Source of the DNA: an uncultured Nitrospiraceae bacterium | Lineage (GTDB): Bacteria > Nitrospirota > Nitrospiria > Nitrospirales > UBA2166 | Assembly: GCA_964463965.1 (NCBI GenBank) | Contig: CAYXED010000004.1 | Coordinates: forward strand, 124,758-188,757 | Direction: 5' to 3' | Length of the DNA stretch: 64,000 nt | In this document: piece by piece, positions 1 through 64,000 of the stretch | Layout of the letters: every line of letters begins with the position of its first letter | Position numbering within the stretch: the stretch's first letter is position 1 | Translations under genes and position numbers: made by a program | The notes under the pieces: generated by a model | Seen by the model: the letters and a program-made list of their open reading frames with translations, nothing else | Databases searched by the model: none | Told to the model about the DNA's origin: nothing

Positions 1-9978: not shown

Positions 9979-11415
9979 TTAGAAGTTGACTTGAAAACGC
10001 GTCATTACTGCGTCCATGTTTCCCTCTTTAGCAATTGAAGGATTGGTAAAATCAACTTGTGATTTGACATAGTTAAGCATCAAACGACTATTTGGGTTAA
10101 GATACCAGTTAAGGCCCACAGTAATGTTGTCCATTTTGCCACCAACAATGCCGCTATCGGTTAGATCAAGGTGTGAATAGCGGGCCGCAACTTCCCATGC
10201 GCCGATCCCATCTTTACCAAAATTTTTCTTCGGTTTAACTTGTGTAAATGCACCACTTTTCGTTTTATATGCCCGACTTTCTCCGGTGAGAAAATAACTT
10301 CCATACATGTAAAACCCTGAGAAATTTGGGGTAATCTCTAATCGACTTTCAGGATCATCTGCCTGAGTGACCCCATCTCTGACAAATGATTGATCATATT
10401 CGCCTTGAATGGAAAACGGCCCGAATATTACTGCAGATTCAAGTTTAATGCGATTTTCGCTTTTTGCGGTGAAATGATCCGTGTTAATCAATCGATCTGT
10501 CAGATGGACTTCAGGACGTGCGCGAAGTCTCATCTCATCCTCTGGGTTTTCTCTGTGAGTTGCACTGACACCCAAATGAATCAACCTTTTCCCTTTGTCC
10601 TCGTAGAGTGGAAGGGCCGTGATGCGGGCGGTAAAGTGTGTCGCTTCTCCAGTCAGTGCATTGAACGACTCACCCTGGTCTCCAGAGTCTAAGAAAACAC
10701 CAGCGGCCCATGTCATACGGTTCTTAAGTCCTGTGTTGTAGAACATGGCGCCGGTATTACGTTCTGGGTCGAAGATGTTAGTTTGAGAGCGCTCCATAAA
10801 CGTAATGTGGTTGCTACTGGTGATCATTTCCAAACCAAATGGTTCTTTCATGTGACCCACTCTGAGGTTGCCAACTCCTGGAAGATTGTGAATTCCAATG
10901 TAGACATCTTTGAACGCCACTACCCCATCCGCAAAATCAACCTGATTTTTCCAAGTTACGTTGTCATAAAGGCGTCCATCCATGTACATCCGCATACGAC
11001 GAAACTCTGTACCCCCAGTATCGATGTCATCCCCCACCTGTCCTTTAAGAGTGTTGTTGGCTTCGATATGGGCGAAGTCATGCTGGATACGACCGCCTAC
11101 TTTAAACTCTAAGTTGCCGTCAGCAGACTTGAATTGAAGGCCGCCCTTCCAATGAGAGTTCATGTCTGGATATTCTTTCTTCTTCTCAGGTTTTGCCGTT
11201 TGTGCATCTTCGGCAATGGCTTTTCGAAGTTTAGCCTCTTTTTCTCCAGCCTTTGCATCTGTTTTTTCTTGATCTGCCTTAATTTTGTTTCGCTCGATAT
11301 CAGTGATTGTGCCTTTTTCGTAGAGGATATCCTCTAGACCCGCAAATGCAGGTATGCTACAAAAGATGCCCATAAAGACTGCAATCGCAATGATTGTGTT
11401 AAAACGTTGGTTCAT
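9979..11415 (-). CDS. OprO/OprP-family phosphate-selective porin
   Basis: EFRRMRMY, GHMKEPFGLEMITSSNHITFMERS, GAWEVAARYS, TVGLNWYLNPN, terminal Phe; signal peptide from ATG 11415. Confidence 0.88.
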   Translation of the reverse strand: MNQRFNTIIAIAVFMGIFCSIPAFAGLEDILYEKGTITDIERNKIKADQEKTDAKAGEKEAKLRKAIAEDAQTAKPEKKKEYPDMNSHWKGGLQFKSADGNLEFKVGGRIQHDFAHIEANNTLKGQVGDDIDTGGTEFRRMRMYMDGRLYDNVTWKNQVDFADGVVAFKDVYIGIHNLPGVGNLRVGHMKEPFGLEMITSSNHITFMERSQTNIFDPERNTGAMFYNTGLKNRMTWAAGVFLDSGDQGESFNALTGEATHFTARITALPLYEDKGKRLIHLGVSATHRENPEDEMRLRARPEVHLTDRLINTDHFTAKSENRIKLESAVIFGPFSIQGEYDQSFVRDGVTQADDPESRLEITPNFSGFYMYGSYFLTGESRAYKTKSGAFTQVKPKKNFGKDGIGAWEVAARYSHLDLTDSGIVGGKMDNITVGLNWYLNPNSRLMLNYVKSQVDFTNPSIAKEGNMDAVMTRFQVNF

Positions 11416-11521
11416 GATTCCCCCATTTGGATTGCGGTACACTTTGAGTAATCCATTGCCCGCTATTAGTGGGATTGTATAGTGTATATTACAGCTTTAT
11501 CGGTAAAATTAAGTACATAAT

Positions 11522-12076
11522 TTACCTCTCTGATGCGCGAGAAATTGTCCCAATGTGCAGAGGGTACTCCCCTTTTTCTGAATCGCTTACAAAGTGTTTT
11601 ATGGTTGTCCGCACAACGCGAAATGCGATTTCATTCCAGGGAATTGTACTGTGGTGAAATAGTTTTACTTCAAGGCTTTCCTTCCCACCGCTGAATTGTG
11701 AATTTCTCATGTTTGCACGAAACATCATGTGGACTTGGTTAATGTGGGGAATGCTGTAAATGGTATAGGGTGCGATAAGTTCAACGTCTGCGTGACATTC
11801 TTCAAAGGTTTCCCGCATAGCACCTTGCTCTACAGTTTCATCATTTTCCATAAAACCTCCTGGTAATGTCCATAACCCATAACCAGGTTCTATGGCTCGA
11901 CGGCAAAGAAGTAGCCTGTCTTCCCACGTTGGTAGTGTTCCCACAACTAAATTTGGGTTTTGGTAGTGAATATGATCGCAAGTTTGACATACAAAACGAG
12001 GATGATCATCGTATTTGGGAATTTTTCTGGATGTTTCTGAGCCGCACTGACTGCAAAAAAGTATTGGTGGCATCAT
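11522..12076 (-). CDS. NUDIX hydrolase with N-terminal zinc ribbon
   Basis: FCSQCG...CQTC ribbon; Nudix box GGFMENDETVEQGAMRETFEE. Confidence 0.88.
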   Translation of the reverse strand: MMPPILFCSQCGSETSRKIPKYDDHPRFVCQTCDHIHYQNPNLVVGTLPTWEDRLLLCRRAIEPGYGLWTLPGGFMENDETVEQGAMRETFEECHADVELIAPYTIYSIPHINQVHMMFRANMRNSQFSGGKESLEVKLFHHSTIPWNEIAFRVVRTTIKHFVSDSEKGEYPLHIGTISRASER

Positions 12077-12211
12077 GGCACCTGTTATGTAGTTAAGCTG
12101 ATTATACCGTCTGAATGCAGTCATAGTACTTGAAGGTGTGTATAATAGCCAAAGAGCTTTTTTGATATTTTTCTAAATCGTAAAAATTATTTTAGAACGA
12201 GGGTAAAAAGC

Positions 12212-12625
12212 ATGGGTGGAAGTAATCCGTACATTGATCAGAATCCTATTGAGCGAGCGACACAAGCTTATACGATTAAGTTTGTTGGGTCTGAAGATAG
12301 TGTTGAAATTGTTGTTGATCCTGAAAAGGTTCCCTACTGCCAGACCGGACTTCCTGGAAGTATTTTAGATATTGCGTTGGGTTCTGGTATTGATATTGAG
12401 CATGCCTGTGGAGGGGTTTGTGCGTGTTCTACATGTCATGTAATTGTAAAAGAGGGCTTAGAATCTTGCAATGAAGGTACTGATGACGAGTATGATCAAC
12501 TTGATGAAGCTCCTGGCGTAAGCCTACAGTCTCGGCTGAGTTGCCAGTGTGTTCCCAATGGCACTCAAAACCTTGTTGTTGAAATTCCTGCCTGGAACAA
12601 GAATTTAGTTAAGGAAAACCATTAA
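12212..12625 (+). CDS. fdx: ISC-type [2Fe-2S] ferredoxin
   Basis: HACGGVCACSTCHV and SRLSCQC. Confidence 0.9.
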   Translation: MGGSNPYIDQNPIERATQAYTIKFVGSEDSVEIVVDPEKVPYCQTGLPGSILDIALGSGIDIEHACGGVCACSTCHVIVKEGLESCNEGTDDEYDQLDEAPGVSLQSRLSCQCVPNGTQNLVVEIPAWNKNLVKENH

Positions 12626-12629
12626 TTCC

Positions 12630-13256
12630 TTGCTGAACTCCACTCAGAATCTTTTCACTGCCGATGAACTTTCCCTGATCGGAGATAAAAATTTTTTTCC
12701 AGCTAAACAACGGGTTACGGAGAAGGTACGCTCAACTCTTGATGAAATACATGGTGTATTGAAAAATGATTTGTCTGGGGTGCGTCTTCTTGCACCTAAT
12801 GGATTTGATATTTCTGCATTTCAATTTGTAAAAGGCGAGCACTTAAACCATTATCCCTACCAGTACCTTGACTTCCCGAGGCATTTTGTACGAACAGAAA
12901 AGTTTACTTTCCGTTCATTGTTTTGGTGGGGGCATCATTTTATATTTGCGATGATACTTGAAGGGACAAATCTGAATAGGTATAAAAGTAATTTAATTAA
13001 TAATTATCCTCAAATTGCAGATAGAAATATTTGTTTGTGCTTAGGACACTCGCTTTGGGAGTGGCGATATGGTGCAGGTTATACTTTAGAGATGACTGGG
13101 AATAGGCGTACTGAAACAGCTGCTGTTCTAACTCATAGGCCTTTTTTTAAGCTGGCAAGGTTTATTCCGATTACAGATTCTATTGTGAGTGAAGGTGGGC
13201 TTGCTGAGGTGGGGCGTGAAACGCTGAACGCCCTATACCCAGTTATAACTTATTGA
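12630..13256 (+). CDS. Hypothetical protein
   Basis: 208-aa ORF filling the gap between fdx and the CDGSH gene; TTG start; no family recognised. Confidence 0.7.
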   Translation: MLNSTQNLFTADELSLIGDKNFFPAKQRVTEKVRSTLDEIHGVLKNDLSGVRLLAPNGFDISAFQFVKGEHLNHYPYQYLDFPRHFVRTEKFTFRSLFWWGHHFIFAMILEGTNLNRYKSNLINNYPQIADRNICLCLGHSLWEWRYGAGYTLEMTGNRRTETAAVLTHRPFFKLARFIPITDSIVSEGGLAEVGRETLNALYPVITY

Positions 13257-13277
13257 AATAATTGGAGAAAATTAAAA

Positions 13278-13514
13278 ATGGAATCCCCTATCGTAGTTAA
13301 AAAAGCCCCTGAGGTGCTTACTCTTGACGCTGGAACTTACTATTGGTGTAGTTGCGGGCGTTCCGGTAATCAACCTTTTTGTGATGGGTCTCACGAAGGC
13401 ACGCATTTTTTACCCGATGAATTTATCCTTGAAGAAAAAACAACGGTTTGGTTGTGCATGTGTAAACACTCCAAGAAAAAGCCTTTTTGTGATGGAGGGC
13501 ATAAGTCTTTGTAG
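13278..13514 (+). CDS. CDGSH iron-sulfur protein with two CDGSH motifs (MiNT/CISD3-like)
   Basis: WCSCGRSGNQPFCDGSH and LCMCKHSKKKPFCDGGH. Confidence 0.92.
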   Translation: MESPIVVKKAPEVLTLDAGTYYWCSCGRSGNQPFCDGSHEGTHFLPDEFILEEKTTVWLCMCKHSKKKPFCDGGHKSL

Positions 13515-13523
13515 GTAGATGGT

Positions 13524-15464
13524 ATGAGTAGTTTTGATAGCACATATGATGTTGTGGTAATTGGGGGTGGTCATGCCGGTTGCGAAGCCGTCTTGGCGGC
13601 AGCCAAGATGGGTTGTCGTGTGCTTCTCCTCACGATGGATATACCCAAGATTGCTCAAATGTCCTGCAATCCTGCAGTTGGAGGCATTGCAAAGGGACAC
13701 CTAGTAAAGGAAATCGATGCTCTTGGTGGTGAGATGGGATATAACACGGACCAGGCTGGAATACAGTTTCGGATGTTGAATATGAGTAAGGGGCCTGCCG
13801 TTAGGGCTTTACGCGTACAAACGGACATGCATATCTACAAGCGAGTTATGCAAGAAACACTTAAGTGTCAGCCTATGCTGGAAATTGTTGAGGGTACAGT
13901 GGAGCAATTGTTCGTAAAAGGCGCCAAGGTTTGTGGATTAACAAGCAAGGACAAGGAAGGACGAGTAACAAGTTTTGGTGCAAAGGCTATTGTTATGACG
14001 TCAGGAACCTTTCTTAAGGGGCTTGCCCATATTGGCTTAAATCATTTTCCATCTGGAAGAGCTGGGGAAGCTCCTGCAGAATCACTGTCAGATTGCATGA
14101 GAGATCTTGGTTTTTCTGTAGGAAGACTAAAGACGGGAACCCCTCCCCGTATCGACAAAAACTCCATAAACTTTAGTGCTATGGCTGAGCAGTTGGGCGA
14201 TGATCCTCCAAAACCGTTTTCTTACCGTACGGGGCGTATTGAAAATCCTCAGCGTTCCTGTCATCTCACATATACGACCGAGGAAACCCATAGGATTATA
14301 GGGGATAATCTTGATAGGTCTCCTATGTACAGTGGACTTATAGATGCTGTAGGTCCAAGATATTGCCCTTCCATTGAGGACAAGATCGTGAGGTTCCCTG
14401 ATAGAGCCGGGCACCAGGTATTTATTGAACCAGAGGGTCTTGAGAGTGATCAGTTTTACCCTAATGGCATATCGACAAGTTTGCCTATTGATGTACAGGT
14501 AGCCTTTGTACAGAGCATCCCTGGGCTTGAGAAGGCAAAAATTCTTCGACCTGGATACGCTATAGAATATGATTATTTTCCTCCAAGGCAGCTGCATCCA
14601 ACCTTGGAAACAAAACTAGTTGAAGGCTTGTACCACGCTGGACAGATCAATGGTACATCTGGGTATGAAGAGGCCGCAGCGCAAGGATTAATGGCTGGAA
14701 TTAATGCCGCGCTGAAGGTAAGAGAACATCCACCATTCATTCTTGATCGTTCTCAGGCGTATATTGGGGTACTGATAGATGACCTTATAACGAAGGATAC
14801 GAAAGAGCCATATAGGATGTTTACTTCCAGGGCTGAATATCGATTGTTGTTAAGGCAAGATAATGCCGATCACAGGCTCATGGAAAAAGGCTTTCAGCTT
14901 GGTTTGGTATCAGAAGGTGACTATAGGAAACTTGAGCGGAAGTTGTCGGCAATAGACGAGGAAATATCGTGGCTTGAGTCGACAAAATTGAGTTCCTGCG
15001 GCGACCCTGCATTAAAGCTTGAAAGTTTTGGAATTAATGTGACGAATACGTCCTTGTCACTTGCACACATCCTGCGGCGACCGGAGGTAACTTATGAAAA
15101 TATTCTCGACGCGTTTGGTTTGGAGAGAGCTTCTGATGCTGAAGTGATATGCGAGATTAATAACAGGGTTAAGTATGATGGCTACATTCAAAGGCAAATG
15201 TCACAGATATCAAAGTTTAAGAAGATTGAGGGCCAGATTATCCCTGATGATTTCAAGTATGACGAGGTAGTGGGATTTTCATCTGAGGTTTTTGAAAAGC
15301 TAAATTCCGTGCGCCCTCGGTCCATAGGGCAAGCTTCCAGAATTTCCGGAATAACTCCAGCTGCAATTTCCCTCCTCATGATCTCACTAGAAAGGAGGAG
15401 GAGGCAAAATAGCGCTGATGAAGAAGAAAAATTGTTCCACGTGGAACAATCTGGTTCCGTTTGA
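13524..15464 (+). CDS. mnmG: tRNA uridine-5-carboxymethylaminomethyl modification enzyme MnmG (GidA)
   Basis: [58 protein letters not shown]. Confidence 0.97.
15433..15448. promoter_or_regulatory. parS centromere-like site
   Basis: TGTTCCACGTGGAACA matches consensus TGTTNCACGTGNAACA and extends to a perfect 20-bp palindrome (15431-15450); 150 bp upstream of parA. Confidence 0.92.
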
Positions 15465-15502
15465 AGCCGTCCTGTGGTAGGATGCCTCCTATGCTAGTTT
15501 AA

Positions 15503-15549
15503 CCACTATATATTGTATTTATTTTTATTTTTACCATTATATATTGATC
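15503..15549. promoter_or_regulatory. Tandem NrdR-box-like sites upstream of parA
   Basis: CCACTATATATTGTAT (15503-15518, 14/16 to ACACWATATMTWGTGT) and CCATTATATATTGATC (15534-15549, 11/16), 31 bp apart. Confidence 0.6.
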
Positions 15550-15599
15550 TTTGTGCCTTTTGCGTTTCCTCTGGTATTGTTGAAAATTAAGGGGTGAAT

Positions 15600-16373
15600 A
15601 TGGCTAGGCGTGTTATTGCTATCGCAAACCAAAAGGGTGGAGTCGGAAAAACAACAACTGCTGTGAATCTCGCGGCTTCGCTTGCGGATGCCGGAAAAAG
15701 TGTTCTTCTTATAGATTTTGATCCTCAGGCAAATGCAACAAATGGTATTGGGTTAGATGGCTTGAATGGCTCTGGGGGGATTTATGATGCCATTGGTCAA
15801 ACCAAAGGCCCTTTGGATGTTGTTCAGAATACGTCGGTTGATAAATTGAAGCTCATTGCTTCAACTCCTGCACTTGCTGGTGCTGAGTTGGAACTTGCCG
15901 ATGTTCCTCATCGTGAGAGCAGGCTGAAAAATATTTGTCTCAGTCTTAGCGAGCAGTATGATTTTATACTCATTGACTGTCCGCCGTCGTTTGGGCTTCT
16001 CACTATCAATGCACTTGTGGCGGCTGAATCTGTGCTTATTCCCGTGCAATGTGAGTATTACGCTATCCATGGGCTTAGTCAGTTGATGGAAAATATTAAT
16101 CGTGTGCGAAGGGTCTATAACAAAAATCTTGTTATTGAGGGTGTCTTATTAACAATGCTTGATGCAAGGAATAACCTTTGTAATCAGGTTGCCCATGAAA
16201 TACGTTCAAATTTTAATGATAGGGTTTTTGGTTGTGCAATACCGAGAAACATTGCTCTTGCAGAAGCACCAAGTTACGGGCGTCCTGTGCTTGCGTACAA
16301 TAACCATTCTTCTGGCGCTCGAGCTTATATAGAGCTTGCCAATGAGGTTTTGCAAAATGGAAGTAGAGTGTAG
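15600..16373 (+). CDS. parA: Chromosome partitioning ATPase ParA/Soj
   Basis: NQKGGVGKTTT, DFDPQAN, IDCPPS, LAEAPSYG. Confidence 0.96.
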   Translation: MARRVIAIANQKGGVGKTTTAVNLAASLADAGKSVLLIDFDPQANATNGIGLDGLNGSGGIYDAIGQTKGPLDVVQNTSVDKLKLIASTPALAGAELELADVPHRESRLKNICLSLSEQYDFILIDCPPSFGLLTINALVAAESVLIPVQCEYYAIHGLSQLMENINRVRRVYNKNLVIEGVLLTMLDARNNLCNQVAHEIRSNFNDRVFGCAIPRNIALAEAPSYGRPVLAYNNHSSGARAYIELANEVLQNGSRV

Positions 16374-16455
16374 CGTTACTTATTTTTGCTCTTGTCCCAT
16401 AGCCTCTTTTTTGTACCCCTTTCTGAGGCATGGCAAAAAACATTGGGAGCTTTAG

Positions 16456-17301
16456 ATGGCAAAGAAGGCTTTAGGTAGAGGCTTAAACGCAATTTTTTCA
16501 CAAGATAATCTTGCATCTATTGATACGCTTGATGAAAGGAAAGAAATTCTGCTCGACCGCATTGTTCCTAACAGGAATCAGCCGCGGCGACGGTTTGCTC
16601 AGCATGAAATCGATGAACTTGTGGAATCGGTAAAAAATAATGGCGTTCTTCAGCCTGTCTTGGTTCGGGGGGTACCTGATGGGAAGTTTGAGCTTATTGC
16701 AGGAGAGCGTCGTTGGAGGGCAGCTATGCAAGCAGGTATTGCCACGATACCTGCAGTGGTCAAAAATGTTTCCGATCATGAAGTAATGGAATTGGCTCTT
16801 GTTGAAAATATTCAACGTTCAGATCTTACCCCAATTGAGGTTGCACGTGCATATCAACGTTTGGTCAAAGAATTTTCTCTAACCCAAGATCAGTTGGCGG
16901 CACGTGTTGGCAAGACGCGATCTTCGGTAGCTAACATGTTGAGGTTTCTGACCCTTCCTAATAACGTTCAGGCGCTTATGGAGTCTGGCGGTTTAACGAT
17001 GGGGCATGCAAAAGTTTTACTTTCTTTGCCGACAATGGATGAGCAGCAGGCATGGGCAAAACGTGCTGCTGAGGATAATCTTTCGGTACGTGATCTGGAG
17101 GGTCTTCTTCAGCCAAAGGGAAAAAAATCAAAGTCCATTACAAAACTAAAGGATCCAAATGTGATAGATATCGAAAGCCGTCTAAAGCGTCGCCTCGGTA
17201 CTAATGCTAAGATTACGGCGGGTCGTAAGGGTGGACGAATTTCTATTGACTATTATTCTTCAGAGGATCTTGATCGTATTCTTGACATTATTTTTTGTTA
17301 G
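16456..17301 (+). CDS. parB: Chromosome partitioning protein ParB/Spo0J
   Basis: ALGRGL, QPRR, AGERRWRAA, LVENIQRSDL, HTH region. Confidence 0.96.
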   Translation: MAKKALGRGLNAIFSQDNLASIDTLDERKEILLDRIVPNRNQPRRRFAQHEIDELVESVKNNGVLQPVLVRGVPDGKFELIAGERRWRAAMQAGIATIPAVVKNVSDHEVMELALVENIQRSDLTPIEVARAYQRLVKEFSLTQDQLAARVGKTRSSVANMLRFLTLPNNVQALMESGGLTMGHAKVLLSLPTMDEQQAWAKRAAEDNLSVRDLEGLLQPKGKKSKSITKLKDPNVIDIESRLKRRLGTNAKITAGRKGGRISIDYYSSEDLDRILDIIFC

Positions 17302-17320
17302 TTATGGGTGTTTGTAAGCA

Positions 17321-18427
17321 ATGAGCAATATGGGCAAAGTTGTTGTTGGGCTGAGTGGTGGGGTTGACAGCGCTGTTGCCGCAACCCTTTTGGTGCGGCA
17401 GGGTTATGAAGTTGTAGGCGTTACGCTAAAGGTTTGGGAAGCAGAAGATGATGCACGTGGAGTAACCAAAAAATGGCAAGACAGAAGTTGTTGCAAGGTT
17501 GGCCTTGCCCGGTTTGCAACGGAGCAACTTGATATTCCTCACCACGTAATTGATGTTAAGGCAGAATTTCGAAAAGCTGTTATTGATGATTTTATTAGTG
17601 GTTATGCGGCAGGGCAGACACCTAATCCATGCGTTCGATGTAATGAAAGGATTAAATTTACTCACTTGTACGAGGTTGCCCAAAGTTTGGAAGCAGATTA
17701 TGTTGCAACTGGTCATTATGTTCGTCTCATCAGAGACACAGTGACAAATGAATTTTGTCTTACGGAGGCTCTTGATAAGACTAAGGACCAAACATACTTT
17801 CTTCACAGACTGAAGAGAGCTTGGTTGCCGAATTTGATATTTCCCCTTGGAGGCATGAAAAAATCGGAGGTGTGGACTGTTGCGGAGTCCATAGGGCTCC
17901 CAGTAGATGAAATTTCTGAAAGTCAGGAAATTTGTTTTGTAACTCAGTCAAACTATCGAGAGTTTCTTGAAACCGAGGCGCCGGAAATTGGGAGATCTGG
18001 GAATATTGTTAATGTATCTGGAAAGATATTGGGACAGCATCAAGGAGTCTTCAACTACACAAGTGGACAACGACGTGGACTTGGTGTGTCAACTGGAGAA
18101 CGCATGTTTGTTCTTGGAGTTGAACCTCTAACAGACACAGTTGTCGTTGGTCATGAGGAGGCATTGTTTAAATCATCGTGTTTAGTTGGAGACCTAAATC
18201 TGCTTTGCACGAAAGAGGACTTATTTAGGGATACTGTAATGGGAAAGATTCGCTATGCTACACCTCCTGCTTCGGCGGTGGTTAAACCTTATTCTGATGA
18301 TATTGTGCAACTTGTTTTTGAAGGTGCCCAACGAGCTATTACTCCTGGGCAGTCAGCGGTATTTTATCGAGAAGGTCAAGTGCTTGGAGGTGGAATTATT
18401 ATTACCTTGAAGGGAGAAAAATCATGA
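17321..18427 (+). CDS. mnmA: tRNA 2-thiouridylase MnmA (CXXC+C type)
   Basis: SGGVDS, TPNPCVRCN, ATGHY, KDQTYFL, SQEICF, GQRRGLG, TPGQSAVFY. Confidence 0.95.
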   Translation: MSNMGKVVVGLSGGVDSAVAATLLVRQGYEVVGVTLKVWEAEDDARGVTKKWQDRSCCKVGLARFATEQLDIPHHVIDVKAEFRKAVIDDFISGYAAGQTPNPCVRCNERIKFTHLYEVAQSLEADYVATGHYVRLIRDTVTNEFCLTEALDKTKDQTYFLHRLKRAWLPNLIFPLGGMKKSEVWTVAESIGLPVDEISESQEICFVTQSNYREFLETEAPEIGRSGNIVNVSGKILGQHQGVFNYTSGQRRGLGVSTGERMFVLGVEPLTDTVVVGHEEALFKSSCLVGDLNLLCTKEDLFRDTVMGKIRYATPPASAVVKPYSDDIVQLVFEGAQRAITPGQSAVFYREGQVLGGGIIITLKGEKS

Positions 18428-18513
18428 ATCCATTAGATTCTATTTCTGGAACAATTATATCCGGTTTTCTGCTAACAGCGGTTCTTTTTGTGCTAGTCAG
18501 GGCAATTGTTTAG
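18424..18513 (+). CDS. 29-aa single-TM small protein
   Basis: Not in ORF track. ATGA overlap with the mnmA stop; MNPLDSISGTIISGFLLTAVLFVLVRAIV*. Confidence 0.6.
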   Translation: MNPLDSISGTIISGFLLTAVLFVLVRAIV

Positions 18514-18560
18514 TGCAGTATCTTGATGACAAGAATAAAATTGTGAAGGGGGAGTAGATC

Positions 18561-19055
18561 ATGGAAGCACATTTTGAATTGTTACTCCGATGGGGCCATA
18601 TTCTTGCAGGTATTACTTGGATTGGTATTCTCTATTACTTTAATTTTATCCAAGCAGGCTATTTAAAGGCTGTAACGCCTGAAGCGAAAGCTGAGGCATT
18701 TCAGCATCTTGTTCCGAACGCACTGTGGTGGTTTAGGTATGGTGCATTATTGACTTGGGTTTTTGGAATGCTCTTACTAATGAACCAGGGTATTTTGGGA
18801 AAAGCCTTTATGCTTCAAGGTGAATCAGCGGCTATTGGCATGGGCGCCTGGCTAGGGACAATTATGTTTTTTAACGTGTGGATGATTATTTGGCCTAACC
18901 AAAAGAAGGTGTTAGGCCTAGTTGAAGTGCTTGCAGAAGAAAAGCCTCGTGCAGCGAGGATTGCTCTTCTTGCATCTAGGACTAACGTCGTATTATCGAT
19001 ACCTATGATTTTTTTCATGGCGTCAGCTAGTCATGCACCAACTGGATTGTTTTAA
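18561..19055 (+). CDS. Urate_ox_N / PuuD-like membrane protein (no cytochrome c domain)
   Basis: RWGHILAGITWIGILYYFNF, ALWWFRYGA, NVWMIIWPNQK, SRTN motifs; no CxxCH. Confidence 0.8.
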   Translation: MEAHFELLLRWGHILAGITWIGILYYFNFIQAGYLKAVTPEAKAEAFQHLVPNALWWFRYGALLTWVFGMLLLMNQGILGKAFMLQGESAAIGMGAWLGTIMFFNVWMIIWPNQKKVLGLVEVLAEEKPRAARIALLASRTNVVLSIPMIFFMASASHAPTGLF

Positions 19056-19090
19056 TTTTCGGCAGTAAAAAACTACTAAGAAGTTTAGTG

Positions 19091-19130
19091 GCGGGGGCGG
19101 TGATTGGATATCGCTCCCGCTCTTTCATTT
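19091..19130 (+). terminator. Probable intrinsic terminator
   Basis: GCGGGGGCGGT...ATCGCTCCCGC stem followed by TCTTTCATTT. Confidence 0.55.
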
Positions 19131-19229
19131 ATGTGTTTGAAAAGAGCTTTGGTTGTCTTGATTAAATAGAATTGTAGCGTATCCGCATATCAGTTGTGTA
19201 ACCTTCATTCTTAATATCTGGTGTAACTT

Positions 19230-20000
19230 ATGAAACATATTAGCGTGGTTGCGGGTAAAGAGCTCCGCAGTTATTTCATGTCGCCGGTGGCGTATGTAGT
19301 CATTGCGATGTTTTTGCTCATTGTGGGGGTGTTAACGTACCTCGCGGCCGTGCAGGCAAGTACGGTTGCTATGCAGCAAATGCAAGTCAAAGGAGTCATC
19401 CCAGAATTACATGTGAATGAGTTAGTTTTTAGGCCAGTTTTTGGAAATCTTGCCATTATTCTGTTGTTGCTGTTGCCGATGCTGACGATGAGATTGTTTG
19501 CAGAAGAGCGAAAAATGCGCACTCTTGAATTATTAATGACCTCACCAATCACGGTTACTGAAATGGTTCTTGGAAAATACTTTGCGGCGACAATAATTTT
19601 TGGGGGAATGGTGTGTTTAACTACCTTGACTCCTCTTCTGCTTTCTTTTTTTACAAACATTGAATGGTTGCCATTATTTGCAGCATATTTGGGGTTGTTT
19701 CTGATGGGGGCGCTGTTTCTTTCTGTAGGACTATTTGCATCCGCTCTTACGGAAAATCAAATTATTGCTGTGTTTGTCTCTTTTGGGATCCTGTTGCTGT
19801 TTTGGATGGTGGGATGGGGCGCTGAGGCACTGCAAGGGCAGCCGGTTGGGGAACTATTGCGTTATCTCTCCATCGTTGATCACTTTGATCCCTTTGTGGA
19901 AGGGCTCATTGATACCAGAGATGTTGTGTATTATGTGACCAGTATTGTCTTTTGGGTTTTTTTGACTCACCGTGTTATCGAGTCACAACGGTGGCGATAA
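19230..20000 (+). CDS. ABC-2 type permease (GldF-like)
   Basis: KELRSYF.SP.AY, LTMRLFAEERK..TLELL.T.P, GKY, GLIDTRDVVYY. Confidence 0.88.
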   Translation: MKHISVVAGKELRSYFMSPVAYVVIAMFLLIVGVLTYLAAVQASTVAMQQMQVKGVIPELHVNELVFRPVFGNLAIILLLLLPMLTMRLFAEERKMRTLELLMTSPITVTEMVLGKYFAATIIFGGMVCLTTLTPLLLSFFTNIEWLPLFAAYLGLFLMGALFLSVGLFASALTENQIIAVFVSFGILLLFWMVGWGAEALQGQPVGELLRYLSIVDHFDPFVEGLIDTRDVVYYVTSIVFWVFLTHRVIESQRWR

Positions 20001-20006
20001 GAGATC

Positions 20007-21575
20007 ATGTCCAGGTATATGGTTATAGGGCTTGGAGGTGTTGGTGCTACCTTGGCACTCACAGGTATTGTGCTTAAGGATCTTGCCCTTATTCCTGATT
20101 GGGCTGTAACGGGTGTTGCTTCAATCGCTTTAGCGTGTTTGATTGCTTTTTTTGTTTTGCATTTCGAAACGGTCAAGACATTTTCAAGTAAACGTTCAAC
20201 CCGCCTAGGATTTAACAGCATTCTGATGGTTCTACTGTTTTTAGGAATACTTGAATTCATAAACTTCGTGAATGCTAGTCATCCTCTCAGAGTTGACCTT
20301 TCTGAAAATAGAAAATTTACCATTGCTCCTCAAACTCGCAATGTGTTGGATAATTTGGTTAAACCAATTACCGTAACCGTTTTCTCAAGAGAGGGAAGCA
20401 AGGGAGAAGGGCAGTATCGGGACATTCTTGATACTTATCAATATCGCACAGATCATATCCAATATACTATTTCAGATCCTGACAAAAAACCTGCGCTCGC
20501 AAGGCAATATGGAATTACGAAGTTTGATACCGCTATCCTTGAAACCGAAGGAAGAATGGCAGAGGTGTTCTCCCCCAGTGAACAAGAATTGACGAATGCG
20601 GTTATTCGTATAACACGTCTCGAAAAAACGACTGTCTATTTTTTGAGTGGGCATGGCGAACCAGAGTTAGATGATACTGGGAAACAGGGGTACTCAATGC
20701 TCCAGGCGGCTATAGAAAAACAAGGGTATGATGTCTCCACAGTATCATTTGTCCAGAAGCCTGATCCTTCCAAGGGCGTATCGGTTTTGGTGATTGCAGG
20801 GCCTAGGAGATTGCTTACAAGGGACGAATTGGCTCAAATAAAACAGTACATACTACAACGGGGTCGGTTGTTATTATTGCTTGACCCGGTTCTGAGTGCT
20901 GATACGTATACGGGTCTCGAACCACTTCTTGAAATTCGTGGAATCAGCGTGGGCGATGGCGTCATTATGGATCCGGATTCACGTTTGTCAGGGGCCGAGA
21001 TTACGATACCTCTTGTAACATCTTACCTAGAGCATGTGATTACAGACCAATTTAATTTAGCCACGTTTTTTCCAATTGCACGTGCCTTAACGGTTGATAA
21101 GGGAAAAAGTACCAGAGGACTGAGTGATTGGGATATTGTTCCTATTGCGCAGACTAATGAGTCAAGTTGGGAAGAACGTGACTTTGAATCAGCTGATACT
21201 AAATTTGATGTTAAGAATGACGTTAAAGGACCTCTTGCCGTAGCAGTAGCTGTGGCGCCGAAGAAAATTTTTGGGCATGGTGGCGCTGAAGTTGATGTGA
21301 AAAGGCCTCCCTCTATGGTTGTTATTGGAGATTCAGATTTTGTTACTAACGCATATGTTAATTTTTCTGGTAATCGAGATTTTTTTCTTAACTCCCTTCA
21401 TTGGTTGGCTGAAGAACGTGATTTAATATCTATTTCTGCAAAAGTGCAAGACTTTGAACCAATGGTTTTAACGAGAAATGAAGCTCAAATACTATTGTAT
21501 ATTCAGGTACTTATTGTACCTGGGATTGTTTTTGGATTTGGTATTTACGTATGGCAAAGACGTCGACGCCTATAA
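20007..21575 (+). CDS. GldG-like ABC auxiliary protein
   Basis: RVDLSENRKFT, EQELTNA, VYFLSGHGE, VIGDSDF, NRDFFLNSLHWL, C-terminal TM + RRRR. Confidence 0.85.
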   Translation: MSRYMVIGLGGVGATLALTGIVLKDLALIPDWAVTGVASIALACLIAFFVLHFETVKTFSSKRSTRLGFNSILMVLLFLGILEFINFVNASHPLRVDLSENRKFTIAPQTRNVLDNLVKPITVTVFSREGSKGEGQYRDILDTYQYRTDHIQYTISDPDKKPALARQYGITKFDTAILETEGRMAEVFSPSEQELTNAVIRITRLEKTTVYFLSGHGEPELDDTGKQGYSMLQAAIEKQGYDVSTVSFVQKPDPSKGVSVLVIAGPRRLLTRDELAQIKQYILQRGRLLLLLDPVLSADTYTGLEPLLEIRGISVGDGVIMDPDSRLSGAEITIPLVTSYLEHVITDQFNLATFFPIARALTVDKGKSTRGLSDWDIVPIAQTNESSWEERDFESADTKFDVKNDVKGPLAVAVAVAPKKIFGHGGAEVDVKRPPSMVVIGDSDFVTNAYVNFSGNRDFFLNSLHWLAEERDLISISAKVQDFEPMVLTRNEAQILLYIQVLIVPGIVFGFGIYVWQRRRRL

Positions 21576-21754
21576 GAGGTGTTAGGAAAATATAACTCTG
21601 TAATTTTCTAGTGCAGATTAAGTATCTGGTATATTCGTTTGATCGTGTGTGCTGCTTGCGTGATTGTTCTTAGTTCTATCCTTCAGAACGTAACCATGAA
21701 ATCAAGTTCGAAATCCGATATGGCAGTCCGCAGAATGATTGCTAGGATCACTTG

Positions 21755-23107
21755 ATGAAATCCTATGCCACTACTCTTGTACTCGGAGGACTGCTTGTCC
21801 TTTGTCTGTTGTACTTGTACGTGGTGGAATGGCCACAAGCTCAACGTAAAGCTCAAGAAGAAAAGCAAGCCAAACAACTGATTAGTTTTCAGAGTGACGA
21901 TGTTCGAGAGATGATACTTGAATATCGTGACAAAGACCGTATTGTGCTCAGCAAGAATACAGATAGAGAGTGGCAATTAGTTCAACCGTTACAGTATCGG
22001 GCTGACGATGCCGAAGCAGAGGATGTGATTAGAGACTTGGTAGTTGCAAATGTGACACGGGTTATTCGTGATCCAGAAAATAATCTGGGTGACTATGGAT
22101 TGGCACCACCTAAGCTTACCTTATCGTTCAAACTTGAGAATGGTACCGAAAGATTTTTCATTGGGGAAAAGGGGCCAGTATCATCACAGCTCTACTTTAA
22201 ACGAGGCGGCGAGCCTGACGTTTATTTGACCAATTTACCGGATAGAGACATCTTGTCAAAAACTCCAGTTGTGCTAAGACGAAAAGAGCTCTTTGATGTT
22301 AACCGAGACACTATTGACCGTATTGCACTTGAGTGGAATAGCAAAAAGTTTTCCCTTTTTAAAGCACAGCAAACTTGGTTTCTTGAAGAGCCTCTTCAAG
22401 CTTTTGCAGATCAATCTGTGATTGGAATGCTCCTTTTTCAAATAGAAAACCTTCGAGCAGTAGATTTTGTTGATGGGTTGGAGAAACAAGAAAAAATGCT
22501 TGAGCAGTTTAGTGGGACGCATCACGTAATTCATTTCCAAGTTCAAGGAGATCCATACTCAATGACATTTTTTCCAGGTGTGGCGAGGACGGGGTTTGTA
22601 TACGTCCTCACTTCCGAAGATTCTCCTGGTTTTATTATTCCACGTGCAAACTTTGAAAGCATTCCAAGTAATTTATTTCAATTGAGAGATAAGTATCTTA
22701 CACGTGTTGATCGTTCGCGTGTAACAGAGCTTGAAATTTTGACATCAGGAGCAAAGGTTAAGTTGCCATTGGAGTCTGCAGGTGACCCTCTGCCACATTC
22801 TGTCAGGGAATTTATGCGTAGAGTATTGGATGTAAAAGCAGAAATTTTTGTCCGTGAGACTGGCGTGGCGGACGATTTTTCTACGCTTGACTTTGATGTT
22901 CCAGCTCTTGAGGTTAAATTGTTAGGACAAAGCAAAAATGTCTTAGGGTATCTGACGGTGAGTGAAATTGTTTCTTCTGGAGACGATGATAAAGTAGGCT
23001 CAGCTTACGCAAAAGGCTCTTCGCTACCTGGAGTTTATGGCATTAGATCGAGCATACTGATAAATATTCCAACAAAACAATCCGTTCGCTCTGAAATAAC
23101 TCCGTGA
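21755..23107 (+). CDS. DUF4340-domain membrane-anchored protein
   Basis: N-terminal TM, WQLVQP...AD, DYGLAPP motifs; position after GldG-like gene. Confidence 0.75.
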   Translation: MKSYATTLVLGGLLVLCLLYLYVVEWPQAQRKAQEEKQAKQLISFQSDDVREMILEYRDKDRIVLSKNTDREWQLVQPLQYRADDAEAEDVIRDLVVANVTRVIRDPENNLGDYGLAPPKLTLSFKLENGTERFFIGEKGPVSSQLYFKRGGEPDVYLTNLPDRDILSKTPVVLRRKELFDVNRDTIDRIALEWNSKKFSLFKAQQTWFLEEPLQAFADQSVIGMLLFQIENLRAVDFVDGLEKQEKMLEQFSGTHHVIHFQVQGDPYSMTFFPGVARTGFVYVLTSEDSPGFIIPRANFESIPSNLFQLRDKYLTRVDRSRVTELEILTSGAKVKLPLESAGDPLPHSVREFMRRVLDVKAEIFVRETGVADDFSTLDFDVPALEVKLLGQSKNVLGYLTVSEIVSSGDDDKVGSAYAKGSSLPGVYGIRSSILINIPTKQSVRSEITP

Positions 23108-23137
23108 TAGGGCGTTTATTGTATAGGGTACACGGTT

Positions 23138-23917
23138 ATGCAAGAGAGTGATTCGACGTTCAGTGATGATCTAATTGTTGGTGTCCATTCTCTTAGAGAG
23201 GCATTGCGAAGTGTCAACATCCGTTTGGATCAGGTGCTCATTCGAGCAGGGATTCGTAATAGACAACAAGATGAAATATTTCGTTTAGCAAAACGTGCTC
23301 GCTTGCCTATTAAGTTAGTGCCAAGTGAAGCCTTGGATCGTTTAGCACAATCTACGAAACATCAAGGTGTTCTGGGATGTGTCTCAAGAAAAAGCTATGT
23401 GCCGCTGGATGTGCTTGTTGACAAAGTCAAGGAGTCGTGTGCTCCTGGCCTTTTTCTCGTTTTGGATGGCATTGAAGATCCAAGGAATATGGGTGCGATT
23501 ATTAGAACGGCCGAAGGAGCTGGTGTTGACGGGCTAATTGTTCCTGATAGGCATACTGTCGGCATGACAAGTGTTGTAGCGAGAGCCTCTGCTGGAGCGC
23601 TTGAACATATAGATGTCTCAAGGGTTGTCAATCTTTCTCACAGTATTGAGCAACTTAAGTCATCTGGTCTGTGGGTGTATGGATTAGATCCCAATGCATC
23701 TAAGAGTTATCTCGATTTAAGCTATCGTGGTCCAACTGTAATTGTTATTGGGGGTGAGGGGCGTGGTATTCGACCTGGGCTTCTCAAACATTGCGATGAC
23801 CATATTGCAATTCCAATGCAGGGGAAAGTTGCTTCCTTGAATGTGTCTGTTGCTACCTCGGTTCTGTTGTACGAAGTGGTTCGTCAGCGACGAATGAAGA
23901 TAACGGAAAATAACTAG
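23138..23917 (+). CDS. rlmB: 23S rRNA (Gm2251) methyltransferase RlmB
   Basis: HQGV, LDGIEDPRNMGAIIRTA, GGEGRG, SLNVSVA. Confidence 0.92.
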   Translation: MQESDSTFSDDLIVGVHSLREALRSVNIRLDQVLIRAGIRNRQQDEIFRLAKRARLPIKLVPSEALDRLAQSTKHQGVLGCVSRKSYVPLDVLVDKVKESCAPGLFLVLDGIEDPRNMGAIIRTAEGAGVDGLIVPDRHTVGMTSVVARASAGALEHIDVSRVVNLSHSIEQLKSSGLWVYGLDPNASKSYLDLSYRGPTVIVIGGEGRGIRPGLLKHCDDHIAIPMQGKVASLNVSVATSVLLYEVVRQRRMKITENN

Positions 23918-23941
23918 TTCAATAAGACAAGGTGTAGTGGA

Positions 23942-24733
23942 ATGGCGCTTGGTACTTTAGTTGCAATATCTTTCCTTGGTTTGGTCGTAGGAAGCTTTCT
24001 AAATGTATGTATTCATCGTCTCCCTCGAGAGATATCCATAGTTTTTCCTGGTTCTCGTTGTACAAGTTGTTCTACTCCGCTTCAAGTGTTAGACAACGTT
24101 CCTTTATTTAGTTTTATTAGATTGCGCGGGAGATGTCGTTATTGTGGTGAGAGCATTTCTTGGCGCTATCCTCTTGTTGAGGTCCTCAACAGTATTTTCT
24201 ACATGTTTGCTGTGCTTAGATTTGGGGTGGAGTATATTACTGTTGTCTATGCAATTTTATTTTCTGCGTTAATTGTTATTACGTTCATTGACCTTGAACA
24301 TCAAATTATCCCAAACGAAATTACTTTACCGGGGATACTTGTTGGGTTTATTGCGGCAATTACTGTGCTACCCATAACTTGGTGGAATTCGATGTTAGGT
24401 TTGTTGATTGGAGGTGGAGTGCTGTTTTGTGTTGTGTGGATCAGTCCTTATGTTTTTGGGCGTGAAGGGATGGGAATGGGTGACGCCAAAATGTTGGGCA
24501 TGTTGGGCGCTTTTCTTGGATGGAAAGCCACATTGCTTACCTTGCTTTTGGCATCATTTTTTGGAGCATTCATCGGGATTGCATTGATAGCAAAAGATTT
24601 TATTAAGCGCCATCAACCAATGCCGTTTGGACCATTTCTCGCTCTTGGGGCGGTGCTAACGATATTTTTTGGAGAGGAATTTATCGAGTGGTATAGCACA
24701 TTATTCTATTTAGCAGACCCGCGATTCAAGTAA
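23942..24733 (+). CDS. pilD: Prepilin peptidase PilD (A24)
   Basis: GSFLNVCIHRLP, SRCTSC, GRCRYC, IDLEH, GMGMGDAK, PFGPFLA. Confidence 0.95.
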   Translation: MALGTLVAISFLGLVVGSFLNVCIHRLPREISIVFPGSRCTSCSTPLQVLDNVPLFSFIRLRGRCRYCGESISWRYPLVEVLNSIFYMFAVLRFGVEYITVVYAILFSALIVITFIDLEHQIIPNEITLPGILVGFIAAITVLPITWWNSMLGLLIGGGVLFCVVWISPYVFGREGMGMGDAKMLGMLGAFLGWKATLLTLLLASFFGAFIGIALIAKDFIKRHQPMPFGPFLALGAVLTIFFGEEFIEWYSTLFYLADPRFK

Positions 24734-24784
24734 ACCTCTTTAAGGCCGTTCTTCTTCTAACCGGAAAGGCATTGGTTCAGAATT

Positions 24785-24985
24785 TTATATCAATGGGTGT
24801 CCTAGTGCGGTAAGTTTTTCTGAGAGTTGTTCTCGTGAAAGTTTCTGCCCTTCAACCGTTACTTCCCCAGTCGCGATGTCCACTTCAACTTTGACCACTC
24901 CTGGATGTTTTAAGAGACCGTCCTCTATATTTGATGCACATCCATCGCATTTGACGTTCTGTACGGTAAATGATTCCAGTGGCAT
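24785..24985 (-). CDS. Heavy-metal-associated (CopZ-like) chaperone
   Basis: 66 aa, VKCDGCASNI CxxC motif, HMA-like pattern; RBS GGAGG. Confidence 0.85.
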   Translation of the reverse strand: MPLESFTVQNVKCDGCASNIEDGLLKHPGVVKVEVDIATGEVTVEGQKLSREQLSEKLTALGHPLI

Positions 24986-25024
24986 GTATGCTCCTCCATC
25001 TCACATTGCTACGTTTATCAAAAT

Positions 25025-25052
25025 ACTACTACCTCGATGAGCTGGTAGTAGT
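25025..25052. promoter_or_regulatory. Inverted repeat upstream of the copZ-like gene, candidate operator
   Basis: ACTACTACC-N10-GGTAGTAGT, 40 bp upstream of the start, between divergent genes. Confidence 0.45.
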
Positions 25053-25198
25053 TACGAATCTTCGTTATATTATCGTTATGAGTGAATGGTGACAATTTTC
25101 TGCCTTATTCTCCGGCGTGATTTCTTGATTTGCGCCTTTCCTGCATGCTAGCATCCTGGTACTTTCTCCCTGTTTTTGCGACCTTGCCTAAAATTTGG

Positions 25199-25272
25199 TG
25201 GGGGATCGTCTAATGGCAGGACGGCAGACTCTGACTCTGTCTATCAAGGTTCGAATCCTTGTCCCCCAGCCA
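25199..25272 (+). tRNA. tRNA-Gln (anticodon CTG)
   Basis: Acceptor TGGGGGA/TCCCCCA, anticodon arm GCAGA-CTCTGAC-TCTGT, T-loop GTTCGAATC, encoded CCA. Confidence 0.97.
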
Positions 25273-25292
25273 TAATCCACAGCTTATGCTCA

Positions 25293-25342
25293 GATTCTTG
25301 GTCAGTGGAGAATTGGAATGTTTTCTCCCACTGATCAGAATC
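25293..25342 (+). terminator. Long imperfect hairpin after the tRNA
   Basis: GATTCTTGGTCAGTGGAGAA / TTCTCCCACTGATCAGAATC; no clear U-tract. Confidence 0.45.
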
Positions 25343-25747
25343 GTGATAGGTATTGAATCTGTCACTTGACTGTGAATGTAATACAGAAGTGCTAAAAATT
25401 TTAATATAAGCTTAAAAAATAAATATTATTTATATCAATTGTTAAGTTGGGTGAGTGAGATTCCTCACATCGTTAGGCTGTATAGGAGGTCTAATATCCC
25501 TCGGGAACAGAGAAATTGCCTATCTATGGGTCTCGTGCTGACCTTGGCGGTTATCAAATCTGGGTATAATTTTTGTGGACAACATGTTTTGTAGCAAGGT
25601 GTTGCATGTGTGGGCATGCGTACGTTGAGTTCTGCGACGTATCTGGTACGATAGGTTTAGGCGTATATGGTATAAGTGGCTGGATTGACACTTTTTCTTG
25701 ACAAGGACCCTGATGTAGTGTACAGAAGGGAAGAATCCGACAAAATA

Positions 25748-25777
25748 TTGACGCATTAAGTCTCCCAATGATATAAT
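25748..25777 (+). promoter_or_regulatory. Strong sigma70 promoter for collagen-like lipoprotein 1
   Basis: TTGACG-N18-TATAAT with extended -10 TG (25769-25770). Confidence 0.65.
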
Positions 25778-25921
25778 CTATTACTTTAATTTTAACCCCT
25801 AATTGCATGTTTTGAATACGAAAGATTGGAGTTAAAGATTGAAAGATAGGCAATTTAAAATTACCATTGTAGCGGACCTCTGGTTTTTTAGAGGTTCTCT
25901 AAAGTTGAAGGAGGATTTATC

Positions 25922-27688
25922 GTGATAGCACAAAATAGCGTTATGTGCAGACTTTTACTCTCCGCTGCCGTATTGAGCTTTTTATTGGTGGCGGGTTGTA
26001 TTGAGGGTGAGCAAGGCCCAGCAGGCCCAGCAGGAGCCACAGGAGCCACAGGAGCTACTGGCGTTGGGCTTCCAGGCCCAGCAGGATCCCCTGGAACACC
26101 AGGAATTCAGGGCCCAGCAGGCGCTGCGGGCGCTGCGGGCAGCACAGGCGCTGCGGCACCGCTTGCAGCGGGTACAGCGGCAATCTCAGGAAAGCTTATG
26201 AAGGGGCCGATCTCAGGGGCAACGGTAACTGTAAAGGGTTCTGGAGCTGGTTGTACAACTCTCGCGAGTACTCAAAGTGGGGCCCCGCTCACATGTAATA
26301 TTGCTGTAGGAAACCTTGCGTCGACTGCGGTGAGTTTGGCAGATGGTACTTACACCGCTACCATCAATTCCTCGTACACTGGTCCTATCATTGTTGAGGC
26401 GGTTGGTGGAACATATGTTAACGAAGTTGATGGTACTACTGAGACTGGGCCGGGGGCCACAACCCCGTTGCGTGCAGTGGTTGCCACTGCTCCTACGGTG
26501 GGAACGACCGCTACAGTGAATCTTACACCGTTGACCACTATGGCGGCAGGCAGAATTTTCTCCCAGACCGGTGTCTTGGCTATTCCAGCTACCACTATCA
26601 CGTCTGCGACCACTCTGGTGCAGAGCATGTACGGTATTACTAATATTAATGCAGAACCGATTGACGTGAATGCAGCTCTTCCGGCTGGCTCAACTGTGCA
26701 GACGCAGCAGTATGGGCTTCTTACCGCAGCGTTTTCTCAACAGGCTGCCACGTTAGCGATTGCAAACCCGCTTGATTTCCTGAATGCCGTTGTGAATGAC
26801 TTTAATGACGGTGTCCTGGATGGAAAAGTTGCGGCGTCAACAGCCATTATCCCGCTAGGAGCGACGGCGGCTTTATTGTCCACTGCAGCAGCAAATGATC
26901 TCTCGACAGCTATGACCAATTTCACAGTGGCCAGTGCAGCGAGAAATCTTGCTGGCGTGGCCGTGGATACAACTGTAGCAGCCACAGTAAATGCTGCGGA
27001 TGAGACTTCGATAGCAAACAGTAAGTTGACCTTTACAACGGTTGCCAATGGAATCACCTTGACAGATGCCGTCAATAGTCGTGCACAGTTGATCAGCACT
27101 GTCACCGGTACGACAGCCAACGCAGCAGCGGTTGCTACTATGACGGCAGCTAGTGTCAAAGTCGTTGTTCCGTTTGCCGTTGTTGAGGGTTCGGTTGCGA
27201 CGACAGTTCCGTTTAGCGTGACGATTTGTCCGACTGCAGCGCTCAATTCTGTGACGTGTAGTACGACTGATAAGCGTAAAATGACGGTGACGTTGAGTAA
27301 ATTGACGCTTACCCCATCAGGTAATTCGGTGATTGCATCGATTCCAACTGATTCGACTGTAAACTACTCGGGAGCTACAGATACCAATGGAACGGCGGTG
27401 GCAGCGCTTGCGACAGCACTCGTTCCTACGACGATTTTCACGACGTCGACCACATTGCCAAATCAACTGACCTTTGATCCTAATGCGCTCAAAACGCAAT
27501 TGGCTGCAACGTCTGTGGCTGCGTTTGACGCCGTGGTCACAACCGGAAACTGGACCTACTCGGTTGCGCCGGGAGTAACGACGTATTATAGGACTCCAGG
27601 TGTGGCGCTAACTTGCACAGCAGCGGATGTTACTGCTGCAGCTTGTAAGCAGACTACGCTTATTCAAGGACCTGTAAACACGAGTTAA
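25922..27688 (+). CDS. Collagen-like surface lipoprotein 1 (Ala/Thr-rich)
   Basis: RBS GGAGG; lipobox LVAG|C; 16 Gly-X-Y triplets with one break; SGK..KGPI domain; no known family recognised for the remainder. Confidence 0.85.
   Translation: MIAQNSVMCRLLLSAAVLSFLLVAGCIEGEQGPAGPAGATGATGATGVGLPGPAGSPGTPGIQGPAGAAGAAGSTGAAAPLAAGTAAISGKLMKGPISGATVTVKGSGAGCTTLASTQSGAPLTCNIAVGNLASTAVSLADGTYTATINSSYTGPIIVEAVGGTYVNEVDGTTETGPGATTPLRAVVATAPTVGTTATVNLTPLTTMAAGRIFSQTGVLAIPATTITSATTLVQSMYGITNINAEPIDVNAALPAGSTVQTQQYGLLTAAFSQQAATLAIANPLDFLNAVVNDFNDGVLDGKVAASTAIIPLGATAALLSTAAANDLSTAMTNFTVASAARNLAGVAVDTTVAATVNAADETSIANSKLTFTTVANGITLTDAVNSRAQLISTVTGTTANAAAVATMTAASVKVVVPFAVVEGSVATTVPFSVTICPTAALNSVTCSTTDKRKMTVTLSKLTLTPSGNSVIASIPTDSTVNYSGATDTNGTAVAALATALVPTTIFTTSTTLPNQLTFDPNALKTQLAATSVAAFDAVVTTGNWTYSVAPGVTTYYRTPGVALTCTAADVTAAACKQTTLIQGPVNTS
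26006..26155 (+). repeat. Collagen Gly-X-Y coding repeat
   Basis: 9-bp period units such as GGCCCAGCA and GGAGCCACA. Confidence 0.9.
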
Positions 27689-27734
27689 TATAAGGTTCTA
27701 TTGACAGCCCGGGTATTGGGCGAGACTTATCAAT

Positions 27735-27775
27735 CGAGGGGCTCACTCTTTTATGGAGTGAGCCCCTCGTTGTTT
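27735..27775 (+). terminator. Intrinsic terminator
   Basis: Perfect 14-bp stem CGAGGGGCTCACTC/GAGTGAGCCCCTCG, loop TTTTATG, then TTGTTT. Confidence 0.85.
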
Positions 27776-27820
27776 ATCACCAGTTGACAGACAGAATAGA
27801 GTTGCGTATGAGAAGTCGTT

Positions 27821-29560
27821 ATGAGTACTAGATTGAAAATTATGTTAACTGGCCTGCTTGTGCTCCTGACCGTTACTCCTGGAGTGACATGGGCAGGAAA
27901 GATAAAAGTTGTGCCACTACAAAACCCCAACCCTCAGATAATCTCTTGGTTTGGTTGGTCAGTCCAATCTGTTGGTGACTTGAATGGTGACGCAGTCCCT
28001 GATTTGGCGGTGAGCGCACCTCAGCAGTCGGTGAGCGGCATTGCTCAGCAAGGGACGGTACGCATTTTTTCAGGAGCCGATAGAACCTTTCTTTTTACGT
28101 TAGATAGCCCCGTATCTGGGTTTGGCGCGATCTTTGGAGAAGCAATACGCGCAGTGGGTGATGTAAATGGTGATGGACGCCCTGATATTCTGGTCGGTGC
28201 ACGTCTTCAGAGTATTGATGGAAATGATGGGCAAGGTCAGGCGTATGTGTTTTCTGGTATGGATGGGAGCTGGTTAGGAGTGACATTAAAGGCCCCTATT
28301 CCTCAGGGAGGGGCATTTTTTGGAGCGGCATTAGCAACAATCAATGATCAAAATCAAGATGGAAAGCGGGATGTTATCGTTGGTGCTCCTCAGCAGTCAT
28401 TTGGGGACAATCAAAGTGAAGGTGCGGTGTTTGTGATGTCACCGGTAAATGGGCAATTGCTTTCGATTCTCTTGCATCCTAACCCTCAAACTAGGGCCTC
28501 ATTTGGCTTTGCCGTCGAATCACTTGGTGACGTTAATGGGGACGCGGTAACAGACTTTGCTGTTTCAGCCCCTTTCCAAATAGTGGAGGGACGTCCTTCT
28601 CAGGGACAGGTATACGTGTTCTCAGGTGCGAACAGGCAACGGTTGTACACGCTTAATACTCCAGAACCAATCCCAAGTGCGCGTTTTGGCTTTGCCGTCG
28701 CTGCAATGGGAGATGTGAATAACGATGGTATTGGCGATATTCTTGTTGGAGCCCCTACGGCCGATCTTCCATCCATTCGCAACGCTGGACGAGCGTTTAT
28801 CTCTTCGGGTGCAGATGGGACAGTTTTGCACGTCCTTAATGATCCATCTCCAGTAGAAAATGGGATGTTCGGGGCAGCACTTGCCTCGCCAGGTGATTTT
28901 GATGGGGATGGGGTTACAGATGTTGCGATTGGCGCTCCAGCGCCGGTAAGCAGTAGTCAGGGAGTATTTAGCACTGGGGAGGTGTTGCTGTTTAGCGGAG
29001 CCACGGGCAACCATTTGCTGACCGTGAATGATCCTTCGCCTGAATCGGGATCGACCTTTGGTTTTTCGATAGTAGGAGCGGGAGACGTTGATAAGGATGG
29101 AGTCTCCGACTTGTTAATTGGGGCGCCATTTCATGACGTTACTGTTGATGGCACGGTGGTAGAATCGGTAGGCAATGCCTTTGTTTTTAGGAAACTGTCA
29201 CCCGACCTCAAAGGGAAAATTATTGAAGTCGTGAATACGACAGATGTATCTGGGCAAGATCGTTTATTCTTCACGGTGGAAGTGAAAAATAAAGGGACAG
29301 TCAAAACGACTGTGCCATTTAGGATCAAAGCTCATATTTCAAATGACTCTGTTTACGATGGTGGAAAGATTGACCCAAAGCTCGAAAAATGGAAAATATC
29401 GCAACCATTGCTCCCCGGAGAAAAAGTGGTTCTTGATGGGGCGGTAGCATTTGATGAATCTGTAGCTGGAAAGTTTTTTATTTTGAGGGTAGATCCTAGT
29501 AAAAAAATCAAGGAAGGTAAGGAGAAGAACAACACAAAGAGTATCAGAATCGTCCGCTGA
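27821..29560 (+). CDS. Secreted FG-GAP (integrin-alpha-like) 7-blade propeller + CARDB-like domain
   Basis: Signal peptide; seven FG...D[NDK]xDG...GAP-type repeats with Ca-binding loops; C-terminal PDL...V.N.G...E..E.NN domain. Confidence 0.9.
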   Translation: MSTRLKIMLTGLLVLLTVTPGVTWAGKIKVVPLQNPNPQIISWFGWSVQSVGDLNGDAVPDLAVSAPQQSVSGIAQQGTVRIFSGADRTFLFTLDSPVSGFGAIFGEAIRAVGDVNGDGRPDILVGARLQSIDGNDGQGQAYVFSGMDGSWLGVTLKAPIPQGGAFFGAALATINDQNQDGKRDVIVGAPQQSFGDNQSEGAVFVMSPVNGQLLSILLHPNPQTRASFGFAVESLGDVNGDAVTDFAVSAPFQIVEGRPSQGQVYVFSGANRQRLYTLNTPEPIPSARFGFAVAAMGDVNNDGIGDILVGAPTADLPSIRNAGRAFISSGADGTVLHVLNDPSPVENGMFGAALASPGDFDGDGVTDVAIGAPAPVSSSQGVFSTGEVLLFSGATGNHLLTVNDPSPESGSTFGFSIVGAGDVDKDGVSDLLIGAPFHDVTVDGTVVESVGNAFVFRKLSPDLKGKIIEVVNTTDVSGQDRLFFTVEVKNKGTVKTTVPFRIKAHISNDSVYDGGKIDPKLEKWKISQPLLPGEKVVLDGAVAFDESVAGKFFILRVDPSKKIKEGKEKNNTKSIRIVR

Positions 29561-29585
29561 GTACCGAAGCGGTTATATTGGCCAC

Positions 29586-30662
29586 CTACCTGTCTTTGGT
29601 ATTGCCAATCACGCTACCGTGAGTTTGCTCGCCGCGGGATAATTTTTGTCTGACAGCCGCGCTTTTCAAATAGTATAGTATATTTTCTTGGTTCATGAGG
29701 ACGCGGAGTAATGTGTCGCCTAAAAATCCTGTGATGAGAGTTGATACACCGAGCAACGTAAATGACCCTCCGACAAAGCCTGCCCAAATGTGAGGGGAAA
29801 ATGCTTGTGTTTCGATGTAATGGATTCCGAGAAAACCAAGAAAGCCCAATCCTGTTGCGAGAAAGAGAAAGCTCACTGCAACAAAAAATCTTAGCGGGTG
29901 GTAAGCAATAAACGCACGAATCATGATTTGCAATGTTTGCACGGCGTATCTTGTAATGCTCGATGTCATTCTTGATGTACCGTGCTCACGGGTTCCTTTC
30001 ACGCGGACTGGCACTTCAATAATTGCTAATCGCTTTACGACGAGATCAAGAAAAGTTTCCTGCGTATAGGTAAAGCGGCCAAACAGGGTCATGCGGAGCA
30101 TCGCTTCTCGTGAGAATGCTCGAAAGCCACAGGAAACGTCATGAAAAGATTTGCCAGTTAACAGCCTAACTGTTAGTGCGAGCCCACGGTTTCCCCAATA
30201 TTTAATCAATGGCATTTTTGGCACAAGTTCCGGATTGATAAAACGTGACGCTGTGGCCATGTGAGCGCTGCTTTTCACAATAGGGGCCACAAGAGTGGGG
30301 ATGTCTGTTGGATCAAACTGACCATCTCCATCTATGTGGATCAGGACGTCGATTCCACGTATCAGCGCAACGCTAACTGCTTCACGAAATGTTATGCCGA
30401 GACCAAGGTTAGTGGTGTGGCTGATCACTTCAGCTCCAGCTGCACGTGCTCGATTGACGGTTTCATCAGATGACCCGTCATCAATGACAAGTACTTGTAT
30501 GCTGCTGATTCCTGGAATATTTTTTGGAATGTTTTTAATCACCCTACCAACAGTCTGTTCTTCGTTTAGGCAAGGAATGACGACGAGTGCTGATTTGTAG
30601 TATTGATCATGGAGTGATGGTGAAGCTATATTTTCCGTGAATTGTTCGGATTGGAGTGACAT
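29586..30662 (-). CDS. GT2 glycosyltransferase, polyprenol-phosphate-sugar synthase (DPM1/GtrB)-like
   Basis: IPCLNEE, IDDGSSD, IDGDGQFDP (DxD), ASRF, DVSCGFRAF; two C-terminal TM helices. Confidence 0.85.
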   Translation of the reverse strand: MSLQSEQFTENIASPSLHDQYYKSALVVIPCLNEEQTVGRVIKNIPKNIPGISSIQVLVIDDGSSDETVNRARAAGAEVISHTTNLGLGITFREAVSVALIRGIDVLIHIDGDGQFDPTDIPTLVAPIVKSSAHMATASRFINPELVPKMPLIKYWGNRGLALTVRLLTGKSFHDVSCGFRAFSREAMLRMTLFGRFTYTQETFLDLVVKRLAIIEVPVRVKGTREHGTSRMTSSITRYAVQTLQIMIRAFIAYHPLRFFVAVSFLFLATGLGFLGFLGIHYIETQAFSPHIWAGFVGGSFTLLGVSTLITGFLGDTLLRVLMNQENILYYLKSAAVRQKLSRGEQTHGSVIGNTKDR

Positions 30663-30923
30663 TTTACTGTTCGCGGTGTGGAGAGACCTAACGCCTTAAG
30701 TGATACTTGTTTTGAGTTAGTCTGGCTTGACCATTGTGAATACCAAGTATAGTGATCATACCTCACGTGTTGTCGTAATGACAGCATATTTTGCTAAACA
30801 GGAAACAGGAAGCAAGAAAAAGAGGGACGAGGTTTCTAAAAACTCATTACGGATGCTGTGGGAAGTTTCCCGTACATGTGAGGATGTTTTTGGTATGAGT
30901 TGTCAAAAAGGGTGTAGCTTCTG

Positions 30924-33080
30924 ATGAGTGTTTCTTTCCTCTATTGGGCTAGGCCGCTTTCATTGCTTGTGTTTGTGGGGGCAATATATTGGAGCTCACT
31001 TAACGGTCCTTTTGTTTTTGACGATTGGCATGTCATTGCTGAAAATCCATCGATTCGACAACTGAACAACATTCCGCTTTTCTTCGTTGATCAAACTCAT
31101 TTCTCGATATTAAGTGGCAATCAAGGATATCGCCCGATCTTTTTAACATCGATGGCCTTGTGTTGGTGGGCTGGTGGTGGTGCGCCCTTGCCTTTTCACC
31201 TACTTAGCATGGTGCTTCACGCCAGTAATGCATTTTTACTGATACTGATTTGTTGTGTGGCATTCACAAAATCCAGTGATCCTAAAGGAGGACTATCCAG
31301 CTCCTCTGTAGAGTGGGGAGCGTGGTTATCGGGGGCTCTATTTGCGCTCCATCCGCTCGCTACAGAGTCAATCAATTACGCCAGTTCTCAATCGGTACCT
31401 CTCGCAAGTGCATTTTTTCTCATAAGTCTCTACCTGTTTATGGCAGTCTATAGCGGGGCGGAATCCTTTTCTAGGAGGGCAAAATGGGTGTATCTTTGCG
31501 TATGCTACGTGTCCTATGGGCTTGCGCTACTTAGTAAGCCGATAGCTATTTCTCTTCCAGTAATCGTCTTACTTTGGGAGTTTTTGGGGCATTACGTACA
31601 TGAAAGTATCCAGAAGGCGTGGAAGCAATGGTGGAAAGCACATTGGAAGAGATTTGTCCCATATGTGGTTATTTCAATGGCATACTTATGGGTGCGGTCT
31701 GCCGTGGTGTTGGGGCCGTTTGGCGGCCCAGAGTTTATAAGGCCAATTTTTGATCACTACCTGACTCAGACCAAAGCACTAGTTTTTTACTACCTCAAGC
31801 TCTCACTCTTGCTAGGAAAGCAAAACGTCGATGTGGTGTATTCGATTTCGAACTCCCTATTTGATCTACAAGTTATCGCCGCACTTGTTTTTCTGTGCGG
31901 AATCATTTGGACTTTAGTTTTGTTTAGGCATCAACGTAATGTTGTTTTCTGGTCGCTGTGGTTTCCTGTCTGTCTTTTTCTCACTACTTATGGGGTAGTT
32001 CTTCGCCAAGTTGTAAATGAGCATCGGGTATATCTGTCTCTTGCCGGACTGTGTGCCTTGTTTGGATTTCTTGCCGTCAAGGGTTGGGAGCAATTGCAAT
32101 CTAGTGGTGTTGTATTTGGGCAGCGTAAAGTTTTGTCGTATGCAGCTTCTTTTGGAGTTGTGATTGGTCTTATGGGGATGGCTTACCATGCCAGTGCACG
32201 AAGCAATGTATGGGAATCACGATTAACGTTGTGGGGAGACGCAGCACGCAATGGGGGTACATGGCGAGCGCACATGAACTATGGGATTCAATTGCGAGGA
32301 ATGGGGCGCTTACAGGAGTCGGCAGAGTGGCTTGAAAGGGCTGTGGAAAATGGACCTTACGCTTTTGCACACATTAATTTGGGATTAACGTATTTTGAGT
32401 TGGGGGAAACCGATGAAGCTTTGGGACATTTGTATAGTGCAACTATGGGGTGGCCGATGGCTCCAGAGCCATGGTTTTATCTTGGGTACGTTCAGAATAA
32501 AATTGGGGATTATGTGCGAGCTGAATTGAACTACCTTCGCGCACTTAAGCTGAGGCCACGATATCTTACAGCGCTACGAGAATTGGCAGACTTTTATGCT
32601 GCACAAAAACTTCAGGAGGATGAAAGGATCGTGTTGCAGTACATTCTTGCGCTTGATTCGACTCAGTTATGGGCTAGGAGTCGTATCGGTGAGTTTGAAA
32701 ATTTTCAGTCATCTCTGGATTCTACGGCATCTGCCCGTCTATTTACGCAAGCGTTGTTGTTGCAGCATTTGGGTAGTTCAGATTTAGCAATCCAACGATA
32801 TGAGAGACTTTTGTTACATGAACCAGGTCATAGGCAGGGAACGTTTAATCTTGCCTATGCGTATATGTTGCAGGGTGGTTCTGGTTCCCTGATTAAAAGT
32901 GCTGGATTGTTTAAGAAAGTGCTAGAAATTGAACCGTTGTATGTGGAAGCGCTCCACCATCTGGCAACAGTATTATGGAAGGTAGGAGAAAAAGAAGAAG
33001 CAATAGTGTACGATATGAAGTACTTGGAAAAGGGCCAGCATGTTGACTTGAGGAAGCTTTCAAAAACTCGCCTTCAGTAG
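30924..33080 (+). CDS. TMTC-like GT-C membrane glycosyltransferase with C-terminal TPRs
   Basis: FVFDD, YRPI, FHLL..LHA.N, LFALHPLATE, EHRVYL, W.....LW, then TPR helices; multiple TM segments. Confidence 0.82.
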   Translation: MSVSFLYWARPLSLLVFVGAIYWSSLNGPFVFDDWHVIAENPSIRQLNNIPLFFVDQTHFSILSGNQGYRPIFLTSMALCWWAGGGAPLPFHLLSMVLHASNAFLLILICCVAFTKSSDPKGGLSSSSVEWGAWLSGALFALHPLATESINYASSQSVPLASAFFLISLYLFMAVYSGAESFSRRAKWVYLCVCYVSYGLALLSKPIAISLPVIVLLWEFLGHYVHESIQKAWKQWWKAHWKRFVPYVVISMAYLWVRSAVVLGPFGGPEFIRPIFDHYLTQTKALVFYYLKLSLLLGKQNVDVVYSISNSLFDLQVIAALVFLCGIIWTLVLFRHQRNVVFWSLWFPVCLFLTTYGVVLRQVVNEHRVYLSLAGLCALFGFLAVKGWEQLQSSGVVFGQRKVLSYAASFGVVIGLMGMAYHASARSNVWESRLTLWGDAARNGGTWRAHMNYGIQLRGMGRLQESAEWLERAVENGPYAFAHINLGLTYFELGETDEALGHLYSATMGWPMAPEPWFYLGYVQNKIGDYVRAELNYLRALKLRPRYLTALRELADFYAAQKLQEDERIVLQYILALDSTQLWARSRIGEFENFQSSLDSTASARLFTQALLLQHLGSSDLAIQRYERLLLHEPGHRQGTFNLAYAYMLQGGSGSLIKSAGLFKKVLEIEPLYVEALHHLATVLWKVGEKEEAIVYDMKYLEKGQHVDLRKLSKTRLQ

Positions 33081-33286
33081 CTGTAGGGGCGCGATTTGTT
33101 TTGTTGTTAACGTTAGGTACTTCAAGAGATTGTTGATTTTATGTGGTGCATTGCATATGAGGTTTGGAGTGGTTTTGTTTTTTGGGGAGACTAGTGGGGT
33201 TTTGTCAGAATCTTTGAGAAGCTAAAATGCGATCTTGTGGGAGGTTGGGGAAAAAATGGAACATGAAAGAAAAACCAAAATTTTCC

Positions 33287-33315
33287 TTGACATGGGGCGT
33301 ATCGATATAGATAAT
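33287..33315 (+). promoter_or_regulatory. Strong sigma70 promoter for collagen-like lipoprotein 2
   Basis: TTGACA-N17-GATAAT; second TTGACA-N17-CAAAAT at 33373-33401. Confidence 0.6.
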
Positions 33316-33548
33316 GCGCTAGCCGTCGAGGCGGGTGGCGTGCGCGATTTGCATCCACGGGCAATTTTTTTCTTGACAGTGGATGATGCTTAACTCAAAA
33401 TGCGTTCGTCATTTCCTTCGGGCGGCTTGTGCTATGGAAATGAGTGGCCTTAGAAAATGAACGGGGGGGAAATGGGAAAGGAACATGAGGTTCAACCATG
33501 TTGTTAGGTAACAGAGAATGGAATCATCAAATAAGGAGGATTGAACCA

Positions 33549-35633
33549 ATGGGGAGAATGAGAGCGACGGGGAAAACCGGACGAGCATCTTCAGGCTTCT
33601 TGCTTGTGCTGGGTGCTGTGGCGCTTGGTTTGGTGCTGGTAGGATGTTCTGGTGAAGATGGGTTGGTTGGTCCTGCAGGGCCGGCCGGACCTCCAGGACC
33701 AGCTGGAGCAGTAGGACCGGCGGGTGCTGATGGTGCCGCAGGGGCAGCAGGACCAGCGGGTGCACGTGGTGCAGCAGGACCAGCAGGACCAGCAGGACCA
33801 TCGGGTCCAGCAGGTGCTGATGGATCCGCAGGATCCGCAGGAGCTGCAGGAGCTGCAGGAGCTGCAGGATCTGGCACTGTTGTTCCGGGTGCTGCGTTAG
33901 CATCAGGAAAGGCCATTAAAGGGCCTATCGTTAATGGAACTGTTGTTCTGTCTATTTATGCGGACAACAATGGGGGAACCTGCCCAACTGTCGCCCCAAC
34001 GACAGTAGTGGGTACTTCAGGTGCCCTTGAGCGTTGCACTATTGGTGCTTCTGGAACGACGGACGCAAATGGTGGTTTCGCGCTGACCATTCCAGATGAC
34101 CAGTCTTCGTTGGTTGGTCCGCTTCACGTGGAAGTCTTTAACGGGACATTCATCGACGAAGTGACCGGTTTGACCAACACTGGGCCGCAGGGACCTGGAA
34201 TTAACTCGAAGCTGCGTACTCTCGTTCCGCTTGAGTACTTGGATGATCTGAGACCAGCCGGTGGTGCTGCGAACGTTGTCACTGTGGCTATTAGCGCCTT
34301 GACTGAGTTGGCCGCGACAAGAGCTCTTGGGGCTGGTACTGGAACCCCAACCGCTGGTCAGGCGCATGCTGCCAATACTCAAACAGCATCGCTCTTTTCT
34401 TTGGACGATATTGATATTGCCAGAACGCTTCCTTCGGATATCACGAATCCTGCTTCATCTTCTGATTCCGATGAATCAAAGCGTTATGGTATTGTCAATG
34501 CCGCTTTCTCTCAGCTAGCTCAGGTCGTCGAGGGTGACCAAGACGTCCTGGATATCGTGAGAGTTGTTGGTCTTGACTATCAAGATGGTATTTTTGATGC
34601 TAAGGGACGTCTTACGAGTCCTTCTGATGCTGCTCTGACGTTACCGGGTGCTTCCAGGAAGATTCCGGCGGCTACCATGGGGCCAACATTGGCAGCAGCT
34701 ATTGAAACCATTCAGTCGAGTTCGGTAAACAATACCGGCACCACGCTTGATGCAGCGGCTGTAGCGACCGTTCGTGGCGCACATCTCGCTTCAAATAACA
34801 TTCTGACTTTGACCGATAACGGCTGTATCGTGGCAGATGCACGGTTGCCTTCTGGTTCGTTTATCTTTACGCGTGCTATCTCTACGGGTATTGCGACACT
34901 GCGTAACGCATTTGGTGGTAATGGTTCGGTGGATGGCTCTGGTTTTCGCGCCGTTGGTACCGACAATAACGCAAATACCTTTTTCTCTGCGCAGTCTGTG
35001 AATATTCGTTGTGTCTTGGCAAACTTCTCACAGGGTGCCACCGCGCTTGGTGATCGTGGTTCTGGACAGATTACCGTCAGTCCTCGGTTTACCATTCGTG
35101 ATGCGACAGCTGACGATGCCACCAATAGTCTCGCGGCTGCAGCGCACGGAACCGGTTCTAAGAGAACTGTCACCGGTACTTTGTCTGCTATGACAATCAA
35201 CAACAACCCAACGGGTGTAACTGGGTCTCAGCCTGAGGGTACGACTATCACAATTACCGGTATGCGTGATGTCAATGGCAGCACCATCAGAATTGACACG
35301 CCACTTCCGCCATCATCGATCCTGAACCAGGGCGGAAATGTTGTTCGGTTTGTTCCGAATGCGTTGATTGGTGCTCTAAGTGCCAAGGGATTATCGCAAT
35401 TTGATACTCTGGCGAAGGACGGTATTTTTGTCTATGAAGTGACACCGGGCTTCCCAGTATACTTGCATGCCAATGCTGGCAGCACGACTGAGAGCAATGC
35501 ACCACCGGCGGCCCGTCCACAGACCTGTAATGGTAATCCGGATGGAACGACGACTACGAGTGGTACTGGTTTCAGTGGTACATCGTGTGTCAGTGTTACA
35601 ACAGTCAGAGGATCTTTGGAGGTCAAGCAGTAA
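33549..35633 (+). CDS. Collagen-like surface lipoprotein 2 (paralog of 25922-27688)
   Basis: RBS AAGGAGGA 8 nt before ATG 33549; lipobox LVG|C; 25 uninterrupted Gly-X-Y triplets; SGKAIKGPI domain. Confidence 0.85.
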   Translation: MGRMRATGKTGRASSGFLLVLGAVALGLVLVGCSGEDGLVGPAGPAGPPGPAGAVGPAGADGAAGAAGPAGARGAAGPAGPAGPSGPAGADGSAGSAGAAGAAGAAGSGTVVPGAALASGKAIKGPIVNGTVVLSIYADNNGGTCPTVAPTTVVGTSGALERCTIGASGTTDANGGFALTIPDDQSSLVGPLHVEVFNGTFIDEVTGLTNTGPQGPGINSKLRTLVPLEYLDDLRPAGGAANVVTVAISALTELAATRALGAGTGTPTAGQAHAANTQTASLFSLDDIDIARTLPSDITNPASSSDSDESKRYGIVNAAFSQLAQVVEGDQDVLDIVRVVGLDYQDGIFDAKGRLTSPSDAALTLPGASRKIPAATMGPTLAAAIETIQSSSVNNTGTTLDAAAVATVRGAHLASNNILTLTDNGCIVADARLPSGSFIFTRAISTGIATLRNAFGGNGSVDGSGFRAVGTDNNANTFFSAQSVNIRCVLANFSQGATALGDRGSGQITVSPRFTIRDATADDATNSLAAAAHGTGSKRTVTGTLSAMTINNNPTGVTGSQPEGTTITITGMRDVNGSTIRIDTPLPPSSILNQGGNVVRFVPNALIGALSAKGLSQFDTLAKDGIFVYEVTPGFPVYLHANAGSTTESNAPPAARPQTCNGNPDGTTTTSGTGFSGTSCVSVTTVRGSLEVKQ
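33651..33875 (+). repeat. Collagen Gly-X-Y coding repeat
   Basis: 25 triplets, including (GCAGGAGCT)x3 at 33837-33863. Confidence 0.9.
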
Positions 35634-35691
35634 GCCAAAGATCTGCTAAGCTGATCGGCGTTTCTTTAGGTCGGTTAGTTTAAGAACATCG

Positions 35692-35730
35692 ATGGGCCTA
35701 CCGTGTTATGCGGTAGGCCCATTTGTTTTT
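35692..35730 (+). terminator. Intrinsic terminator
   Basis: Perfect 12-bp stem ATGGGCCTACCG/CGGTAGGCCCAT, loop TGTTATG, then TTGTTTTT. Confidence 0.88.
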
Positions 35731-36013
35731 ACACTCCACTAAGAACTGTCACAAATTCCTCTACTTTTGCGCTCTCTGTATTAATTCTGTATCCAGATTG
35801 ATACGACAATCTAGGAAAATGTACTAAAAGAGCTACAGTGGCCAGGTTTTGATAGGTGGAGTTTTCTTTCCCCTGCGGGACTGACTCGTATTCTTCTTTG
35901 TTAATACGGTATTTTAAGGTTGCAATGTGTAAAACTATATACATATTTGAATTGGCATATAATATGCATACATATTGGTCAGTATTTCTTTTTCAAGTAG
36001 AACATTAAATTAG

Positions 36014-36075
36014 AGTGACAAACTTACGACACATTACGACAAAAGTTTGACATTTTATGTGGCACCGCGTATGGT
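36014..36075 (+). promoter_or_regulatory. Sigma70 promoter with four helically phased GACA repeats overlapping -35
   Basis: GACA at 36017, 36028, 36038, 36049; TTGACA(36047)-N17-TATGGT(36070). Confidence 0.55.
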
Positions 36076-36218
36076 AGGCGGACTTGTATATAGGTGGGTA
36101 GGCAATCGGGGGGATGGTCTATCTAAATATTAAGCAATTTGTGGACATGTAAATCATATCGGAGACGTATGGCAGATGTGCTTTTATCTGGCCAGCCTGA
36201 TTTCTAGGAGGAGTAACG

Positions 36219-39200
36219 ATGCGAAGTAGATGGATTGTGGGTAGATCGCTGTGTATGTGGGCAATTGGAGTGGCCCTTTTGTTGGGCTCGGTGAGTACTG
36301 TCGTAGGGCAGACCTTTACAGCAACTGGGAGTTTGTCATCTTCACGTACTTTCCACACTTCGACTCTTCTGACTGATGGTCGAGTACTTATTGTTGGTGG
36401 TGGAAGTACTGCTACAGCGGAATTATATGATCCAACTATTGCAGGGTTTCTCCAGGCAGGAACTTTGGCAACAGCACGGACGCTTCATAGTGCAACCTTG
36501 TTAATCAATGGTAAGGTGCTTGTTGCGGGTGGTGGAACATCTGGAGCCGCCACAGCTGAACTCTACGATCCCTTAACGGCATCGTTTTCGGTAACGGGTT
36601 CAATGCTTTCTGACCGAAGCAATCATACTGCTACGTTGTTACCAAGTGGTGACGTGTTAATTCTTGGTGGTATGAGTGCAGATGGCCGCGCGCTTGCCAC
36701 AGCGGAGCTTTATGATCCAGATACGGAAACTTTTGTCTCGAGTGGCGTGATGTCTACTGCCCGTATGTTCCATGCGGCGTCGCTACTTTCAGATGGGAGG
36801 GTATTGATTGCTGGAGGTTTTGATAACTCGGGCAGCACCGTTGGCACTGCAGAGGTTTTTGATCCTGTAACACGAACGTTTTCAAGTACAGGAAGCATGA
36901 CGGCAGCACGTAGTAATCACACTGCCACGTTGTTATCAAGTGGACAGGTGGTAGTTGCCGGAGGTTTAGGCACGGGAAGTATTACTTTGAATACGAGTGA
37001 AGTCTATGATCCGACAACAGGATCGTTTACTGCGACAGGAACAATGAGTAGTACTCGAAGTCACCATACAGCAACACGTTTAGCAAATGGGCAAGTGTTG
37101 CTTGTTGGAAGTCTGGAAGGAACAGCTAGCGCAGAAATTTTTGATCCAACGACGTCAACTTTTTCTCCTACTGTTAGTTTAGTCTCTGCACGGTCATTTC
37201 AAGGGGCTACTCTGTTGTTGAGTGGACAGGTGTTAATTACAGGAGGTGGGCAGTCGGGGACGACCGCTGAGCTTTTTGATGCACCTAATGTGTTTGAGCC
37301 TTCAGTTGTTAGCGTGCTTGGTCCGCTTGAAGGAGGATTTACCTCAACAATCAGCAACATGGGTGCAGCACGGCAGAGCCACACAGCCACTCTCTTATCA
37401 AGTGGGGGGGTACTTGTCTCAGGAGGCTTGGGTGGCGGAGGCAGTACTGCGGAGGTGTATGATTCACCTACAGAGAGTTTTGTGCCGGTCGGAAGTATGA
37501 CTACGTCTCGCACAGAACATACGTCAACTGAGTTGCGAGATGGGCGTGTTCTGATTGTTGGCGGTGCAGTTGGTGATGACACACCAGCCGAATTATTTGA
37601 TACTTCGACAGACACCTTTACAGGCACTGGTCTGATGGTCACCGAACGGCGACGGCACACTGCCTCGGCGTTATCAGATGGCCGGGTGTTAATAGCCGGC
37701 GGACGTAGTCAAGATGGCGTGGTGCTTGCATCGTCTGAAATCTATGATCCATCTACGGAATCGTTCGGTGAGGGCGATAGTATGGATGCGGCTAGAAGTT
37801 TGCATACTGCCACGACGCTATCTGATGGGACCATTCTTGTTGTCGGGGGAAATGACTCCGATGGTTTTCCAGTACGAAGTGCTGAAATTTTTGACCCTGT
37901 GACTGGGATATTCTCTTCGACGGGTAGTCTAGGCACTGCGCGTGCTCGCCATACCGCTACATTATTGGAAACCGGTGAGGTTCTTGTGACGGGTGGGGTT
38001 GGTGCTTCAGTAAGTGCAGAGGTCTTCAATCCAAGTACAGGGCAGTTCACTCAGGTTGGCAGTTTGGTAGAGGCAAGAGAAAATCATACTGCAACACGTC
38101 TTTCGAGTGGGCATGTTCTTTTAATCGGTGGAAACTTAAGTCTAGATGCTGAGTTCTACAATCCGTCTACAGCACAGTTTGAGGCGGTTGTGAATATGAT
38201 GACTGATTCTCGTCAAATGCACACGGCAACGTTACTACAAACCGGACGAGTGCTCGTCGCAGGAGGTATTGGAATTCTTGAGACTGCAGAGCTTTTCGCT
38301 CGTAATACGCCTGACGTTAATCTGATAATTACAAAGCTACGCGTTAAACCAAAACAGTCTGGGAACAAGCTAAAGGTTATATTACAAGCTCAAAACTCTG
38401 GTACGGAAGTTGCGGTTGGACCACTGGTAGCTTCCTTGTTCTTGTCGGTAGATGAAATTGTAGATGAGCAGGATGCTCTCCTTCAGACGATTTCTGTCGA
38501 TAGTATTGAGGGTGGGAATCAGGCGAAGCTCAAGTTTAAAGTAAAAGGCCTTGGGAGTATTGGTGGAATGTATGCAGTCGTCAAACTTACTGCTGCTGCT
38601 GGAGAGGAGAATCTTCAGAATAATACAGTCTCAGGGCTTATTGAGGAGTTGCCTCAGTCTGTCATTGTTACTCGTTCTGGAGACGGCTTTGGCACGGTTA
38701 CCAGCAGTCCTGATGGAGTAGCATGTGGAGAAATTTGTATTGCAAGCTTTGCTCCGAACGAAAATTTAGTTTTAACAGCAACAGCTGACCAAGGCTCAAC
38801 CTTTGGAGGATGGGGTGGAGACGAGTGCGACATTTCGTTGATCGCAGAAGACTTCAAGTCTGGAACATGTGAGTTTCTTCCATTGCTCAAGGAGCGGTCA
38901 GTAAATGGGCTCTTTACACTTGACTTCTCGCCAGCCGTAACGCTTGGATTGACCGTGATTGGTTCTGGTAATATTTCGAGTATACCTGGAAACTTGTTAT
39001 GCGGAACGACGGATCAGCCGGTGTGTAATGGTACCTTTGACCAGGGCAGTGTCGTGGTTCTTACGGCAACGCCAGATCCAGGAAATGAATTCATTTCTTG
39101 GAGTGGTGGTGGGTGTGGAGGCGCCGGACTTTGCTCTGTGACTATGGGTCAGAGTCATTCCGTGGTTGCTGAGTTTGCGGTGAGTACAGCCACGACGACA

Positions 39201-40031
39201 CCGACTACAACCACGACGACACCGACCACAACCACGACGACACCGACCACAACCACTGCGTCATTGACCATCACAACAAGTGGTACTGGCACTGGATCGA
39301 TTGTGAGTGTACCTACAGGGATTTCATGTGGTCTGGATTGTACAGAAACGTACACTATTGGAACTAATGTTTCACTAACCGCTACTGCAGCTGCTGGATC
39401 AACTTTCACTGGATGGACGGGTGGAGGCTGTGTCGGAACCGGATTGTGTGTTGTTTCGATGTCAGCGTTGACAACCGTCACAGCCCAATTTACAAGCAGT
39501 GTAGGTACAACCACTAACCTGACGGTGACTGAAATACGGGAAACCGCAGGTGCAGGAACTATCACAGGGACTGGTATCAACTGTGGAAATGGTGGAGTGT
39601 TGACGGACTGTACGCAGACATTCGATACCAACACCAGCGTGGTTCTGACTGCGACTGTAGGTGCGGACACTACCTTTGTCGGATGGGTAGGCGGTGGATG
39701 TTCGGGGACCTCAACGTGTACGGTGACAATGGATCAGAATCAGGAAGTTCGAGCGGTCTTTGAAAAAAATGAGGTCGATGCAACGTCAAGTCTTCTCAAT
39801 AAGACTTTGGGCGTTGGAATGTCAGGTTTAGGCGCTGGGACCGTAACGGGACTCGATATTAATTGTGGTTCTGACTGCGCACAAAAATACCCAGCAGGCT
39901 CAGTAGTTGTTCTGACAGCAACTCCAGGAGCAGGATCCACGTTTGGTGGCTGGAGTGGGCAGTGTAGCGGCCTAGATCAGTGTGTTGTCATCATGGACGC
40001 TTCTGCAATTGTCAACGCAGTATTTAATTAG
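36219..40031 (+). CDS. Large secreted Kelch (14 repeats) + CARDB-like + InlB B-repeat (x5) protein with Thr-rich linker
   Basis: Signal peptide; 14 R..H[TS]ATLL..G.VL..GG-type repeats; five LTAT...F.GW.G.C repeats; RBS AGGAGG. Confidence 0.9.
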   Translation: MRSRWIVGRSLCMWAIGVALLLGSVSTVVGQTFTATGSLSSSRTFHTSTLLTDGRVLIVGGGSTATAELYDPTIAGFLQAGTLATARTLHSATLLINGKVLVAGGGTSGAATAELYDPLTASFSVTGSMLSDRSNHTATLLPSGDVLILGGMSADGRALATAELYDPDTETFVSSGVMSTARMFHAASLLSDGRVLIAGGFDNSGSTVGTAEVFDPVTRTFSSTGSMTAARSNHTATLLSSGQVVVAGGLGTGSITLNTSEVYDPTTGSFTATGTMSSTRSHHTATRLANGQVLLVGSLEGTASAEIFDPTTSTFSPTVSLVSARSFQGATLLLSGQVLITGGGQSGTTAELFDAPNVFEPSVVSVLGPLEGGFTSTISNMGAARQSHTATLLSSGGVLVSGGLGGGGSTAEVYDSPTESFVPVGSMTTSRTEHTSTELRDGRVLIVGGAVGDDTPAELFDTSTDTFTGTGLMVTERRRHTASALSDGRVLIAGGRSQDGVVLASSEIYDPSTESFGEGDSMDAARSLHTATTLSDGTILVVGGNDSDGFPVRSAEIFDPVTGIFSSTGSLGTARARHTATLLETGEVLVTGGVGASVSAEVFNPSTGQFTQVGSLVEARENHTATRLSSGHVLLIGGNLSLDAEFYNPSTAQFEAVVNMMTDSRQMHTATLLQTGRVLVAGGIGILETAELFARNTPDVNLIITKLRVKPKQSGNKLKVILQAQNSGTEVAVGPLVASLFLSVDEIVDEQDALLQTISVDSIEGGNQAKLKFKVKGLGSIGGMYAVVKLTAAAGEENLQNNTVSGLIEELPQSVIVTRSGDGFGTVTSSPDGVACGEICIASFAPNENLVLTATADQGSTFGGWGGDECDISLIAEDFKSGTCEFLPLLKERSVNGLFTLDFSPAVTLGLTVIGSGNISSIPGNLLCGTTDQPVCNGTFDQGSVVVLTATPDPGNEFISWSGGGCGGAGLCSVTMGQSHSVVAEFAVSTATTTPTTTTTTPTTTTTTPTTTTASLTITTSGTGTGSIVSVPTGISCGLDCTETYTIGTNVSLTATAAAGSTFTGWTGGGCVGTGLCVVSMSALTTVTAQFTSSVGTTTNLTVTEIRETAGAGTITGTGINCGNGGVLTDCTQTFDTNTSVVLTATVGADTTFVGWVGGGCSGTSTCTVTMDQNQEVRAVFEKNEVDATSSLLNKTLGVGMSGLGAGTVTGLDINCGSDCAQKYPAGSVVVLTATPGAGSTFGGWSGQCSGLDQCVVIMDASAIVNAVFN
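39190..39256 (+). repeat. 21-bp tandem repeat (3+ copies) encoding a TTTPTTT linker
   Basis: CCACGACGACACCGAC(T/C)ACAA x3 + CCAC. Confidence 0.92.
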
Positions 40032-40054
40032 TTTTTATTAGGTATTACCCTTCC

Positions 40055-40102
40055 TACGTTGTGGGTGGAGCCTGCTAATGCTCTGCCTACAACGTAATTT
40101 TT
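40055..40102. terminator. Probable terminator between convergent genes
   Basis: 17-bp stem TACGTTGTGGGTGGAGC/GCTCTGCCTACAACGTA with G-U pairs, then ATTTTT. Confidence 0.7.
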
Positions 40103-40174
40103 CCTGAAAAATTTTATGCGTGTTCTCTGCAGTCTTTTGTTTTGTCTAAAGGGTTTCAGGGGGGGTAGAATTGA

Positions 40175-40609
40175 CTATGCCATCCTGTTCCAGAGTGCTT
40201 GTACAATTTGCTCCTGTCCAGCGAATAGGCCTTGCGGGGTGGTCAGTGTGAGTTGAGTACCAGAAAATTCAAAAAATCGTGTTTGCGTCGTTCCCACCCA
40301 GTTTGGAAGTAAACTACATTCCAAAATATGAGAGATGGTTTTCTCCTTCACGTTTACAACATAAGTGCCGCAGTAGGCAATATAGCCTGCAAAGGCGCTT
40401 TGAATTTCCTCTGCACTTCCGATCAATGGATCTCCAGAGGAAAATCTAGGACGTTCCCGACGCATCACGTGTCCTGACATATGCCCGGATGCGTCATACA
40501 TAATCATTCCAATAGGATCATGCCCCAATGGTTGAGTCACCATGCCGTTTGAGCGTACAAATTCAAACGAGATAAGGTTCCAGGTTCCAATAAACTGGTC
40601 TTGTCCCAT
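40175..40609 (-). CDS. Lipocalin-like domain protein
   Basis: FIGTWNLISFE, GMIMYDASGHMS, YIAYCGTY, PNWVG pattern. Confidence 0.8.
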   Translation of the reverse strand: MGQDQFIGTWNLISFEFVRSNGMVTQPLGHDPIGMIMYDASGHMSGHVMRRERPRFSSGDPLIGSAEEIQSAFAGYIAYCGTYVVNVKEKTISHILECSLLPNWVGTTQTRFFEFSGTQLTLTTPQGLFAGQEQIVQALWNRMA

Positions 40610-40626
40610 AATGCTCCTTCGAGTTT

Positions 40627-41310
40627 TTATGTTTTAGATTGTTGAGATAATAATTTGGTCTTGCCTTCAAAGGTACATAAGTCATCAATAATACATGTTG
40701 AGCAGGCGGGGGTTCGTGCCTTACAGGTATAGCGCCCGTGCAATATGAGCCAATGATGGGCATGATGTTTCCATTTTTTTGGAATGATCATTTCGAGTCC
40801 ATGCTCTACCTCAAGAGGGGTTTTCCCAAGCGCGAGCCCAGTACGGTTACTGACACGAAAAATATGGGTGTCCACAGCAATTGTTGGAAGTCCAAAAGCG
40901 GAGTTTAAAACCACATTAGCTGTTTTCCTTCCTACGCCTGGAAGGCTCTCAAGGGCCTCACGTGTATGAGGAATTTTTCCATTATATTGTTCAACAAGAA
41001 TATGACTCAGGGCGATGATATTTTTTGATTTGGTATTATATAGGCCAATTGTTTTCACATACTCTCGAAGTCGTTGCTCACCCAATTGAAGCATTTTTTT
41101 GGGTGTATTCGCGACCTTAAATAATGCAGGTGTTGCTTTGTTTACTCCCACGTCCGTTGCTTGTGCAGATAATACGACTGCTATAAGAAGGGTGTAAGGG
41201 TTGAGGTAGTGCAGCTCAGTTTGTGGAGAAGGATTTTGACGAGATAGACGAAGAAATATTTCATTGGCTGCAGTTGGTGGGATTGAGGTTGTCGAGTTAA
41301 TGGTGGGCAC
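40627..41310 (-). CDS. nth: Endonuclease III
   Basis: LSAQATD, LPGVGRKTANVV, AVDTH, C-x6-C-x2-C-x5-C cluster motif. Confidence 0.95.
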   Translation of the reverse strand: MPTINSTTSIPPTAANEIFLRLSRQNPSPQTELHYLNPYTLLIAVVLSAQATDVGVNKATPALFKVANTPKKMLQLGEQRLREYVKTIGLYNTKSKNIIALSHILVEQYNGKIPHTREALESLPGVGRKTANVVLNSAFGLPTIAVDTHIFRVSNRTGLALGKTPLEVEHGLEMIIPKKWKHHAHHWLILHGRYTCKARTPACSTCIIDDLCTFEGKTKLLSQQSKT

Positions 41311-41325
41311 GAGCCGCTTTCTGCT

Positions 41326-42774
41326 CTAATATGCTCGAGCAAAAATTGCGGTTTGTGTCGCAGGTTTGCCTGTCACAATACATGGCCCTGGATTTGGTAT
41401 ATCCTCGTTGAACAAAAGACATCGGAGCGTTGCTTTAGTTTCTTCTTGAATGCGTTCTTCATCAGCGGTAGTCCCGGACCAAGGAACATAAAGAAGTCCC
41501 CCTCGCTCATTCAAAATTTCTTGGAAGTTTTTATAGGAAGTGGGGTAATGACTATTTTCAGTTTGCCGTTGTAAGGCTTGTTGCTTGAGGTTGAACTGTA
41601 TGTCTTCAAGAAGTGTTTTGGCTTCTTCAGCAACGGCAGCCATTGGGACGCCAAGGCGTTTTCCTTCTTTGCCTGGACGGTCACGACGTGCAAATACTAC
41701 GCTTTGCTGTTGCACATCTCGTGGGCCAATTTCAACTCGAACTGGAACACCTCGCATCTCCCAATCGTTAAACTTAAATCCTGGAGTTTGATCATCTCTA
41801 AGGTCAATTTTGACTCGAATGTTATTGTCATGGAGAGTGGTTTTGACGCGCTCAGCAGCCTCTAATACGGAAGTTTTCTCGCTTTCTTTTCTCCAAATTG
41901 GGACGACAATTACTTGAATAGGGGCAAGTCGTGGAGGAAGACGGAGGCCTTGGTCGTCACCGTGTGCCATGATAATTGCCCCAACAAGTCGTGTGCTGAC
42001 TCCCCAGCTTGTTGTGTGACAAAATTGGCTGACATTGTTTTGATCTAAAAAGCTAATATTAAATGCCTCTGAAAATTTTGTTCCAAGATAATGACTGGTG
42101 CCCATTTGAAGTGCCCAGCCATTACCCATCATGGCCTCAATTGTATAGCTGTCTACTGCGCCAGCAAATTTCTCACGTTCGCTTTTAACTCCTTTGATTA
42201 CGGGGATAGCGGCGTCGTTTTCTGAAAAATCCTTGTAGACGTTTAACATGCGCAGTGTTTCTTCTCTGGCCTCTTCTTCTGTGGCATGTGCGGTGTGACC
42301 TTCTTGCCACAGAAATTCCATTGTACGTAAGAAAGGACGAGTGCGCATTTCCCAACGTACAACATTTGCCCATTGATTAATTAATAACGGCAAATCACGA
42401 TAGGATTGAATCCATTTTGCATAAGTATGGCCGATAATTGTTTCTGAAGTTGGACGGACGACCAAGGGCTCTTCTAGGGTGGTGCCTCCACCTATTGTCA
42501 CAACGGCAAGTTCGGGAGCAAACCCTTCAACGTGTTCAGCTTCTTTTTGAAGGAAGCTCATCGGGATGAAGAGCGGAAAATAGGCGTTTACGTGGCCGGT
42601 TTCTTTAAAACGACGGTCAAGACCAGCCTGCATGGCTTCCCAGAGTGTGTACCCATATGGACGGATGACCATTGATCCTCGAACGGGGGAGCTTTCTGCA
42701 AGCTCTGCCTCACGAATTACATCCAAATACCAACGCGAGTAGTCCTCTTTCTGGGGAGTTATTTTATCTGACAT
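41326..42774 (-). CDS. proS: Proline--tRNA ligase (archaeal/eukaryote-type)
   Basis: RPTSE, NQWANVVRWEMRTRPFLRTMEFLWQEGHT, GTSHYLG, WGVSTR. Confidence 0.95.
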   Translation of the reverse strand: MSDKITPQKEDYSRWYLDVIREAELAESSPVRGSMVIRPYGYTLWEAMQAGLDRRFKETGHVNAYFPLFIPMSFLQKEAEHVEGFAPELAVVTIGGGTTLEEPLVVRPTSETIIGHTYAKWIQSYRDLPLLINQWANVVRWEMRTRPFLRTMEFLWQEGHTAHATEEEAREETLRMLNVYKDFSENDAAIPVIKGVKSEREKFAGAVDSYTIEAMMGNGWALQMGTSHYLGTKFSEAFNISFLDQNNVSQFCHTTSWGVSTRLVGAIIMAHGDDQGLRLPPRLAPIQVIVVPIWRKESEKTSVLEAAERVKTTLHDNNIRVKIDLRDDQTPGFKFNDWEMRGVPVRVEIGPRDVQQQSVVFARRDRPGKEGKRLGVPMAAVAEEAKTLLEDIQFNLKQQALQRQTENSHYPTSYKNFQEILNERGGLLYVPWSGTTADEERIQEETKATLRCLLFNEDIPNPGPCIVTGKPATQTAIFARAY

Positions 42775-42792
42775 ATACCAAGCTCTTCATTG

Positions 42793-43326
42793 TTAGCCAC
42801 TGCTCCTCTTTTGGTAGGCTAAGACACGTTCAATAAATTTAGTCCTTACAGATTGCTGTTTCAGATAGTTTTCATCTTCAATAGGTAGCGAAGGGAAAGA
42901 TTTGAGGACTGCCGAAGCAAATAATCCAGTAGCCTTTTCTGATGAATTATCTGATCTGTGCACGAGTGCATCGTCTACAGCGCATGACGGTGATCGCGCT
43001 TTAAAAATAAAACCGTGAATTCTATTTTTGAGGAGATGCCTGATATGAGAGTCAGAAAATTTTAAGATCATAGGCGTTACATCTGTCCTTGCAGTAGACA
43101 TTATTAAGCGAAGACCATTCGTGGTTTCTATTAGGTCAAGTGTTTCTCGTGGTATACCCAAACCTGATTCAAATTCAGGACATACCGGCACCCATTGGAA
43201 GTATGGTCCCAGCTCTTCTGCAATTGTTTGATTGTACTTGTGCTTCCCATCGTATCGTACAGGTTCTCCAAGTAAGCATTTGCTGATCCCTACTCGGGGA
43301 CGTGTTAGTAAATTACTAGAGTACAC
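42793..43326 (-). CDS. DUF523 / TudS-like protein
   Basis: GISKCLLGEPVRYDG, PVCPE, KARSPSC, GLFA. Confidence 0.85.
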   Translation of the reverse strand: MYSSNLLTRPRVGISKCLLGEPVRYDGKHKYNQTIAEELGPYFQWVPVCPEFESGLGIPRETLDLIETTNGLRLIMSTARTDVTPMILKFSDSHIRHLLKNRIHGFIFKARSPSCAVDDALVHRSDNSSEKATGLFASAVLKSFPSLPIEDENYLKQQSVRTKFIERVLAYQKRSSG

Positions 43327-43361
43327 AGTTTTTGACTAGATCAAAACGTGATTGAAACATA

Positions 43362-43505
43362 TCACCAGTCGTTTTTAAAATTCTTTTTTATGCGTTTGGT
43401 GTCAAAATAACGATACACTCGTACCCCAAGTGGAATAGCAATGATTAGTACGACAGTTGCTATCATGAAAAACTCTTCTTCCGAAACTCCAAAAAATGCA
43501 TACAT
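43362..43505 (-). CDS. 47-aa single-TM small protein
   Basis: Not in ORF track. Starts 3 nt after the queC stop: MYAFFGVSEEEFFMIATVVLIIAIPLGVRVYRYFDTKRIKKNFKNDW*. Confidence 0.65.
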   Translation of the reverse strand: MYAFFGVSEEEFFMIATVVLIIAIPLGVRVYRYFDTKRIKKNFKNDW

Positions 43506-43508
43506 GAG

Positions 43509-44207
43509 CTATTGGTCCTCCAATGCTGGATCAAGAATGTCGGCACCCTGAAAGCCTTTTTTTCTGAGAAGGCAGCTGTCACATTCTCCGCATGGTTTGT
43601 CTTGAGGGGATGGATCATAACAGCTATGAGTCAATTCAAATTTTACGCCGAGTTCAATGCCCTTCCGAATGATTTCTGTTTTAGTTAGTTGCAGAAGGGG
43701 AGCATAAACAGTGATGGGCCTACCCTCTACTCCCTGTTTTGTACCAAGATGGGCCATTTTGTTGAAGGCATCTAAAAACTCTGGACGACAATCTGGGTAT
43801 CCTGCATAGTCGAGTACATTAGCGCCAAAAAAGATAGCTGGCGCTCCTAATGACTCCGCCCATGCCAAGGCGATAGAAAGAAAGACTGTGTTACGTGCAG
43901 GTACATAAGTGGAAGGTATATTCTTTCCAACATTTTCTACAGTACTATTTTTGGGTACTGGGATTGATGTTGTGAGTGCAGAGTGTCCGATGGTTTGAAA
44001 ATCAATATCTAAAATTAATGAAGAAGCAGCATTGAGACTTGATGCAACTTTTTTAGCACAGGAAATCTCAGCGCTATGTCGTTGGCCATAGTTCAAAATG
44101 AGACAATGACATTCATACCCGTCAGCAATCGCAATTGCGGCAGTGACTGCAGAATCGAGCCCACCACTCGTAAGAACTACAGCTTTTTTTTGTTCTGGTG
44201 GAATCAT
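43509..44207 (-). CDS. queC: 7-cyano-7-deazaguanine synthase
   Basis: SGGLDS, YGQRH, TYVPARN, GYPDCRPEF, SCY...CGECDSC. Confidence 0.96.
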   Translation of the reverse strand: MIPPEQKKAVVLTSGGLDSAVTAAIAIADGYECHCLILNYGQRHSAEISCAKKVASSLNAASSLILDIDFQTIGHSALTTSIPVPKNSTVENVGKNIPSTYVPARNTVFLSIALAWAESLGAPAIFFGANVLDYAGYPDCRPEFLDAFNKMAHLGTKQGVEGRPITVYAPLLQLTKTEIIRKGIELGVKFELTHSCYDPSPQDKPCGECDSCLLRKKGFQGADILDPALEDQ

Positions 44208-45283
44208 TGGAAAGGACGCTCGCCGAGTTCAATGTTTACTTGTTGTTTTTTCTTCCCTCTAATAATGGTAAAAAGTACCGTATTGCCAGGTTTGTGATGT
44301 CGAATTTCACGACTAAGCTCTTCAACTGAAGTGACAGGAGTTTCAGCAATGTGTGTGATAATGTCTCCCCCTATGATTAGAATAGAGTTTCCAATACGTA
44401 CTTGTCGAGTTCCACCGCGAAGTCCCGCCTTTTCTGCTGGGCCATCTTTCACTACACGGACGAGTAAAACGCCTTCTTGAACCGGAAGACGTAACGCCTG
44501 AGCAAAACGTGGGAACAAAGTCTGCATTTCTATGCCCATCCACGGATAGGATACATATCCCTTATTAATTAGCTCTGCAATGATTCGTTGTGCGGTATGT
44601 ATAGGGATGGCAAATCCTATTCCGACGCTTCCTCCAGAGGGCGTAAAAATTGCTGTGTTGATTCCAATCAACTCCCCTGAGGAATTGAGTAATGGGCCTC
44701 CAGAGTTTCCAGGGTTGATAGCAGCATCAGTTTGTATTACATTCTCTAACTCAACTCCACCAGCCTGTAAGGTTTTACGAATTGAGCTCACGACTCCTGT
44801 GGTTAGCGTTTGCTCCAGACCAAAGGGATTACCAATGGCAAGTACTTTTTGTCCGGTTTTGAGAAAACGGGAATCTCCAATTGGAGCGACAGAGAGACGA
44901 TTATGGGGAGCATTAATGCGAAGTATTGCGAGGTCGCTTAGGGGGTCTGTGCCTACGAGTTCCGCATCCCACTGGGTTCCATCAGAGAGGGTAACGTCAA
45001 GTCGTTGAGCTCCCTGTACAACATGGTAGTTGGTTACGATGTGTCCGTTGAGGTCGATGATTGATCCAGAACCAGATCCCTCTTGTGGGATAGGAGTCAT
45101 AAAAAAGTCATACGATACTGATCGGCTGATGATGTTTACAACCGTAGACTTGGCCTTTTCGTATACGTGAATAGTGTTTTCTTCATCTTTTGTGTGGGCA
45201 ATTGAAAACTGTGGAACCACTGTAAGTACAATTACAGCAAGTAAAGTCCATGTCGGGGTGTATGCTAATTTCAGGGCATTCAT
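44204..45283 (-). CDS. HtrA/DegP-family serine protease with one PDZ domain
   Basis: GSGS, VTNYHVV, DLAIL, IQTDAAINPGNSGGPL (intact triad). Confidence 0.93.
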   Translation of the reverse strand: MNALKLAYTPTWTLLAVIVLTVVPQFSIAHTKDEENTIHVYEKAKSTVVNIISRSVSYDFFMTPIPQEGSGSGSIIDLNGHIVTNYHVVQGAQRLDVTLSDGTQWDAELVGTDPLSDLAILRINAPHNRLSVAPIGDSRFLKTGQKVLAIGNPFGLEQTLTTGVVSSIRKTLQAGGVELENVIQTDAAINPGNSGGPLLNSSGELIGINTAIFTPSGGSVGIGFAIPIHTAQRIIAELINKGYVSYPWMGIEMQTLFPRFAQALRLPVQEGVLLVRVVKDGPAEKAGLRGGTRQVRIGNSILIIGGDIITHIAETPVTSVEELSREIRHHKPGNTVLFTIIRGKKKQQVNIELGERPFQ

Positions 45284-45344
45284 GTCTTGTGTTTTATGTG
45301 TCAGGTTGAATGGTGCATAAAGGGTCTCTGAGTCAGCCTTTCAA

Positions 45345-47069
45345 CTAAGCGTGAAACTGTGTTTCGTAAAGAGTCCGGTAAACTTCATTGTGAGATAGAA
45401 GGGTGTCGTGGGAACCCTCGGCCATAATTTTCCCATCTTTTAGAACAAGAATTCTATCGGCATGCTGTAATGTTGACAAGCGGTGTGCGATGATAAAAGT
45501 TGTCCTGCCTTTTGTTAAAGTACCTAAAGCCGCCCGAATCTTTACTTCGGTTTCGGTGTCTATGCTGGAAGTGGCTTCATCAAAGATGATAATTGGAGGG
45601 TCTTTGAGTAAAACTCGCGCTATGGCGAGTCGTTGCTTTTGGCCAACTGAAAGCTTCACGCCGCGCTCTCCTACGAACGTCTCATATTGTGCCGAAAGAT
45701 GTGAAATAAATTCATGGGCATGTGCCGCCTTGGCAACCGATTGTATTTTTTCTAGGTCAGCGGAAAGATCACCATAGCCGATATTTTCACGTACCGTCCC
45801 ATTGAAGAGAAATGGTTCTTGTTGTACCATCCCAATCTGGGCTCTGATGTATGCTAATGGTAGTTCTCTGAGGTCATACCCGTCGAGAGAGATAGCTCCC
45901 TGTTGTACGTCGTAGAAACGCATTAGCAAACGGAAAAACGTGCTTTTTCCCACACCCGAATGACCGACAAGTGCAATGTGTTCCCCTGCTCTAACTTCAA
46001 AGTTAACATTTGTAATGACGGGGGCATCCTTCTGATAACTAAATGCTACATTGCGGGCAGATACGTCTCCTCGTAATCCTGATGGTGGTATCGTTGGCTG
46101 AAGAGGATCAGTGACTTCAGGTGTAGCGTCAAGAATTTCGATAACCCGATCTCCTGCGGCCAATGCACTCTGAAGCATATTATTTACGGCGTGAATTTGG
46201 TTAATTGGTATATAGAATAATGCGACGTAGGCAAGAAATGCGACAAGTTCGCCAACGGTTAAATCTCCTGCTTGTACCTGGGTTGTTCCATACCAGAGAA
46301 TGAGAACACTTCCTAGGCTTCCGACGAATATCATGCTGGGTGAGTATGTGGCCCAAAGACGCATTACTCGAAGCGTACTCTCATAGTAGGCCTTGCTTCG
46401 TGTATTGAAGCGGGCTTGTTCATGGGCGTGCCTATTGAATAACATTGTTTCTCGAATACCAGAGAGTGCATCTTGTAAATACGCATTTAACTCTGCAACG
46501 CTTTTTCGGATCTCATGATAAAAGCTGTGGATCGTTTGTGTGTATCGAATGGCCACAAACACGAGTATAGGGATCGGAAGCAATGCCAAAAATGCAAGTT
46601 TCCAGTTAAGAGTAAATAAGATGATTGATATGCCAATTAGAGTTAGTGTAGCCATTAAAACTGCTTCAAGGCCATCGATGAAAATGCGTTCGATATTTTC
46701 AACGTCATTGCTGACGCGACTCATTATCTCTCCAGTTTGTCTGTGTTCATAGTATGAAATTGAAAGATGTTGAAGGGATTCAAATATTTTTTCTCGCAGG
46801 GTATAGATTACTTTTTGCTCGAGAGTGTTGTTAAAGCGAATGCGCAAACTAGCCATTATGTTCCGGCTTGCATGGGCGGCAAGGAGCCCACCAATTAACC
46901 ATGGAAGTAAGGTGCTTTGTTGGCCAACTATGACATCATCAATGATGAGTTTTATAATCCAGGGGGGGGCTAGATCGAGCATGGTCACTCCCGCTGCGGT
47001 CAAGAAGGTGGCCGAGGAGAGCACCCAATATGGACGAATAAAGGTGAGAACTCGAAGCAGTGATTTCAG
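45345..47069 (-). CDS. ABC exporter, fused permease/ATPase
   Basis: GHSGVGKST, LSVGQKQRLAIAR, IFDEATS, IAHRLS; start probably CTG 47069 (ORF track GTG 47024). Confidence 0.92.
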   Translation of the reverse strand: MKSLLRVLTFIRPYWVLSSATFLTAAGVTMLDLAPPWIIKLIIDDVIVGQQSTLLPWLIGGLLAAHASRNIMASLRIRFNNTLEQKVIYTLREKIFESLQHLSISYYEHRQTGEIMSRVSNDVENIERIFIDGLEAVLMATLTLIGISIILFTLNWKLAFLALLPIPILVFVAIRYTQTIHSFYHEIRKSVAELNAYLQDALSGIRETMLFNRHAHEQARFNTRSKAYYESTLRVMRLWATYSPSMIFVGSLGSVLILWYGTTQVQAGDLTVGELVAFLAYVALFYIPINQIHAVNNMLQSALAAGDRVIEILDATPEVTDPLQPTIPPSGLRGDVSARNVAFSYQKDAPVITNVNFEVRAGEHIALVGHSGVGKSTFFRLLMRFYDVQQGAISLDGYDLRELPLAYIRAQIGMVQQEPFLFNGTVRENIGYGDLSADLEKIQSVAKAAHAHEFISHLSAQYETFVGERGVKLSVGQKQRLAIARVLLKDPPIIIFDEATSSIDTETEVKIRAALGTLTKGRTTFIIAHRLSTLQHADRILVLKDGKIMAEGSHDTLLSHNEVYRTLYETQFHA

Positions 47070-47989
47070 TGATGAATCTCCCGACTTTGCTCTTCAGCGT
47101 GATATGAGCTTCTAACAAGTGGTCCTGATTCGACGTGACTAAACCCCATGTTCTCCCCTTCGCATCGGAGCATGTCAAATTCCTTAGGGTGATAAAACCG
47201 TGAAACTGATCGATGGAGTTTAGTTGGTTGCAGGTATTGTCCTATGGTAAGAATCTGGCAGTTAACGGATCGTAGGTCTTTCATGACCGAGATGACTTCT
47301 GTTAGTGATTCCCCCATTCCAACAATTAAACCGGACTTTGTCACAAATCCTGCTTGACTTGCGTAAAGCAAAACACGAAGTGATCGCTGGTAGTTTCCCT
47401 GGGGTCTAACTGAGTAGAACAAGCGTGGTACGGTTTCAATGTTGTGATTTACAATATCAGGGTTGCTGCGGAGTATAATGCCAAGATCTGCCGTATTGCC
47501 CTTTAAGTCTGGGATCAAAACTTCAATGCGACAATCAATGTTTAGTTTGCGAATATTCTCTATTGTAGATGCGAACGCGGCGCTTCCACCGTCAGAGAGA
47601 TCATCTCGGTTTGGAGAAGTAATCACTGCATGCCGGAGCCCTAACTGTTCCACAGCCTTGGCCACTCTCAAGGGTTCTTCTAGGTCAACTGAGTTCGGAC
47701 GCCCTGTTGTGACAGAACAGTATTCACACCGTCTGGTACAAACATCTCCAAGAATCATAAGTGTAGCAGTTTTGTTGTTCCAGCATTCCCAAATATTTGG
47801 GCATCGTGCTTCCTCACAGATGGTATGGAGTGAAAGCTTATTGGTGAGGGCCTTCATCTGGACATAATTGTGCCCTGTTTTGATGTTGACTTTAAACCAT
47901 GATGGCAAAGAAGAAACTGTAGGATTTAGTTTTTGAGTAGAGGGGGAGATTGAGCTTTTCTGGTCTGAGGGCTCAATTTTCCGGTGCAT
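47066..47989 (-). CDS. lipA: Lipoyl synthase
   Basis: CEEARCPNIWEC, CTRRCEYC, NHNIETV, GQYLQP, RSSYHA. Confidence 0.97.
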   Translation of the reverse strand: MHRKIEPSDQKSSISPSTQKLNPTVSSLPSWFKVNIKTGHNYVQMKALTNKLSLHTICEEARCPNIWECWNNKTATLMILGDVCTRRCEYCSVTTGRPNSVDLEEPLRVAKAVEQLGLRHAVITSPNRDDLSDGGSAAFASTIENIRKLNIDCRIEVLIPDLKGNTADLGIILRSNPDIVNHNIETVPRLFYSVRPQGNYQRSLRVLLYASQAGFVTKSGLIVGMGESLTEVISVMKDLRSVNCQILTIGQYLQPTKLHRSVSRFYHPKEFDMLRCEGENMGFSHVESGPLVRSSYHAEEQSREIHH

Positions 47990-48082
47990 GCTCTAAGCCG
48001 CTTCTCTATGATGCGAAAATTTTTTCGTTTTGGCTGTGAGGAATGGGAAAGCCTCGGAAGTCTCACGCTTTAGGAGGAAGAC

Positions 48083-48108
48083 AAAAAAACCCACAGATTT
48101 CAGCGTGG
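48083..48108 (-). terminator. Probable terminator after the ferredoxin gene
   Basis: Minus strand CCACG...TGTGG followed by GTTTTTTT. Confidence 0.5.
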
Positions 48109-48136
48109 AAAAATCAGGCCAACTATGGGAGTGAGT

Positions 48137-48484
48137 TTAACCTCGAACCTCACTCCAGCATAGACTTTCGTCAATTTCCTTGTCAGGGTTGAGATCTCGT
48201 GCTTTTTGAAGCAGAACTTCTTTTGTTTCTGGCACCTGAGGGTCTGATATGCAACAGTCATCCACTGGACACACAGCAGCACACTGAGGTTCATCGAAAT
48301 GGCCTACGCATTCGGTGCAACGATCATACGTAATGACGTAAATCGTATCTCCCTCACCGTCACCTTCTGACACCTTGTAGCCTTTGGCCTCAGCGTCACT
48401 GCGAACTTCAAATATTGCTTCGTTTGGGCACTCTGGAAGGCAGGCCCCACAGTTAATGCATTCCTCGGTGATTTTTACCGACAT
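48137..48484 (-). CDS. YfhL-like 2[4Fe-4S] ferredoxin
   Basis: CINCGACLPECP and CTECVGHFDEPQCAAVCP; RBS AAGGAGG before ATG 48484. Confidence 0.92.
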   Translation of the reverse strand: MSVKITEECINCGACLPECPNEAIFEVRSDAEAKGYKVSEGDGEGDTIYVITYDRCTECVGHFDEPQCAAVCPVDDCCISDPQVPETKEVLLQKARDLNPDKEIDESLCWSEVRG

Positions 48485-48625
48485 GAAGATCCTCCTTATT
48501 TCGGTCCTATAACGTTCCAGTCGTATCACCATACGACGTGACTGCATGATATCAGTTTTAGGTTAATTATTCCTACACAATAGAGCCAAAAAACCGGCGG
48601 GAATAAGGGCATTATCCTGGTTAAT

Positions 48626-48697
48626 TTGACCCAGTGGGTGATGGTCAAGTTGACCACACTCATAATGTTGACATTTTTTTCTACTTTTAGTTATGCT
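48626..48697. promoter_or_regulatory. Palindrome and promoter upstream of the rrf2 operon
   Basis: TTGACC-N11-GGTCAA (48626-48648), third half-site TTGACC 48650; TTGACA-N18-TATGCT 48668-48697. Confidence 0.45.
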
Positions 48698-48729
48698 CCA
48701 CGTCCTTATCCACGGGGGTGATATAACGT

Positions 48730-49227
48730 ATGAAAATTAGTCGTCTTGAGGAATATGGGCTTAGGTGTATTTTGCAACTTGCTCAAAATGCTGGAACATC
48801 AATACATATCGAGCAAATCGCAAGTCGTGAAGGGTTGTCTAAAGCCTACGTAGCAAAGATTATGTCGCCTCTTCGGCGTGCTGGGCTTGTACGGAGCGTT
48901 AGGGGTGTTCGTGGGGGATACGAGTTAACGCGTTCGCCAGAGTCTATTACCCTGACTGAGGCGCTGTTTGCTCTTAAGGCGATTGAGGTAGATGAAGGTT
49001 TTTGTCTCATGCATCGAGGAAATTGTCTGCGGTGTGTTCATACCCCAGATTGTGGTATCCGTGCGATGTGGTTACTTGTTACTGAACAGGCATATCACTC
49101 ATTGTCTCACATAACACTTGCACAATTGCTTGGGAAAGAAGCCGTAGTTGAGAAGCGTATCCGAAAACATTTTTTATCAAGCCGAGGTGTATCTTCTACA
49201 GTGACTACTTTCCAAAACTTGGGCTAG
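48730..49227 (+). CDS. Rrf2-family (IscR-like) transcriptional regulator
   Basis: EYGLRCIL, LRRAGLVRSVRGVRGGY, Cys-rich segment CLMHRGNCLRCVHTPDC. Confidence 0.9.
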   Translation: MKISRLEEYGLRCILQLAQNAGTSIHIEQIASREGLSKAYVAKIMSPLRRAGLVRSVRGVRGGYELTRSPESITLTEALFALKAIEVDEGFCLMHRGNCLRCVHTPDCGIRAMWLLVTEQAYHSLSHITLAQLLGKEAVVEKRIRKHFLSSRGVSSTVTTFQNLG

Positions 49228-49281
49228 TGTTTTTCAAGGTTTGGATGCTCACATGCATCATAGATAAAAGGGGGACTGAGA

Positions 49282-49824
49282 ATGGGAAAAATTATTTCAA
49301 TTGAACCGACACCTAATCCCGATGCGAAAAAGTTCATGCTAGACAGCCCAGTGTCTACTGGTACTACACGATCATTTGAGAAAACGAGTGGTGCAGACAA
49401 TGATCCTTTAGCCAAGGCTCTTTTTTCAATTGACCACGTTGAGTCTGTTTTTTATGTACAGGAATTTGTCACTGTGAGTAAGGCTGCAGCAGTTTCATGG
49501 CACGATGTTGAAAAGCAAATTATAGTGGCCATTGAAGCTAATGTTGATGCCGTTGACGTCAATGCTGAGTCTTCTGCGCAGGAAACTTCGGCAGGGAACC
49601 CATTGCTCGAAAAGATTAATCGTGTTCTTGATGAGAAAGTTCGGCCAGCGCTGGCTGGTGATGGTGGAGGCCTGAACGTTCTTGGTCTTGATGGATTAAC
49701 TCTAAAAATTCATTACCAAGGTGCGTGCGGGAGTTGTCCTAGTTCAACGACCGGGACGATGATGGCTATTCAAAATTTGCTAAAGAAAGAAGTTGATCCT
49801 GGAATTCAGGTTGTTTCCGCTTAG
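49282..49824 (+). CDS. Nfu-type Fe-S carrier (Nfu_N + NifU C domain)
   Basis: EPTPNPDAKKF; VRPALAGDGG, YQGACGSCPSS. Confidence 0.9.
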   Translation: MGKIISIEPTPNPDAKKFMLDSPVSTGTTRSFEKTSGADNDPLAKALFSIDHVESVFYVQEFVTVSKAAAVSWHDVEKQIIVAIEANVDAVDVNAESSAQETSAGNPLLEKINRVLDEKVRPALAGDGGGLNVLGLDGLTLKIHYQGACGSCPSSTTGTMMAIQNLLKKEVDPGIQVVSA

Positions 49825-49955
49825 GATAAGCTTGAATGCTGTGTTGTGGTATTTAATTCTCCACATACTTTGAGGATGTCCCTAACGAGATCAATCTCAT
49901 GGTCTTTCCGGGATGGTCTTAGGTATGGATCATTGTATTGACAAGGGAGGTTTAC

Positions 49956-51071
49956 ATGGCGGGTAGTACGCGTGCCGCACGTGAAGAAGATGTTTTAAAT
50001 GTGCTTCGAACGGTTCAGGACCCAGACTTACATAAGGATATTGTTAGTCTCGGTTTTATCAAAAATTTATCTATTGATGGTTCAAAAGTTAGTTTTGATG
50101 TTGAATTGACTACTCCTGCATGTCCTGTTAAGGAGCAGCTTAAACAGGAGTGCTATGAGAAAGTGCTTGCTTTAGAAGGCGTATTAGAGGTTACGGTCAC
50201 AATGACCGCGAATGTTAGATCTCGGGCAGTTGAAAGCTCGATTTCAATTCCAGGAGTTAAAAATGTTTTAGCTGTTGCAAGTGGCAAAGGAGGGGTTGGA
50301 AAATCGACTGCGAGTACGAACATTGCGCTAGCATTAAAAAATACTGGTGCTAAGGTTGGTTTGTTGGATGCAGATATTTATGGTCCAAGTATTCCAACTA
50401 TGCTAGGCATTGAAGGGCCACCTCAGAAAACAGCAGAAAATAAACTGGTCCCAAAAGAAAAGTTTGGGCTGCGAGTTATGTCTATGGGGTTTTTGGTGTC
50501 AGACGATGCACCTGTTGTGTGGAGAGGACCAATGGTACATGGCATACTGCAGCAGTTTCTTGGGCAGGTGTTATGGGATGAGTTGGATTACTTGATTGTT
50601 GATATGCCCCCTGGTACTGGAGATGCACAGTTAACTCTCACTCAATCCGCACCTCTTGCAGGCGCAGTTATCATCACAACGCCGCAAGATGTCAGTCTTA
50701 TTGATGCAAGGCGTGGGTTGCGTATGTTCGAGAAAGTCAATGTACCGGTCCTTGGGTTAATTGAAAACATGAGTTTCTTTGTTTGTCATAAGTGTGATGA
50801 ACGGCATAATATTTTTCGTCATGGTGGAGGAAAAATGGTTAGTGAGGAACTTGGGATTCCATTTCTTGGCGAGATTCCTATTGAACCAGATATCGTGCTT
50901 GGTGGTGACTCTGGTGTTCCGATTGTGGCAAAAAACCCTGAATCTGTTGCAGCAAATGCTTATAGGGAGGTTGCCGAAAATATGGCTGCAGGTCTCAGTA
51001 CGGCTGCAATGCAACTGATTGATCCTGTAGATCTTAAATTGCAGTGGAAAACCGGCAAGCAGTCGTCATGA
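49956..51071 (+). CDS. apbC: Mrp/NBP35 (ApbC) Fe-S carrier ATPase with N-terminal DUF59 domain
   Basis: DPDLHKDIV...LTTPACP; ASGKGGVGKS, VWRGP, DMPPGTGD, ENMS..CHKC. Confidence 0.92.
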   Translation: MAGSTRAAREEDVLNVLRTVQDPDLHKDIVSLGFIKNLSIDGSKVSFDVELTTPACPVKEQLKQECYEKVLALEGVLEVTVTMTANVRSRAVESSISIPGVKNVLAVASGKGGVGKSTASTNIALALKNTGAKVGLLDADIYGPSIPTMLGIEGPPQKTAENKLVPKEKFGLRVMSMGFLVSDDAPVVWRGPMVHGILQQFLGQVLWDELDYLIVDMPPGTGDAQLTLTQSAPLAGAVIITTPQDVSLIDARRGLRMFEKVNVPVLGLIENMSFFVCHKCDERHNIFRHGGGKMVSEELGIPFLGEIPIEPDIVLGGDSGVPIVAKNPESVAANAYREVAENMAAGLSTAAMQLIDPVDLKLQWKTGKQSS

Positions 51072-51081
51072 AACGATACCA

Positions 51082-51411
51082 ATGAATACCACACCGCGTC
51101 CTACAAGTATTGCACAGGTCAGTGAGAATGTACTGGGTATCACTTGGAGTGATGGACATGAAGGGCGCCATCTTGTTAAGGCATTAAGGGAGGCGTGTGA
51201 ATGTGCGGCATGCGTTGATGAATGGTCTGGGGAAAAGCGCATAGAGCCTGGCACTATTCCAGAAGATGTGCATCCTATTGAGATAAATCCTGTTGGCCTC
51301 TACGGCATTCGCATTGATTGGAGTGATGGGCACAATAGCGGAATTTACACATTCACGCATATCCGATCAATTTGTGGTTGTGCTATTTGTTCTGAATCTA
51401 GCGAAGGGTGA
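51082..51411 (+). CDS. DUF971 (GBBH-like N-terminal) protein
   Basis: WSDGH, LREACECAAC, GLYGIRIDWSDGH..GIYT. Confidence 0.88.
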   Translation: MNTTPRPTSIAQVSENVLGITWSDGHEGRHLVKALREACECAACVDEWSGEKRIEPGTIPEDVHPIEINPVGLYGIRIDWSDGHNSGIYTFTHIRSICGCAICSESSEG

Positions 51412-51414
51412 CCT

Positions 51415-51840
51415 ATGTCCTCAGAAGCAAAATGGGAAGCAAATAAGAAAAAAGTTGCCTTTATGCGGAGGTTTCCTGGCCTTATTACTCGATGGGATCA
51501 GATCGATCAAAAAACCGTAGAAAAAGTGCTATCAGTGCCTTACAAAGATGGTATGGCGGCCTTGATTTTTTCTGATGGAAGGTTTGCGGTTGTTTCTCCC
51601 GTTGACCCCGAACCTTTAGAAATTGCAGCAGGTTTAACTGTTATTCGACCATTTCTTGAATCGAAATACTTAGAAGCATACAAAGAGTACGACCAACTTG
51701 TTATAAATGACCAGAAAGCACTTCGAATGGCAAGGCTCGAAAAAATTATTGGGGCTGTGCAAAACAATTTAAATGATATTCCGGAACTCAAGGATCGATT
51801 GCGAGAGTTAGTCGCAGGGTGGAGTAGTGCTAAGAGGTAA
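51415..51840 (+). CDS. Hypothetical protein, last gene of the Fe-S operon
   Basis: 141-aa ORF 3 nt after DUF971; no family recognised. Confidence 0.75.
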   Translation: MSSEAKWEANKKKVAFMRRFPGLITRWDQIDQKTVEKVLSVPYKDGMAALIFSDGRFAVVSPVDPEPLEIAAGLTVIRPFLESKYLEAYKEYDQLVINDQKALRMARLEKIIGAVQNNLNDIPELKDRLRELVAGWSSAKR

Positions 51841-52025
51841 GCTATATTCAACAGCCGTTACCTCTATGAGGGTTTTCGGAATAAGGTAAACCGTTGATAT
51901 ATTGTGAGAATTAACTCACTTCCTTCGAAAATGAAGGTGAGAGTTGTTCTAAAGACTTCCCTGCTGAAACTCGATACTTAACTTATAATCTCACAATACT
52001 CTGCAGTGTATGGGATGTTTAGCGC

Positions 52026-52053
52026 TTGACATGCGGTTTGGGCCCCCTATAAT
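52026..52053 (+). promoter_or_regulatory. Sigma70 promoter
   Basis: TTGACA-N16-TATAAT, both hexamers perfect. Confidence 0.7.
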
Positions 52054-52125
52054 GGGCTCTCGTGGGATTTACGGAGATCTGAGCTGTGATATCAGTTCGG
52101 CTCTCACGTCGCAGGGGGGGCAGTT

Positions 52126-52365
52126 ATGGCGACAAGGGCGTATGTCCTTCTAAAGGTTAAGACAGGGAAAACGAAAGATGTTGTTAAGTCACTCAGTTCT
52201 GTATCCAGTGTTAAACAGGTTCATCCATGTTTTGGGCAGCCGGATGTGTTTTGTTTTGTAGAGGTACAGGATGAGAAAACTCTTTCAGACCTTGTCATAC
52301 GTACGATTCATACGATCGACGGAGTCGATGAAACTGATACTCACATTGTAGCGGATACCTTGTAA
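52126..52365 (+). CDS. Stand-alone Lrp/AsnC ligand-binding domain protein
   Basis: AYVLLKV...G..D...V...I..I.GV..T.T pattern, no HTH. Confidence 0.85.
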   Translation: MATRAYVLLKVKTGKTKDVVKSLSSVSSVKQVHPCFGQPDVFCFVEVQDEKTLSDLVIRTIHTIDGVDETDTHIVADTL

Positions 52366-52381
52366 GGCTGAAATTAATTAA

Positions 52382-52474
52382 ATGTCCAGTGTTGTTAAGA
52401 AACGCCGCAAAAAAATGCGGAAACATAAAGATCGGAAGTTGAGAAAGCGTATGAAGTTTCAGCGGAGGAAGTAA
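52382..52474 (+). CDS. Small basic ribosomal protein bS22 / AURKAIP1-COX24 family
   Basis: Not in ORF track. MSSVVKKRRKKMRKHKDRKLRKRMKFQRRK*, matching M.SV.KKRRK.M.K.K family pattern. Confidence 0.88.
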   Translation: MSSVVKKRRKKMRKHKDRKLRKRMKFQRRK

Positions 52475-52574
52475 GCTCTCCGTTCCTCAGTAGTTTCACA
52501 AGTATTGTTTCCCCTATCTTAGTTGTAAAGACCAGAGGCCGGGAGGCTCTCTCCGTCGCGTGGTGTTTTGCCTG

Positions 52575-53918
52575 TTATCGAATCGAGTACTTATCTTGAT
52601 AAATAGAGGGCGGAGGTGCATGGCTTTTGATGTTGGTAGATCCGAGTCCATGTCGTCTTATGATTGCAAATACGTCGACACTACCATCCTCGTCTAGATC
52701 TGTTCCAATGACATCCTCTATGCCATCGTTGTTATGGTCGAAGTAGTGAGTCTCGTAACTACCATCCCCTTCAGCGTCGAAGGCGTGTTTTTCATAACGC
52801 CCGTTTTTGTCTATGTCACGGGCTATAAAGTCTGGGATGCCGTTTTGATTGCTATCGACGATCCAGGCATCCACGTAATTATTCTGATCTGAATCTATCC
52901 CAATACGGTCGATTACTCCATCATTATCCGTGTCGAACTGTTTCAGGATATTACTTTTTCGCCAGTTGGTTAAGGTATTCTCCGCCCACTCATCAATGTG
53001 TGTGATTTGGCTTGCGGCAACAGGTGGTAGTGTATTGAGAAATGTATTGATGGCACTTATTGGTGTGGCGTATGTTTGTGAGGACTCACTATCATAGAAT
53101 GTCTTCATTCCTATCACTGCCCCGTATTTATTTAGAAGAGGGCCACCGTAAATTCCCAATAAGGAATCAGCTTTGACTGCGATTGGTTTCACGTTCAGGG
53201 GTGTTCGTTTAACCTTCTTGGCGTACTCTGGCGACCAGGCAATATTTGCTTGCGTTTCTATAACTGTTGCATTGGTATAGACAAAAGATTTTGGCGTAGC
53301 CAACCCTATACTAAACACTTGGTCCCCTTGAGCAATCTTTTCCAGGTTTCCAAACATGACTGGTTGTATCCCTCTAGGTGGGTGTCGGAGTTGAAGTGCT
53401 GCGAGTGCAACCCCTGGATTAATTTTTACTACATCTGCGCTAATTGCTAGGTTTTTCCCAAGGTCAGCAACGCTTTTTGGTCGAAACACAGCTGCGATGG
53501 ATGTTGCCTCTTTGATCACCGCTGAGTCTGTCAGTATTAGGCCATCTTTGTTGATGATCAGGCCTACTCCTACTTTATCATTGGTAATGATATAAACCAC
53601 GGAATTGGCTGATTGTGCAAATGCTTTTGAACCAGGGACAGAGGCATATGGTTCGTTAATTAGGTCTCGCCAGAATGTTTTAACTGCCAGCTCCACTCTA
53701 CTTGCGAAGATGGAATTGGGATCGGTTAGAGCAAGAAATGATCGCATTGTTTTTGCGGACTTTGCCCAAAGCGAAGGGACTGGAGATTTAGGCATGAAGG
53801 AAGATGATTGTGCAAATGCTGGGATTGACGGTAATGACAGTAGACAGACACAAGAAATGATATAAAAAAACATTGAGATAGTCTTCGGTTTTTTCTTGTA
53901 TCTATGAGGTAAACGCAT
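52575..53918 (-). CDS. Secreted trypsin-fold pseudo-protease with acidic DxDxDG repeat tail
   Basis: Signal peptide; GVG.II..DG.ILT, G..V.SIG, GGPLLN.YG.VIG context with triad residues replaced; seven Ca-loop-like repeats. Confidence 0.75.
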   Translation of the reverse strand: MRLPHRYKKKPKTISMFFYIISCVCLLSLPSIPAFAQSSSFMPKSPVPSLWAKSAKTMRSFLALTDPNSIFASRVELAVKTFWRDLINEPYASVPGSKAFAQSANSVVYIITNDKVGVGLIINKDGLILTDSAVIKEATSIAAVFRPKSVADLGKNLAISADVVKINPGVALAALQLRHPPRGIQPVMFGNLEKIAQGDQVFSIGLATPKSFVYTNATVIETQANIAWSPEYAKKVKRTPLNVKPIAVKADSLLGIYGGPLLNKYGAVIGMKTFYDSESSQTYATPISAINTFLNTLPPVAASQITHIDEWAENTLTNWRKSNILKQFDTDNDGVIDRIGIDSDQNNYVDAWIVDSNQNGIPDFIARDIDKNGRYEKHAFDAEGDGSYETHYFDHNNDGIEDVIGTDLDEDGSVDVFAIIRRHGLGSTNIKSHAPPPSIYQDKYSIR

Positions 53919-54038
53919 AGTTTGACGATAACAACTCCTTCCCAGGGGTGTCAATTGAAATAGATTTTTGGAGTGACTTGAGGACTTCGAAAATTTGCAG
54001 AGATGTGTGCAAGGTTTTGGGTTGCTACCTCTTGCTTG

Positions 54039-55814
54039 TTACGGCGGAAAGAAAAAGGGTATAGCGACTGTTGAGAATATCCAAAGCACTATATTGAGCG
54101 GAAGTCCTATGCGGACAAAGTCGCGGAATGTATAACCTCCCGGGCCTAATACCATTAGATTTGTTTGGTAGCTAATGGGGGTTGCAAAGCAGGAGCTTGC
54201 ACCAAAAATTATTGCAATCATGAGAGGGAGCGGATCAATGCCAACAGTCGTTGATAAACTTAGCGCAATGGGCACCATTAGTGCTGCTGTTGCAGTGTTT
54301 GAGAAAAATGAAGTAAACAGCATCGTGAGGAAATATATGCCTCCGATAACAACCCATGGTTGTGTGGAGCCGAGAACACCTAGAAAGTGGTCAGCAATGG
54401 CAAATGCGAGTCCAGTTTTTATCATTGCAAGACCAAGGGGGATAGTACCAGCCATAAGGAGCAGTACTGATGTATCCATCGCCTGCGTTGCTTCAGAAAG
54501 TCTGATGCAACGTGTAAGCAGCATGAGTGCGGCACCAGTCAGTGTAAGGGAAACGATTGGGAAAATATTTAGTGCCGCTAGGGTAACTACACCAGTCATG
54601 ATGGCAAGTGCGATTGGGGCCTTTTCTTTGGCACGCATTGATTGCTCAATTTCTTCCACAACCATGACTCCGCCCGCTTCCCGAAGGCGAAGCAAACCGC
54701 TATTATCAGACTGAATCAGCAAAACGTCTCCTACTTTTAAGCGAGTCTCCCGTATTAGTAGGCGGTGTGGGCGTCCTAGTCGTTCAATGCCAAGCACCTT
54801 CACTCCATATAGCCGAGTCAACCCTATTCGACTTAGCCGACGGCCAACATAGGGAGAATTCGATAGTATGACAGCTTCTGCGAGAGTGGTGTCTTTGGGC
54901 TGCTGTTCGGTCATATCGTCTTCTTCTATAGCCGAAGCGAGAGCCACACCCATGGTTGAGATAAGTGTTCTAATATCTCCCGCTGTGCCATGAATGATAA
55001 GAGCGTCTCGTTCTGTGATGATAATGGTGGGGTCGATGGGCGAGCGTAGAACTTCATTTTCTCTTATAATCTCAAGGATACTAACTTCGGCTTTTTTTCC
55101 AAAAACTGTAGAAACCTGTTGCCCAATCAAAGGAGATCCCGGCTCAACAATTACCTCCGTATCAAAAGTTCCGCCACGGTTTGTGGTAGGCTGCAGGACA
55201 ACTGGCGTGCGGTCTGGAAGAAGCTTGTCACTAAAAAAATATAGATATACAACCCCAATGCTTAGGTTCAGAATTCCAAGCAATGAGAAGTCAAAAATTC
55301 CAAACTCTGGGCCACCGTTGCTCTTTGAAAGGTCGTTCACGAGAATATTAGTGCTTGTTCCTATGAGAGTACATGTGCCGCCAAGAATTGCAAGGTAGTT
55401 GACTGGTATGAGTAGTTTTGATGGGCTGATTGTCAGTTTTCTAGAAACTGTGAGTATGATTGGAATCATCATCACAACGATGGGTGTATTGTTTGCGAAT
55501 GCACTAAGCGTTGGAACAAGAGCAGTGAGAAAGACAAATAGCCTGTGTTGGCTGTTTTTTGCAAAACGTAGAACAAGTGAGATAAACATATCGAGAGCGC
55601 CGGTACGAATTAATCCTGCACTAAGAATAAACATTCCTGCTACTGTTACCGTTGCGGAACTTGAAAACCCTGAAATAGCTTCTTCAGGAGCAAGGATGCC
55701 TGTGATGGCAAGAGTTGCGATGATTAGCAGCGCGGTGATTTCTACTCGAATGTGTTGGGTAATTAGGAGCGTGATCGCTGTAAGTATGAGCAGGGAAAGA
55801 ACGATTGAATCCAT
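54039..55814 (-). CDS. SLC13/CitMHS-like permease with two TrkA-C domains
   Basis: SAFANNT, GGTCTLIGTSTN, FATPISYQTN...GPGGY.F.DF.R.G. Confidence 0.9.
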   Translation of the reverse strand: MDSIVLSLLILTAITLLITQHIRVEITALLIIATLAITGILAPEEAISGFSSSATVTVAGMFILSAGLIRTGALDMFISLVLRFAKNSQHRLFVFLTALVPTLSAFANNTPIVVMMIPIILTVSRKLTISPSKLLIPVNYLAILGGTCTLIGTSTNILVNDLSKSNGGPEFGIFDFSLLGILNLSIGVVYLYFFSDKLLPDRTPVVLQPTTNRGGTFDTEVIVEPGSPLIGQQVSTVFGKKAEVSILEIIRENEVLRSPIDPTIIITERDALIIHGTAGDIRTLISTMGVALASAIEEDDMTEQQPKDTTLAEAVILSNSPYVGRRLSRIGLTRLYGVKVLGIERLGRPHRLLIRETRLKVGDVLLIQSDNSGLLRLREAGGVMVVEEIEQSMRAKEKAPIALAIMTGVVTLAALNIFPIVSLTLTGAALMLLTRCIRLSEATQAMDTSVLLLMAGTIPLGLAMIKTGLAFAIADHFLGVLGSTQPWVVIGGIYFLTMLFTSFFSNTATAALMVPIALSLSTTVGIDPLPLMIAIIFGASSCFATPISYQTNLMVLGPGGYTFRDFVRIGLPLNIVLWIFSTVAIPFFFPP

Positions 55815-55986
55815 GCTAAACGAAGCTCCTTAGATGCATTTAAGTGGTACGGTTTAGATTAGAACTTGAGGCCAATTTCAACAGTAGCTTAAGATCATGG
55901 TAGAGTTTATGGGTTGGGAAATCCATGACGTATTTAGAGGGTCGGGTTCACCTTTGGCTAACGTCATACCCGACGACGTGTGACCC

Positions 55987-56292
55987 TCAGAACTTACTTA
56001 GCATTCGAGAGACGAGACGTGAACGCTCAATAATGGTGGTCTTCTCTGATTTTAACATGTCTAGTTCTGTTTTTATTTTGAGGAAGCTTTTGTAAGCTTC
56101 CTGCATTTCAACATTCACAGCATATAGGGCACGATCAAGTTCTGCAGCCATCTGCATCAGCCTGTCGTAGTTCTTTTCAAGGTTTCCCGCCTCCTCGGAG
56201 GTTAACGGGCGGACTGATTTGCCTTCTTCCTCAGATACTGTTGGCTGGGCTATATCTCCTGATCCTTCAGAGGGTAATGGCTGGATTGACAA
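55987..56292 (-). CDS. Hypothetical coiled-coil protein
   Basis: RBS AGGAGG before TTG; heptad-rich C-terminal half. Confidence 0.65.
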   Translation of the reverse strand: MSIQPLPSEGSGDIAQPTVSEEEGKSVRPLTSEEAGNLEKNYDRLMQMAAELDRALYAVNVEMQEAYKSFLKIKTELDMLKSEKTTIIERSRLVSRMLSKF

Positions 56293-56496
56293 CGCTCTGG
56301 CTCCTCCTAGTATGGGTGAACTTGTATAATAATAGTCAGCTTTTTTTTGCTTTGGCCTACTCGTTATAAAGATGCAAAGACCCTCGCACTTACCTAAGGG
56401 AGCCTGATCATACCAACCGAGTCTATATGGATCAAGTCCTTGTCTTTTAAGGAGTTTTGGACCCTAAAACAATAGCAAAATGTTGGTGATTGAAAA

Positions 56497-56525
56497 TTGA
56501 CAAGGTTTATGGCATCTCCTACAAT
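56497..56525 (+). promoter_or_regulatory. Sigma70 promoter of the alaC-hom-thrC-lysC-cimA operon
   Basis: TTGACA-N17-TACAAT. Confidence 0.7.
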
Positions 56526-56566
56526 CCGGCGGGGGTACTATGGTCAGTGAGTAGTATAAAACCGCA

Positions 56567-57760
56567 ATGAAACAGGGTTTTCATCGTATCAACCGGCTTC
56601 CTCCTTATGTCTTTGCAGAAGTCACGGCGCTAAAGCTTGAGGCTAGACATAGGGGTGAGGATATTATTGATTTTGGGATGGGAAATCCTGATATGCCTAC
56701 CCCCCAACCGATTGTTGATAAGTTGGTTGAGGCGGCGCAGAACCCCAAAAACATGAGGTATTCAGCATCGCGAGGGATTACTAAGCTTCGGGTTGCAATC
56801 TCCAACTGGTACAAGAGAAAATATGGGGTTTCTCTTGATCCAGAGACGGAGACCATTGCAACGATAGGATCCAAAGATGGCATTGCTCATCTTGTGTTAG
56901 CGCTTGTGGGGCCTGGGGACGCAGTATTAGCACCAACACCTACCTACCCTATCCATCTTTATAGTGTCATTATCGCTGGGGCTGAAGTGAGGGGAGTGCC
57001 TCTACGTGAGGGAGAGGATTTTTTTGAAGCAATTGTCACAGCATATCGTCAGACACTTCCACGCCCCAGATTATTGATTATTAATTTTCCACATAATCCA
57101 ACAACGGAAACGGCAGATCTTGAGTTTTTTAAAAAAATAGTTGTATTTGCAAAAGAAAATGACTTGATTGTCTTGCATGATTTGGCCTATGCAGATTTGG
57201 TTTTTGATGGATATCGGGCTCCTAGTTTTTTGCAAGTTGATGGCGCAAAAGATGTGGGGGTGGAGTTTTTCACGCTCTCAAAAAGCTATGCAATGCCAGG
57301 TTGGCGGGTTGGCTTTTGCGTTGGCAACCCTGATGTAGTTGGCGCGCTTGCAAAAATAAAGAGTTACCTCGATTACGGGATTTTTCAGCCTATTCAAATC
57401 GCAAGCATCTTAGCGTTGAATGAGCAAGAGGAATCTGTCACTGATATTGTTTCCATGTATCGAGCTCGGCGTGATGTGTTGGTAGATGGTCTGAACAGAA
57501 TTGGTTGGTCTGTTCGGCGTCCAGTAGCAACAATGTTTGTATGGGCAAAAATCCCTGAAGAATTTCGTGCAATGGGTTCCCTGGCGTTCTCAAAGATGCT
57601 ACTGAATGAGGCGAAGGTAGCGGTATCTCCTGGCATTGGGTTTGGTGAATATGGAGATGAGCACGTTAGGTTCGCCTTGGTAGAGAATGAACATCGTACT
57701 CGACAAGCTATACGATGCATCAAGAAAACATTAAGCGAAAACCATAAAACTATTCTATGA
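56567..57760 (+). CDS. alaC: Class I PLP aminotransferase AlaC
   Basis: [46 protein letters not shown]. Confidence 0.85.
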
Positions 57761-57782
57761 TTCTGTAGAGTTTAATATACGT

Positions 57783-59105
57783 ATGAGAGAAAAAATTGGC
57801 ATAGCAATTATTGGTTTTGGCACTGTTGGTTGTGGTGTCGCAAAGATTCTTATAGATCAGGCAGAGCTGATTCGTCGGCGTCTTGGTATTCCGCTTGAAG
57901 TGGTGGGGATTGCCGATCTCGATATTACTACAGGTCGTGGTATTGAGATTAATAAAGAGTTATTGACAACTGATGCCAAGGGGCTCATAGAGAACCCCAA
58001 GACTGACATGGTCGTAGAGCTTATTGGTGGGTTGCAACCAGCGAAGCAATTTATTGAAAACGCATTGGCGTTGGGTAAACCTGTAGTAACGGCTAATAAG
58101 GCGCTCTTGGCGGTTCATGGGGAAGAAATCTATTCCGTGTCTCAGAATCACCGGACAGATATTGGTTTTGAAGCTAGTGTAGGAGGGGGAATACCTATTA
58201 TCCGTACGCTCAGGGAAGGTTTAGCTGGAGAGAAGGTTCATACGATATATGGGATAATTAATGGAACGGCCAATTATATTCTGACAAAAATGAGTGAAGG
58301 GGGAGTGTCGTTTGATGAGGTAGTGGCTGAAGCGCAACGTGCTGGTTATGCTGAAGTAGACCCTTCGACCGATATCGAGGGTTTTGATTCAGCTCACAAG
58401 CTTGCTATTCTCATTAATCTTGCTTTTGGTACTAAGGTTGATCTTGAGGATGTCTATACTGAGGGGATAACGTCGATCGATTCATTGGATTTGGAAGCGG
58501 CTCGAGAGTTTGGGTATACCGTTAAGCTTCTTGGTATTGCCAAGAGGAGTAGCTCTGAGGAAACTTCGATGGCAGGCGAAAATATTGAGGCGCGTGTACA
58601 TCCCACAATGATTTCGAGGCACTCTCCTCTTTCACAGGTACACGGAGTATTCAATGCAATTCATTTGGTAGGTGAAAGTGTTGGAGACCTAATGTTGTAC
58701 GGGAGAGGAGCAGGCTCGTTACCTACAGGAAGTGCAGTTGTAGGAGATATTATTGAGATTGCCAGAAATCTAATTGCGGGTACAAGGGGTAGAATTCCTC
58801 CGTGCTCCTTCCAACCTGATGAGAGAAGGGCGCTTTTGCTCAAACCTATGACCGATCTTCGCTGCCCGTATTACTTAAGATTTACAGTGCAAGATACCCC
58901 GGGAATATTGTCACAATTAGCAGGGGTACTTGGAGATCATGACATTAGCATTGCTTCCGTTTTGCAACGTGGGCATAAACGTGGAGGGAAAGTGCCTGTC
59001 GTGATGATTACCCATGAAGCTGTAGAGCAAAATATTCAGGCTGCCATGCAAGCAATTGGGAGCAGCCTGTCTGACCGATCAATGCTCATCCGTATTGAGT
59101 CTTAA
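57783..59105 (+). CDS. hom: Homoserine dehydrogenase with ACT domain
   Basis: GFGTVG, VTANKA, FEASVGGGIP, NGTANYIL, GYAE.DP, GRGAG. Confidence 0.96.
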   Translation: MREKIGIAIIGFGTVGCGVAKILIDQAELIRRRLGIPLEVVGIADLDITTGRGIEINKELLTTDAKGLIENPKTDMVVELIGGLQPAKQFIENALALGKPVVTANKALLAVHGEEIYSVSQNHRTDIGFEASVGGGIPIIRTLREGLAGEKVHTIYGIINGTANYILTKMSEGGVSFDEVVAEAQRAGYAEVDPSTDIEGFDSAHKLAILINLAFGTKVDLEDVYTEGITSIDSLDLEAAREFGYTVKLLGIAKRSSSEETSMAGENIEARVHPTMISRHSPLSQVHGVFNAIHLVGESVGDLMLYGRGAGSLPTGSAVVGDIIEIARNLIAGTRGRIPPCSFQPDERRALLLKPMTDLRCPYYLRFTVQDTPGILSQLAGVLGDHDISIASVLQRGHKRGGKVPVVMITHEAVEQNIQAAMQAIGSSLSDRSMLIRIES

Positions 59106-59117
59106 CGGATTGGGAAC

Positions 59118-60182
59118 ATGAGTCAGCGGCCATTCGGCGTTATTGATACCTATCGAGATTTTCTTCCTGTCACTAAGGACAGCCCTGTTGTGTCGCTTCA
59201 GGAGGGGGGTACCCCTCTGATTAAGGCTAGGCGTTTGGGTAAGTCTTTTGACCCTCCAGTTAATGTCTACTTGAAGTGTGAGGGATTTAATCCTACAGGG
59301 TCATTTAAGGATAGAGGAATGTGTTTGGCCATGACGAAAGCTCTTGAAAACCATGCTCGAGCAGTTATTTGTGCGTCGACAGGGAACACATCAGCCTCGG
59401 CAGCGGCGTATGGGGCCAGGGCGGGTCTTTCTGTGTGCGTGGTTATCCCAGAAGGAGAAATCGCGATGGGAAAATTAGCTCAGGCTGTAATTCATGGGGC
59501 AAAAGTGCTTCAAATCAAGGGCAATTTTGATGAAGCGTTGACCATGGTTAAAGAAATTGCATATTCGCAATCGCTTGAGATTGTGAATTCCATTAACCCA
59601 TTTCGCATCGATGGGCAAAAAACTGCTGCGTTTGAAGTCTGTGACGTCCTTGGGGTTCCGCCAGTTTATCATTTTCTGCCGGTAGGGAATGCTGGGAATA
59701 TCACTGCATACTGGAAGGGTTATACGGAATACAAAGATGCGGGACGCATCGCTTTTCTGCCCAGAATGATGGGTTTTCAGGCTGCAGGTGCTGCGCCAAT
59801 TGTGCATGGACATGTAGTAACCAGCCCCAAAACAGTTGCGTCTGCAATTCGCATTGGAAATCCTGCAAGCTGGAAATCCGCTCAAGTAGCTGCAGAGGAA
59901 TCATCTGGAAGGATTGACATGGTAACCGATGATGAACTTCTCAGTGCATATAAATTACTTGCTGATCAAGAAGGGGTTTTCTGTGAACCTGCCTCTGCTG
60001 CATCCGTTGCTGGATTGATCAAGGTGTCGAGGGAAAAGGTATTTCAAGAGAATGATGTCGTGGTGTGTACATTAACTGGACATGGTTTGAAGGATGTTGA
60101 TTGCGCTATGAATGTCGCTTCTCGGCCTATGACATGTGTAAATGCTGAAGATGTCCAAGAGGCAATTAAGCGCTGGGTCTGA
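59118..60182 (+). CDS. thrC: Threonine synthase
   Basis: NPTGSFKDRG, CASTGNTSASA, PVGNAGNI, EPASAAS. Confidence 0.96.
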   Translation: MSQRPFGVIDTYRDFLPVTKDSPVVSLQEGGTPLIKARRLGKSFDPPVNVYLKCEGFNPTGSFKDRGMCLAMTKALENHARAVICASTGNTSASAAAYGARAGLSVCVVIPEGEIAMGKLAQAVIHGAKVLQIKGNFDEALTMVKEIAYSQSLEIVNSINPFRIDGQKTAAFEVCDVLGVPPVYHFLPVGNAGNITAYWKGYTEYKDAGRIAFLPRMMGFQAAGAAPIVHGHVVTSPKTVASAIRIGNPASWKSAQVAAEESSGRIDMVTDDELLSAYKLLADQEGVFCEPASAASVAGLIKVSREKVFQENDVVVCTLTGHGLKDVDCAMNVASRPMTCVNAEDVQEAIKRWV

Positions 60183-60200
60183 TTGAGGTACGTTGTAAGG

Positions 60201-61418
60201 ATGAGTTTAGTTGTTCAGAAATATGGTGGAACTTCAGTTGGGACGGTTGATAGGATTAAGCATATTGCTACGCGTGTTGCTGCGATGCAACGAGATAATT
60301 GTCGTGTGGTTGTGGTGCTTTCTGCCATGAATGATGAAACCGATAGACTGATGGGGCTTGCGCGTGCAATTTCTGACAAGCCAGACAAGCGTGAATTAGA
60401 TTTGCTGCTTTCCAGTGGAGAGCGTGTCACGATTGCACTTGTTGCAATGACTCTTAAAGAGTTAGGGGTTGAGGCTCAATCTTTTACTGGACGTCAAGTT
60501 GGCATACTTACCAGCAATACTCATACTAAGGCACGCATTGAGAGTGTTGGCGCGGTAAGACTTCAGGCTGCACTTGAGCAGGATGTGGTGCCAGTTGTTG
60601 CTGGCTTTCAGGGGATTAATGAGCAGTCGGATGTAACTACGTTAGGGCGTGGTGGTTCTGATTTGACTGCTATTGCTCTTGCCGCTTCGCTCGATGCGGA
60701 GTGTTGTGAAATTTATACTGATGTGGATGGGGTCTATACGGCTGATCCAAGGATTGTCTCAACTGCAAGACGTTTGGATAGAATCTCGTATGAGGAAATG
60801 CTTGAAATGGCAAGTCTTGGTGCAAAAGTCCTTCAAGATAGGGCGGTCGTATTTGCGGCGAACCATGAGGTGAAAATTGTGGTAAAGTCAAGCTTTACTG
60901 AAGGACCTGGGACCGAAGTTGTTAAGGAGCATAAAGAAATGGAACGTGATGCTGTCTCTGGTGTGACCTACGATAGGCACCAGGCAAAAGTTACCCTGAT
61001 TGGTGTGCCGGACACGCCAGGTATTGCGGCGCGTATTTTTGAGCCTGTTGCTGCAGTTGACATTATTGTTGACATGATTATTCAAAATGTTGGGCAGGAT
61101 GCAATGACAGATGTTTCTTTTACCGTTCCGAAGGATGATGTTCCAAAGGCGGTTGAGGTCATTGATCGTGTTTCAAAGGAAATTCATGCAAAACGCGTTG
61201 AGGTGATGCACAATATTGCAAAGGTGTCCATTGTTGGTGTTGGAATGCGTGCACATTCTGGTGTTGCAGCAAAAATGTTTGTTGTTATGGCCAACAAGGG
61301 GATCAACATTATGATGATTAGTACTTCTGAGATAAAAATATCATGCGTGATTGAAGAAAAACATGTTGAGACTGCCGTTGCACTACTCCATCAAGCTTTT
61401 GATTTGGAGAAAGAGTGA
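60201..61418 (+). CDS. lysC: Aspartate kinase
   Basis: [32 protein letters not shown], two ACT domains, STSEIKIS. Confidence 0.96.
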
Positions 61419-61425
61419 AGAGCAC

Positions 61426-62358
61426 TTGATCCAATATTTTGGTAGTACGCGTCTCTGGCATTGTTTTTTTGTGATTATTATGGGGACTCTGGGATTGGGA
61501 GATGTTGCGTTGGGTGAGTCGAAGCAAGATATCCAAAATCGGCAGCAGAGCTCAGGTCCGGTTGAAGAGCAGCTTTCTGAAAGGATAGCCGAGATTGATC
61601 AAACAAACCGGGATCTCAAAATGATCCAGAAAAAAGTTTTGGAAGAGATAGTAGCGTCTGGTGTTATGCCGCCTGCAGATATGAGGTTGATTCCGGCAGG
61701 CTCTTTCTTTATGGGACTTGATGAAACTGACCTTTCCGGATTGAAGCCTGCACACCGAGTATATTTAGATGCTTATTGGATTGATCAGTTTCCTGTAACA
61801 AATGAGAAATACCGTGCTTGTTTTGACGCTGGTGTCTGTCTTCCCCCCGCCAATAGGCCTGGCGGATTTTTAAATCGAAGTGAGTATTATGAAAACCCTA
61901 AATTTGTAAAATTTCCAGTAAACTATGTGAGGCATGGGCATGCATCGGCCTACTGTGAATGGGAAGGAAAACGATTGCCGACTGAGGCAGAATGGGAGAA
62001 GGCGGCTCGTGGGGATGATGGAAGATTGTATGCGTGGGGGGATAAAATTCCAGAAGATTTTCTTGAGACTGATCCTATTGGTCCAGTGGGTTCAATGCCT
62101 GAAACTGCCAGTCCGTATGGGGTGATGGATATGGGTGGAAGTATTTGGGAATGGGTAGGGGATTCGTATGCGGGTGATTACTATGAAAATAGCCCTGTGG
62201 TAAACCCCCAGGGACCAGATGCTCGTATGACCAAGGTCAAACGAGGAGGTGATAGATTTATTCTCACCCCATGGGCTGTTATAAGAAGCCCTGAGTGGAC
62301 GCATGATTCTAACCATAATGTTGGCTTTCGATGCGCAAAGGATCTTACCTCTCCATGA
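61426..62358 (+). CDS. FGE-sulfatase (SUMF1/PvdO-like) domain protein, probably exported
   Basis: RLPTEAEWEKAARG, SPYGVMDMGGSIWEW, VGFRC; signal-like N-terminus; start uncertain. Confidence 0.85.
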   Translation: MIQYFGSTRLWHCFFVIIMGTLGLGDVALGESKQDIQNRQQSSGPVEEQLSERIAEIDQTNRDLKMIQKKVLEEIVASGVMPPADMRLIPAGSFFMGLDETDLSGLKPAHRVYLDAYWIDQFPVTNEKYRACFDAGVCLPPANRPGGFLNRSEYYENPKFVKFPVNYVRHGHASAYCEWEGKRLPTEAEWEKAARGDDGRLYAWGDKIPEDFLETDPIGPVGSMPETASPYGVMDMGGSIWEWVGDSYAGDYYENSPVVNPQGPDARMTKVKRGGDRFILTPWAVIRSPEWTHDSNHNVGFRCAKDLTSP

Positions 62359-64000
62359 CTAAAAAGATGATTGAGATTTATGATACTACTCTTCGGGACG
62401 GGTCTCAGTCTGTTGATGTTTCTTTTTCTGCCATGGACAAGGTGCGTATTGCACATAAGCTTGATGAATTAGGAGTACAGTTCATTGAGGGAGGGTGGCC
62501 GGGATCAAATCCCAAGGACATAGAGTTTTTTAAGGAGATTAAAAGACAGCCGCTTAGCCAGGCAAAGATTGTTGCATTTGGGTCAACACGGAAGGCAGCA
62601 CTTCGAGTCAAGAACGACCCCAATTTGCAAGCTTTGCTTAAAGCGGATACGGAATTTATTACCATTTTTGGGAAGAGCTGGGTATTGCATTTGAAGACTG
62701 CACTTGGAATTTCTCGAGCTAAAAATCTTGAGATTATTTCAGACTCCATTCACTATTTGTGCAGTCACAACAAATCAGTCATTTATGATGCGGAGCACTT
62801 TTTTGATGGGTTTAAAGCTGACCCTGATTATGCTATGCAAACCTTGGAAAGTGCCGAACAGGCAGGCGCCATGCGATTGGTGTTGTGTGATACTAATGGT
62901 GCTGCAATGCCATGGGAAATTAAAGAAATTGTTGCTAAGGTATCCAAGGCAATGAAAACTCCAATTGGCATTCATGCGCACAATGATGGAGAGATGGCGG
63001 TAGCAAATTCATTAATGGCAGTGAAAAGTGGTGCGATTCAAGTTCAGGGAACAATTAATGGGATTGGGGAACGGTGTGGAAATGCGAATTTGTGTTCTAT
63101 CGCACCTAATTTAAGTTTGAAAATGGGGCGGGTATGTTTAACGCGAGAACAGCTACGAAAGCTGCGTGATGTTTCTCGTTTTGTGTACGAAACTGCAAAT
63201 CTTCAACCAGATAAACGGCAACCGTATGTTGGAGAAGCCGCCTTCACCCATAAGGGAGGTGTCCACATTCATGCGGTTGAAAAGCATCCTACTACTTATG
63301 AACATGTAACGCCTGAAGCTGTTGGGAATCGGCGTAGGCTTCTTATATCTGATAATGCTGGGCGTAGTGCAGTTCTGGCAAAAGCTAAGGACTTTGGACT
63401 GTCGCTCTCGAAGACTAGTCCTGAACTTGACACGTTGCTTAGAGACTTGAAAGATCGTGAACATCAGGGTTTTCAGTTTGAGGGGGCTGAAGGTTCTTTT
63501 GAGTTACTTATGAGAAAAGCTGCAGGTTCCTCAATGCAGTCTTTTGAACTCTTAGGGTTTAGGATAATTGTCGAGAAAAGGGAGTTGACTCAAGGGACAG
63601 TATCAGAAGCGACGATCATAGTGAGAGTTGGTGATCGTGTTGAAAATTGCGCAGCGGAGGGAAATGGACCTGTGCATGCACTCGACAACGCCCTTAGAAA
63701 AGCCTTGGATCTTTTTTATCCAGAGCTTAGGGATGTCCAGTTGCGTGATTATAAGGTGCGCGTGTTGACTGGAGAGGAAGGGACTGCGTCTAAGGTGAGG
63801 GTCCTAATTGTATCGAGTGATCATGAAAATGAGTGGAGTACAGTTGGGGTATCGGGAGACATTATTGATGCAAGTTGGCAGGCTCTTGCGGATAGTATTG
63901 AGCTTTGTCTCCTAAGAAAGCATATGTCAAAGGTGAAGCCATTATCAAAGAGCCGTTCAAGGGGAAGTCATGCGAAAGGCAGATCTGTCACAAGAACTGT
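62355..64000 (+). CDS. cimA: Citramalate synthase, 3' end outside window
   Basis: Not in ORF track. ATGA overlap at 62355; IYDTTLRDG, FIEGGWPGSNPKD, IHAHND, GERCGNANL, HKGGVH, DYKVRVL; no stop seen before 64000. Confidence 0.93.
   Translation, partial: MTKKMIEIYDTTLRDGSQSVDVSFSAMDKVRIAHKLDELGVQFIEGGWPGSNPKDIEFFKEIKRQPLSQAKIVAFGSTRKAALRVKNDPNLQALLKADTEFITIFGKSWVLHLKTALGISRAKNLEIISDSIHYLCSHNKSVIYDAEHFFDGFKADPDYAMQTLESAEQAGAMRLVLCDTNGAAMPWEIKEIVAKVSKAMKTPIGIHAHNDGEMAVANSLMAVKSGAIQVQGTINGIGERCGNANLCSIAPNLSLKMGRVCLTREQLRKLRDVSRFVYETANLQPDKRQPYVGEAAFTHKGGVHIHAVEKHPTTYEHVTPEAVGNRRRLLISDNAGRSAVLAKAKDFGLSLSKTSPELDTLLRDLKDREHQGFQFEGAEGSFELLMRKAAGSSMQSFELLGFRIIVEKRELTQGTVSEATIIVRVGDRVENCAAEGNGPVHALDNALRKALDLFYPELRDVQLRDYKVRVLTGEEGTASKVRVLIVSSDHENEWSTVGVSGDIIDASWQALADSIELCLLRKHMSKVKPLSKSRSRGSHAKGRSVTRT

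What the first reader, a model, noticed from the sequence alone, without database searches (positions are those of the whole stretch)
25922..40031. Candidate self-contained protein O-glycosylation system for eukaryote-like surface proteins
Seen: a divergent GT2 / TMTC-like GT-C pair sits in the middle of four exported proteins: collagen lipoprotein 1, an FG-GAP propeller, collagen lipoprotein 2 and a Kelch/InlB-repeat protein. Three of these are very Thr/Ser-rich, and two carry Ig-like CARDB-type domains. Established: DPM1-like GT2s make lipid-phosphate-sugar donors, GT-C enzymes use them outside the cytoplasm, and animal TMTC1-4 O-mannosylate Ser/Thr on beta-sandwich cadherin domains. Inference: donor synthase, transferase and substrates are encoded together, building a glycosylated, matrix-like cell coat (collagen stalks, integrin-like and Kelch propellers). 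I know of no characterised bacterial TMTC system of this layout.
Basis: partly seen in the sequence, partly recalled or inferred. Interest (0 to 1): 0.82.

Follow-up and report, generated by a model that had tools for sequence, protein, structure and literature searches.

The report
Sugar-transferase pair among collagen-like surface genes
A pair of membrane sugar-attaching enzymes has moved into a conserved cluster of collagen-like and propeller surface-protein genes in an uncultured Nitrospirota bacterium, and because related enzyme pairs in other phyla also sit beside collagen-like genes, these fibres are a plausible but unproven target.

Summary
The genes are there as described. Two collagen-repeat lipoproteins, an FG-GAP propeller and a Kelch/InlB-repeat protein surround a divergent pair. 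One member is a GT2 of the polyprenyl-phosphate-sugar synthase type (ArnC/DPMS-like). The other is a 718-aa GT-C with an invariant DD loop and a C-terminal TPR domain.

"Self-contained system" is not supported:
- The pair belongs to a four-gene cassette found across phyla: SAM methyltransferase, flippase-like membrane protein, GT2 and GT-C/TPR.
- In this genome the methyltransferase and membrane protein lie on another contig, at the ancestral site.
- Congeners keep the same four surface genes at the same tRNA-Gln slot with no GT pair anywhere.
- No link to FG-GAP or Kelch genes recurs.

One part of the idea gains independent support. Collagen-like (G-X-Y, often G-P-T) secreted proteins lie within 10 kb of this enzyme clade in 5 of 15 other loci. 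The figure is 1 of 60 for other-clade and random control loci (Fisher p about 0.001).

Best reading: a split three-component periplasmic glycosylation cassette whose catalytic pair relocated beside likely collagen-like acceptors. The sugar, the acceptor and the activity are all untested. This is a new variant of a known kind, of moderate to high interest.

The parts
25199..25272 (+). tRNA-Gln(CTG). It marks the left edge of the genus-conserved slot that holds the surface-protein cluster.
   Evidence: ARAGORN. The same tRNA sits after the prepilin peptidase gene in G001 and G002.
25922..27688 (+). Collagen-repeat lipoprotein 1 (A, 588 aa). It has 16 G-X-Y triplets followed by a Thr/Ala-rich domain with no Pfam match.
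   Evidence: Pfam Collagen 2.6e-07. Lipobox LVAGC read by eye. No Pfam hit for residues 80-588. Orthologue in G002 at 46-50% identity. Terminator-like hairpin at 27735-27769.
27821..29560 (+). Secreted seven-blade FG-GAP propeller with a C-terminal CARDB-like domain (B, 579 aa).
   Evidence: FG-GAP 7.7e-53; CARDB 1.1e-4, at threshold. Orthologue in G002 at 55% identity.
29586..30662 (-). GT2 polyprenyl-phosphate glycosyltransferase-like enzyme (C, 358 aa), with a GT-A domain and two C-terminal hydrophobic helices. Predicted lipid-phosphate-sugar donor synthase.
   Evidence: PF00535 9e-20. Best NCBIfam hits are AglJ 1.9e-34, PpgS, Dol-P-hexose transferase and ArnC, all below equivalog cut-offs. 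Aligns over residues 23-322 with ArnC 9bhc (3.5e-11) and with DPMS 5mlz. Hydrophobic segments at about 250-280 and 296-314. Orthologues at 60-68% identity sit next to the GT-C in 10 other loci.
30663..30923 (.). 261-bp divergent intergenic region between the GT2 and the GT-C; presumed shared promoter region.
   Evidence: Gene coordinates. Promoter-like site on the minus strand at 30784-30755. The same divergent arrangement occurs in L001, L003, L024, L043, L045 and L079.
30924..33080 (+). TMTC-like GT-C glycosyltransferase (D, 718 aa). Residues 1-445 form the polytopic catalytic domain with invariant D33-D34. Residues 446-718 form about nine TPR-like helix pairs, predicted to be periplasmic.
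   Evidence: AF2 pLDDT 92.7 for the full length and 89.8 for the membrane domain. Foldseek hits: ArnT 5f15 1.6e-5, STT3 6ezn 7.7e-5, Pmt4 9i5k, AglB 3waj. Invariant residues F30 D33 D34 N41 R70 P144 K205 Y290 R426. TPR Pfam hits. No Pfam hit for residues 1-445.
33281..33401 (+). Two promoter-like boxes upstream of collagen gene 2, conserved with the GT-less congener G002. Gene E therefore keeps its own, older promoter.
   Evidence: TTGACA-17-GATAAT at 33287-33315 and TTGACA-17-CAAAAT at 33373-33401. These blocks are nearly identical in G002 upstream of its collagen-2 gene.
33498..35633 (+). Collagen-repeat lipoprotein 2 (E, 711 aa; the true start is probably M18 or M21). It has 26 G-X-Y triplets and is a paralogue of A.
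   Evidence: Pfam Collagen 9.2e-11. Lipobox LVGC read by eye. 37% identity to A over 362 aa. G002 orthologue at 59% identity. Terminator-like hairpin at 35691-35723.
36219..40031 (+). Secreted Kelch propeller(s) plus four to five InlB B-repeat (Flg_new_2) domains (F, 1270 aa).
   Evidence: Kelch_4 6.8e-57 and Flg_new_2 5.4e-28. G002 orthologue at 47% identity, on the opposite strand. Promoter-like site at 36047-36075 and terminator-like hairpin at 40055-40096.
39192..39257 (+). Poly-Thr/Pro linker TTTPTTTTTTPTTTTTTPTTTT in F (residues 992-1013). This is the most mucin-like candidate O-glycosylation tract in the cluster.
   Evidence: Composition scan. The G002 orthologue has only STTPTP.

Best explanation
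The GT2 and the GT-C/TPR protein are the catalytic core of a three-component-type periplasmic glycosylation cassette.

Inferred steps:
1. On the cytoplasmic face, the GT2 loads a sugar from a nucleotide sugar onto polyprenyl phosphate.
2. A flippase-like membrane protein, encoded with a SAM methyltransferase on another contig (G000:C13), brings the lipid-linked sugar to the periplasmic face.
3. The GT-C uses its DD loop to transfer the sugar to an acceptor held by its periplasmic TPR domain.

Shown by comparison: in relatives the four genes are adjacent. In this genome the GT2/GT-C pair has left that site and now lies between the FG-GAP gene and the collagen-2 gene of an older, genus-conserved surface-protein cluster.

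Most likely acceptors (inferred): Ser/Thr of secreted collagen-like proteins, here lipoproteins A and E. The poly-Thr linker of F is a secondary candidate. The TPR domain would bind the extended chain before it folds. The modification is accessory, not essential to these proteins. The sugar is unknown.
For: Enzyme types:
- The GT2 aligns end to end with ArnC and DPMS and matches AglJ/PpgS-type NCBIfam models.
- D has the GT-C_A fold with high model confidence, an invariant DD and TMTC-like motifs (PMC7801869).

Cassette:
- Methyltransferase, 313-340-aa membrane protein, GT2 and GT-C occur together in L001, L005, L024, L043, L045, L079 and L141.
- Partial sets occur in L003, L007, L076, L078 and L140.
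- Several of the membrane partners match PF03706 LPG_synthase_TM.
- This genome's own 313-aa version shares the PGGLGVRE motif with them (hhalign E = 6e-5).

Split and relocation:
- G000:C13 carries the methyltransferase and the membrane protein directly abutting LplB and HhH-GPD.
- Relatives have the GT2 and GT-C between them.

Collagen link:
- G-X-Y ORFs lie within 10 kb of D-clade genes in L001, L006 (51 bp away), L007 (the only large collagen gene in a 5.8-Mb genome), L045 and L078. That is 5 of 15 loci.
- The comparison figures are 1 of 40 other-clade GT-C loci and 0 of 20 random loci from the same phylum. Fisher p = 9e-4.
- The neighbours have signal peptides or lipoboxes and many G-P-T triplets.

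Precedent: in the S. mutans Pgf system, a GT2, GT-C enzymes and their adhesin substrates are encoded in one cluster (PMC12041528).
Against: - G002 (90% complete) and G004 (96% complete) keep the collagen lipoproteins but lack the GT2, the GT-C and the membrane partner. Glycosylation is therefore dispensable for these proteins.
- Ser/Thr content of the four proteins is the same in G002 as here.
- A and E have short collagen tracts (16 and 26 triplets) with only 4 and 2 Ser/Thr at the Y position. The G-P-T-rich neighbours elsewhere are quite different.
- Ten of 15 D-clade loci have no collagen-like gene nearby.
- The collagen sample is small and the loci are not phylogenetically corrected. Accessory envelope genes may also cluster in flexible regions for reasons unrelated to function.
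- E keeps its own promoter, conserved with G002, and each surface gene has its own terminator. Nothing suggests co-transcription with the GT pair.
- No expression or glycan data exist.
Confidence: 0.5

Rival explanations
1. The cassette modifies a non-protein envelope component, such as lipid A, LPS core, peptidoglycan or an exopolysaccharide, as ArnC/ArnT and Gtr systems do. Its position among the surface-protein genes would be an accident of rearrangement in a flexible region.
For: - The top fold hit is ArnT, and the GT2 aligns best with ArnC.
- Some cassette loci carry glycan-type neighbours: a GT4 in L077 and L142, an exosortase fragment in L078, UDP-GlcNAc 2-epimerase in L043 and an NAD-dependent epimerase in L140.
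- Ten of 15 loci have no collagen gene.
- Congeners keep the surface proteins without the enzymes.
Against: - ArnT, Gtr and similar glycan or lipid modifiers have no TPR domain. A roughly 270-aa periplasmic TPR array is a protein- or peptide-binding module, as in TMTC and OGT.
- The ArnT fold hit does not discriminate, because it is also the closest solved homologue of the TMTCs.
- The collagen adjacency is significantly enriched.
Confidence: 0.25
2. The enzyme pair carries out general O-glycosylation of many exported proteins with Ser/Thr-rich or disordered tracts, like actinobacterial Ppm1/Pmt or streptococcal GtrB/PgtC2. The neighbouring four proteins would be at most a few of many targets.
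For: - It is the only GT-C of this family in a 1.9-Mb genome.
- The cassette usually sits among unrelated housekeeping genes.
- There is precedent for broad-specificity GT2/GT-C protein glycosylation (PMC12041528; PMC5882110, listed).
Against: - The clade is rare and patchy. It was found in 1 of 400 Planctomycetota sampled and is absent from two of four congeners. A general housekeeping pathway would not be distributed like this.
- The wider family occurs as several paralogues per genome, often in tandem. That pattern suggests narrow specificities.
- The collagen adjacency is specific to this clade.
Confidence: 0.2
3. After separation from the methyltransferase and flippase-like genes, the relocated pair is a decaying or inactive remnant.
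For: The cassette is split between two contigs.
Against: - Both ORFs are intact, and every family-invariant residue is retained in D.
- A 97%-identical environmental contig keeps both genes intact.
- The partner genes on C13 are also intact.
Confidence: 0.03

Closest known systems
Animal TMTC1-4 protein O-mannosyltransferases (GT-C/PMT clan; Pfam TMTC_DUF1736 plus TPR)
   Same: - Both have an N-terminal polytopic GT-C domain followed by a C-terminal TPR array on the non-cytoplasmic side.
- Both have a DD motif in the first loop.
- D carries LFALHPLATE, SKP and NEHRVY motifs that correspond to TMTC's LFAVHPIHT, K219 and AERV (PMC7801869).
- In both cases the closest solved structure is ArnT.
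   Different: - D has no PF08409 (DUF1736) match.
- It is bacterial and uses a dedicated adjacent GT2 donor synthase.
- The sugar is unknown.
- The suggested acceptors are collagen-like stalks, not cadherin beta-sandwich domains.
- Only distant relatives (24-30% identity) match PMT_2 or DUF1736.
Streptococcus mutans Pgf system (PgfS GT2, PgfE, PgfM1/PgfM2 GT-C) and streptococcal GtrB/PgtC2
   Same: A GT2 makes an undecaprenyl-phosphate sugar. A GT-C then transfers it outside the membrane to Ser/Thr-rich tracts of surface proteins. In Pgf the adhesin substrates (Cnm, CnaB, CbpA) are encoded in the same cluster (PMC12041528). The GT2 here also hits the PgfS model weakly (3.9e-8).
   Different: The Pgf and PgtC2 GT-Cs are YfhO-type enzymes without TPR domains, in monoderm Firmicutes. 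Here the enzyme is a TMTC-like TPR protein in a diderm Nitrospirota, the cassette adds a methyltransferase and a PF03706-like membrane protein, and the substrate link is statistical only.
Three-component periplasmic glycosylation systems (GtrA/GtrB/Gtr*, ArnC/ArnE-F/ArnT and relatives; PMC11127046)
   Same: The logic is the same: a polyprenyl-phosphate GT2, a flippase and a GT-C transferase. The GT2 aligns end to end with ArnC, and the fold of D is closest to ArnT.
   Different: Those systems modify O-antigen, lipid A or other glycans and have no TPR domain. Their flippases are GtrA or EmrE-like, not PF03706-like.
BclA-type collagen-like glycoproteins of the Bacillus cereus group (from my own knowledge, not checked here)
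   Same: Both are bacterial collagen-like proteins. In BclA the G-X-T triplets carry O-linked sugars, and the collagen-like neighbours of this enzyme clade are rich in G-P-T.
   Different: BclA is, as far as I recall, glycosylated by soluble cytoplasmic-type transferases during sporulation, not by a lipid-linked GT-C pathway. A and E here have few Thr in their triplets.

Membership tests
TMTC family (animal TMTC1-4; Pfam PF08409 plus TPR) | N-terminal multi-span GT-C domain followed by C-terminal TPR repeats | tested here: met
   TPR Pfam hits cover residues 449-717. The AF2 model shows about 11 long membrane helices followed by a TPR solenoid. The fold matches GT-C_A enzymes.
TMTC family (animal TMTC1-4; Pfam PF08409 plus TPR) | Conserved DD motif in the first extracytoplasmic loop | tested here: met
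   D33 and D34 are invariant across 50 homologues down to 22% identity. The motif definition comes from PMC7801869.
TMTC family (animal TMTC1-4; Pfam PF08409 plus TPR) | Match to the TMTC_DUF1736 loop model (PF08409) | tested here: not met
   Residues 1-445 match no Pfam family at E <= 10. One distant relative, P0111, matches PF08409 (9.9e-8), and others match PMT_2.
TMTC family (animal TMTC1-4; Pfam PF08409 plus TPR) | Transfers mannose from a polyprenyl-phosphate-mannose donor to Ser/Thr of protein domains | not testable with these tools
   This needs biochemistry. The GT2 reaches no equivalog-level match that would name the sugar.
GT-C_A fold glycosyltransferases (ArnT, STT3/PglB/AglB, PMT) | Structural similarity of the membrane domain to solved GT-C_A enzymes | tested here: met
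   Foldseek with the membrane-domain model gives ArnT 5f15 E = 1.6e-5, STT3 6ezn 7.7e-5, Pmt4 9i5k 4.2e-3 and AglB 3waj 5.4e-3, with query-normalised TM-scores (TMq) of 0.42-0.52. A sequence profile finds no PDB match.
Polyprenyl-phosphate glycosyltransferases (GtrB/ArnC/DPMS-type GT2) | GT-A catalytic domain with acidic motifs, followed by two C-terminal transmembrane helices | tested here: met
   PF00535 covers residues 27-188. Residues 23-322 align with ArnC 9bhc, and DPMS 5mlz also matches. Hydrophobic segments lie at about 250-280 and 296-314. The DDGSSD and DGDG motifs were read by eye in the translation.
Three-component periplasmic glycosylation system | A dedicated flippase for the lipid-linked sugar | tested here: inconclusive
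   The candidate is the 313-aa membrane protein on G000:C13, which co-occurs with the cassette. It has no Pfam or NCBIfam hit itself. Profile comparison with PF03706-type neighbours gives only 65% probability, E = 6e-5. It is not encoded in the window.
Bacterial collagen-like proteins (PF01391) | Uninterrupted G-X-Y repeats above Pfam's gathering score in a secreted protein | tested here: met
   A scores 30.7 bits and E 41.8 bits against a cut-off of 27.2. A has 16 triplets and E has 26. The lipoprotein signal peptides were read by eye.
Substrate-plus-enzyme glycosylation cluster (Pfg-like, i.e. S. mutans Pgf-type: enzymes and acceptors inherited together) | Linkage of enzymes and proposed acceptors conserved in other genomes | tested here: inconclusive
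   - The four-protein set is not linked. G002, G003 and G004 have the surface genes, and G002 and G004 lack the enzymes.
- Collagen-like genes as a class are linked: 5 of 15 D-clade loci against 1 of 60 controls.

The most novel reading that the evidence does not exclude
This clade of bacterial TMTC-like GT-C/TPR enzymes, with its dedicated GT2, flippase-like protein and methyltransferase, is a dedicated O-glycosylation machine for collagen-like surface stalks. The TPR array would grip the still-unfolded polyproline-II-like G-X-Y chain, much as the TPR-like peptide-binding domain of prolyl 4-hydroxylase does. The DD site would then glycosylate Thr/Ser before the triple helix forms. That would give the large, unannotated bacterial TMTC-like family its first substrate class. 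It would also hint that matrix-protein O-glycosylation by TMTC-type enzymes predates animals.
Probability: 0.3. Interest if true: 0.8.

Novelty: new variant of a known kind. Interest (0 to 1): 0.6.

Why it matters
Bacterial GT-C/TPR proteins of the TMTC type are very numerous. Here 211 of 401 Nitrospirota genomes carry at least one, often several, yet none has a known substrate. In my four literature searches I found no paper that links them to collagen-like proteins.

This locus adds two things:
- A conserved four-gene cassette, which gives a concrete and reconstitutable pathway.
- A statistically supported neighbour class, secreted collagen-like proteins, which gives a testable acceptor.

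If confirmed, it would extend lipid-linked protein O-glycosylation of the Pgf/Pmt kind to diderm environmental phyla. It would also explain how bacterial collagen-like stalks are decorated. If refuted, the cassette is one more envelope-glycan modifier.

Tried and rejected
- **Genomic island at tRNA-Gln.** GC rises to 0.48-0.52 over 26-40 kb. I rejected this because the same four genes occupy the slot in congeners, the GT pair itself has ordinary GC (0.449), and the rise tracks the Gly/Ala/Pro/Thr-rich proteins.
- **Full-length Foldseek search.** It returned only TPR proteins. A second model of residues 1-445 was needed.
- **Sequence and profile search of the membrane domain.** The PDB gave nothing and Pfam gave nothing.
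- **The search for related loci with the alignment.** It failed because no conserved stretch was available. The single protein was used instead. Most metagenome contigs were too short to be informative.
- **Collagen adjacency as a property of the whole GT-C/TPR family.** Rejected: 1 of 40 other-clade loci in the phylum.
- **Search for D-clade orthologues in 400 Planctomycetota.** Only the genome already known turned up. Only two candidates per genome were scored, so absences are soft.
- **Linkage to FG-GAP or Kelch genes elsewhere.** Only weak FG-GAP-like hits appeared, in L034, L046 and L049. I did not pursue these.
- **CARDB in F.** Not confirmed.
- **Precomputed Pfam lists for neighbouring genes.** They missed most collagen-like ORFs. 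My own G-X-Y regular expression was needed.

Full report
**1. What is there**

The window holds six large ORFs between a tRNA-Gln gene (25199-25272) and a lipocalin gene.
- A (25922-27688) and E (33498-35633) are paralogous lipoproteins, 37% identical over 362 aa. Both have short collagen tracts that pass Pfam's threshold. Their long Thr/Ala-rich domains match no Pfam family.
- B (27821-29560) is a seven-blade FG-GAP propeller with a CARDB hit right at the threshold.
- F (36219-40031) has Kelch blades plus InlB B-repeats and a 22-residue poly-Thr/Pro linker.
- C (29586-30662, minus strand) is a GT2.
- D (30924-33080) is a polytopic protein with C-terminal TPRs.

Ser+Thr content is 24% for A, 13% for B, 19% for E and 25% for F. 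A CARDB domain in F could not be confirmed. An independent metagenome contig is 97.3% identical across 29536-33485, so the juxtaposition is real.

**2. The two enzymes**

C aligns from residue 23 to 322 with solved ArnC structures and also matches DPMS. Its best NCBIfam matches are AglJ, PpgS, Dol-P-hexose transferase and ArnC, all well below equivalog cut-offs. It has two C-terminal hydrophobic segments. It is therefore a polyprenyl-phosphate glycosyltransferase of unknown sugar specificity.

D's first 445 residues match no Pfam model at E <= 10, and a profile of them matches no PDB sequence. The AlphaFold models are nevertheless confident, with pLDDT 92.7 and 89.8. The membrane domain matches GT-C_A enzymes: ArnT, STT3, Pmt4, AglB and EmbB.

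Across 50 homologues down to 22% identity, these residues are invariant: F30, D33, D34, N41, R70, P144, K205, Y290 and R426. The motifs FVFDDWH, LFALHPLATE, SKP and NEHRVY correspond to those described for human TMTCs (PMC7801869). Distant relatives match PMT_2, or in one case TMTC_DUF1736.

D is therefore TMTC-like in architecture, fold and motifs, but it is not a member by the Pfam definition. That ArnT is the best fold hit says nothing about the acceptor, because the same is true of the human TMTCs.

**3. The pair is half of a conserved cassette**

Proteins 40-54% identical to D occur sporadically in Nitrospirota, Planctomycetota, KSB1, Pseudomonadota and unclassified MAGs. Next to them, usually divergently transcribed, is the orthologous GT2 at 60-68% identity. 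In most loci there is also a roughly 225-aa class-I SAM methyltransferase and a 313-340-aa membrane protein.

Several of the membrane partners match PF03706 (LPG_synthase_TM, 'flippase-like'). The version found in this lineage shares their PGGLGVRE motif only weakly (hhalign E = 6e-5). The logic is that of the known three-component periplasmic glycosylation systems (PMC11127046), with an added methyltransferase.

In this genome the methyltransferase and membrane protein are on contig C13, directly abutting LplB and HhH-GPD. In relatives (L001; G001 = Nitrospirales bacterium UWMA-0026) the order is methyltransferase, membrane protein, GT2, GT-C, then LplB, HhH-GPD and DNA ligase further downstream in L001; of these downstream genes only the DNA ligase was confirmed in G001. 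The GT2/GT-C pair has therefore left its ancestral site. Identities to congeners (50-66%) are similar to those of the neighbouring prepilin peptidase gene (62-66%). That fits relocation within the lineage better than foreign acquisition.

**4. The surface cluster is older than the pair and independent of it**

Congener G002 has the same gene series: prepilin peptidase, tRNA-Gln, collagen lipoprotein, FG-GAP/CARDB, collagen lipoprotein, Kelch/InlB (inverted) and lipocalin. There is no GT gene between them. G003 and G004 have the collagen lipoprotein at the same slot.

G002 and G004 lack the GT-C membrane domain, the orthologous GT2 and the membrane partner anywhere in their assemblies, which are 90% and 96% complete. 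The collagen lipoprotein family is restricted to this genus among 41 relatives.

Other points against a single unit:
- The promoter-like boxes upstream of E are nearly identical in G002.
- A, E and F each have a strong terminator-like hairpin.
- Ser/Thr content is the same in G002's orthologues, although F's poly-Thr linker is unique to this genome.
- The higher GC of 26-40 kb is compositional and does not indicate an island.

So 'donor, transferase and four substrates encoded together as one system' is not what evolution has conserved.

**5. Collagen-like proteins do recur beside this enzyme clade**

A six-frame scan for 10 or more consecutive G-X-Y triplets within 10 kb of D-clade genes found collagen-like ORFs in five other loci:
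- L001: a lipoprotein with GPTGPT repeats.
- L006: 51 bp after the GT-C.
- L007/L042: a 2564-aa protein.
- L045.
- L078.

That is 5 of 15 loci other than the window. These proteins have signal peptides or lipoboxes and many G-P-T triplets. Collagen genes are rare in the host genomes. The KSB1 genome's only large one is the gene next to the GT-C, and G000's only two flank the pair.

As controls, 40 loci around other-clade GT-C/TPR genes from 40 Nitrospirota genomes gave 1 hit, and 20 random loci from the same genomes gave 0. Fisher's exact test for 5 of 15 against 1 of 60 gives p = 9e-4. Two distant deltaproteobacterial paralogues (L048, L051) also have collagen-like genes immediately downstream.

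The sample is small and not phylogenetically corrected. Ten of 15 loci have no such neighbour, so the link is real-looking but not obligate. After this test I found that earlier notes of this scan report similar pairings in other phyla. They are unchecked AI leads and not independent evidence, but they point the same way. One of them also found the pairing to be clade-specific rather than family-wide.

**6. Mechanism proposed**

Shown: the gene content, folds, motifs and neighbourhood statistics.

Inferred:
1. The GT2 makes a polyprenyl-phosphate sugar.
2. The PF03706-like protein flips it.
3. D's DD site transfers it in the periplasm to Ser/Thr of exported proteins held by the TPR array, with collagen-like stalks as the favoured class.

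The role of the methyltransferase is unknown. Its best but weak matches are UbiG and BioC. Nothing identifies the sugar. Neighbours elsewhere include a UDP-GlcNAc 2-epimerase (L043), an NAD-dependent epimerase (L140) and GT4s. 'O-mannosylation' is therefore unsupported.

Weak points specific to this genome:
- A and E have short tracts with few Ser/Thr in the triplets.
- The proteins exist happily without the enzymes in congeners.

**7. Verdict**

The enzymology is right in kind and the 'self-contained four-substrate system' is wrong, but a narrower link to collagen-like proteins is supported by independent loci.

The closest known systems are the streptococcal Pgf and GtrB/PgtC2 pathways (PMC12041528), three-component Gtr/Arn systems (PMC11127046) and animal TMTCs (PMC7801869). 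My literature searches found no described bacterial TMTC-like system or collagen link. I rate it a new variant of a known kind, with interest 0.6.

Noticed in passing
window 33281-33401; L025 about 8520-8700: Two TTGACA-containing promoter-like blocks upstream of the collagen-2 gene are almost identical between this genome and congener G002, although the surrounding intergenic DNA is unalignable and the proteins are only about 60% identical. This suggests a conserved regulatory region.
   Followed up: partly
window 39192-39257: F has a 22-residue poly-Thr/Pro linker that its G002 orthologue lacks (STTPTP only). G002 also lacks the glycosylation genes. This is a single comparison, so it is suggestive only.
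   Followed up: partly
G000:C13 (L033) 1879-3555: The cassette's methyltransferase and 313-aa membrane protein remain at the ancestral site next to LplB and HhH-GPD, with no gap where the GT2 and GT-C would be. The deletion or relocation was clean.
   Followed up: yes
window 25922-27688 and 33498-35633: The roughly 500-aa domains after the collagen tracts of A and E match no Pfam family. Among 41 relatives they are found only in this genus. They appear to be an unrecognised surface-protein family.
   Followed up: partly
Nitrospirota genomes, e.g. G068:C44:235-261 kb and G052:C7:124-148 kb: The wider GT-C/TPR family is present in 211 of 401 sampled genomes of the phylum. It often occurs as four or more paralogues, sometimes in tandem arrays, which suggests many distinct acceptor specificities.
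   Followed up: partly
L003 5840-15083: In one metagenome locus the cassette is followed by three consecutive PF01663 (phosphodiesterase/sulfatase-type) genes and a second D-clade GT-C/TPR paralogue.
   Followed up: no
L043 7038-8159: In a complete 4.6-Mb Nitrospirales chromosome, a UDP-GlcNAc 2-epimerase gene sits inside the cassette between the flippase-like gene and the GT2. This hints at a ManNAc- or HexNAc-type donor in that organism.
   Followed up: no
L034 (G003:C380) 1-3597: At the ancestral cassette site of congener G003 lie an FG-GAP-like ORF and a Big_5/MopE protein whose C-terminus resembles that of collagen lipoprotein E (28% identity over 215 aa).
   Followed up: no
L006 12163-13551: The collagen-like protein 51 bp downstream of a D-clade GT-C has an N-terminal region that looks like a ricin-type lectin repeat, read by eye only.
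   Followed up: no

What the first reader, a model, noticed from the sequence alone, without database searches (positions are those of the whole stretch)
25922..35633. Two full-length paralogous collagen-stalk lipoproteins of an unrecognised family
Seen: both have a lipobox Cys immediately followed by Gly-X-Y repeats (16 with one break; 25 unbroken). They then share ordered motifs: SGK..KGPI...TV, a Cys pair, GP..VE...GT...EV.G.T.TGP, LT..AA, YG...AAFSQ, D..DG..D.K, TLS..T, D.NG, F.PNAL, and a terminal Cys pair. There is no CxxCH. Established: collagen repeats trimerise, and bacterial ones act as stalks. Inference: membrane-anchored trimeric stalks presenting a novel Ala/Thr-rich head; the divergence suggests alternative coat variants or a heterotrimer.
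Basis: partly seen in the sequence, partly recalled or inferred. Interest (0 to 1): 0.7.

Follow-up and report, generated by a model that had tools for sequence, protein, structure and literature searches.

The report
Two collagen-stalked lipoproteins, uncharacterised head
An uncultured marine Nitrospirales bacterium encodes two old paralogous lipoproteins in which the lipid-anchor cysteine runs almost directly into a collagen-type stalk of fixed length, topped by a three-domain head with no known relative of solved structure or assigned function. They are inherited together with an integrin-like propeller protein and a Kelch protein, which suggests a lineage-specific envelope module.

Summary
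Genes A (25922-27688) and B (ORF 33498-35633, likely start 33549) both encode a signal peptide and lipobox Cys.

The head has three parts: a beta-sandwich, a helical bundle and a C-terminal beta domain. Pfam, NCBIfam, PDB sequence searches and Foldseek found no significant match to any enzyme, transporter or other named family; only the sandwich gave weak transthyretin-like hits.

The sandwich-plus-helix module is not unique. It defines a large unannotated lipoprotein superfamily (585 representative clusters). One branch is Met-rich and sits in copper-efflux loci. The window's proteins are Met-poor.

The full architecture is confined to the family UBA2166, in 1 of 32 genera of the order. A-type and B-type orthologues are conserved separately, so alternative variants or a heterotrimer are unlikely.

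A and B always lie next to an FG-GAP/CARDB gene with the same phyletic pattern. The GT2/TPR pair between them is a non-conserved insertion.

Best reading: homotrimeric stalks of about 14 and 21 nm displaying binding heads. Location and abundance are untested.

The parts
25748..25777 (+). Promoter-like site of gene A (TTGACG-18-TATAAT with extended TG, 11/12)
   Evidence: consensus match only
25922..27688 (+). Gene A, collagen-stalk lipoprotein, 588 aa (GTG start; an alternative ATG at residue 8 gives 581 aa)
25922..25999 (+). A: type II signal peptide and lipobox LVAG-Cys26
   Evidence: Lsp and LolA are present in the genome
26006..26155 (+). A: collagen region of 7 + 9 Gly-X-Y triplets with one G1G break (GAT-GV-GLP). 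A break recurs at this place in A orthologues. Rod of about 14 nm
26156..26521 (+). A head domain 1: transthyretin/CarboxypepD_reg-like beta-sandwich with a clade-specific Cys33-Cys47 loop
26522..27028 (+). A head domain 2: helical bundle (motifs TPLTxMAA, YGxxxAxFSQ, DxxDGxxDG, NxxG)
27029..27685 (+). A head domain 3: lineage-specific C-terminal beta domain with a terminal Cys pair; AF2 pLDDT 89.9, no PDB neighbour
27735..27769 (+). Intrinsic-terminator-like hairpin after A (15-bp stem)
27821..29560 (+). Secreted protein with 7 FG-GAP repeats (beta-propeller) and a CARDB domain. It has the same phyletic pattern as A/B and is always adjacent
29586..30662 (-). GT2 glycosyltransferase. Part of an insertion absent from the same interval in relatives; atypical codon usage (4.6th percentile)
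30924..33080 (+). Polytopic membrane protein with C-terminal TPR repeats. Not found (E <= 1e-10) in two genomes of the genus that keep the collagen family, so not an obligate partner
33287..33401 (+). Two promoter-like sites upstream of B (33287-33315, 11/12; 33373-33401, 10/12)
33498..35633 (+). Gene B, collagen-stalk lipoprotein. ORF of 711 aa; probable start ATG 33549 gives 694 aa
33549..33647 (+). B: type II signal peptide and lipobox LVLVG-Cys
33651..33875 (+). B: 25 uninterrupted Gly-X-Y triplets (10 with Pro, 4 charged). Rod of about 21 nm
33876..35630 (+). B head: same three-part layout as A, with B-specific insertions and three Cys pairs
35691..35723 (+). Intrinsic-terminator-like hairpin after B (15-bp stem)
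36219..40031 (+). Secreted 1270-aa protein with Kelch repeats and InlB B-repeats. A counterpart follows B in the relatives' loci

Best explanation
A and B are N-terminally lipidated proteins. In each, three chains probably wind their Gly-X-Y segments into a collagen triple helix that starts one or two residues after the acylated Cys. The result would be a rigid rod standing on the membrane on three lipid anchors: about 14 nm with one conserved hinge in A, and about 21 nm unbroken in B. Each rod would carry three copies of a disulfide-stabilised, non-catalytic head made of a beta-sandwich, a helical bundle and a lineage-specific beta domain. The two proteins are ancient paralogues with separate roles. 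Each most likely forms homotrimers that hold binding heads at two fixed heights. Together with the co-inherited secreted FG-GAP/CARDB propeller protein and the neighbouring Kelch/InlB-repeat protein, they form an envelope module specific to the marine family UBA2166. The module most likely sits on the cell surface and serves as a coat, an adhesin or a docking layer. Shown: the architecture, paralogy, conservation, synteny, and the lack of any known catalytic family. Inferred: trimerisation, stalk rigidity, homotrimer composition, surface location, and binding to the partner proteins.
For: Lipobox and strict Gly periodicity are kept in every full-length orthologue, while X/Y residues and the number of triplets vary: 18-21 triplets in other A-type genes (16 in the window's A) and 22-27 in B-type. 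A 97%-identical strain differs by exactly one triplet, which fits selection on a triple helix rather than on a loose linker. Pfam Collagen scores above its cut-off. The genome has Lsp and LolA. Three Cys pairs per head indicate an oxidising compartment. All three head domains are evenly conserved among orthologues, at about 50% in A and 41-69% in B. The A head has no His, and the invariant residues are mostly Gly/Pro/Thr/Ala with a few acidic ones. No enzyme or transporter match was found. The AF2 models are confident: pLDDT 78.6 for the whole head and 89.9 for the C domain. The order A - FG-GAP/CARDB - B is kept in the relatives' loci, with a Kelch-type protein next to B. FG-GAP/CARDB occurs in exactly the same 4 of 201 Nitrospirales genomes as A/B. 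In the window, both neighbours start with a hydrophobic signal-peptide-like stretch and contain adhesin-type repeats. Each gene has its own strong promoter-like site and hairpin terminator. About 69% of superfamily relatives are lipoproteins, and some fuse the module to RCC1, InlB-B or Asp-rich repeats typical of surface proteins.
Against: Codon adaptation is average (44th and 52nd percentile), which does not fit a dominant coat protein, although codon bias in this genome is weak. The A stalk is poor in Pro and charge (6 of 16 triplets with Pro, 1 charged), so its helix may be only marginally stable. No trimerisation domain is recognisable, and no multimer model could be run. Sorting to the outer leaflet cannot be read from the sequence, and the Slam search was uninformative because its controls failed. 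The link to FG-GAP and Kelch rests on synteny and phyletic pattern only.
Confidence: 0.5

Rival explanations
1. The proteins are periplasmic spacers or tethers. The lipid anchor sits in the inner leaflet of the outer membrane, or in the inner membrane, and the collagen rods act as rulers of 14 and 21 nm. They would position the heads, or the FG-GAP partner, at set depths in the periplasm, which is reported to be wide in Nitrospira (own knowledge). This resembles the way trimeric Lpp sets envelope spacing.
For: An N-terminal lipid on a trimeric rod is the Lpp layout (established knowledge). LolA-based trafficking normally delivers lipoproteins to the periplasmic face of the outer membrane. No surface-export factor was detected (uninformative). 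Relatives of the N-module sit in loci of periplasm-spanning RND copper pumps. Two discrete, conserved stalk lengths look like rulers.
Against: A trimer of 500-580-aa heads (about 150-180 kDa) on a rigid rod would be hard to fit across or beside peptidoglycan. No peptidoglycan-binding domain is present, and there is no conserved C-terminal Lys as in Lpp. Ordinary OmpA/Pal-type tethers are already present. The co-inherited partners have adhesin-type repeats.
Confidence: 0.2
2. The proteins handle metals. Like the Met-rich two-module relatives in copper-efflux loci, the heads would bind or chaperone a metal ion in the envelope.
For: The N-module is homologous to Met-rich lipoproteins that lie beside a multicopper oxidase, OMF-MFP-RND pumps and P-type ATPases. 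A CopZ-like HMA gene lies upstream of A here and in a divergent relative.
Against: A and B have 1.2% and 0.8% Met. A has no His, and all Cys residues are in conserved pairs that fit disulfides. No efflux or oxidase genes lie in the conserved module. The HMA gene travels with the prepilin peptidase and is absent upstream of A in L001.
Confidence: 0.07
3. A and B co-assemble into heterotrimers, or are mutually exclusive alternative coat variants.
For: They are homologous along the whole head and lie 6 kb apart. Copy number varies, with a tandem B duplication in one relative.
Against: Stalks of 16 and 25 triplets, with a break only in A, cannot form one regular helix. Orthologues of each type persist side by side across the genus. 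The upstream regions show no similarity beyond chance. The search for a shared operator stopped there, and inverted repeats were not specifically scanned.
Confidence: 0.05
4. The genes are relics of a phage tail-fibre or another mobile element with collagen repeats, and have no cellular role.
For: Collagen repeats are common in phage fibres (own knowledge). A tRNA-Gln gene lies upstream. The G+C content of the region is raised. IS elements occur in this interval in a relative.
Against: GC3 is within the range of neighbouring genes, and the rise comes from second codon positions, that is, from Ala/Thr/Gly/Pro content. Lipoboxes are conserved. The locus is syntenic in relatives and flanked by housekeeping genes. 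The viral fold library gave no meaningful match. The frames are intact, with about 50% identity among orthologues in all domains.
Confidence: 0.03

Closest known systems
Streptococcal collagen-like proteins Scl1/Scl2 (NCBIfam NF038330/NF038329)
   Same: Bacterial Gly-X-Y triple-helix stalk without hydroxyproline, carrying a globular non-collagen domain away from the cell. The collagen segments give the only NCBIfam hits.
   Different: Scl proteins are anchored C-terminally by LPXTG to Gram-positive peptidoglycan, with an N-terminal variable head. Here the anchor is an N-terminal lipid and the head is C-terminal. Scores are 21-47 bits against cut-offs of 325-400. The heads are unrelated.
BclA of the Bacillus exosporium, and C1q/collectin-type 'stalk plus C-terminal head' proteins
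   Same: The order is basal attachment, then collagen stalk, then C-terminal globular head. A's GAT/GST triplets resemble the Thr-rich triplets of BclA.
   Different: BclA and C1q heads are compact TNF-like jelly-rolls of about 135 aa that nucleate the trimer. Here the head is 500-580 aa in three domains, and neither it nor its C domain matched such folds. Attachment is by lipid, not by an exosporium-targeting peptide.
Bucl8 and Bucl3 of Burkholderia (collagen-like proteins predicted to be lipoproteins; PMC4565658, PMC7682875)
   Same: Collagen repeats combined with a predicted N-terminal lipid-binding Cys in a diderm bacterium.
   Different: In Bucl8 the collagen segment is an extracellular extension of an OprM-like outer-membrane channel and is not fused directly to the lipid-binding Cys. 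No OEP domain is present here.
Braun's lipoprotein Lpp
   Same: A trimeric rod whose three N-terminal acylated Cys residues sit together in the membrane, with a length that can set spacing.
   Different: Lpp is a 58-aa alpha-helical coiled coil with a C-terminal Lys cross-linked to peptidoglycan. Here the rod is collagen-type, two to three times longer, carries a large head, and has no conserved terminal Lys.
Unannotated lipoprotein superfamily with the same sandwich-plus-helix module, including Met-rich two-module proteins in copper-efflux loci (e.g. L037:7905-9611; WP_460055280.1 of Spirochaeta dissipatitropha)
   Same: True homologues of head domains 1-2, with E down to about 1e-50 for hits that cover only this module. 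They share the motifs KGP(I/V), GGxYxDEATG, TP(L/I)TxMAA, YGxxLAxxSQ, DxxDGxxDG and NxSG, and most are lipoproteins.
   Different: They have a short Gly/Ser linker in place of the collagen stalk, and lack both the C-terminal beta domain and the Cys33-Cys47 loop. Many are Met-rich and linked to a multicopper oxidase, RND pumps or P-type ATPases, which the window's proteins are not.
SlaB, the trimeric membrane-anchored stalk of the Sulfolobus S-layer (PDB 8qox)
   Same: A membrane-anchored trimeric stalk with beta-sandwich domains that holds a canopy protein at a fixed distance. It was a weak Foldseek hit (E 0.02).
   Different: It is archaeal, with a C-terminal transmembrane helix and a coiled-coil stalk. 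The structural match covers only about 127 columns at TM 0.12-0.14, so this is an analogy and not homology.

Membership tests
Bacterial collagen-like proteins (Pfam PF01391 Collagen) | Long uninterrupted Gly-X-Y repeats scoring above the Pfam gathering threshold | tested here: met
   30.7 and 41.8 bits against a cut-off of 27.2; 16 and 25 triplets counted directly
Bacterial collagen-like proteins (Pfam PF01391 Collagen) | Formation of a trimeric triple helix | not testable with these tools
   Only monomer prediction is offered. The conserved Gly register across orthologues is indirect support
Bacterial lipoproteins (Lgt/Lsp pathway) | Signal peptide ending in a lipobox [LVI][ASTVI][GAS]C | tested here: met
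   LVAG|C in A and LVLVG|C in B. The same is found in all full-length orthologues. Lsp is present in the genome
Bacterial lipoproteins (Lgt/Lsp pathway) | Actual acylation and final membrane or leaflet | not testable with these tools
   The +2 residues are I or S here and S/E/K/D in orthologues. Sorting rules for Nitrospirota are unknown
Scl1/Scl2 and Lcl adhesins (NF038330, NF038329, NF046116) | Whole-protein score above the curated cut-off; C-terminal LPXTG anchor (Scl) | tested here: not met
   21-47 bits against cut-offs of 325-500, covering the collagen segment only. No LPXTG in either sequence
BclA/C1q-type collagen proteins | C-terminal TNF/C1q-like jelly-roll head | tested here: not met
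   Foldseek of the whole head and of the C domain (pLDDT 89.9) returned no such fold. The best C-domain hit had E 0.31 and TM below 0.3
CarboxypepD_reg-like / transthyretin-like beta-sandwich (PF13620) | Pfam score above the gathering threshold on head domain 1 | tested here: inconclusive
   A and B gave no hit at E <= 1. Two relatives scored 19-23 bits against a cut-off of 32.3. The model gives weak hits to transthyretin, CBM20 and dioxygenase sandwiches (E 0.03-0.5)
Sandwich-plus-helix lipoprotein superfamily (unnamed; defined here) | Significant profile match over about 270 residues with the shared motifs | tested here: met
   585 representatives at E <= 1e-3 and 212 at E <= 1e-10, most covering profile positions about 5-300. 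Alignment A4
Met-rich copper-locus branch of that superfamily | Met-rich composition (6% or more) and a neighbourhood of multicopper oxidase, RND pump or P-type ATPase | tested here: not met
   Met is 1.2% and 0.8%. No such neighbours lie in the conserved module
Lpp-type envelope tether | Alpha-helical coiled coil with a C-terminal Lys for linkage to peptidoglycan | tested here: not met
   The rod is collagen-type. The C-termini are ...NTS and ...VKQ, and those of orthologues vary

The most novel reading that the evidence does not exclude
The family UBA2166 has built a matrix-like envelope layer from parts that look eukaryotic. Triply lipid-anchored collagen rods of two set lengths would act as pedestals, and their new-fold heads would dock the co-inherited integrin-alpha-like (FG-GAP) propeller and Kelch proteins. 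That would be a two-tier, collagen-based surface scaffold with no described bacterial counterpart. In addition, the head's proximal module would define a large, still unnamed family of envelope lipoproteins whose Met-rich members are undescribed periplasmic copper-binding components of RND/CopA resistance loci.
Probability: 0.2. Interest if true: 0.75.

Novelty: new variant of a known kind. Interest (0 to 1): 0.5.

Why it matters
Bacterial collagen-like proteins are known mostly from Gram-positive pathogens and spores. Those are anchored through peptidoglycan or exosporium signals and need a separate trimerisation domain.

A design in which the lipid-bearing Cys runs almost directly into the triple helix would be a minimal, self-registering pedestal. 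Its length is written directly in the number of triplets, which is interesting for envelope architecture and as a protein-engineering chassis.

It is one of the few concrete leads on the cell surface of UBA2166. This is a marine, non-nitrifying and uncultured basal family of Nitrospirales with hundreds of family-specific genes of unknown role (PMC12342949).

The work also exposes an unannotated lipoprotein domain present in hundreds of protein clusters across at least seven taxonomic groups. One branch is tightly linked to copper resistance and can be tested in cultured Anaeromyxobacter, Alcanivorax or Burkholderiales.

Tried and rejected
- **Known families.** Pfam and NCBIfam scans of A, B and ten relatives gave only collagen, plus sub-threshold CarboxypepD_reg on two relatives.
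- **PDB by sequence.** Profile searches with the family profile and with a 32-member N-module profile gave nothing real.
- **Fold searches.** Foldseek against PDB with the whole head and with the C domain, and against BFVD with the whole head, gave no hit with a meaningful TM-score. The hits to lipoxygenase, SlaB, transthyretin and an Aureococcus virus protein were treated as noise or as generic sandwich similarity.
- **O-glycosylation link.** A link to the GT2/TPR pair was rejected as an obligate feature. The pair is missing from the same interval in relatives, the TPR protein was not found in two genomes that keep the collagen family, and the GT2 gene has atypical codon usage.
- **Recent horizontal transfer.** Rejected: GC3 is native-like.
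- **Codon adaptation as a proxy for abundance.** Mid-range and therefore uninformative.
- **Shared upstream operator between A, B, FG-GAP and Kelch.** Not above shuffled controls.
- **Rfam scan of the locus.** Only the tRNA.
- **Short 376-aa collagen lipoprotein of a relative.** Homology of its head to the family was not supported (BLASTP E 0.006, hhalign probability 1%).
- **Context of stand-alone module proteins.** No conserved neighbourhood.
- **Slam (PF04575) search.** Uninformative, because the controls did not respond.
- **Literature.** Searches found no description of this family.

Full report
**1. Observation**

The two ORFs are real.

Gene A (25922-27688, + strand) starts at a GTG that lies 7 nt after a GGAGGA site. 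It encodes MIAQNSVMCRLLLSAAVLSFLLVAG|C, followed two residues later by Gly-X-Y triplets. There are seven triplets, then a G-V-G step (a one-residue-short, G1G-type break), then nine more.

Gene B is an ORF from 33498 to 35633. The AAGGAGG site and the orthologues' N-termini point to ATG 33549 as the start. After LVLVG|C-S come 25 uninterrupted triplets.

- Pfam Collagen is above its threshold for both proteins.
- The non-collagen parts align over 545 residues at 30% identity, E 7e-29.
- There is no CxxCH.
- Each head has three Cys pairs rather than two.
- These are the only collagen-repeat ORFs in the 1.89-Mb genome.

**2. Organism and distribution**

Relatives carry the titles 'Nitrospiraceae bacterium NP85' and 'UBA2166'. 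UBA2166 is a basal, marine, non-nitrite-oxidising, uncultured family of Nitrospirales with 544 family-specific genes (PMC12342949).

In 5.8 billion proteins, the B head finds 12 clusters and the A head finds 8, all unnamed or 'hypothetical'. Across 201 Nitrospirales genomes, the family occurs in 4 genomes of one genus out of 32.

A-type and B-type orthologues form separate groups. Identity is 47-51% (A) and 50-59% (B) within a type among the closer orthologues, and about 30% between types. Both types occur together in the same genomes. The duplication is therefore old and both copies are maintained.

All full-length members keep the lipobox and the Gly register. The number of triplets varies: 18-21 in other A-type genes (16 in the window's A), with an interruption at a similar position, and 22-27 in B-type, unbroken. 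A 97%-identical strain variant of B has exactly one extra triplet. This pattern is what selection on a triple helix predicts and is not expected for a loose linker.

**3. Anatomy of the head**

AlphaFold2 with the 23-sequence family alignment gives mean pLDDT 78.6 and pTM 0.63. The model shows three parts:
- a beta-sandwich (head residues 1-120);
- a helical bundle (125-290);
- a beta-rich C-terminal domain (292-510).

Modelled alone, the C domain reaches pLDDT 89.9 and pTM 0.87.

Foldseek against PDB finds nothing at E <= 1e-3 for either model. Only the sandwich gives weak matches, to transthyretin, CBM20 and the protocatechuate-dioxygenase sandwich. The C domain's best hit has E 0.31 with TM below 0.3. 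The viral structure library adds nothing convincing. Profile searches of PDB sequences are empty.

The A head has no His. The residues invariant between A and B are mostly Gly, Pro, Thr and Ala, plus a few acidic residues. All three domains are about equally conserved among orthologues.

I read this as a structural or binding head and not an enzyme.

**4. The head is only partly new**

A profile search of 1.84 billion representative proteins returns 585 hits at E <= 1e-3 and 212 at E <= 1e-10. Nearly all cover only profile positions about 5-300, which is the sandwich plus helices.

Typical members are 270-310-aa lipoproteins with a short Gly/Ser linker in place of collagen. Of 143 inspected, 98 have a lipobox and only five more have collagen stalks. 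The module also occurs fused to RCC1 repeats, InlB B-repeats, Asp-rich repeats and a beta-propeller tail.

No Pfam or NCBIfam model covers it. One member is 'hypothetical protein' WP_460055280.1. A scan of GTDB species genomes confirms 164 loci in Burkholderiales, Anaeromyxobacter, Geobacter, Syntrophus, Desulfospira, soil Nitrospirota, Planctomycetota, Alcanivorax and Leptospirales.

A prominent branch consists of lipoproteins of about 570-650 aa with two tandem modules and very high Met content. They lie beside DUF6502, a multicopper oxidase, OMF-MFP-RND pumps and P-type ATPases. This looks like an undescribed copper-handling family.

The window's proteins are Met-poor (1.2% and 0.8%) and have no such neighbours. 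I therefore keep metal handling only as a minor rival.

The C-terminal domain and the Cys33-Cys47 loop are restricted to the collagen-stalked clade.

**5. Surroundings**

Each gene has its own near-consensus promoter-like site and a 15-bp-stem terminator. No Rfam element other than tRNA-Gln lies in the locus.

In the relatives' loci the order is A, then a secreted FG-GAP(x7)/CARDB protein, then B, with a Kelch/InlB-repeat protein next to B. The FG-GAP/CARDB gene has exactly the phyletic pattern of A/B: the same 4 of 201 genomes.

The interval between FG-GAP and B is variable.
- In the window it holds a GT2 gene and a TPR-tailed membrane protein.
- In one relative it holds IS1595, a methyltransferase, an extra collagen lipoprotein and a tandem copy of B.
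- In others it holds only a short ORF.

The TPR protein was not found (E <= 1e-10) in two genomes that keep the collagen family. The GT2 gene has the most atypical codon usage of the cluster, at the 4.6th percentile. The proposed glycosylation system is thus a local insertion and not a conserved partner. It could still modify the Thr-rich proteins in this strain.

The raised G+C of A and B comes from second codon positions, that is, from amino-acid composition. GC3 is within the range of neighbouring genes, so recent transfer is not indicated.

**6. Mechanism**

Shown:
- lipoprotein signals, with Lsp and LolA in the genome;
- a collagen register that begins one or two residues after the lipid-bearing Cys;
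- disulfide-type Cys pairs;
- two conserved stalk classes;
- a conserved, non-catalytic-looking head;
- co-inheritance with secreted repeat proteins.

Inferred from the established 0.286 nm rise per residue of collagen helices:
- A gives a rod of about 14 nm with a hinge at the G1G break.
- B gives a straight rod of about 21 nm.
- Each rod is held by three lipid anchors and displays three heads.

Because lengths and breaks differ between A and B, homotrimers are much more likely than mixed trimers.

I favour an outward-facing pedestal layer that binds or docks something, possibly the FG-GAP and Kelch proteins, which have no detected anchoring domain of their own. The reasons are the size of the trimeric head, the adhesin-type partners and the fusion partners of the module elsewhere.

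A periplasmic ruler or tether is the main rival. It fits default Lol sorting and the periplasmic setting of the copper-locus relatives. It is weakened by head size, by the absence of any peptidoglycan-binding feature, and by the presence of ordinary OmpA-type tethers.

Abundance is unknown. The promoter and terminator sites look strong, but codon adaptation is average, and reads could not be consulted.

**7. Comparison and verdict**

The closest known kinds are bacterial collagen-like surface proteins: Scl1/2, BclA, Lcl and Bucl. The shared principle is a hydroxyproline-free triple-helix stalk that presents a globular domain. The differences are the anchor (N-terminal lipid almost directly abutting the helix), the polarity, and an unrelated three-domain head. 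The curated Scl and Lcl models are far below cut-off, and no C1q-like head is present.

Lpp and SlaB are functional analogies only.

I class this as a new variant of a known kind: a real, conserved, lineage-restricted architecture with an uncharacterised head. It is of moderate interest as it stands. Interest would be higher if the surface-scaffold reading or the copper-branch lead is borne out.

Noticed in passing
L037:7905-9611, L030:7890-9599, L044:7875-9668, L053:7662-9611, L024:7896-9599: Lipoproteins of 570-650 aa with two tandem copies of the sandwich-plus-helix module and very high Met content (runs such as MGGMGGGMMGGGTMM). They lie next to DUF6502, a multicopper oxidase (L030:9596-11251), an OMF (L037:10183-11529), HlyD/CusB-type MFP, AcrB-type RND and P-type ATPase genes in Burkholderiales and soil Nitrospirota. 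This looks like an undescribed copper-binding envelope protein family with no Pfam or NCBIfam model.
   Followed up: partly
window 29586-33080: The GT2 gene and the TPR-tailed membrane protein sit in an interval that holds other material in relatives. The GT2 gene has the lowest codon adaptation of the cluster (4.6th percentile). The TPR protein was found in the window's genome and G008, with weak matches in G016, and not in G004 or G012.
   Followed up: partly
window 24785-24985 (-): A 66-aa CopZ-like heavy-metal-associated protein (CDGC motif; Pfam HMA E 1e-13), too short for the first ORF list. It lies between the prepilin peptidase and tRNA-Gln, and is found at the same place in a divergent relative (L097:3065-3265).
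   Followed up: partly
window 25199-25921: tRNA-Gln(CTG) at 25199-25272 is followed by about 650 bp without any convincing ORF or Rfam match before gene A. The stretch holds A's promoter-like site and a 5' leader of about 145 nt.
   Followed up: partly
L004:3856-4986 (-), 6213-8546, 10001-12331: A relative carries a third, short (376-aa) lipobox-plus-collagen protein whose head is not demonstrably related to A or B (hhalign probability 1%). It also has two nearly identical tandem copies of B that differ mainly in one insert of the distal domain, next to IS1595 and a DNA methyltransferase. The lipid-plus-collagen stalk may be a reusable chassis in this lineage.
   Followed up: partly
L011:1-3282 (-), L012:1-3357 (-): In a divergent genome of the same genus, the sandwich-plus-helix module sits inside proteins of more than 1000 aa. 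One has two module copies separated by Asp-rich DxDxDG-type repeats, and another is followed by a long C-terminal region that looks like a beta-propeller.
   Followed up: partly
G000 C4:11-217 (-) and C2:37-243 (+): The two halves of a LolA gene lie at the ends of contigs C4 and C2, so these contigs are probably adjacent in the genome.
   Followed up: no
L096:1-3935: Another collagen-stalk family member (P0028) lies on a contig that also carries a Rieske/molybdopterin oxidoreductase pair, a MauG-type di-haem peroxidase and IS1595. It may belong to a related marine lineage.
   Followed up: no

What the first reader, a model, noticed from the sequence alone, without database searches (positions are those of the whole stretch)
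29586..33080. Divergent GT2 / TMTC-like pair with intact catalytic motifs
Seen: head-to-head genes 261 bp apart. The GT2 keeps DxD, and the membrane protein keeps the first-loop DD, YRP, HP..TE and E.R.YL motifs plus TPRs. Established: these motifs characterise TMTC mannosyltransferases. Inference: an active bacterial TMTC with its own donor synthase; pipelines would likely label it only as a TPR protein.
Basis: partly seen in the sequence, partly recalled or inferred. Interest (0 to 1): 0.62.

Follow-up and report, generated by a model that had tools for sequence, protein, structure and literature searches.

The report
Bacterial TMTC-like glycosyltransferase with donor synthase
A Nitrospirales bacterium carries, back to back, a gene that probably loads a sugar onto a membrane lipid carrier and a gene for a TMTC-like membrane enzyme that probably passes that sugar to targets outside the cytoplasm; the enzyme belongs to a very large, uncharacterised bacterial family, so this is a tidy but not surprising example.

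Summary
ORFs at 29586-30662(-) and 30924-33080(+) lie 261 bp apart, and all the cited motifs are present and conserved.

**GT2.** It aligns over its full length with ArnC, DPMS and AglJ-type polyprenyl-phosphate glycosyltransferases. It has DDGSSD, DGDGQ and two C-terminal TM helices.

**718-aa protein.** It has an 11-helix membrane domain plus about 8 TPRs. The AF2 model has pLDDT 93. Its Foldseek hits are GT-C enzymes only: ArnT, STT3, PMT, Emb and Aft.

**Relation to TMTC.**
- The membrane domain has no Pfam hit of its own.
- It is clearly homologous to bacterial proteins that carry the TMTC DUF1736 domain (hhalign E 1.6e-78).
- It keeps TMTC motifs M1, the YRP core of M2, the Lys of M4, the Asp of M5 and a shifted M7.
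- It lacks M3, the Glu of M4, the Trp of M5 and M6.
- It has Leu at a position that is Pro in 47 of 48 relatives.
- The family is huge: 23,696 representative clusters.

**Gene context.**
- The orthologous GT2 is adjacent in 6 of 8 close-clade loci across several phyla.
- Those loci usually also carry a methyltransferase and a putative flippase. In this genome both lie on another contig.
- The pair is a roughly 3.7-kb insertion into a surface-protein island that same-genus genomes have without it.

**Verdict.** This is a Gtr/Arn-style periplasmic glycosylation module. Sugar and acceptor are unproven.

The parts
29586..30662 (-). GT2-family polyprenyl-phosphate glycosyltransferase candidate (358 aa): N-terminal cytoplasmic GT-A domain with DDGSSD 61-66, DGDGQ 111-115 and D175..R181, plus two C-terminal hydrophobic helices (about 260-278 and 296-314).
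   Evidence: Pfam PF00535 9e-20. NCBIfam full-length but sub-threshold matches to AglJ 1.9e-34, PpgS 4e-19, Dol-P hexose transferase, ArnC and PgfS. PDB phmmer full-length to ArnC 9bhc/8vxh 3.5e-11 including the TM region, and to PfDPMS 5mlz 1.4e-9. Hydropathy and motif positions.
30663..30923 (.). 261-bp divergent intergenic region between the two genes.
   Evidence: The sigma-70 consensus scan found no more sites than shuffles did (7 against 6.5 expected), so no promoter is assigned.
30924..32258 (+). GT-C-fold membrane domain (residues 1-445, 11 long helices). Conserved residues sit in the predicted periplasmic loops: D33 and D34 (EL1), Y69-R70-P71 (EL1), H143-P144..T147-E148 (EL2), K205 (EL3), D303 (EL4), E366/R368/Y370 (EL5).
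   Evidence: AF2 pLDDT 93.2, pTM 0.93. Foldseek PDB top 16 hits are all GT-C: ArnT 5f15 at 9e-6, STT3, Pmt4, AglB, Pmt1-2, EmbB, AftA. Conservation. hhalign to the PF08409-positive clade: prob 100, E 1.6e-78.
32259..33080 (+). C-terminal TPR domain (residues about 446-718, 16 helices, about 8 TPR-like repeats), predicted periplasmic.
   Evidence: Pfam TPR_1, TPR_2, TPR_16 and others. PDB phmmer to consensus TPR and OGT TPRs. AF2 helices.
29561..33266 (.). Block specific to this genome. The GT2/GT-C pair is inserted between the FG-GAP gene and the second collagen-like gene, compared with same-genus genomes G002 and G004.
   Evidence: tblastn synteny. blastn of the intergenic regions: relatives match the window up to about 29496 and again from 33267. 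GT-C, GT2 and the membrane partner were not found in G002 or G004.
27821..29560 (+). Context, possible acceptor: secreted FG-GAP x7 beta-propeller with a CARDB domain.
   Evidence: Pfam. An orthologue is present in G002 and G004, which lack the GT pair.
25922..27688 (+). Context, possible acceptor: collagen-like lipoprotein, 24% Ser+Thr, paralogue of 33498-35633.
   Evidence: Pfam Collagen. BLASTP 30% identity, 6e-29. Composition.
33498..35633 (+). Context, possible acceptor: second collagen-like lipoprotein.
   Evidence: 62-63% identical orthologues in G002 and G004.
36219..40031 (+). Context, possible acceptor: 1270-aa Kelch propeller / InlB B-repeat protein with a Thr/Pro linker (80% Ser+Thr over 30 residues at about residue 992).
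   Evidence: Pfam. Composition.

Best explanation
The two genes are the donor-making and the transferring halves of a periplasmic, lipid-carrier-dependent glycosylation pathway, built on the logic of GtrA/B/X, ArnC/ArnT and Ppm1/Pmt. Step 1 (inferred from homology): the GT2 sits on the cytoplasmic face and transfers one sugar from a nucleotide sugar to polyprenyl (undecaprenyl) phosphate. Step 2 (inferred, weakest): the lipid-linked sugar is flipped, probably by the conserved 313-aa polytopic protein that accompanies the pair in relatives and here lies on contig C13 next to a class-I methyltransferase. That methyltransferase may modify the sugar or its lipid-linked form. Step 3 (fold shown, chemistry inferred): the GT-C domain uses the first-loop Asp pair (D33, D34) as catalytic and acceptor-binding residues, and K205, R368 and Y370 to hold the lipid phosphate. 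It transfers the sugar to an acceptor presented by the periplasmic TPR domain. By homology with TMTC and PMT enzymes, and because TPRs bind proteins, the acceptor is most likely Ser/Thr of exported proteins. The sugar is undetermined; a hexose is likely and mannose is possible.
For: GT2: full-length similarity, including the C-terminal TM helices, to ArnC, and also to DPMS, AglJ and PpgS, with the DxDxQ motif. GT-C: confident AF2 model whose structural neighbours are all lipid-linked-donor GT-C enzymes. It is homologous to PF08409/TMTC-type proteins. Its conserved polar residues all fall in loops that the helix order places on one side. About 15 K/R lie in the short loops of the other side against 3 on the motif side, read from the sequence and the helices. 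Linkage: the orthologous GT2 (60-63% identity) is adjacent in 6 of 8 close-clade loci from Nitrospirales, Planctomycetota and an unclassified MAG. GT2, GT-C and the membrane partner are all present in this genome and in G001, and none of the three was found in G002 or G004. This genome has only one such GT-C and one such GT2. ManC (GDP-mannose synthesis) is present. The three-component logic is described in PMC11127046.
Against: The protein fails Pfam PF08409 and PMT_2. It lacks TMTC motifs M3, the Glu of M4, the Trp of M5 and M6. L297 replaces a Pro kept in 47 of 48 relatives. The flippase assignment is weak: the C13 protein has no Pfam hit of its own, an orthologue hits PF03706 at E 0.011, and hhalign to PF03706-positive proteins gives prob 67. 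The candidate acceptors next door exist in same-genus genomes that lack the module, and they have no homologues near the pair in other phyla. One relative (L012) carries a UDP-GlcNAc 2-epimerase in the module, which argues against assuming mannose.
Confidence: 0.6

Rival explanations
1. Same machinery, but the acceptor is not a protein. The GT-C would decorate lipid A or LPS core, an exopolysaccharide or peptidoglycan, as ArnT, GtrX or Emb/Aft enzymes do. The TPR domain would dock onto envelope-assembly proteins rather than onto a substrate protein.
For: ArnT is the best structural match. Some relatives have sugar-polymer-type neighbours: a GT4 in L014 and a UDP-GlcNAc 2-epimerase in L012. The neighbouring surface proteins are not co-inherited with the module. 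From general knowledge, TPRs also occur in polysaccharide export scaffolds such as BcsC, AlgK and PelB.
Against: ArnT is also the closest solved structure for true TMTCs (PMC7801869), so that match does not discriminate. The nearest sequence-defined family (PF08409) is a protein O-mannosyltransferase family. No polysaccharide gene cluster lies around the pair in the window.
Confidence: 0.25
2. The two genes are neighbours but not partners. The GT2 would make a glycolipid or a soluble product for another pathway, and the GT-C would draw its donor from elsewhere.
For: The N-terminal half of the GT2 also matches glucosyl-3-phosphoglycerate synthase (4e-11). No NCBIfam equivalog cut-off is reached.
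Against: Adjacency is conserved across phyla while the other neighbours change. The two genes moved together as one block in this genome. They share presence and absence in the genus. The full-length matches, including the TM helices, are to lipid-phosphate glycosyltransferases only. This genome has no other GT2 of this type.
Confidence: 0.07
3. The GT-C domain is catalytically dead, and the protein acts as a membrane-anchored TPR scaffold.
For: L297 in place of a Pro kept in 47 of 48 relatives. The M3 Arg/Asp and the M4 Glu (the proposed metal ligand in TMTC models) are lost.
Against: D33, D34, R70, H143, P144, K205, D303, R368 and Y370 are all retained. The M3 and M4 changes are shared by the whole close clade, which still keeps its donor synthase. 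That pattern fits a functional variant, not decay.
Confidence: 0.05

Closest known systems
Eukaryotic TMTC1-4 protein O-mannosyltransferases (CAZy GT105; Pfam PF08409 TMTC_DUF1736)
   Same: N-in, 11-helix GT-C domain followed by extracytoplasmic TPRs. First-loop DD, YRP, HPxxTE, the EL3 Lys, the EL4 Asp and E/R/Y before TM10 are shared. ArnT is the nearest solved fold for both (PMC7801869). Homology runs through PF08409-positive bacterial proteins.
   Different: No PF08409 hit. M3 RxD is QSV, M4 KE(T/Q)xxT is KPIAIS, M5 DW is DV, M6 PxxP is absent, and M7 is EHRVY rather than ERxxY. The lipid carrier would be bacterial, not dolichol. Donor sugar and acceptor are unknown. No direct comparison with eukaryotic sequences was possible here.
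Bacterial DUF1736 + TPR proteins, annotated 'DUF1736 domain-containing protein', 'tetratricopeptide repeat protein', or by JGI 'protein O-mannosyl-transferase'
   Same: Same architecture and clear homology: hhalign prob 100, E 1.6e-78 over 591 columns. They belong to the same very large family.
   Different: The window's protein belongs to a small divergent clade of about 15 representative clusters at E<1e-64, with its own motif variants and a conserved GT2 / methyltransferase / membrane-protein module. The held paper library yielded no experimental study of any bacterial member.
ArnC / ArnT (undecaprenyl-phosphate L-Ara4FN synthase plus lipid A aminoarabinose transferase)
   Same: GT2 with C-terminal TM helices paired with a GT-C enzyme. 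ArnC is the best PDB sequence match to the GT2, and ArnT is the best fold match to the GT-C.
   Different: ArnT has no TPR domain and acts on lipid A. Sequence identity is 12-13% in the fold alignment. No ArnA, ArnB or ArnD genes are present nearby.
Three-component periplasmic glycosylation systems: GtrA/GtrB/GtrX, CsbB/GtcA/YfhO, and the C. youngae GT136 system (PMC11127046)
   Same: A polyprenyl-phosphate sugar synthase, a flippase and a GT-C transferase.
   Different: The candidate flippase here is a roughly 313-aa PF03706-like protein rather than a GtrA/SMR or MATE protein. It is encoded on another contig. A methyltransferase is part of the module in relatives. The transferase carries TPRs.
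Actinobacterial Ppm1/Pmt and Streptococcus mutans Pgf (PgfS/PgfM1/PgfE/PgfM2) protein O-glycosylation systems (named from general knowledge; PgfS is also an NCBIfam hit)
   Same: A lipid-phosphate sugar made by a GT2 and then used by GT-C-type membrane proteins to O-glycosylate exported, Ser/Thr-rich or collagen-binding surface proteins.
   Different: Different GT-C families (GT39 for Pmt). They have MIR domains or no extra domain instead of TPRs. The similarity of the GT2 to PgfS is weak (3.9e-8, far below the cut-off).

Membership tests
TMTC / GT105 (Pfam PF08409) | Match to Pfam PF08409 (TMTC_DUF1736) at or near the gathering score | tested here: not met
   No Pfam family matches residues 1-445 at E<=10. 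Only 2 of 20 aligned relatives match PF08409, best 4.9e-8.
TMTC / GT105 (Pfam PF08409) | Homology to PF08409-positive proteins over the whole GT-C domain | tested here: met
   phmmer hit to P0112 (PF08409-positive) at E 1.5e-14 with 95% coverage. hhalign A4 against A5: prob 100, E 1.6e-78.
TMTC / GT105 (Pfam PF08409) | GT-C(A) fold with about 11 TM helices and C-terminal TPRs on the extracytoplasmic side | tested here: met
   AF2 pLDDT 93 with 11 long helices then 16 TPR helices. Foldseek hits are GT-C only. The side of the membrane is inferred from the K/R distribution, not measured.
TMTC / GT105 (Pfam PF08409) | Motif M1, DD in EL1 | tested here: met
   D33 in 48 of 48 and D34 in 47 of 48 homologues.
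TMTC / GT105 (Pfam PF08409) | Motif M2, SHKSYRP in EL1 | tested here: inconclusive
   Only Y69-R70-P71 is kept; the preceding residues are GNQG.
TMTC / GT105 (Pfam PF08409) | Motif M3, RxD in EL2 | tested here: not met
   Q156-S-V158 in the query and its close clade. It aligns to GRAE of the PF08409-positive clade.
TMTC / GT105 (Pfam PF08409) | Motif M4, KE(T/Q)xxT in EL3 | tested here: inconclusive
   K205 is invariant and S210 stands for the Thr, but the Glu is Pro206 (P in 22 and E in 18 of 48).
TMTC / GT105 (Pfam PF08409) | Motifs M5 (DW in EL4) and M6 (PxxP in TM9) | tested here: not met
   D303 is kept (33 of 48) but is followed by Val. TM9 reads WFPVCLFLTTY, with one Pro only. The nearby P297 is Leu in the query.
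TMTC / GT105 (Pfam PF08409) | Motif M7, ERxxY before TM10 | tested here: inconclusive
   E366-H-R368-V-Y370. E and Y align, and the Arg is displaced by one position.
TMTC / GT105 (Pfam PF08409) | Transfers mannose from a polyprenol-phosphate mannose donor to Ser/Thr of a folded protein domain | not testable with these tools
   No biochemical data. ManC is present in the genome, which permits mannose but does not show it.
Polyprenyl-phosphate glycosyltransferases (GT2; DPMS/GtrB/ArnC/AglJ type) | GT-A domain with a DxD(xQ) motif | tested here: met
   PF00535 at 9e-20. D111-G-D113-G-Q115 aligns to DADLQ of ArnC.
Polyprenyl-phosphate glycosyltransferases (GT2; DPMS/GtrB/ArnC/AglJ type) | C-terminal transmembrane helices that align with those of a solved member | tested here: met
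   Alignment to ArnC spans residues 23-322, including its TM region. Hydropathy peaks at 260-278 and 296-314.
Polyprenyl-phosphate glycosyltransferases (GT2; DPMS/GtrB/ArnC/AglJ type) | Reaches the curated cut-off of a named equivalog, which would assign sugar specificity | tested here: not met
   Best is AglJ at 119 bits against a cut-off of 325. PpgS, ArnC and PgfS are all far below their cut-offs.
Three-component periplasmic glycosylation system | A dedicated flippase for the lipid-linked sugar | tested here: inconclusive
   A conserved 313-330-aa polytopic protein lies next to the pair in L001, L003 and L010, and on C13 in this genome. PF03706 matches are weak for this group: none for the C13 protein itself, 0.011 for the L001 orthologue, and hhalign prob 67. 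The proteins at the same position in L011 and L014 match PF03706 above the cut-off.

The most novel reading that the evidence does not exclude
The module is a bacterial protein O-glycosylation system in which a TMTC-like enzyme puts a single, possibly methylated, hexose on Ser/Thr of exported surface proteins with folded domains or Thr-rich linkers. In this lineage the transferase and its donor synthase moved as one block into the island that encodes those proteins (collagen-stalk lipoproteins, an FG-GAP/CARDB propeller, and a Kelch protein with a Thr/Pro linker). If so, it would be a compact prokaryotic model of the TMTC pathway that could be rebuilt in E. coli.
Probability: 0.2. Interest if true: 0.7.

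Novelty: new variant of a known kind. Interest (0 to 1): 0.42.

Why it matters
TMTC enzymes matter in human development; PMC7801869 cites a TMTC3 mutation that causes cobblestone lissencephaly. The PDB copy searched here holds no TMTC structure. PMC7801869 states that their own transferase activity had not been demonstrated at that time. Tens of thousands of bacterial relatives are annotated only as TPR proteins, and I found no experimental work on any of them. A small clade that keeps its own donor synthase, and in relatives also a methyltransferase and a putative flippase, in one compact module gives a defined set of three or four genes. That set could be rebuilt in a laboratory host to find the sugar, the acceptor and the role of the TPRs, and to obtain a structure. 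The finding itself is a well-supported annotation, not a surprise.

Tried and rejected
- Pfam and a PDB profile search on the membrane domain alone found nothing.
- The first Foldseek search with the full-length model was swamped by TPR proteins. I refolded the N-terminal domain alone.
It was repeated with the close-clade alignment A4.
- I could not obtain named eukaryotic TMTC sequences. The bridge search from P0112 returned only bacterial proteins in its top 120. No tree with eukaryotic TMTCs was built, and the link to TMTC rests on PF08409 and the published motif table.
- Model coordinates are not exposed to the Python box. Clustering of the conserved residues in 3D could not be measured.
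- The promoter and terminator scan was no better than shuffles.
- No direct or inverted repeats flank the inserted block, so no mobile-element mechanism can be named.
- I searched the genome for the UDP-GlcNAc 2-epimerase seen in L012 and found none.
- The island proteins have no homologues near the pair in other loci.
- I considered that the higher G+C of 26-40 kb marks foreign DNA. This was not tested. The collagen-like genes there encode Ala- and Gly-rich proteins, which may explain it, and the island is shared within the genus.
Full report
**Observation.** The window holds two head-to-head ORFs exactly as reported: 29586..30662 on the minus strand (358 aa) and 30924..33080 on the plus strand (718 aa). 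They are separated by 261 bp. In the GT2 these are DDGSSD 61-66 and DGDGQ 111-115. In the membrane protein they are FVFDD 30-34, GYRP 68-71, HPLATE 143-148 and NEHRVYL 365-371, followed by TPRs. In an alignment of 48 homologues that share 20-52% identity with the query, F30, D33, N41, P144, K205 and Y290 are invariant. D34, R70, P71, H92, H99, H143, R368 and Y370 are kept in at least 90%. The motifs are therefore real conserved features.

**The GT2.** Pfam gives Glycos_transf_2 at 9e-20.
- NCBIfam matches run over the full length. The best is the archaeal dolichyl-phosphate hexosyltransferase AglJ (1.9e-34, residues 27-323). PpgS, a haloarchaeal Dol-P hexose transferase, ArnC and PgfS follow. 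None comes near its curated cut-off.
- Against solved structures, the best match is ArnC (9bhc and 8vxh, 3.5e-11). That alignment runs from residue 23 to 322 and includes the membrane helices of ArnC. Pyrococcus DPMS also matches (1.4e-9).
- In that alignment DDGSSD, D-x-D-x-Q and D..C..R line up with the ArnC motifs.
- Two hydrophobic helices lie at about 260-278 and 296-314.
- The match to glucosyl-3-phosphoglycerate synthase covers only the N-terminal half.
- I read this as a polyprenyl-phosphate glycosyltransferase of undetermined sugar specificity.

**The membrane protein: fold.** Pfam sees only TPRs. Residues 1-445 match no Pfam family even at E<=10, and no PDB sequence, either alone or as a 20-sequence profile.
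- AlphaFold2 models are confident: the full-length model has pLDDT 93.2 and pTM 0.83, and the membrane domain alone has pLDDT 93.2 and pTM 0.93.
- The models show eleven long helices followed by sixteen TPR helices.
- A Foldseek search with the full model returned only TPR proteins.
- The membrane domain alone returned only GT-C enzymes in its first sixteen hits: ArnT 5f15 (9e-6) and 5ezm, yeast and human STT3, Chaetomium Pmt4, AglB, Pmt1-Pmt2, EmbB and AftA. The TM-score normalised to the query ranged from 0.34 to 0.53.
- No TMTC structure turned up in the PDB copy searched here. ArnT is also the closest solved relative reported for human TMTCs (PMC7801869).

**The membrane protein: topology.** Following the helix order from a cytoplasmic N-terminus, all conserved polar residues fall in the loops of one side. 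The short loops of the other side hold about 15 Lys/Arg against 3, read from the sequence and the helices. This places the DD loop and the TPRs in the periplasm. It is an inference, not a measurement.

**Relation to TMTC.** The query's membrane domain directly finds P0112, a protein that carries Pfam PF08409 (TMTC_DUF1736), at E 1.5e-14 over 95% of its length.
- Of 20 aligned relatives, three match PMT_2 and two match PF08409.
- A search from P0112 found more than 3,000 bacterial PF08409-plus-TPR proteins.
- A profile of the query's close clade aligns to a profile of those proteins with probability 100 and E 1.6e-78 over 591 columns. The alignment covers both the membrane domain and the TPRs.
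- That alignment lets the seven published TMTC motifs (PMC7801869, Table 4) be checked one by one.

| Motif | TMTC form | In this protein |
|---|---|---|
| M1 | DD in EL1 | Kept (D33, D34) |
| M2 | SHKSYRP | Only YRP kept |
| M3 | RxD | QSV |
| M4 | KE(T/Q)xxT | KPIAIS: Lys invariant, Glu (proposed metal ligand) replaced by Pro |
| M5 | DW | DV |
| M6 | PxxP | Absent |
| M7 | ERxxY | EHRVY: Arg shifted by one position |

- Most of these differences are shared by the whole close clade.
- One is not. Residue 297 is Leu (CTA) where 47 of 48 homologues have Pro.
- The protein is therefore TMTC-like in fold, architecture and several key residues. It is a divergent member, and 'intact catalytic motifs' overstates the case.

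**Family size and annotation.** A phmmer search of the membrane domain against 1.84 billion representative proteins gave 23,696 hits at E<=1e-3, 7,765 at E<=1e-10 and 122 at E<=1e-30. About 15 representatives fall in the close clade.
- Sources name these proteins 'tetratricopeptide repeat protein' or 'DUF1736 domain-containing protein'. JGI names some distant ones 'protein O-mannosyl-transferase'.
- Four literature searches found no experimental work on a bacterial member. The only paper in the library that mentions DUF1736 is the human TMTC analysis.

**Gene context in relatives.** Among eight distinct loci of the close clade, an orthologous GT2 (60-63% identical) is adjacent to the GT-C in six. 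The GT2 is more conserved than the GT-C, which is 39-53% identical.
- The six are the window, L001, L003 (the same place as L013), L010, L012 and L014. They come from Nitrospirales, Planctomycetota and an unclassified MAG.
- In the other two loci, one contig ends 2.6 kb upstream of the GT-C, and the other shows no GT2 within 6 kb upstream.
- A class-I methyltransferase and a polytopic membrane protein of about 320 aa accompany the pair in L001, L003 and L010.
- L011, L012 and L014 carry, in the same position, proteins that match PF03706, the MprF flippase-domain family. L011 and L014 match above the cut-off.
- For the window's own version of this membrane protein the PF03706 link is weak. It has no Pfam hit itself. 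Its L001 orthologue matches PF03706 at E 0.011. hhalign to the PF03706-positive proteins gives probability 67 and E 5e-5 over the C-terminal 110 columns, which include a PGGLGVRE motif.
- L012 also has a UDP-GlcNAc 2-epimerase inside the module. This warns against assuming mannose.
- The window's genome lacks that epimerase and has ManC above its cut-off.

**This genome.** The assembly is 1.89 Mb in 18 contigs and 98% complete. It has one GT-C of this family and one GT2 of this type.
- The methyltransferase (65% identical to that of L001) and the membrane protein (58%) lie side by side on contig C13, directly next to LipB and a MutY-like gene.
- In L001 and L010 the order is methyltransferase, membrane protein, GT2, GT-C, a few genes, LipB, MutY-like. 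C13 has the same order without the GT2/GT-C pair, with orthologues at 58-74% identity.
- Same-genus genomes G002 and G004 carry the island as prepilin peptidase, collagen-like 1, FG-GAP, collagen-like 2, Kelch. In them 0.6-0.9 kb separates FG-GAP from collagen-like 2. In this window the gap is 3.9 kb.
- The sequence specific to this window runs from about 29561 to 33266. A conserved element upstream of collagen-like 2 (33267-33385) is retained.
- The pair therefore moved as a unit into a surface-protein island. No flanking repeats explain how.
- Within the genus, GT-C, GT2 and the membrane partner are all present in this genome and in G001. None of the three was found in G002 or G004. G003 is 73% complete and has the GT2 at a contig end. 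This shared presence and absence supports a functional unit, with the caveat that the genomes are few and related.

**Acceptor.** The island genes are plausible targets.
- Two paralogous collagen-like lipoproteins (30% identity, 6e-29) contain 19-24% Ser+Thr.
- There is an FG-GAP/CARDB protein.
- A 1270-aa Kelch / InlB-B-repeat protein has a Thr/Pro linker.
- However, G002 and G004 keep these proteins without the module, and other phyla keep the module without them.
- The link is therefore only positional and recent. The acceptor remains open between exported proteins, which I favour on the TMTC/PMT homology and the TPR domain, and a non-protein envelope component.

**Verdict.** The best reading is a Gtr/Arn/Ppm-Pmt-style lipid-carrier glycosylation module. 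Its transferase is a divergent member of the very large bacterial TMTC-like family. Sugar and acceptor are not determined. It is a new variant of a known kind, of moderate interest, mainly as a compact system that could be rebuilt in a laboratory host to study TMTC-type enzymes.

Noticed in passing
window 31812-31814: Codon CTA gives Leu297 in the GT-C where 47 of 48 homologues have Pro. It is one transition away from CCA. It could be a real substitution or an assembly error in a metagenome-derived genome.
   Followed up: partly
window 29561-33266; G000 contig C13:1888-3546: Compared with relatives, the GT2/GT-C pair has left its place between the membrane-protein gene and LipB and now sits between the FG-GAP and collagen-like genes. 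No repeats or mobile-element genes flank the block.
   Followed up: yes
window 33267-33385: A non-coding element upstream of the second collagen-like gene is conserved with same-genus genomes (89% over 64 nt with G004, 75% over 118 nt with G002). It may be a promoter or regulatory region. Two strong sigma-70-like sites lie at 33287-33315 and 33373-33401.
   Followed up: partly
window about 39192-39281 (Kelch protein residues about 992-1021): A Thr/Pro-rich linker, TTTPTTTTTTPTTTTTTPTTTT, with 80% Ser+Thr over 30 residues. Linkers of this mucin-like kind are often O-glycosylated.
   Followed up: no
window 25922-27688 and 33498-35633: Two paralogous lipoproteins with short collagen G-X-Y stretches after the lipobox (30% identity over 545 aa, E 6e-29). 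Orthologues at 62-63% identity occur in same-genus genomes.
   Followed up: partly
L012:5038-6159 (Nitrospirales chromosome OY820905.2): A UDP-GlcNAc 2-epimerase (PF02350, 6e-52) lies between the orthologous GT2 and a PF03706-like gene. This hints that the sugar in that relative may be an N-acetylhexosamine derivative.
   Followed up: partly
L001:10464-10977 and 16314-16840: Two ParE-toxin / antitoxin pairs flank the region downstream of the GT-C in a related Nitrospirales contig.
   Followed up: no
G001:C127:15411-16421: The match to the orthologous GT2 in the same-genus genome G001 was reported with one in-frame TAA. I did not check whether it is a real disruption or an edge effect.
   Followed up: no
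window 26000-40000: G+C is 0.48-0.52 against about 0.43 elsewhere in the window. The collagen-like genes there encode Ala- and Gly-rich proteins, which may explain it; foreign origin was not tested, but the island is shared within the genus.
   Followed up: partly
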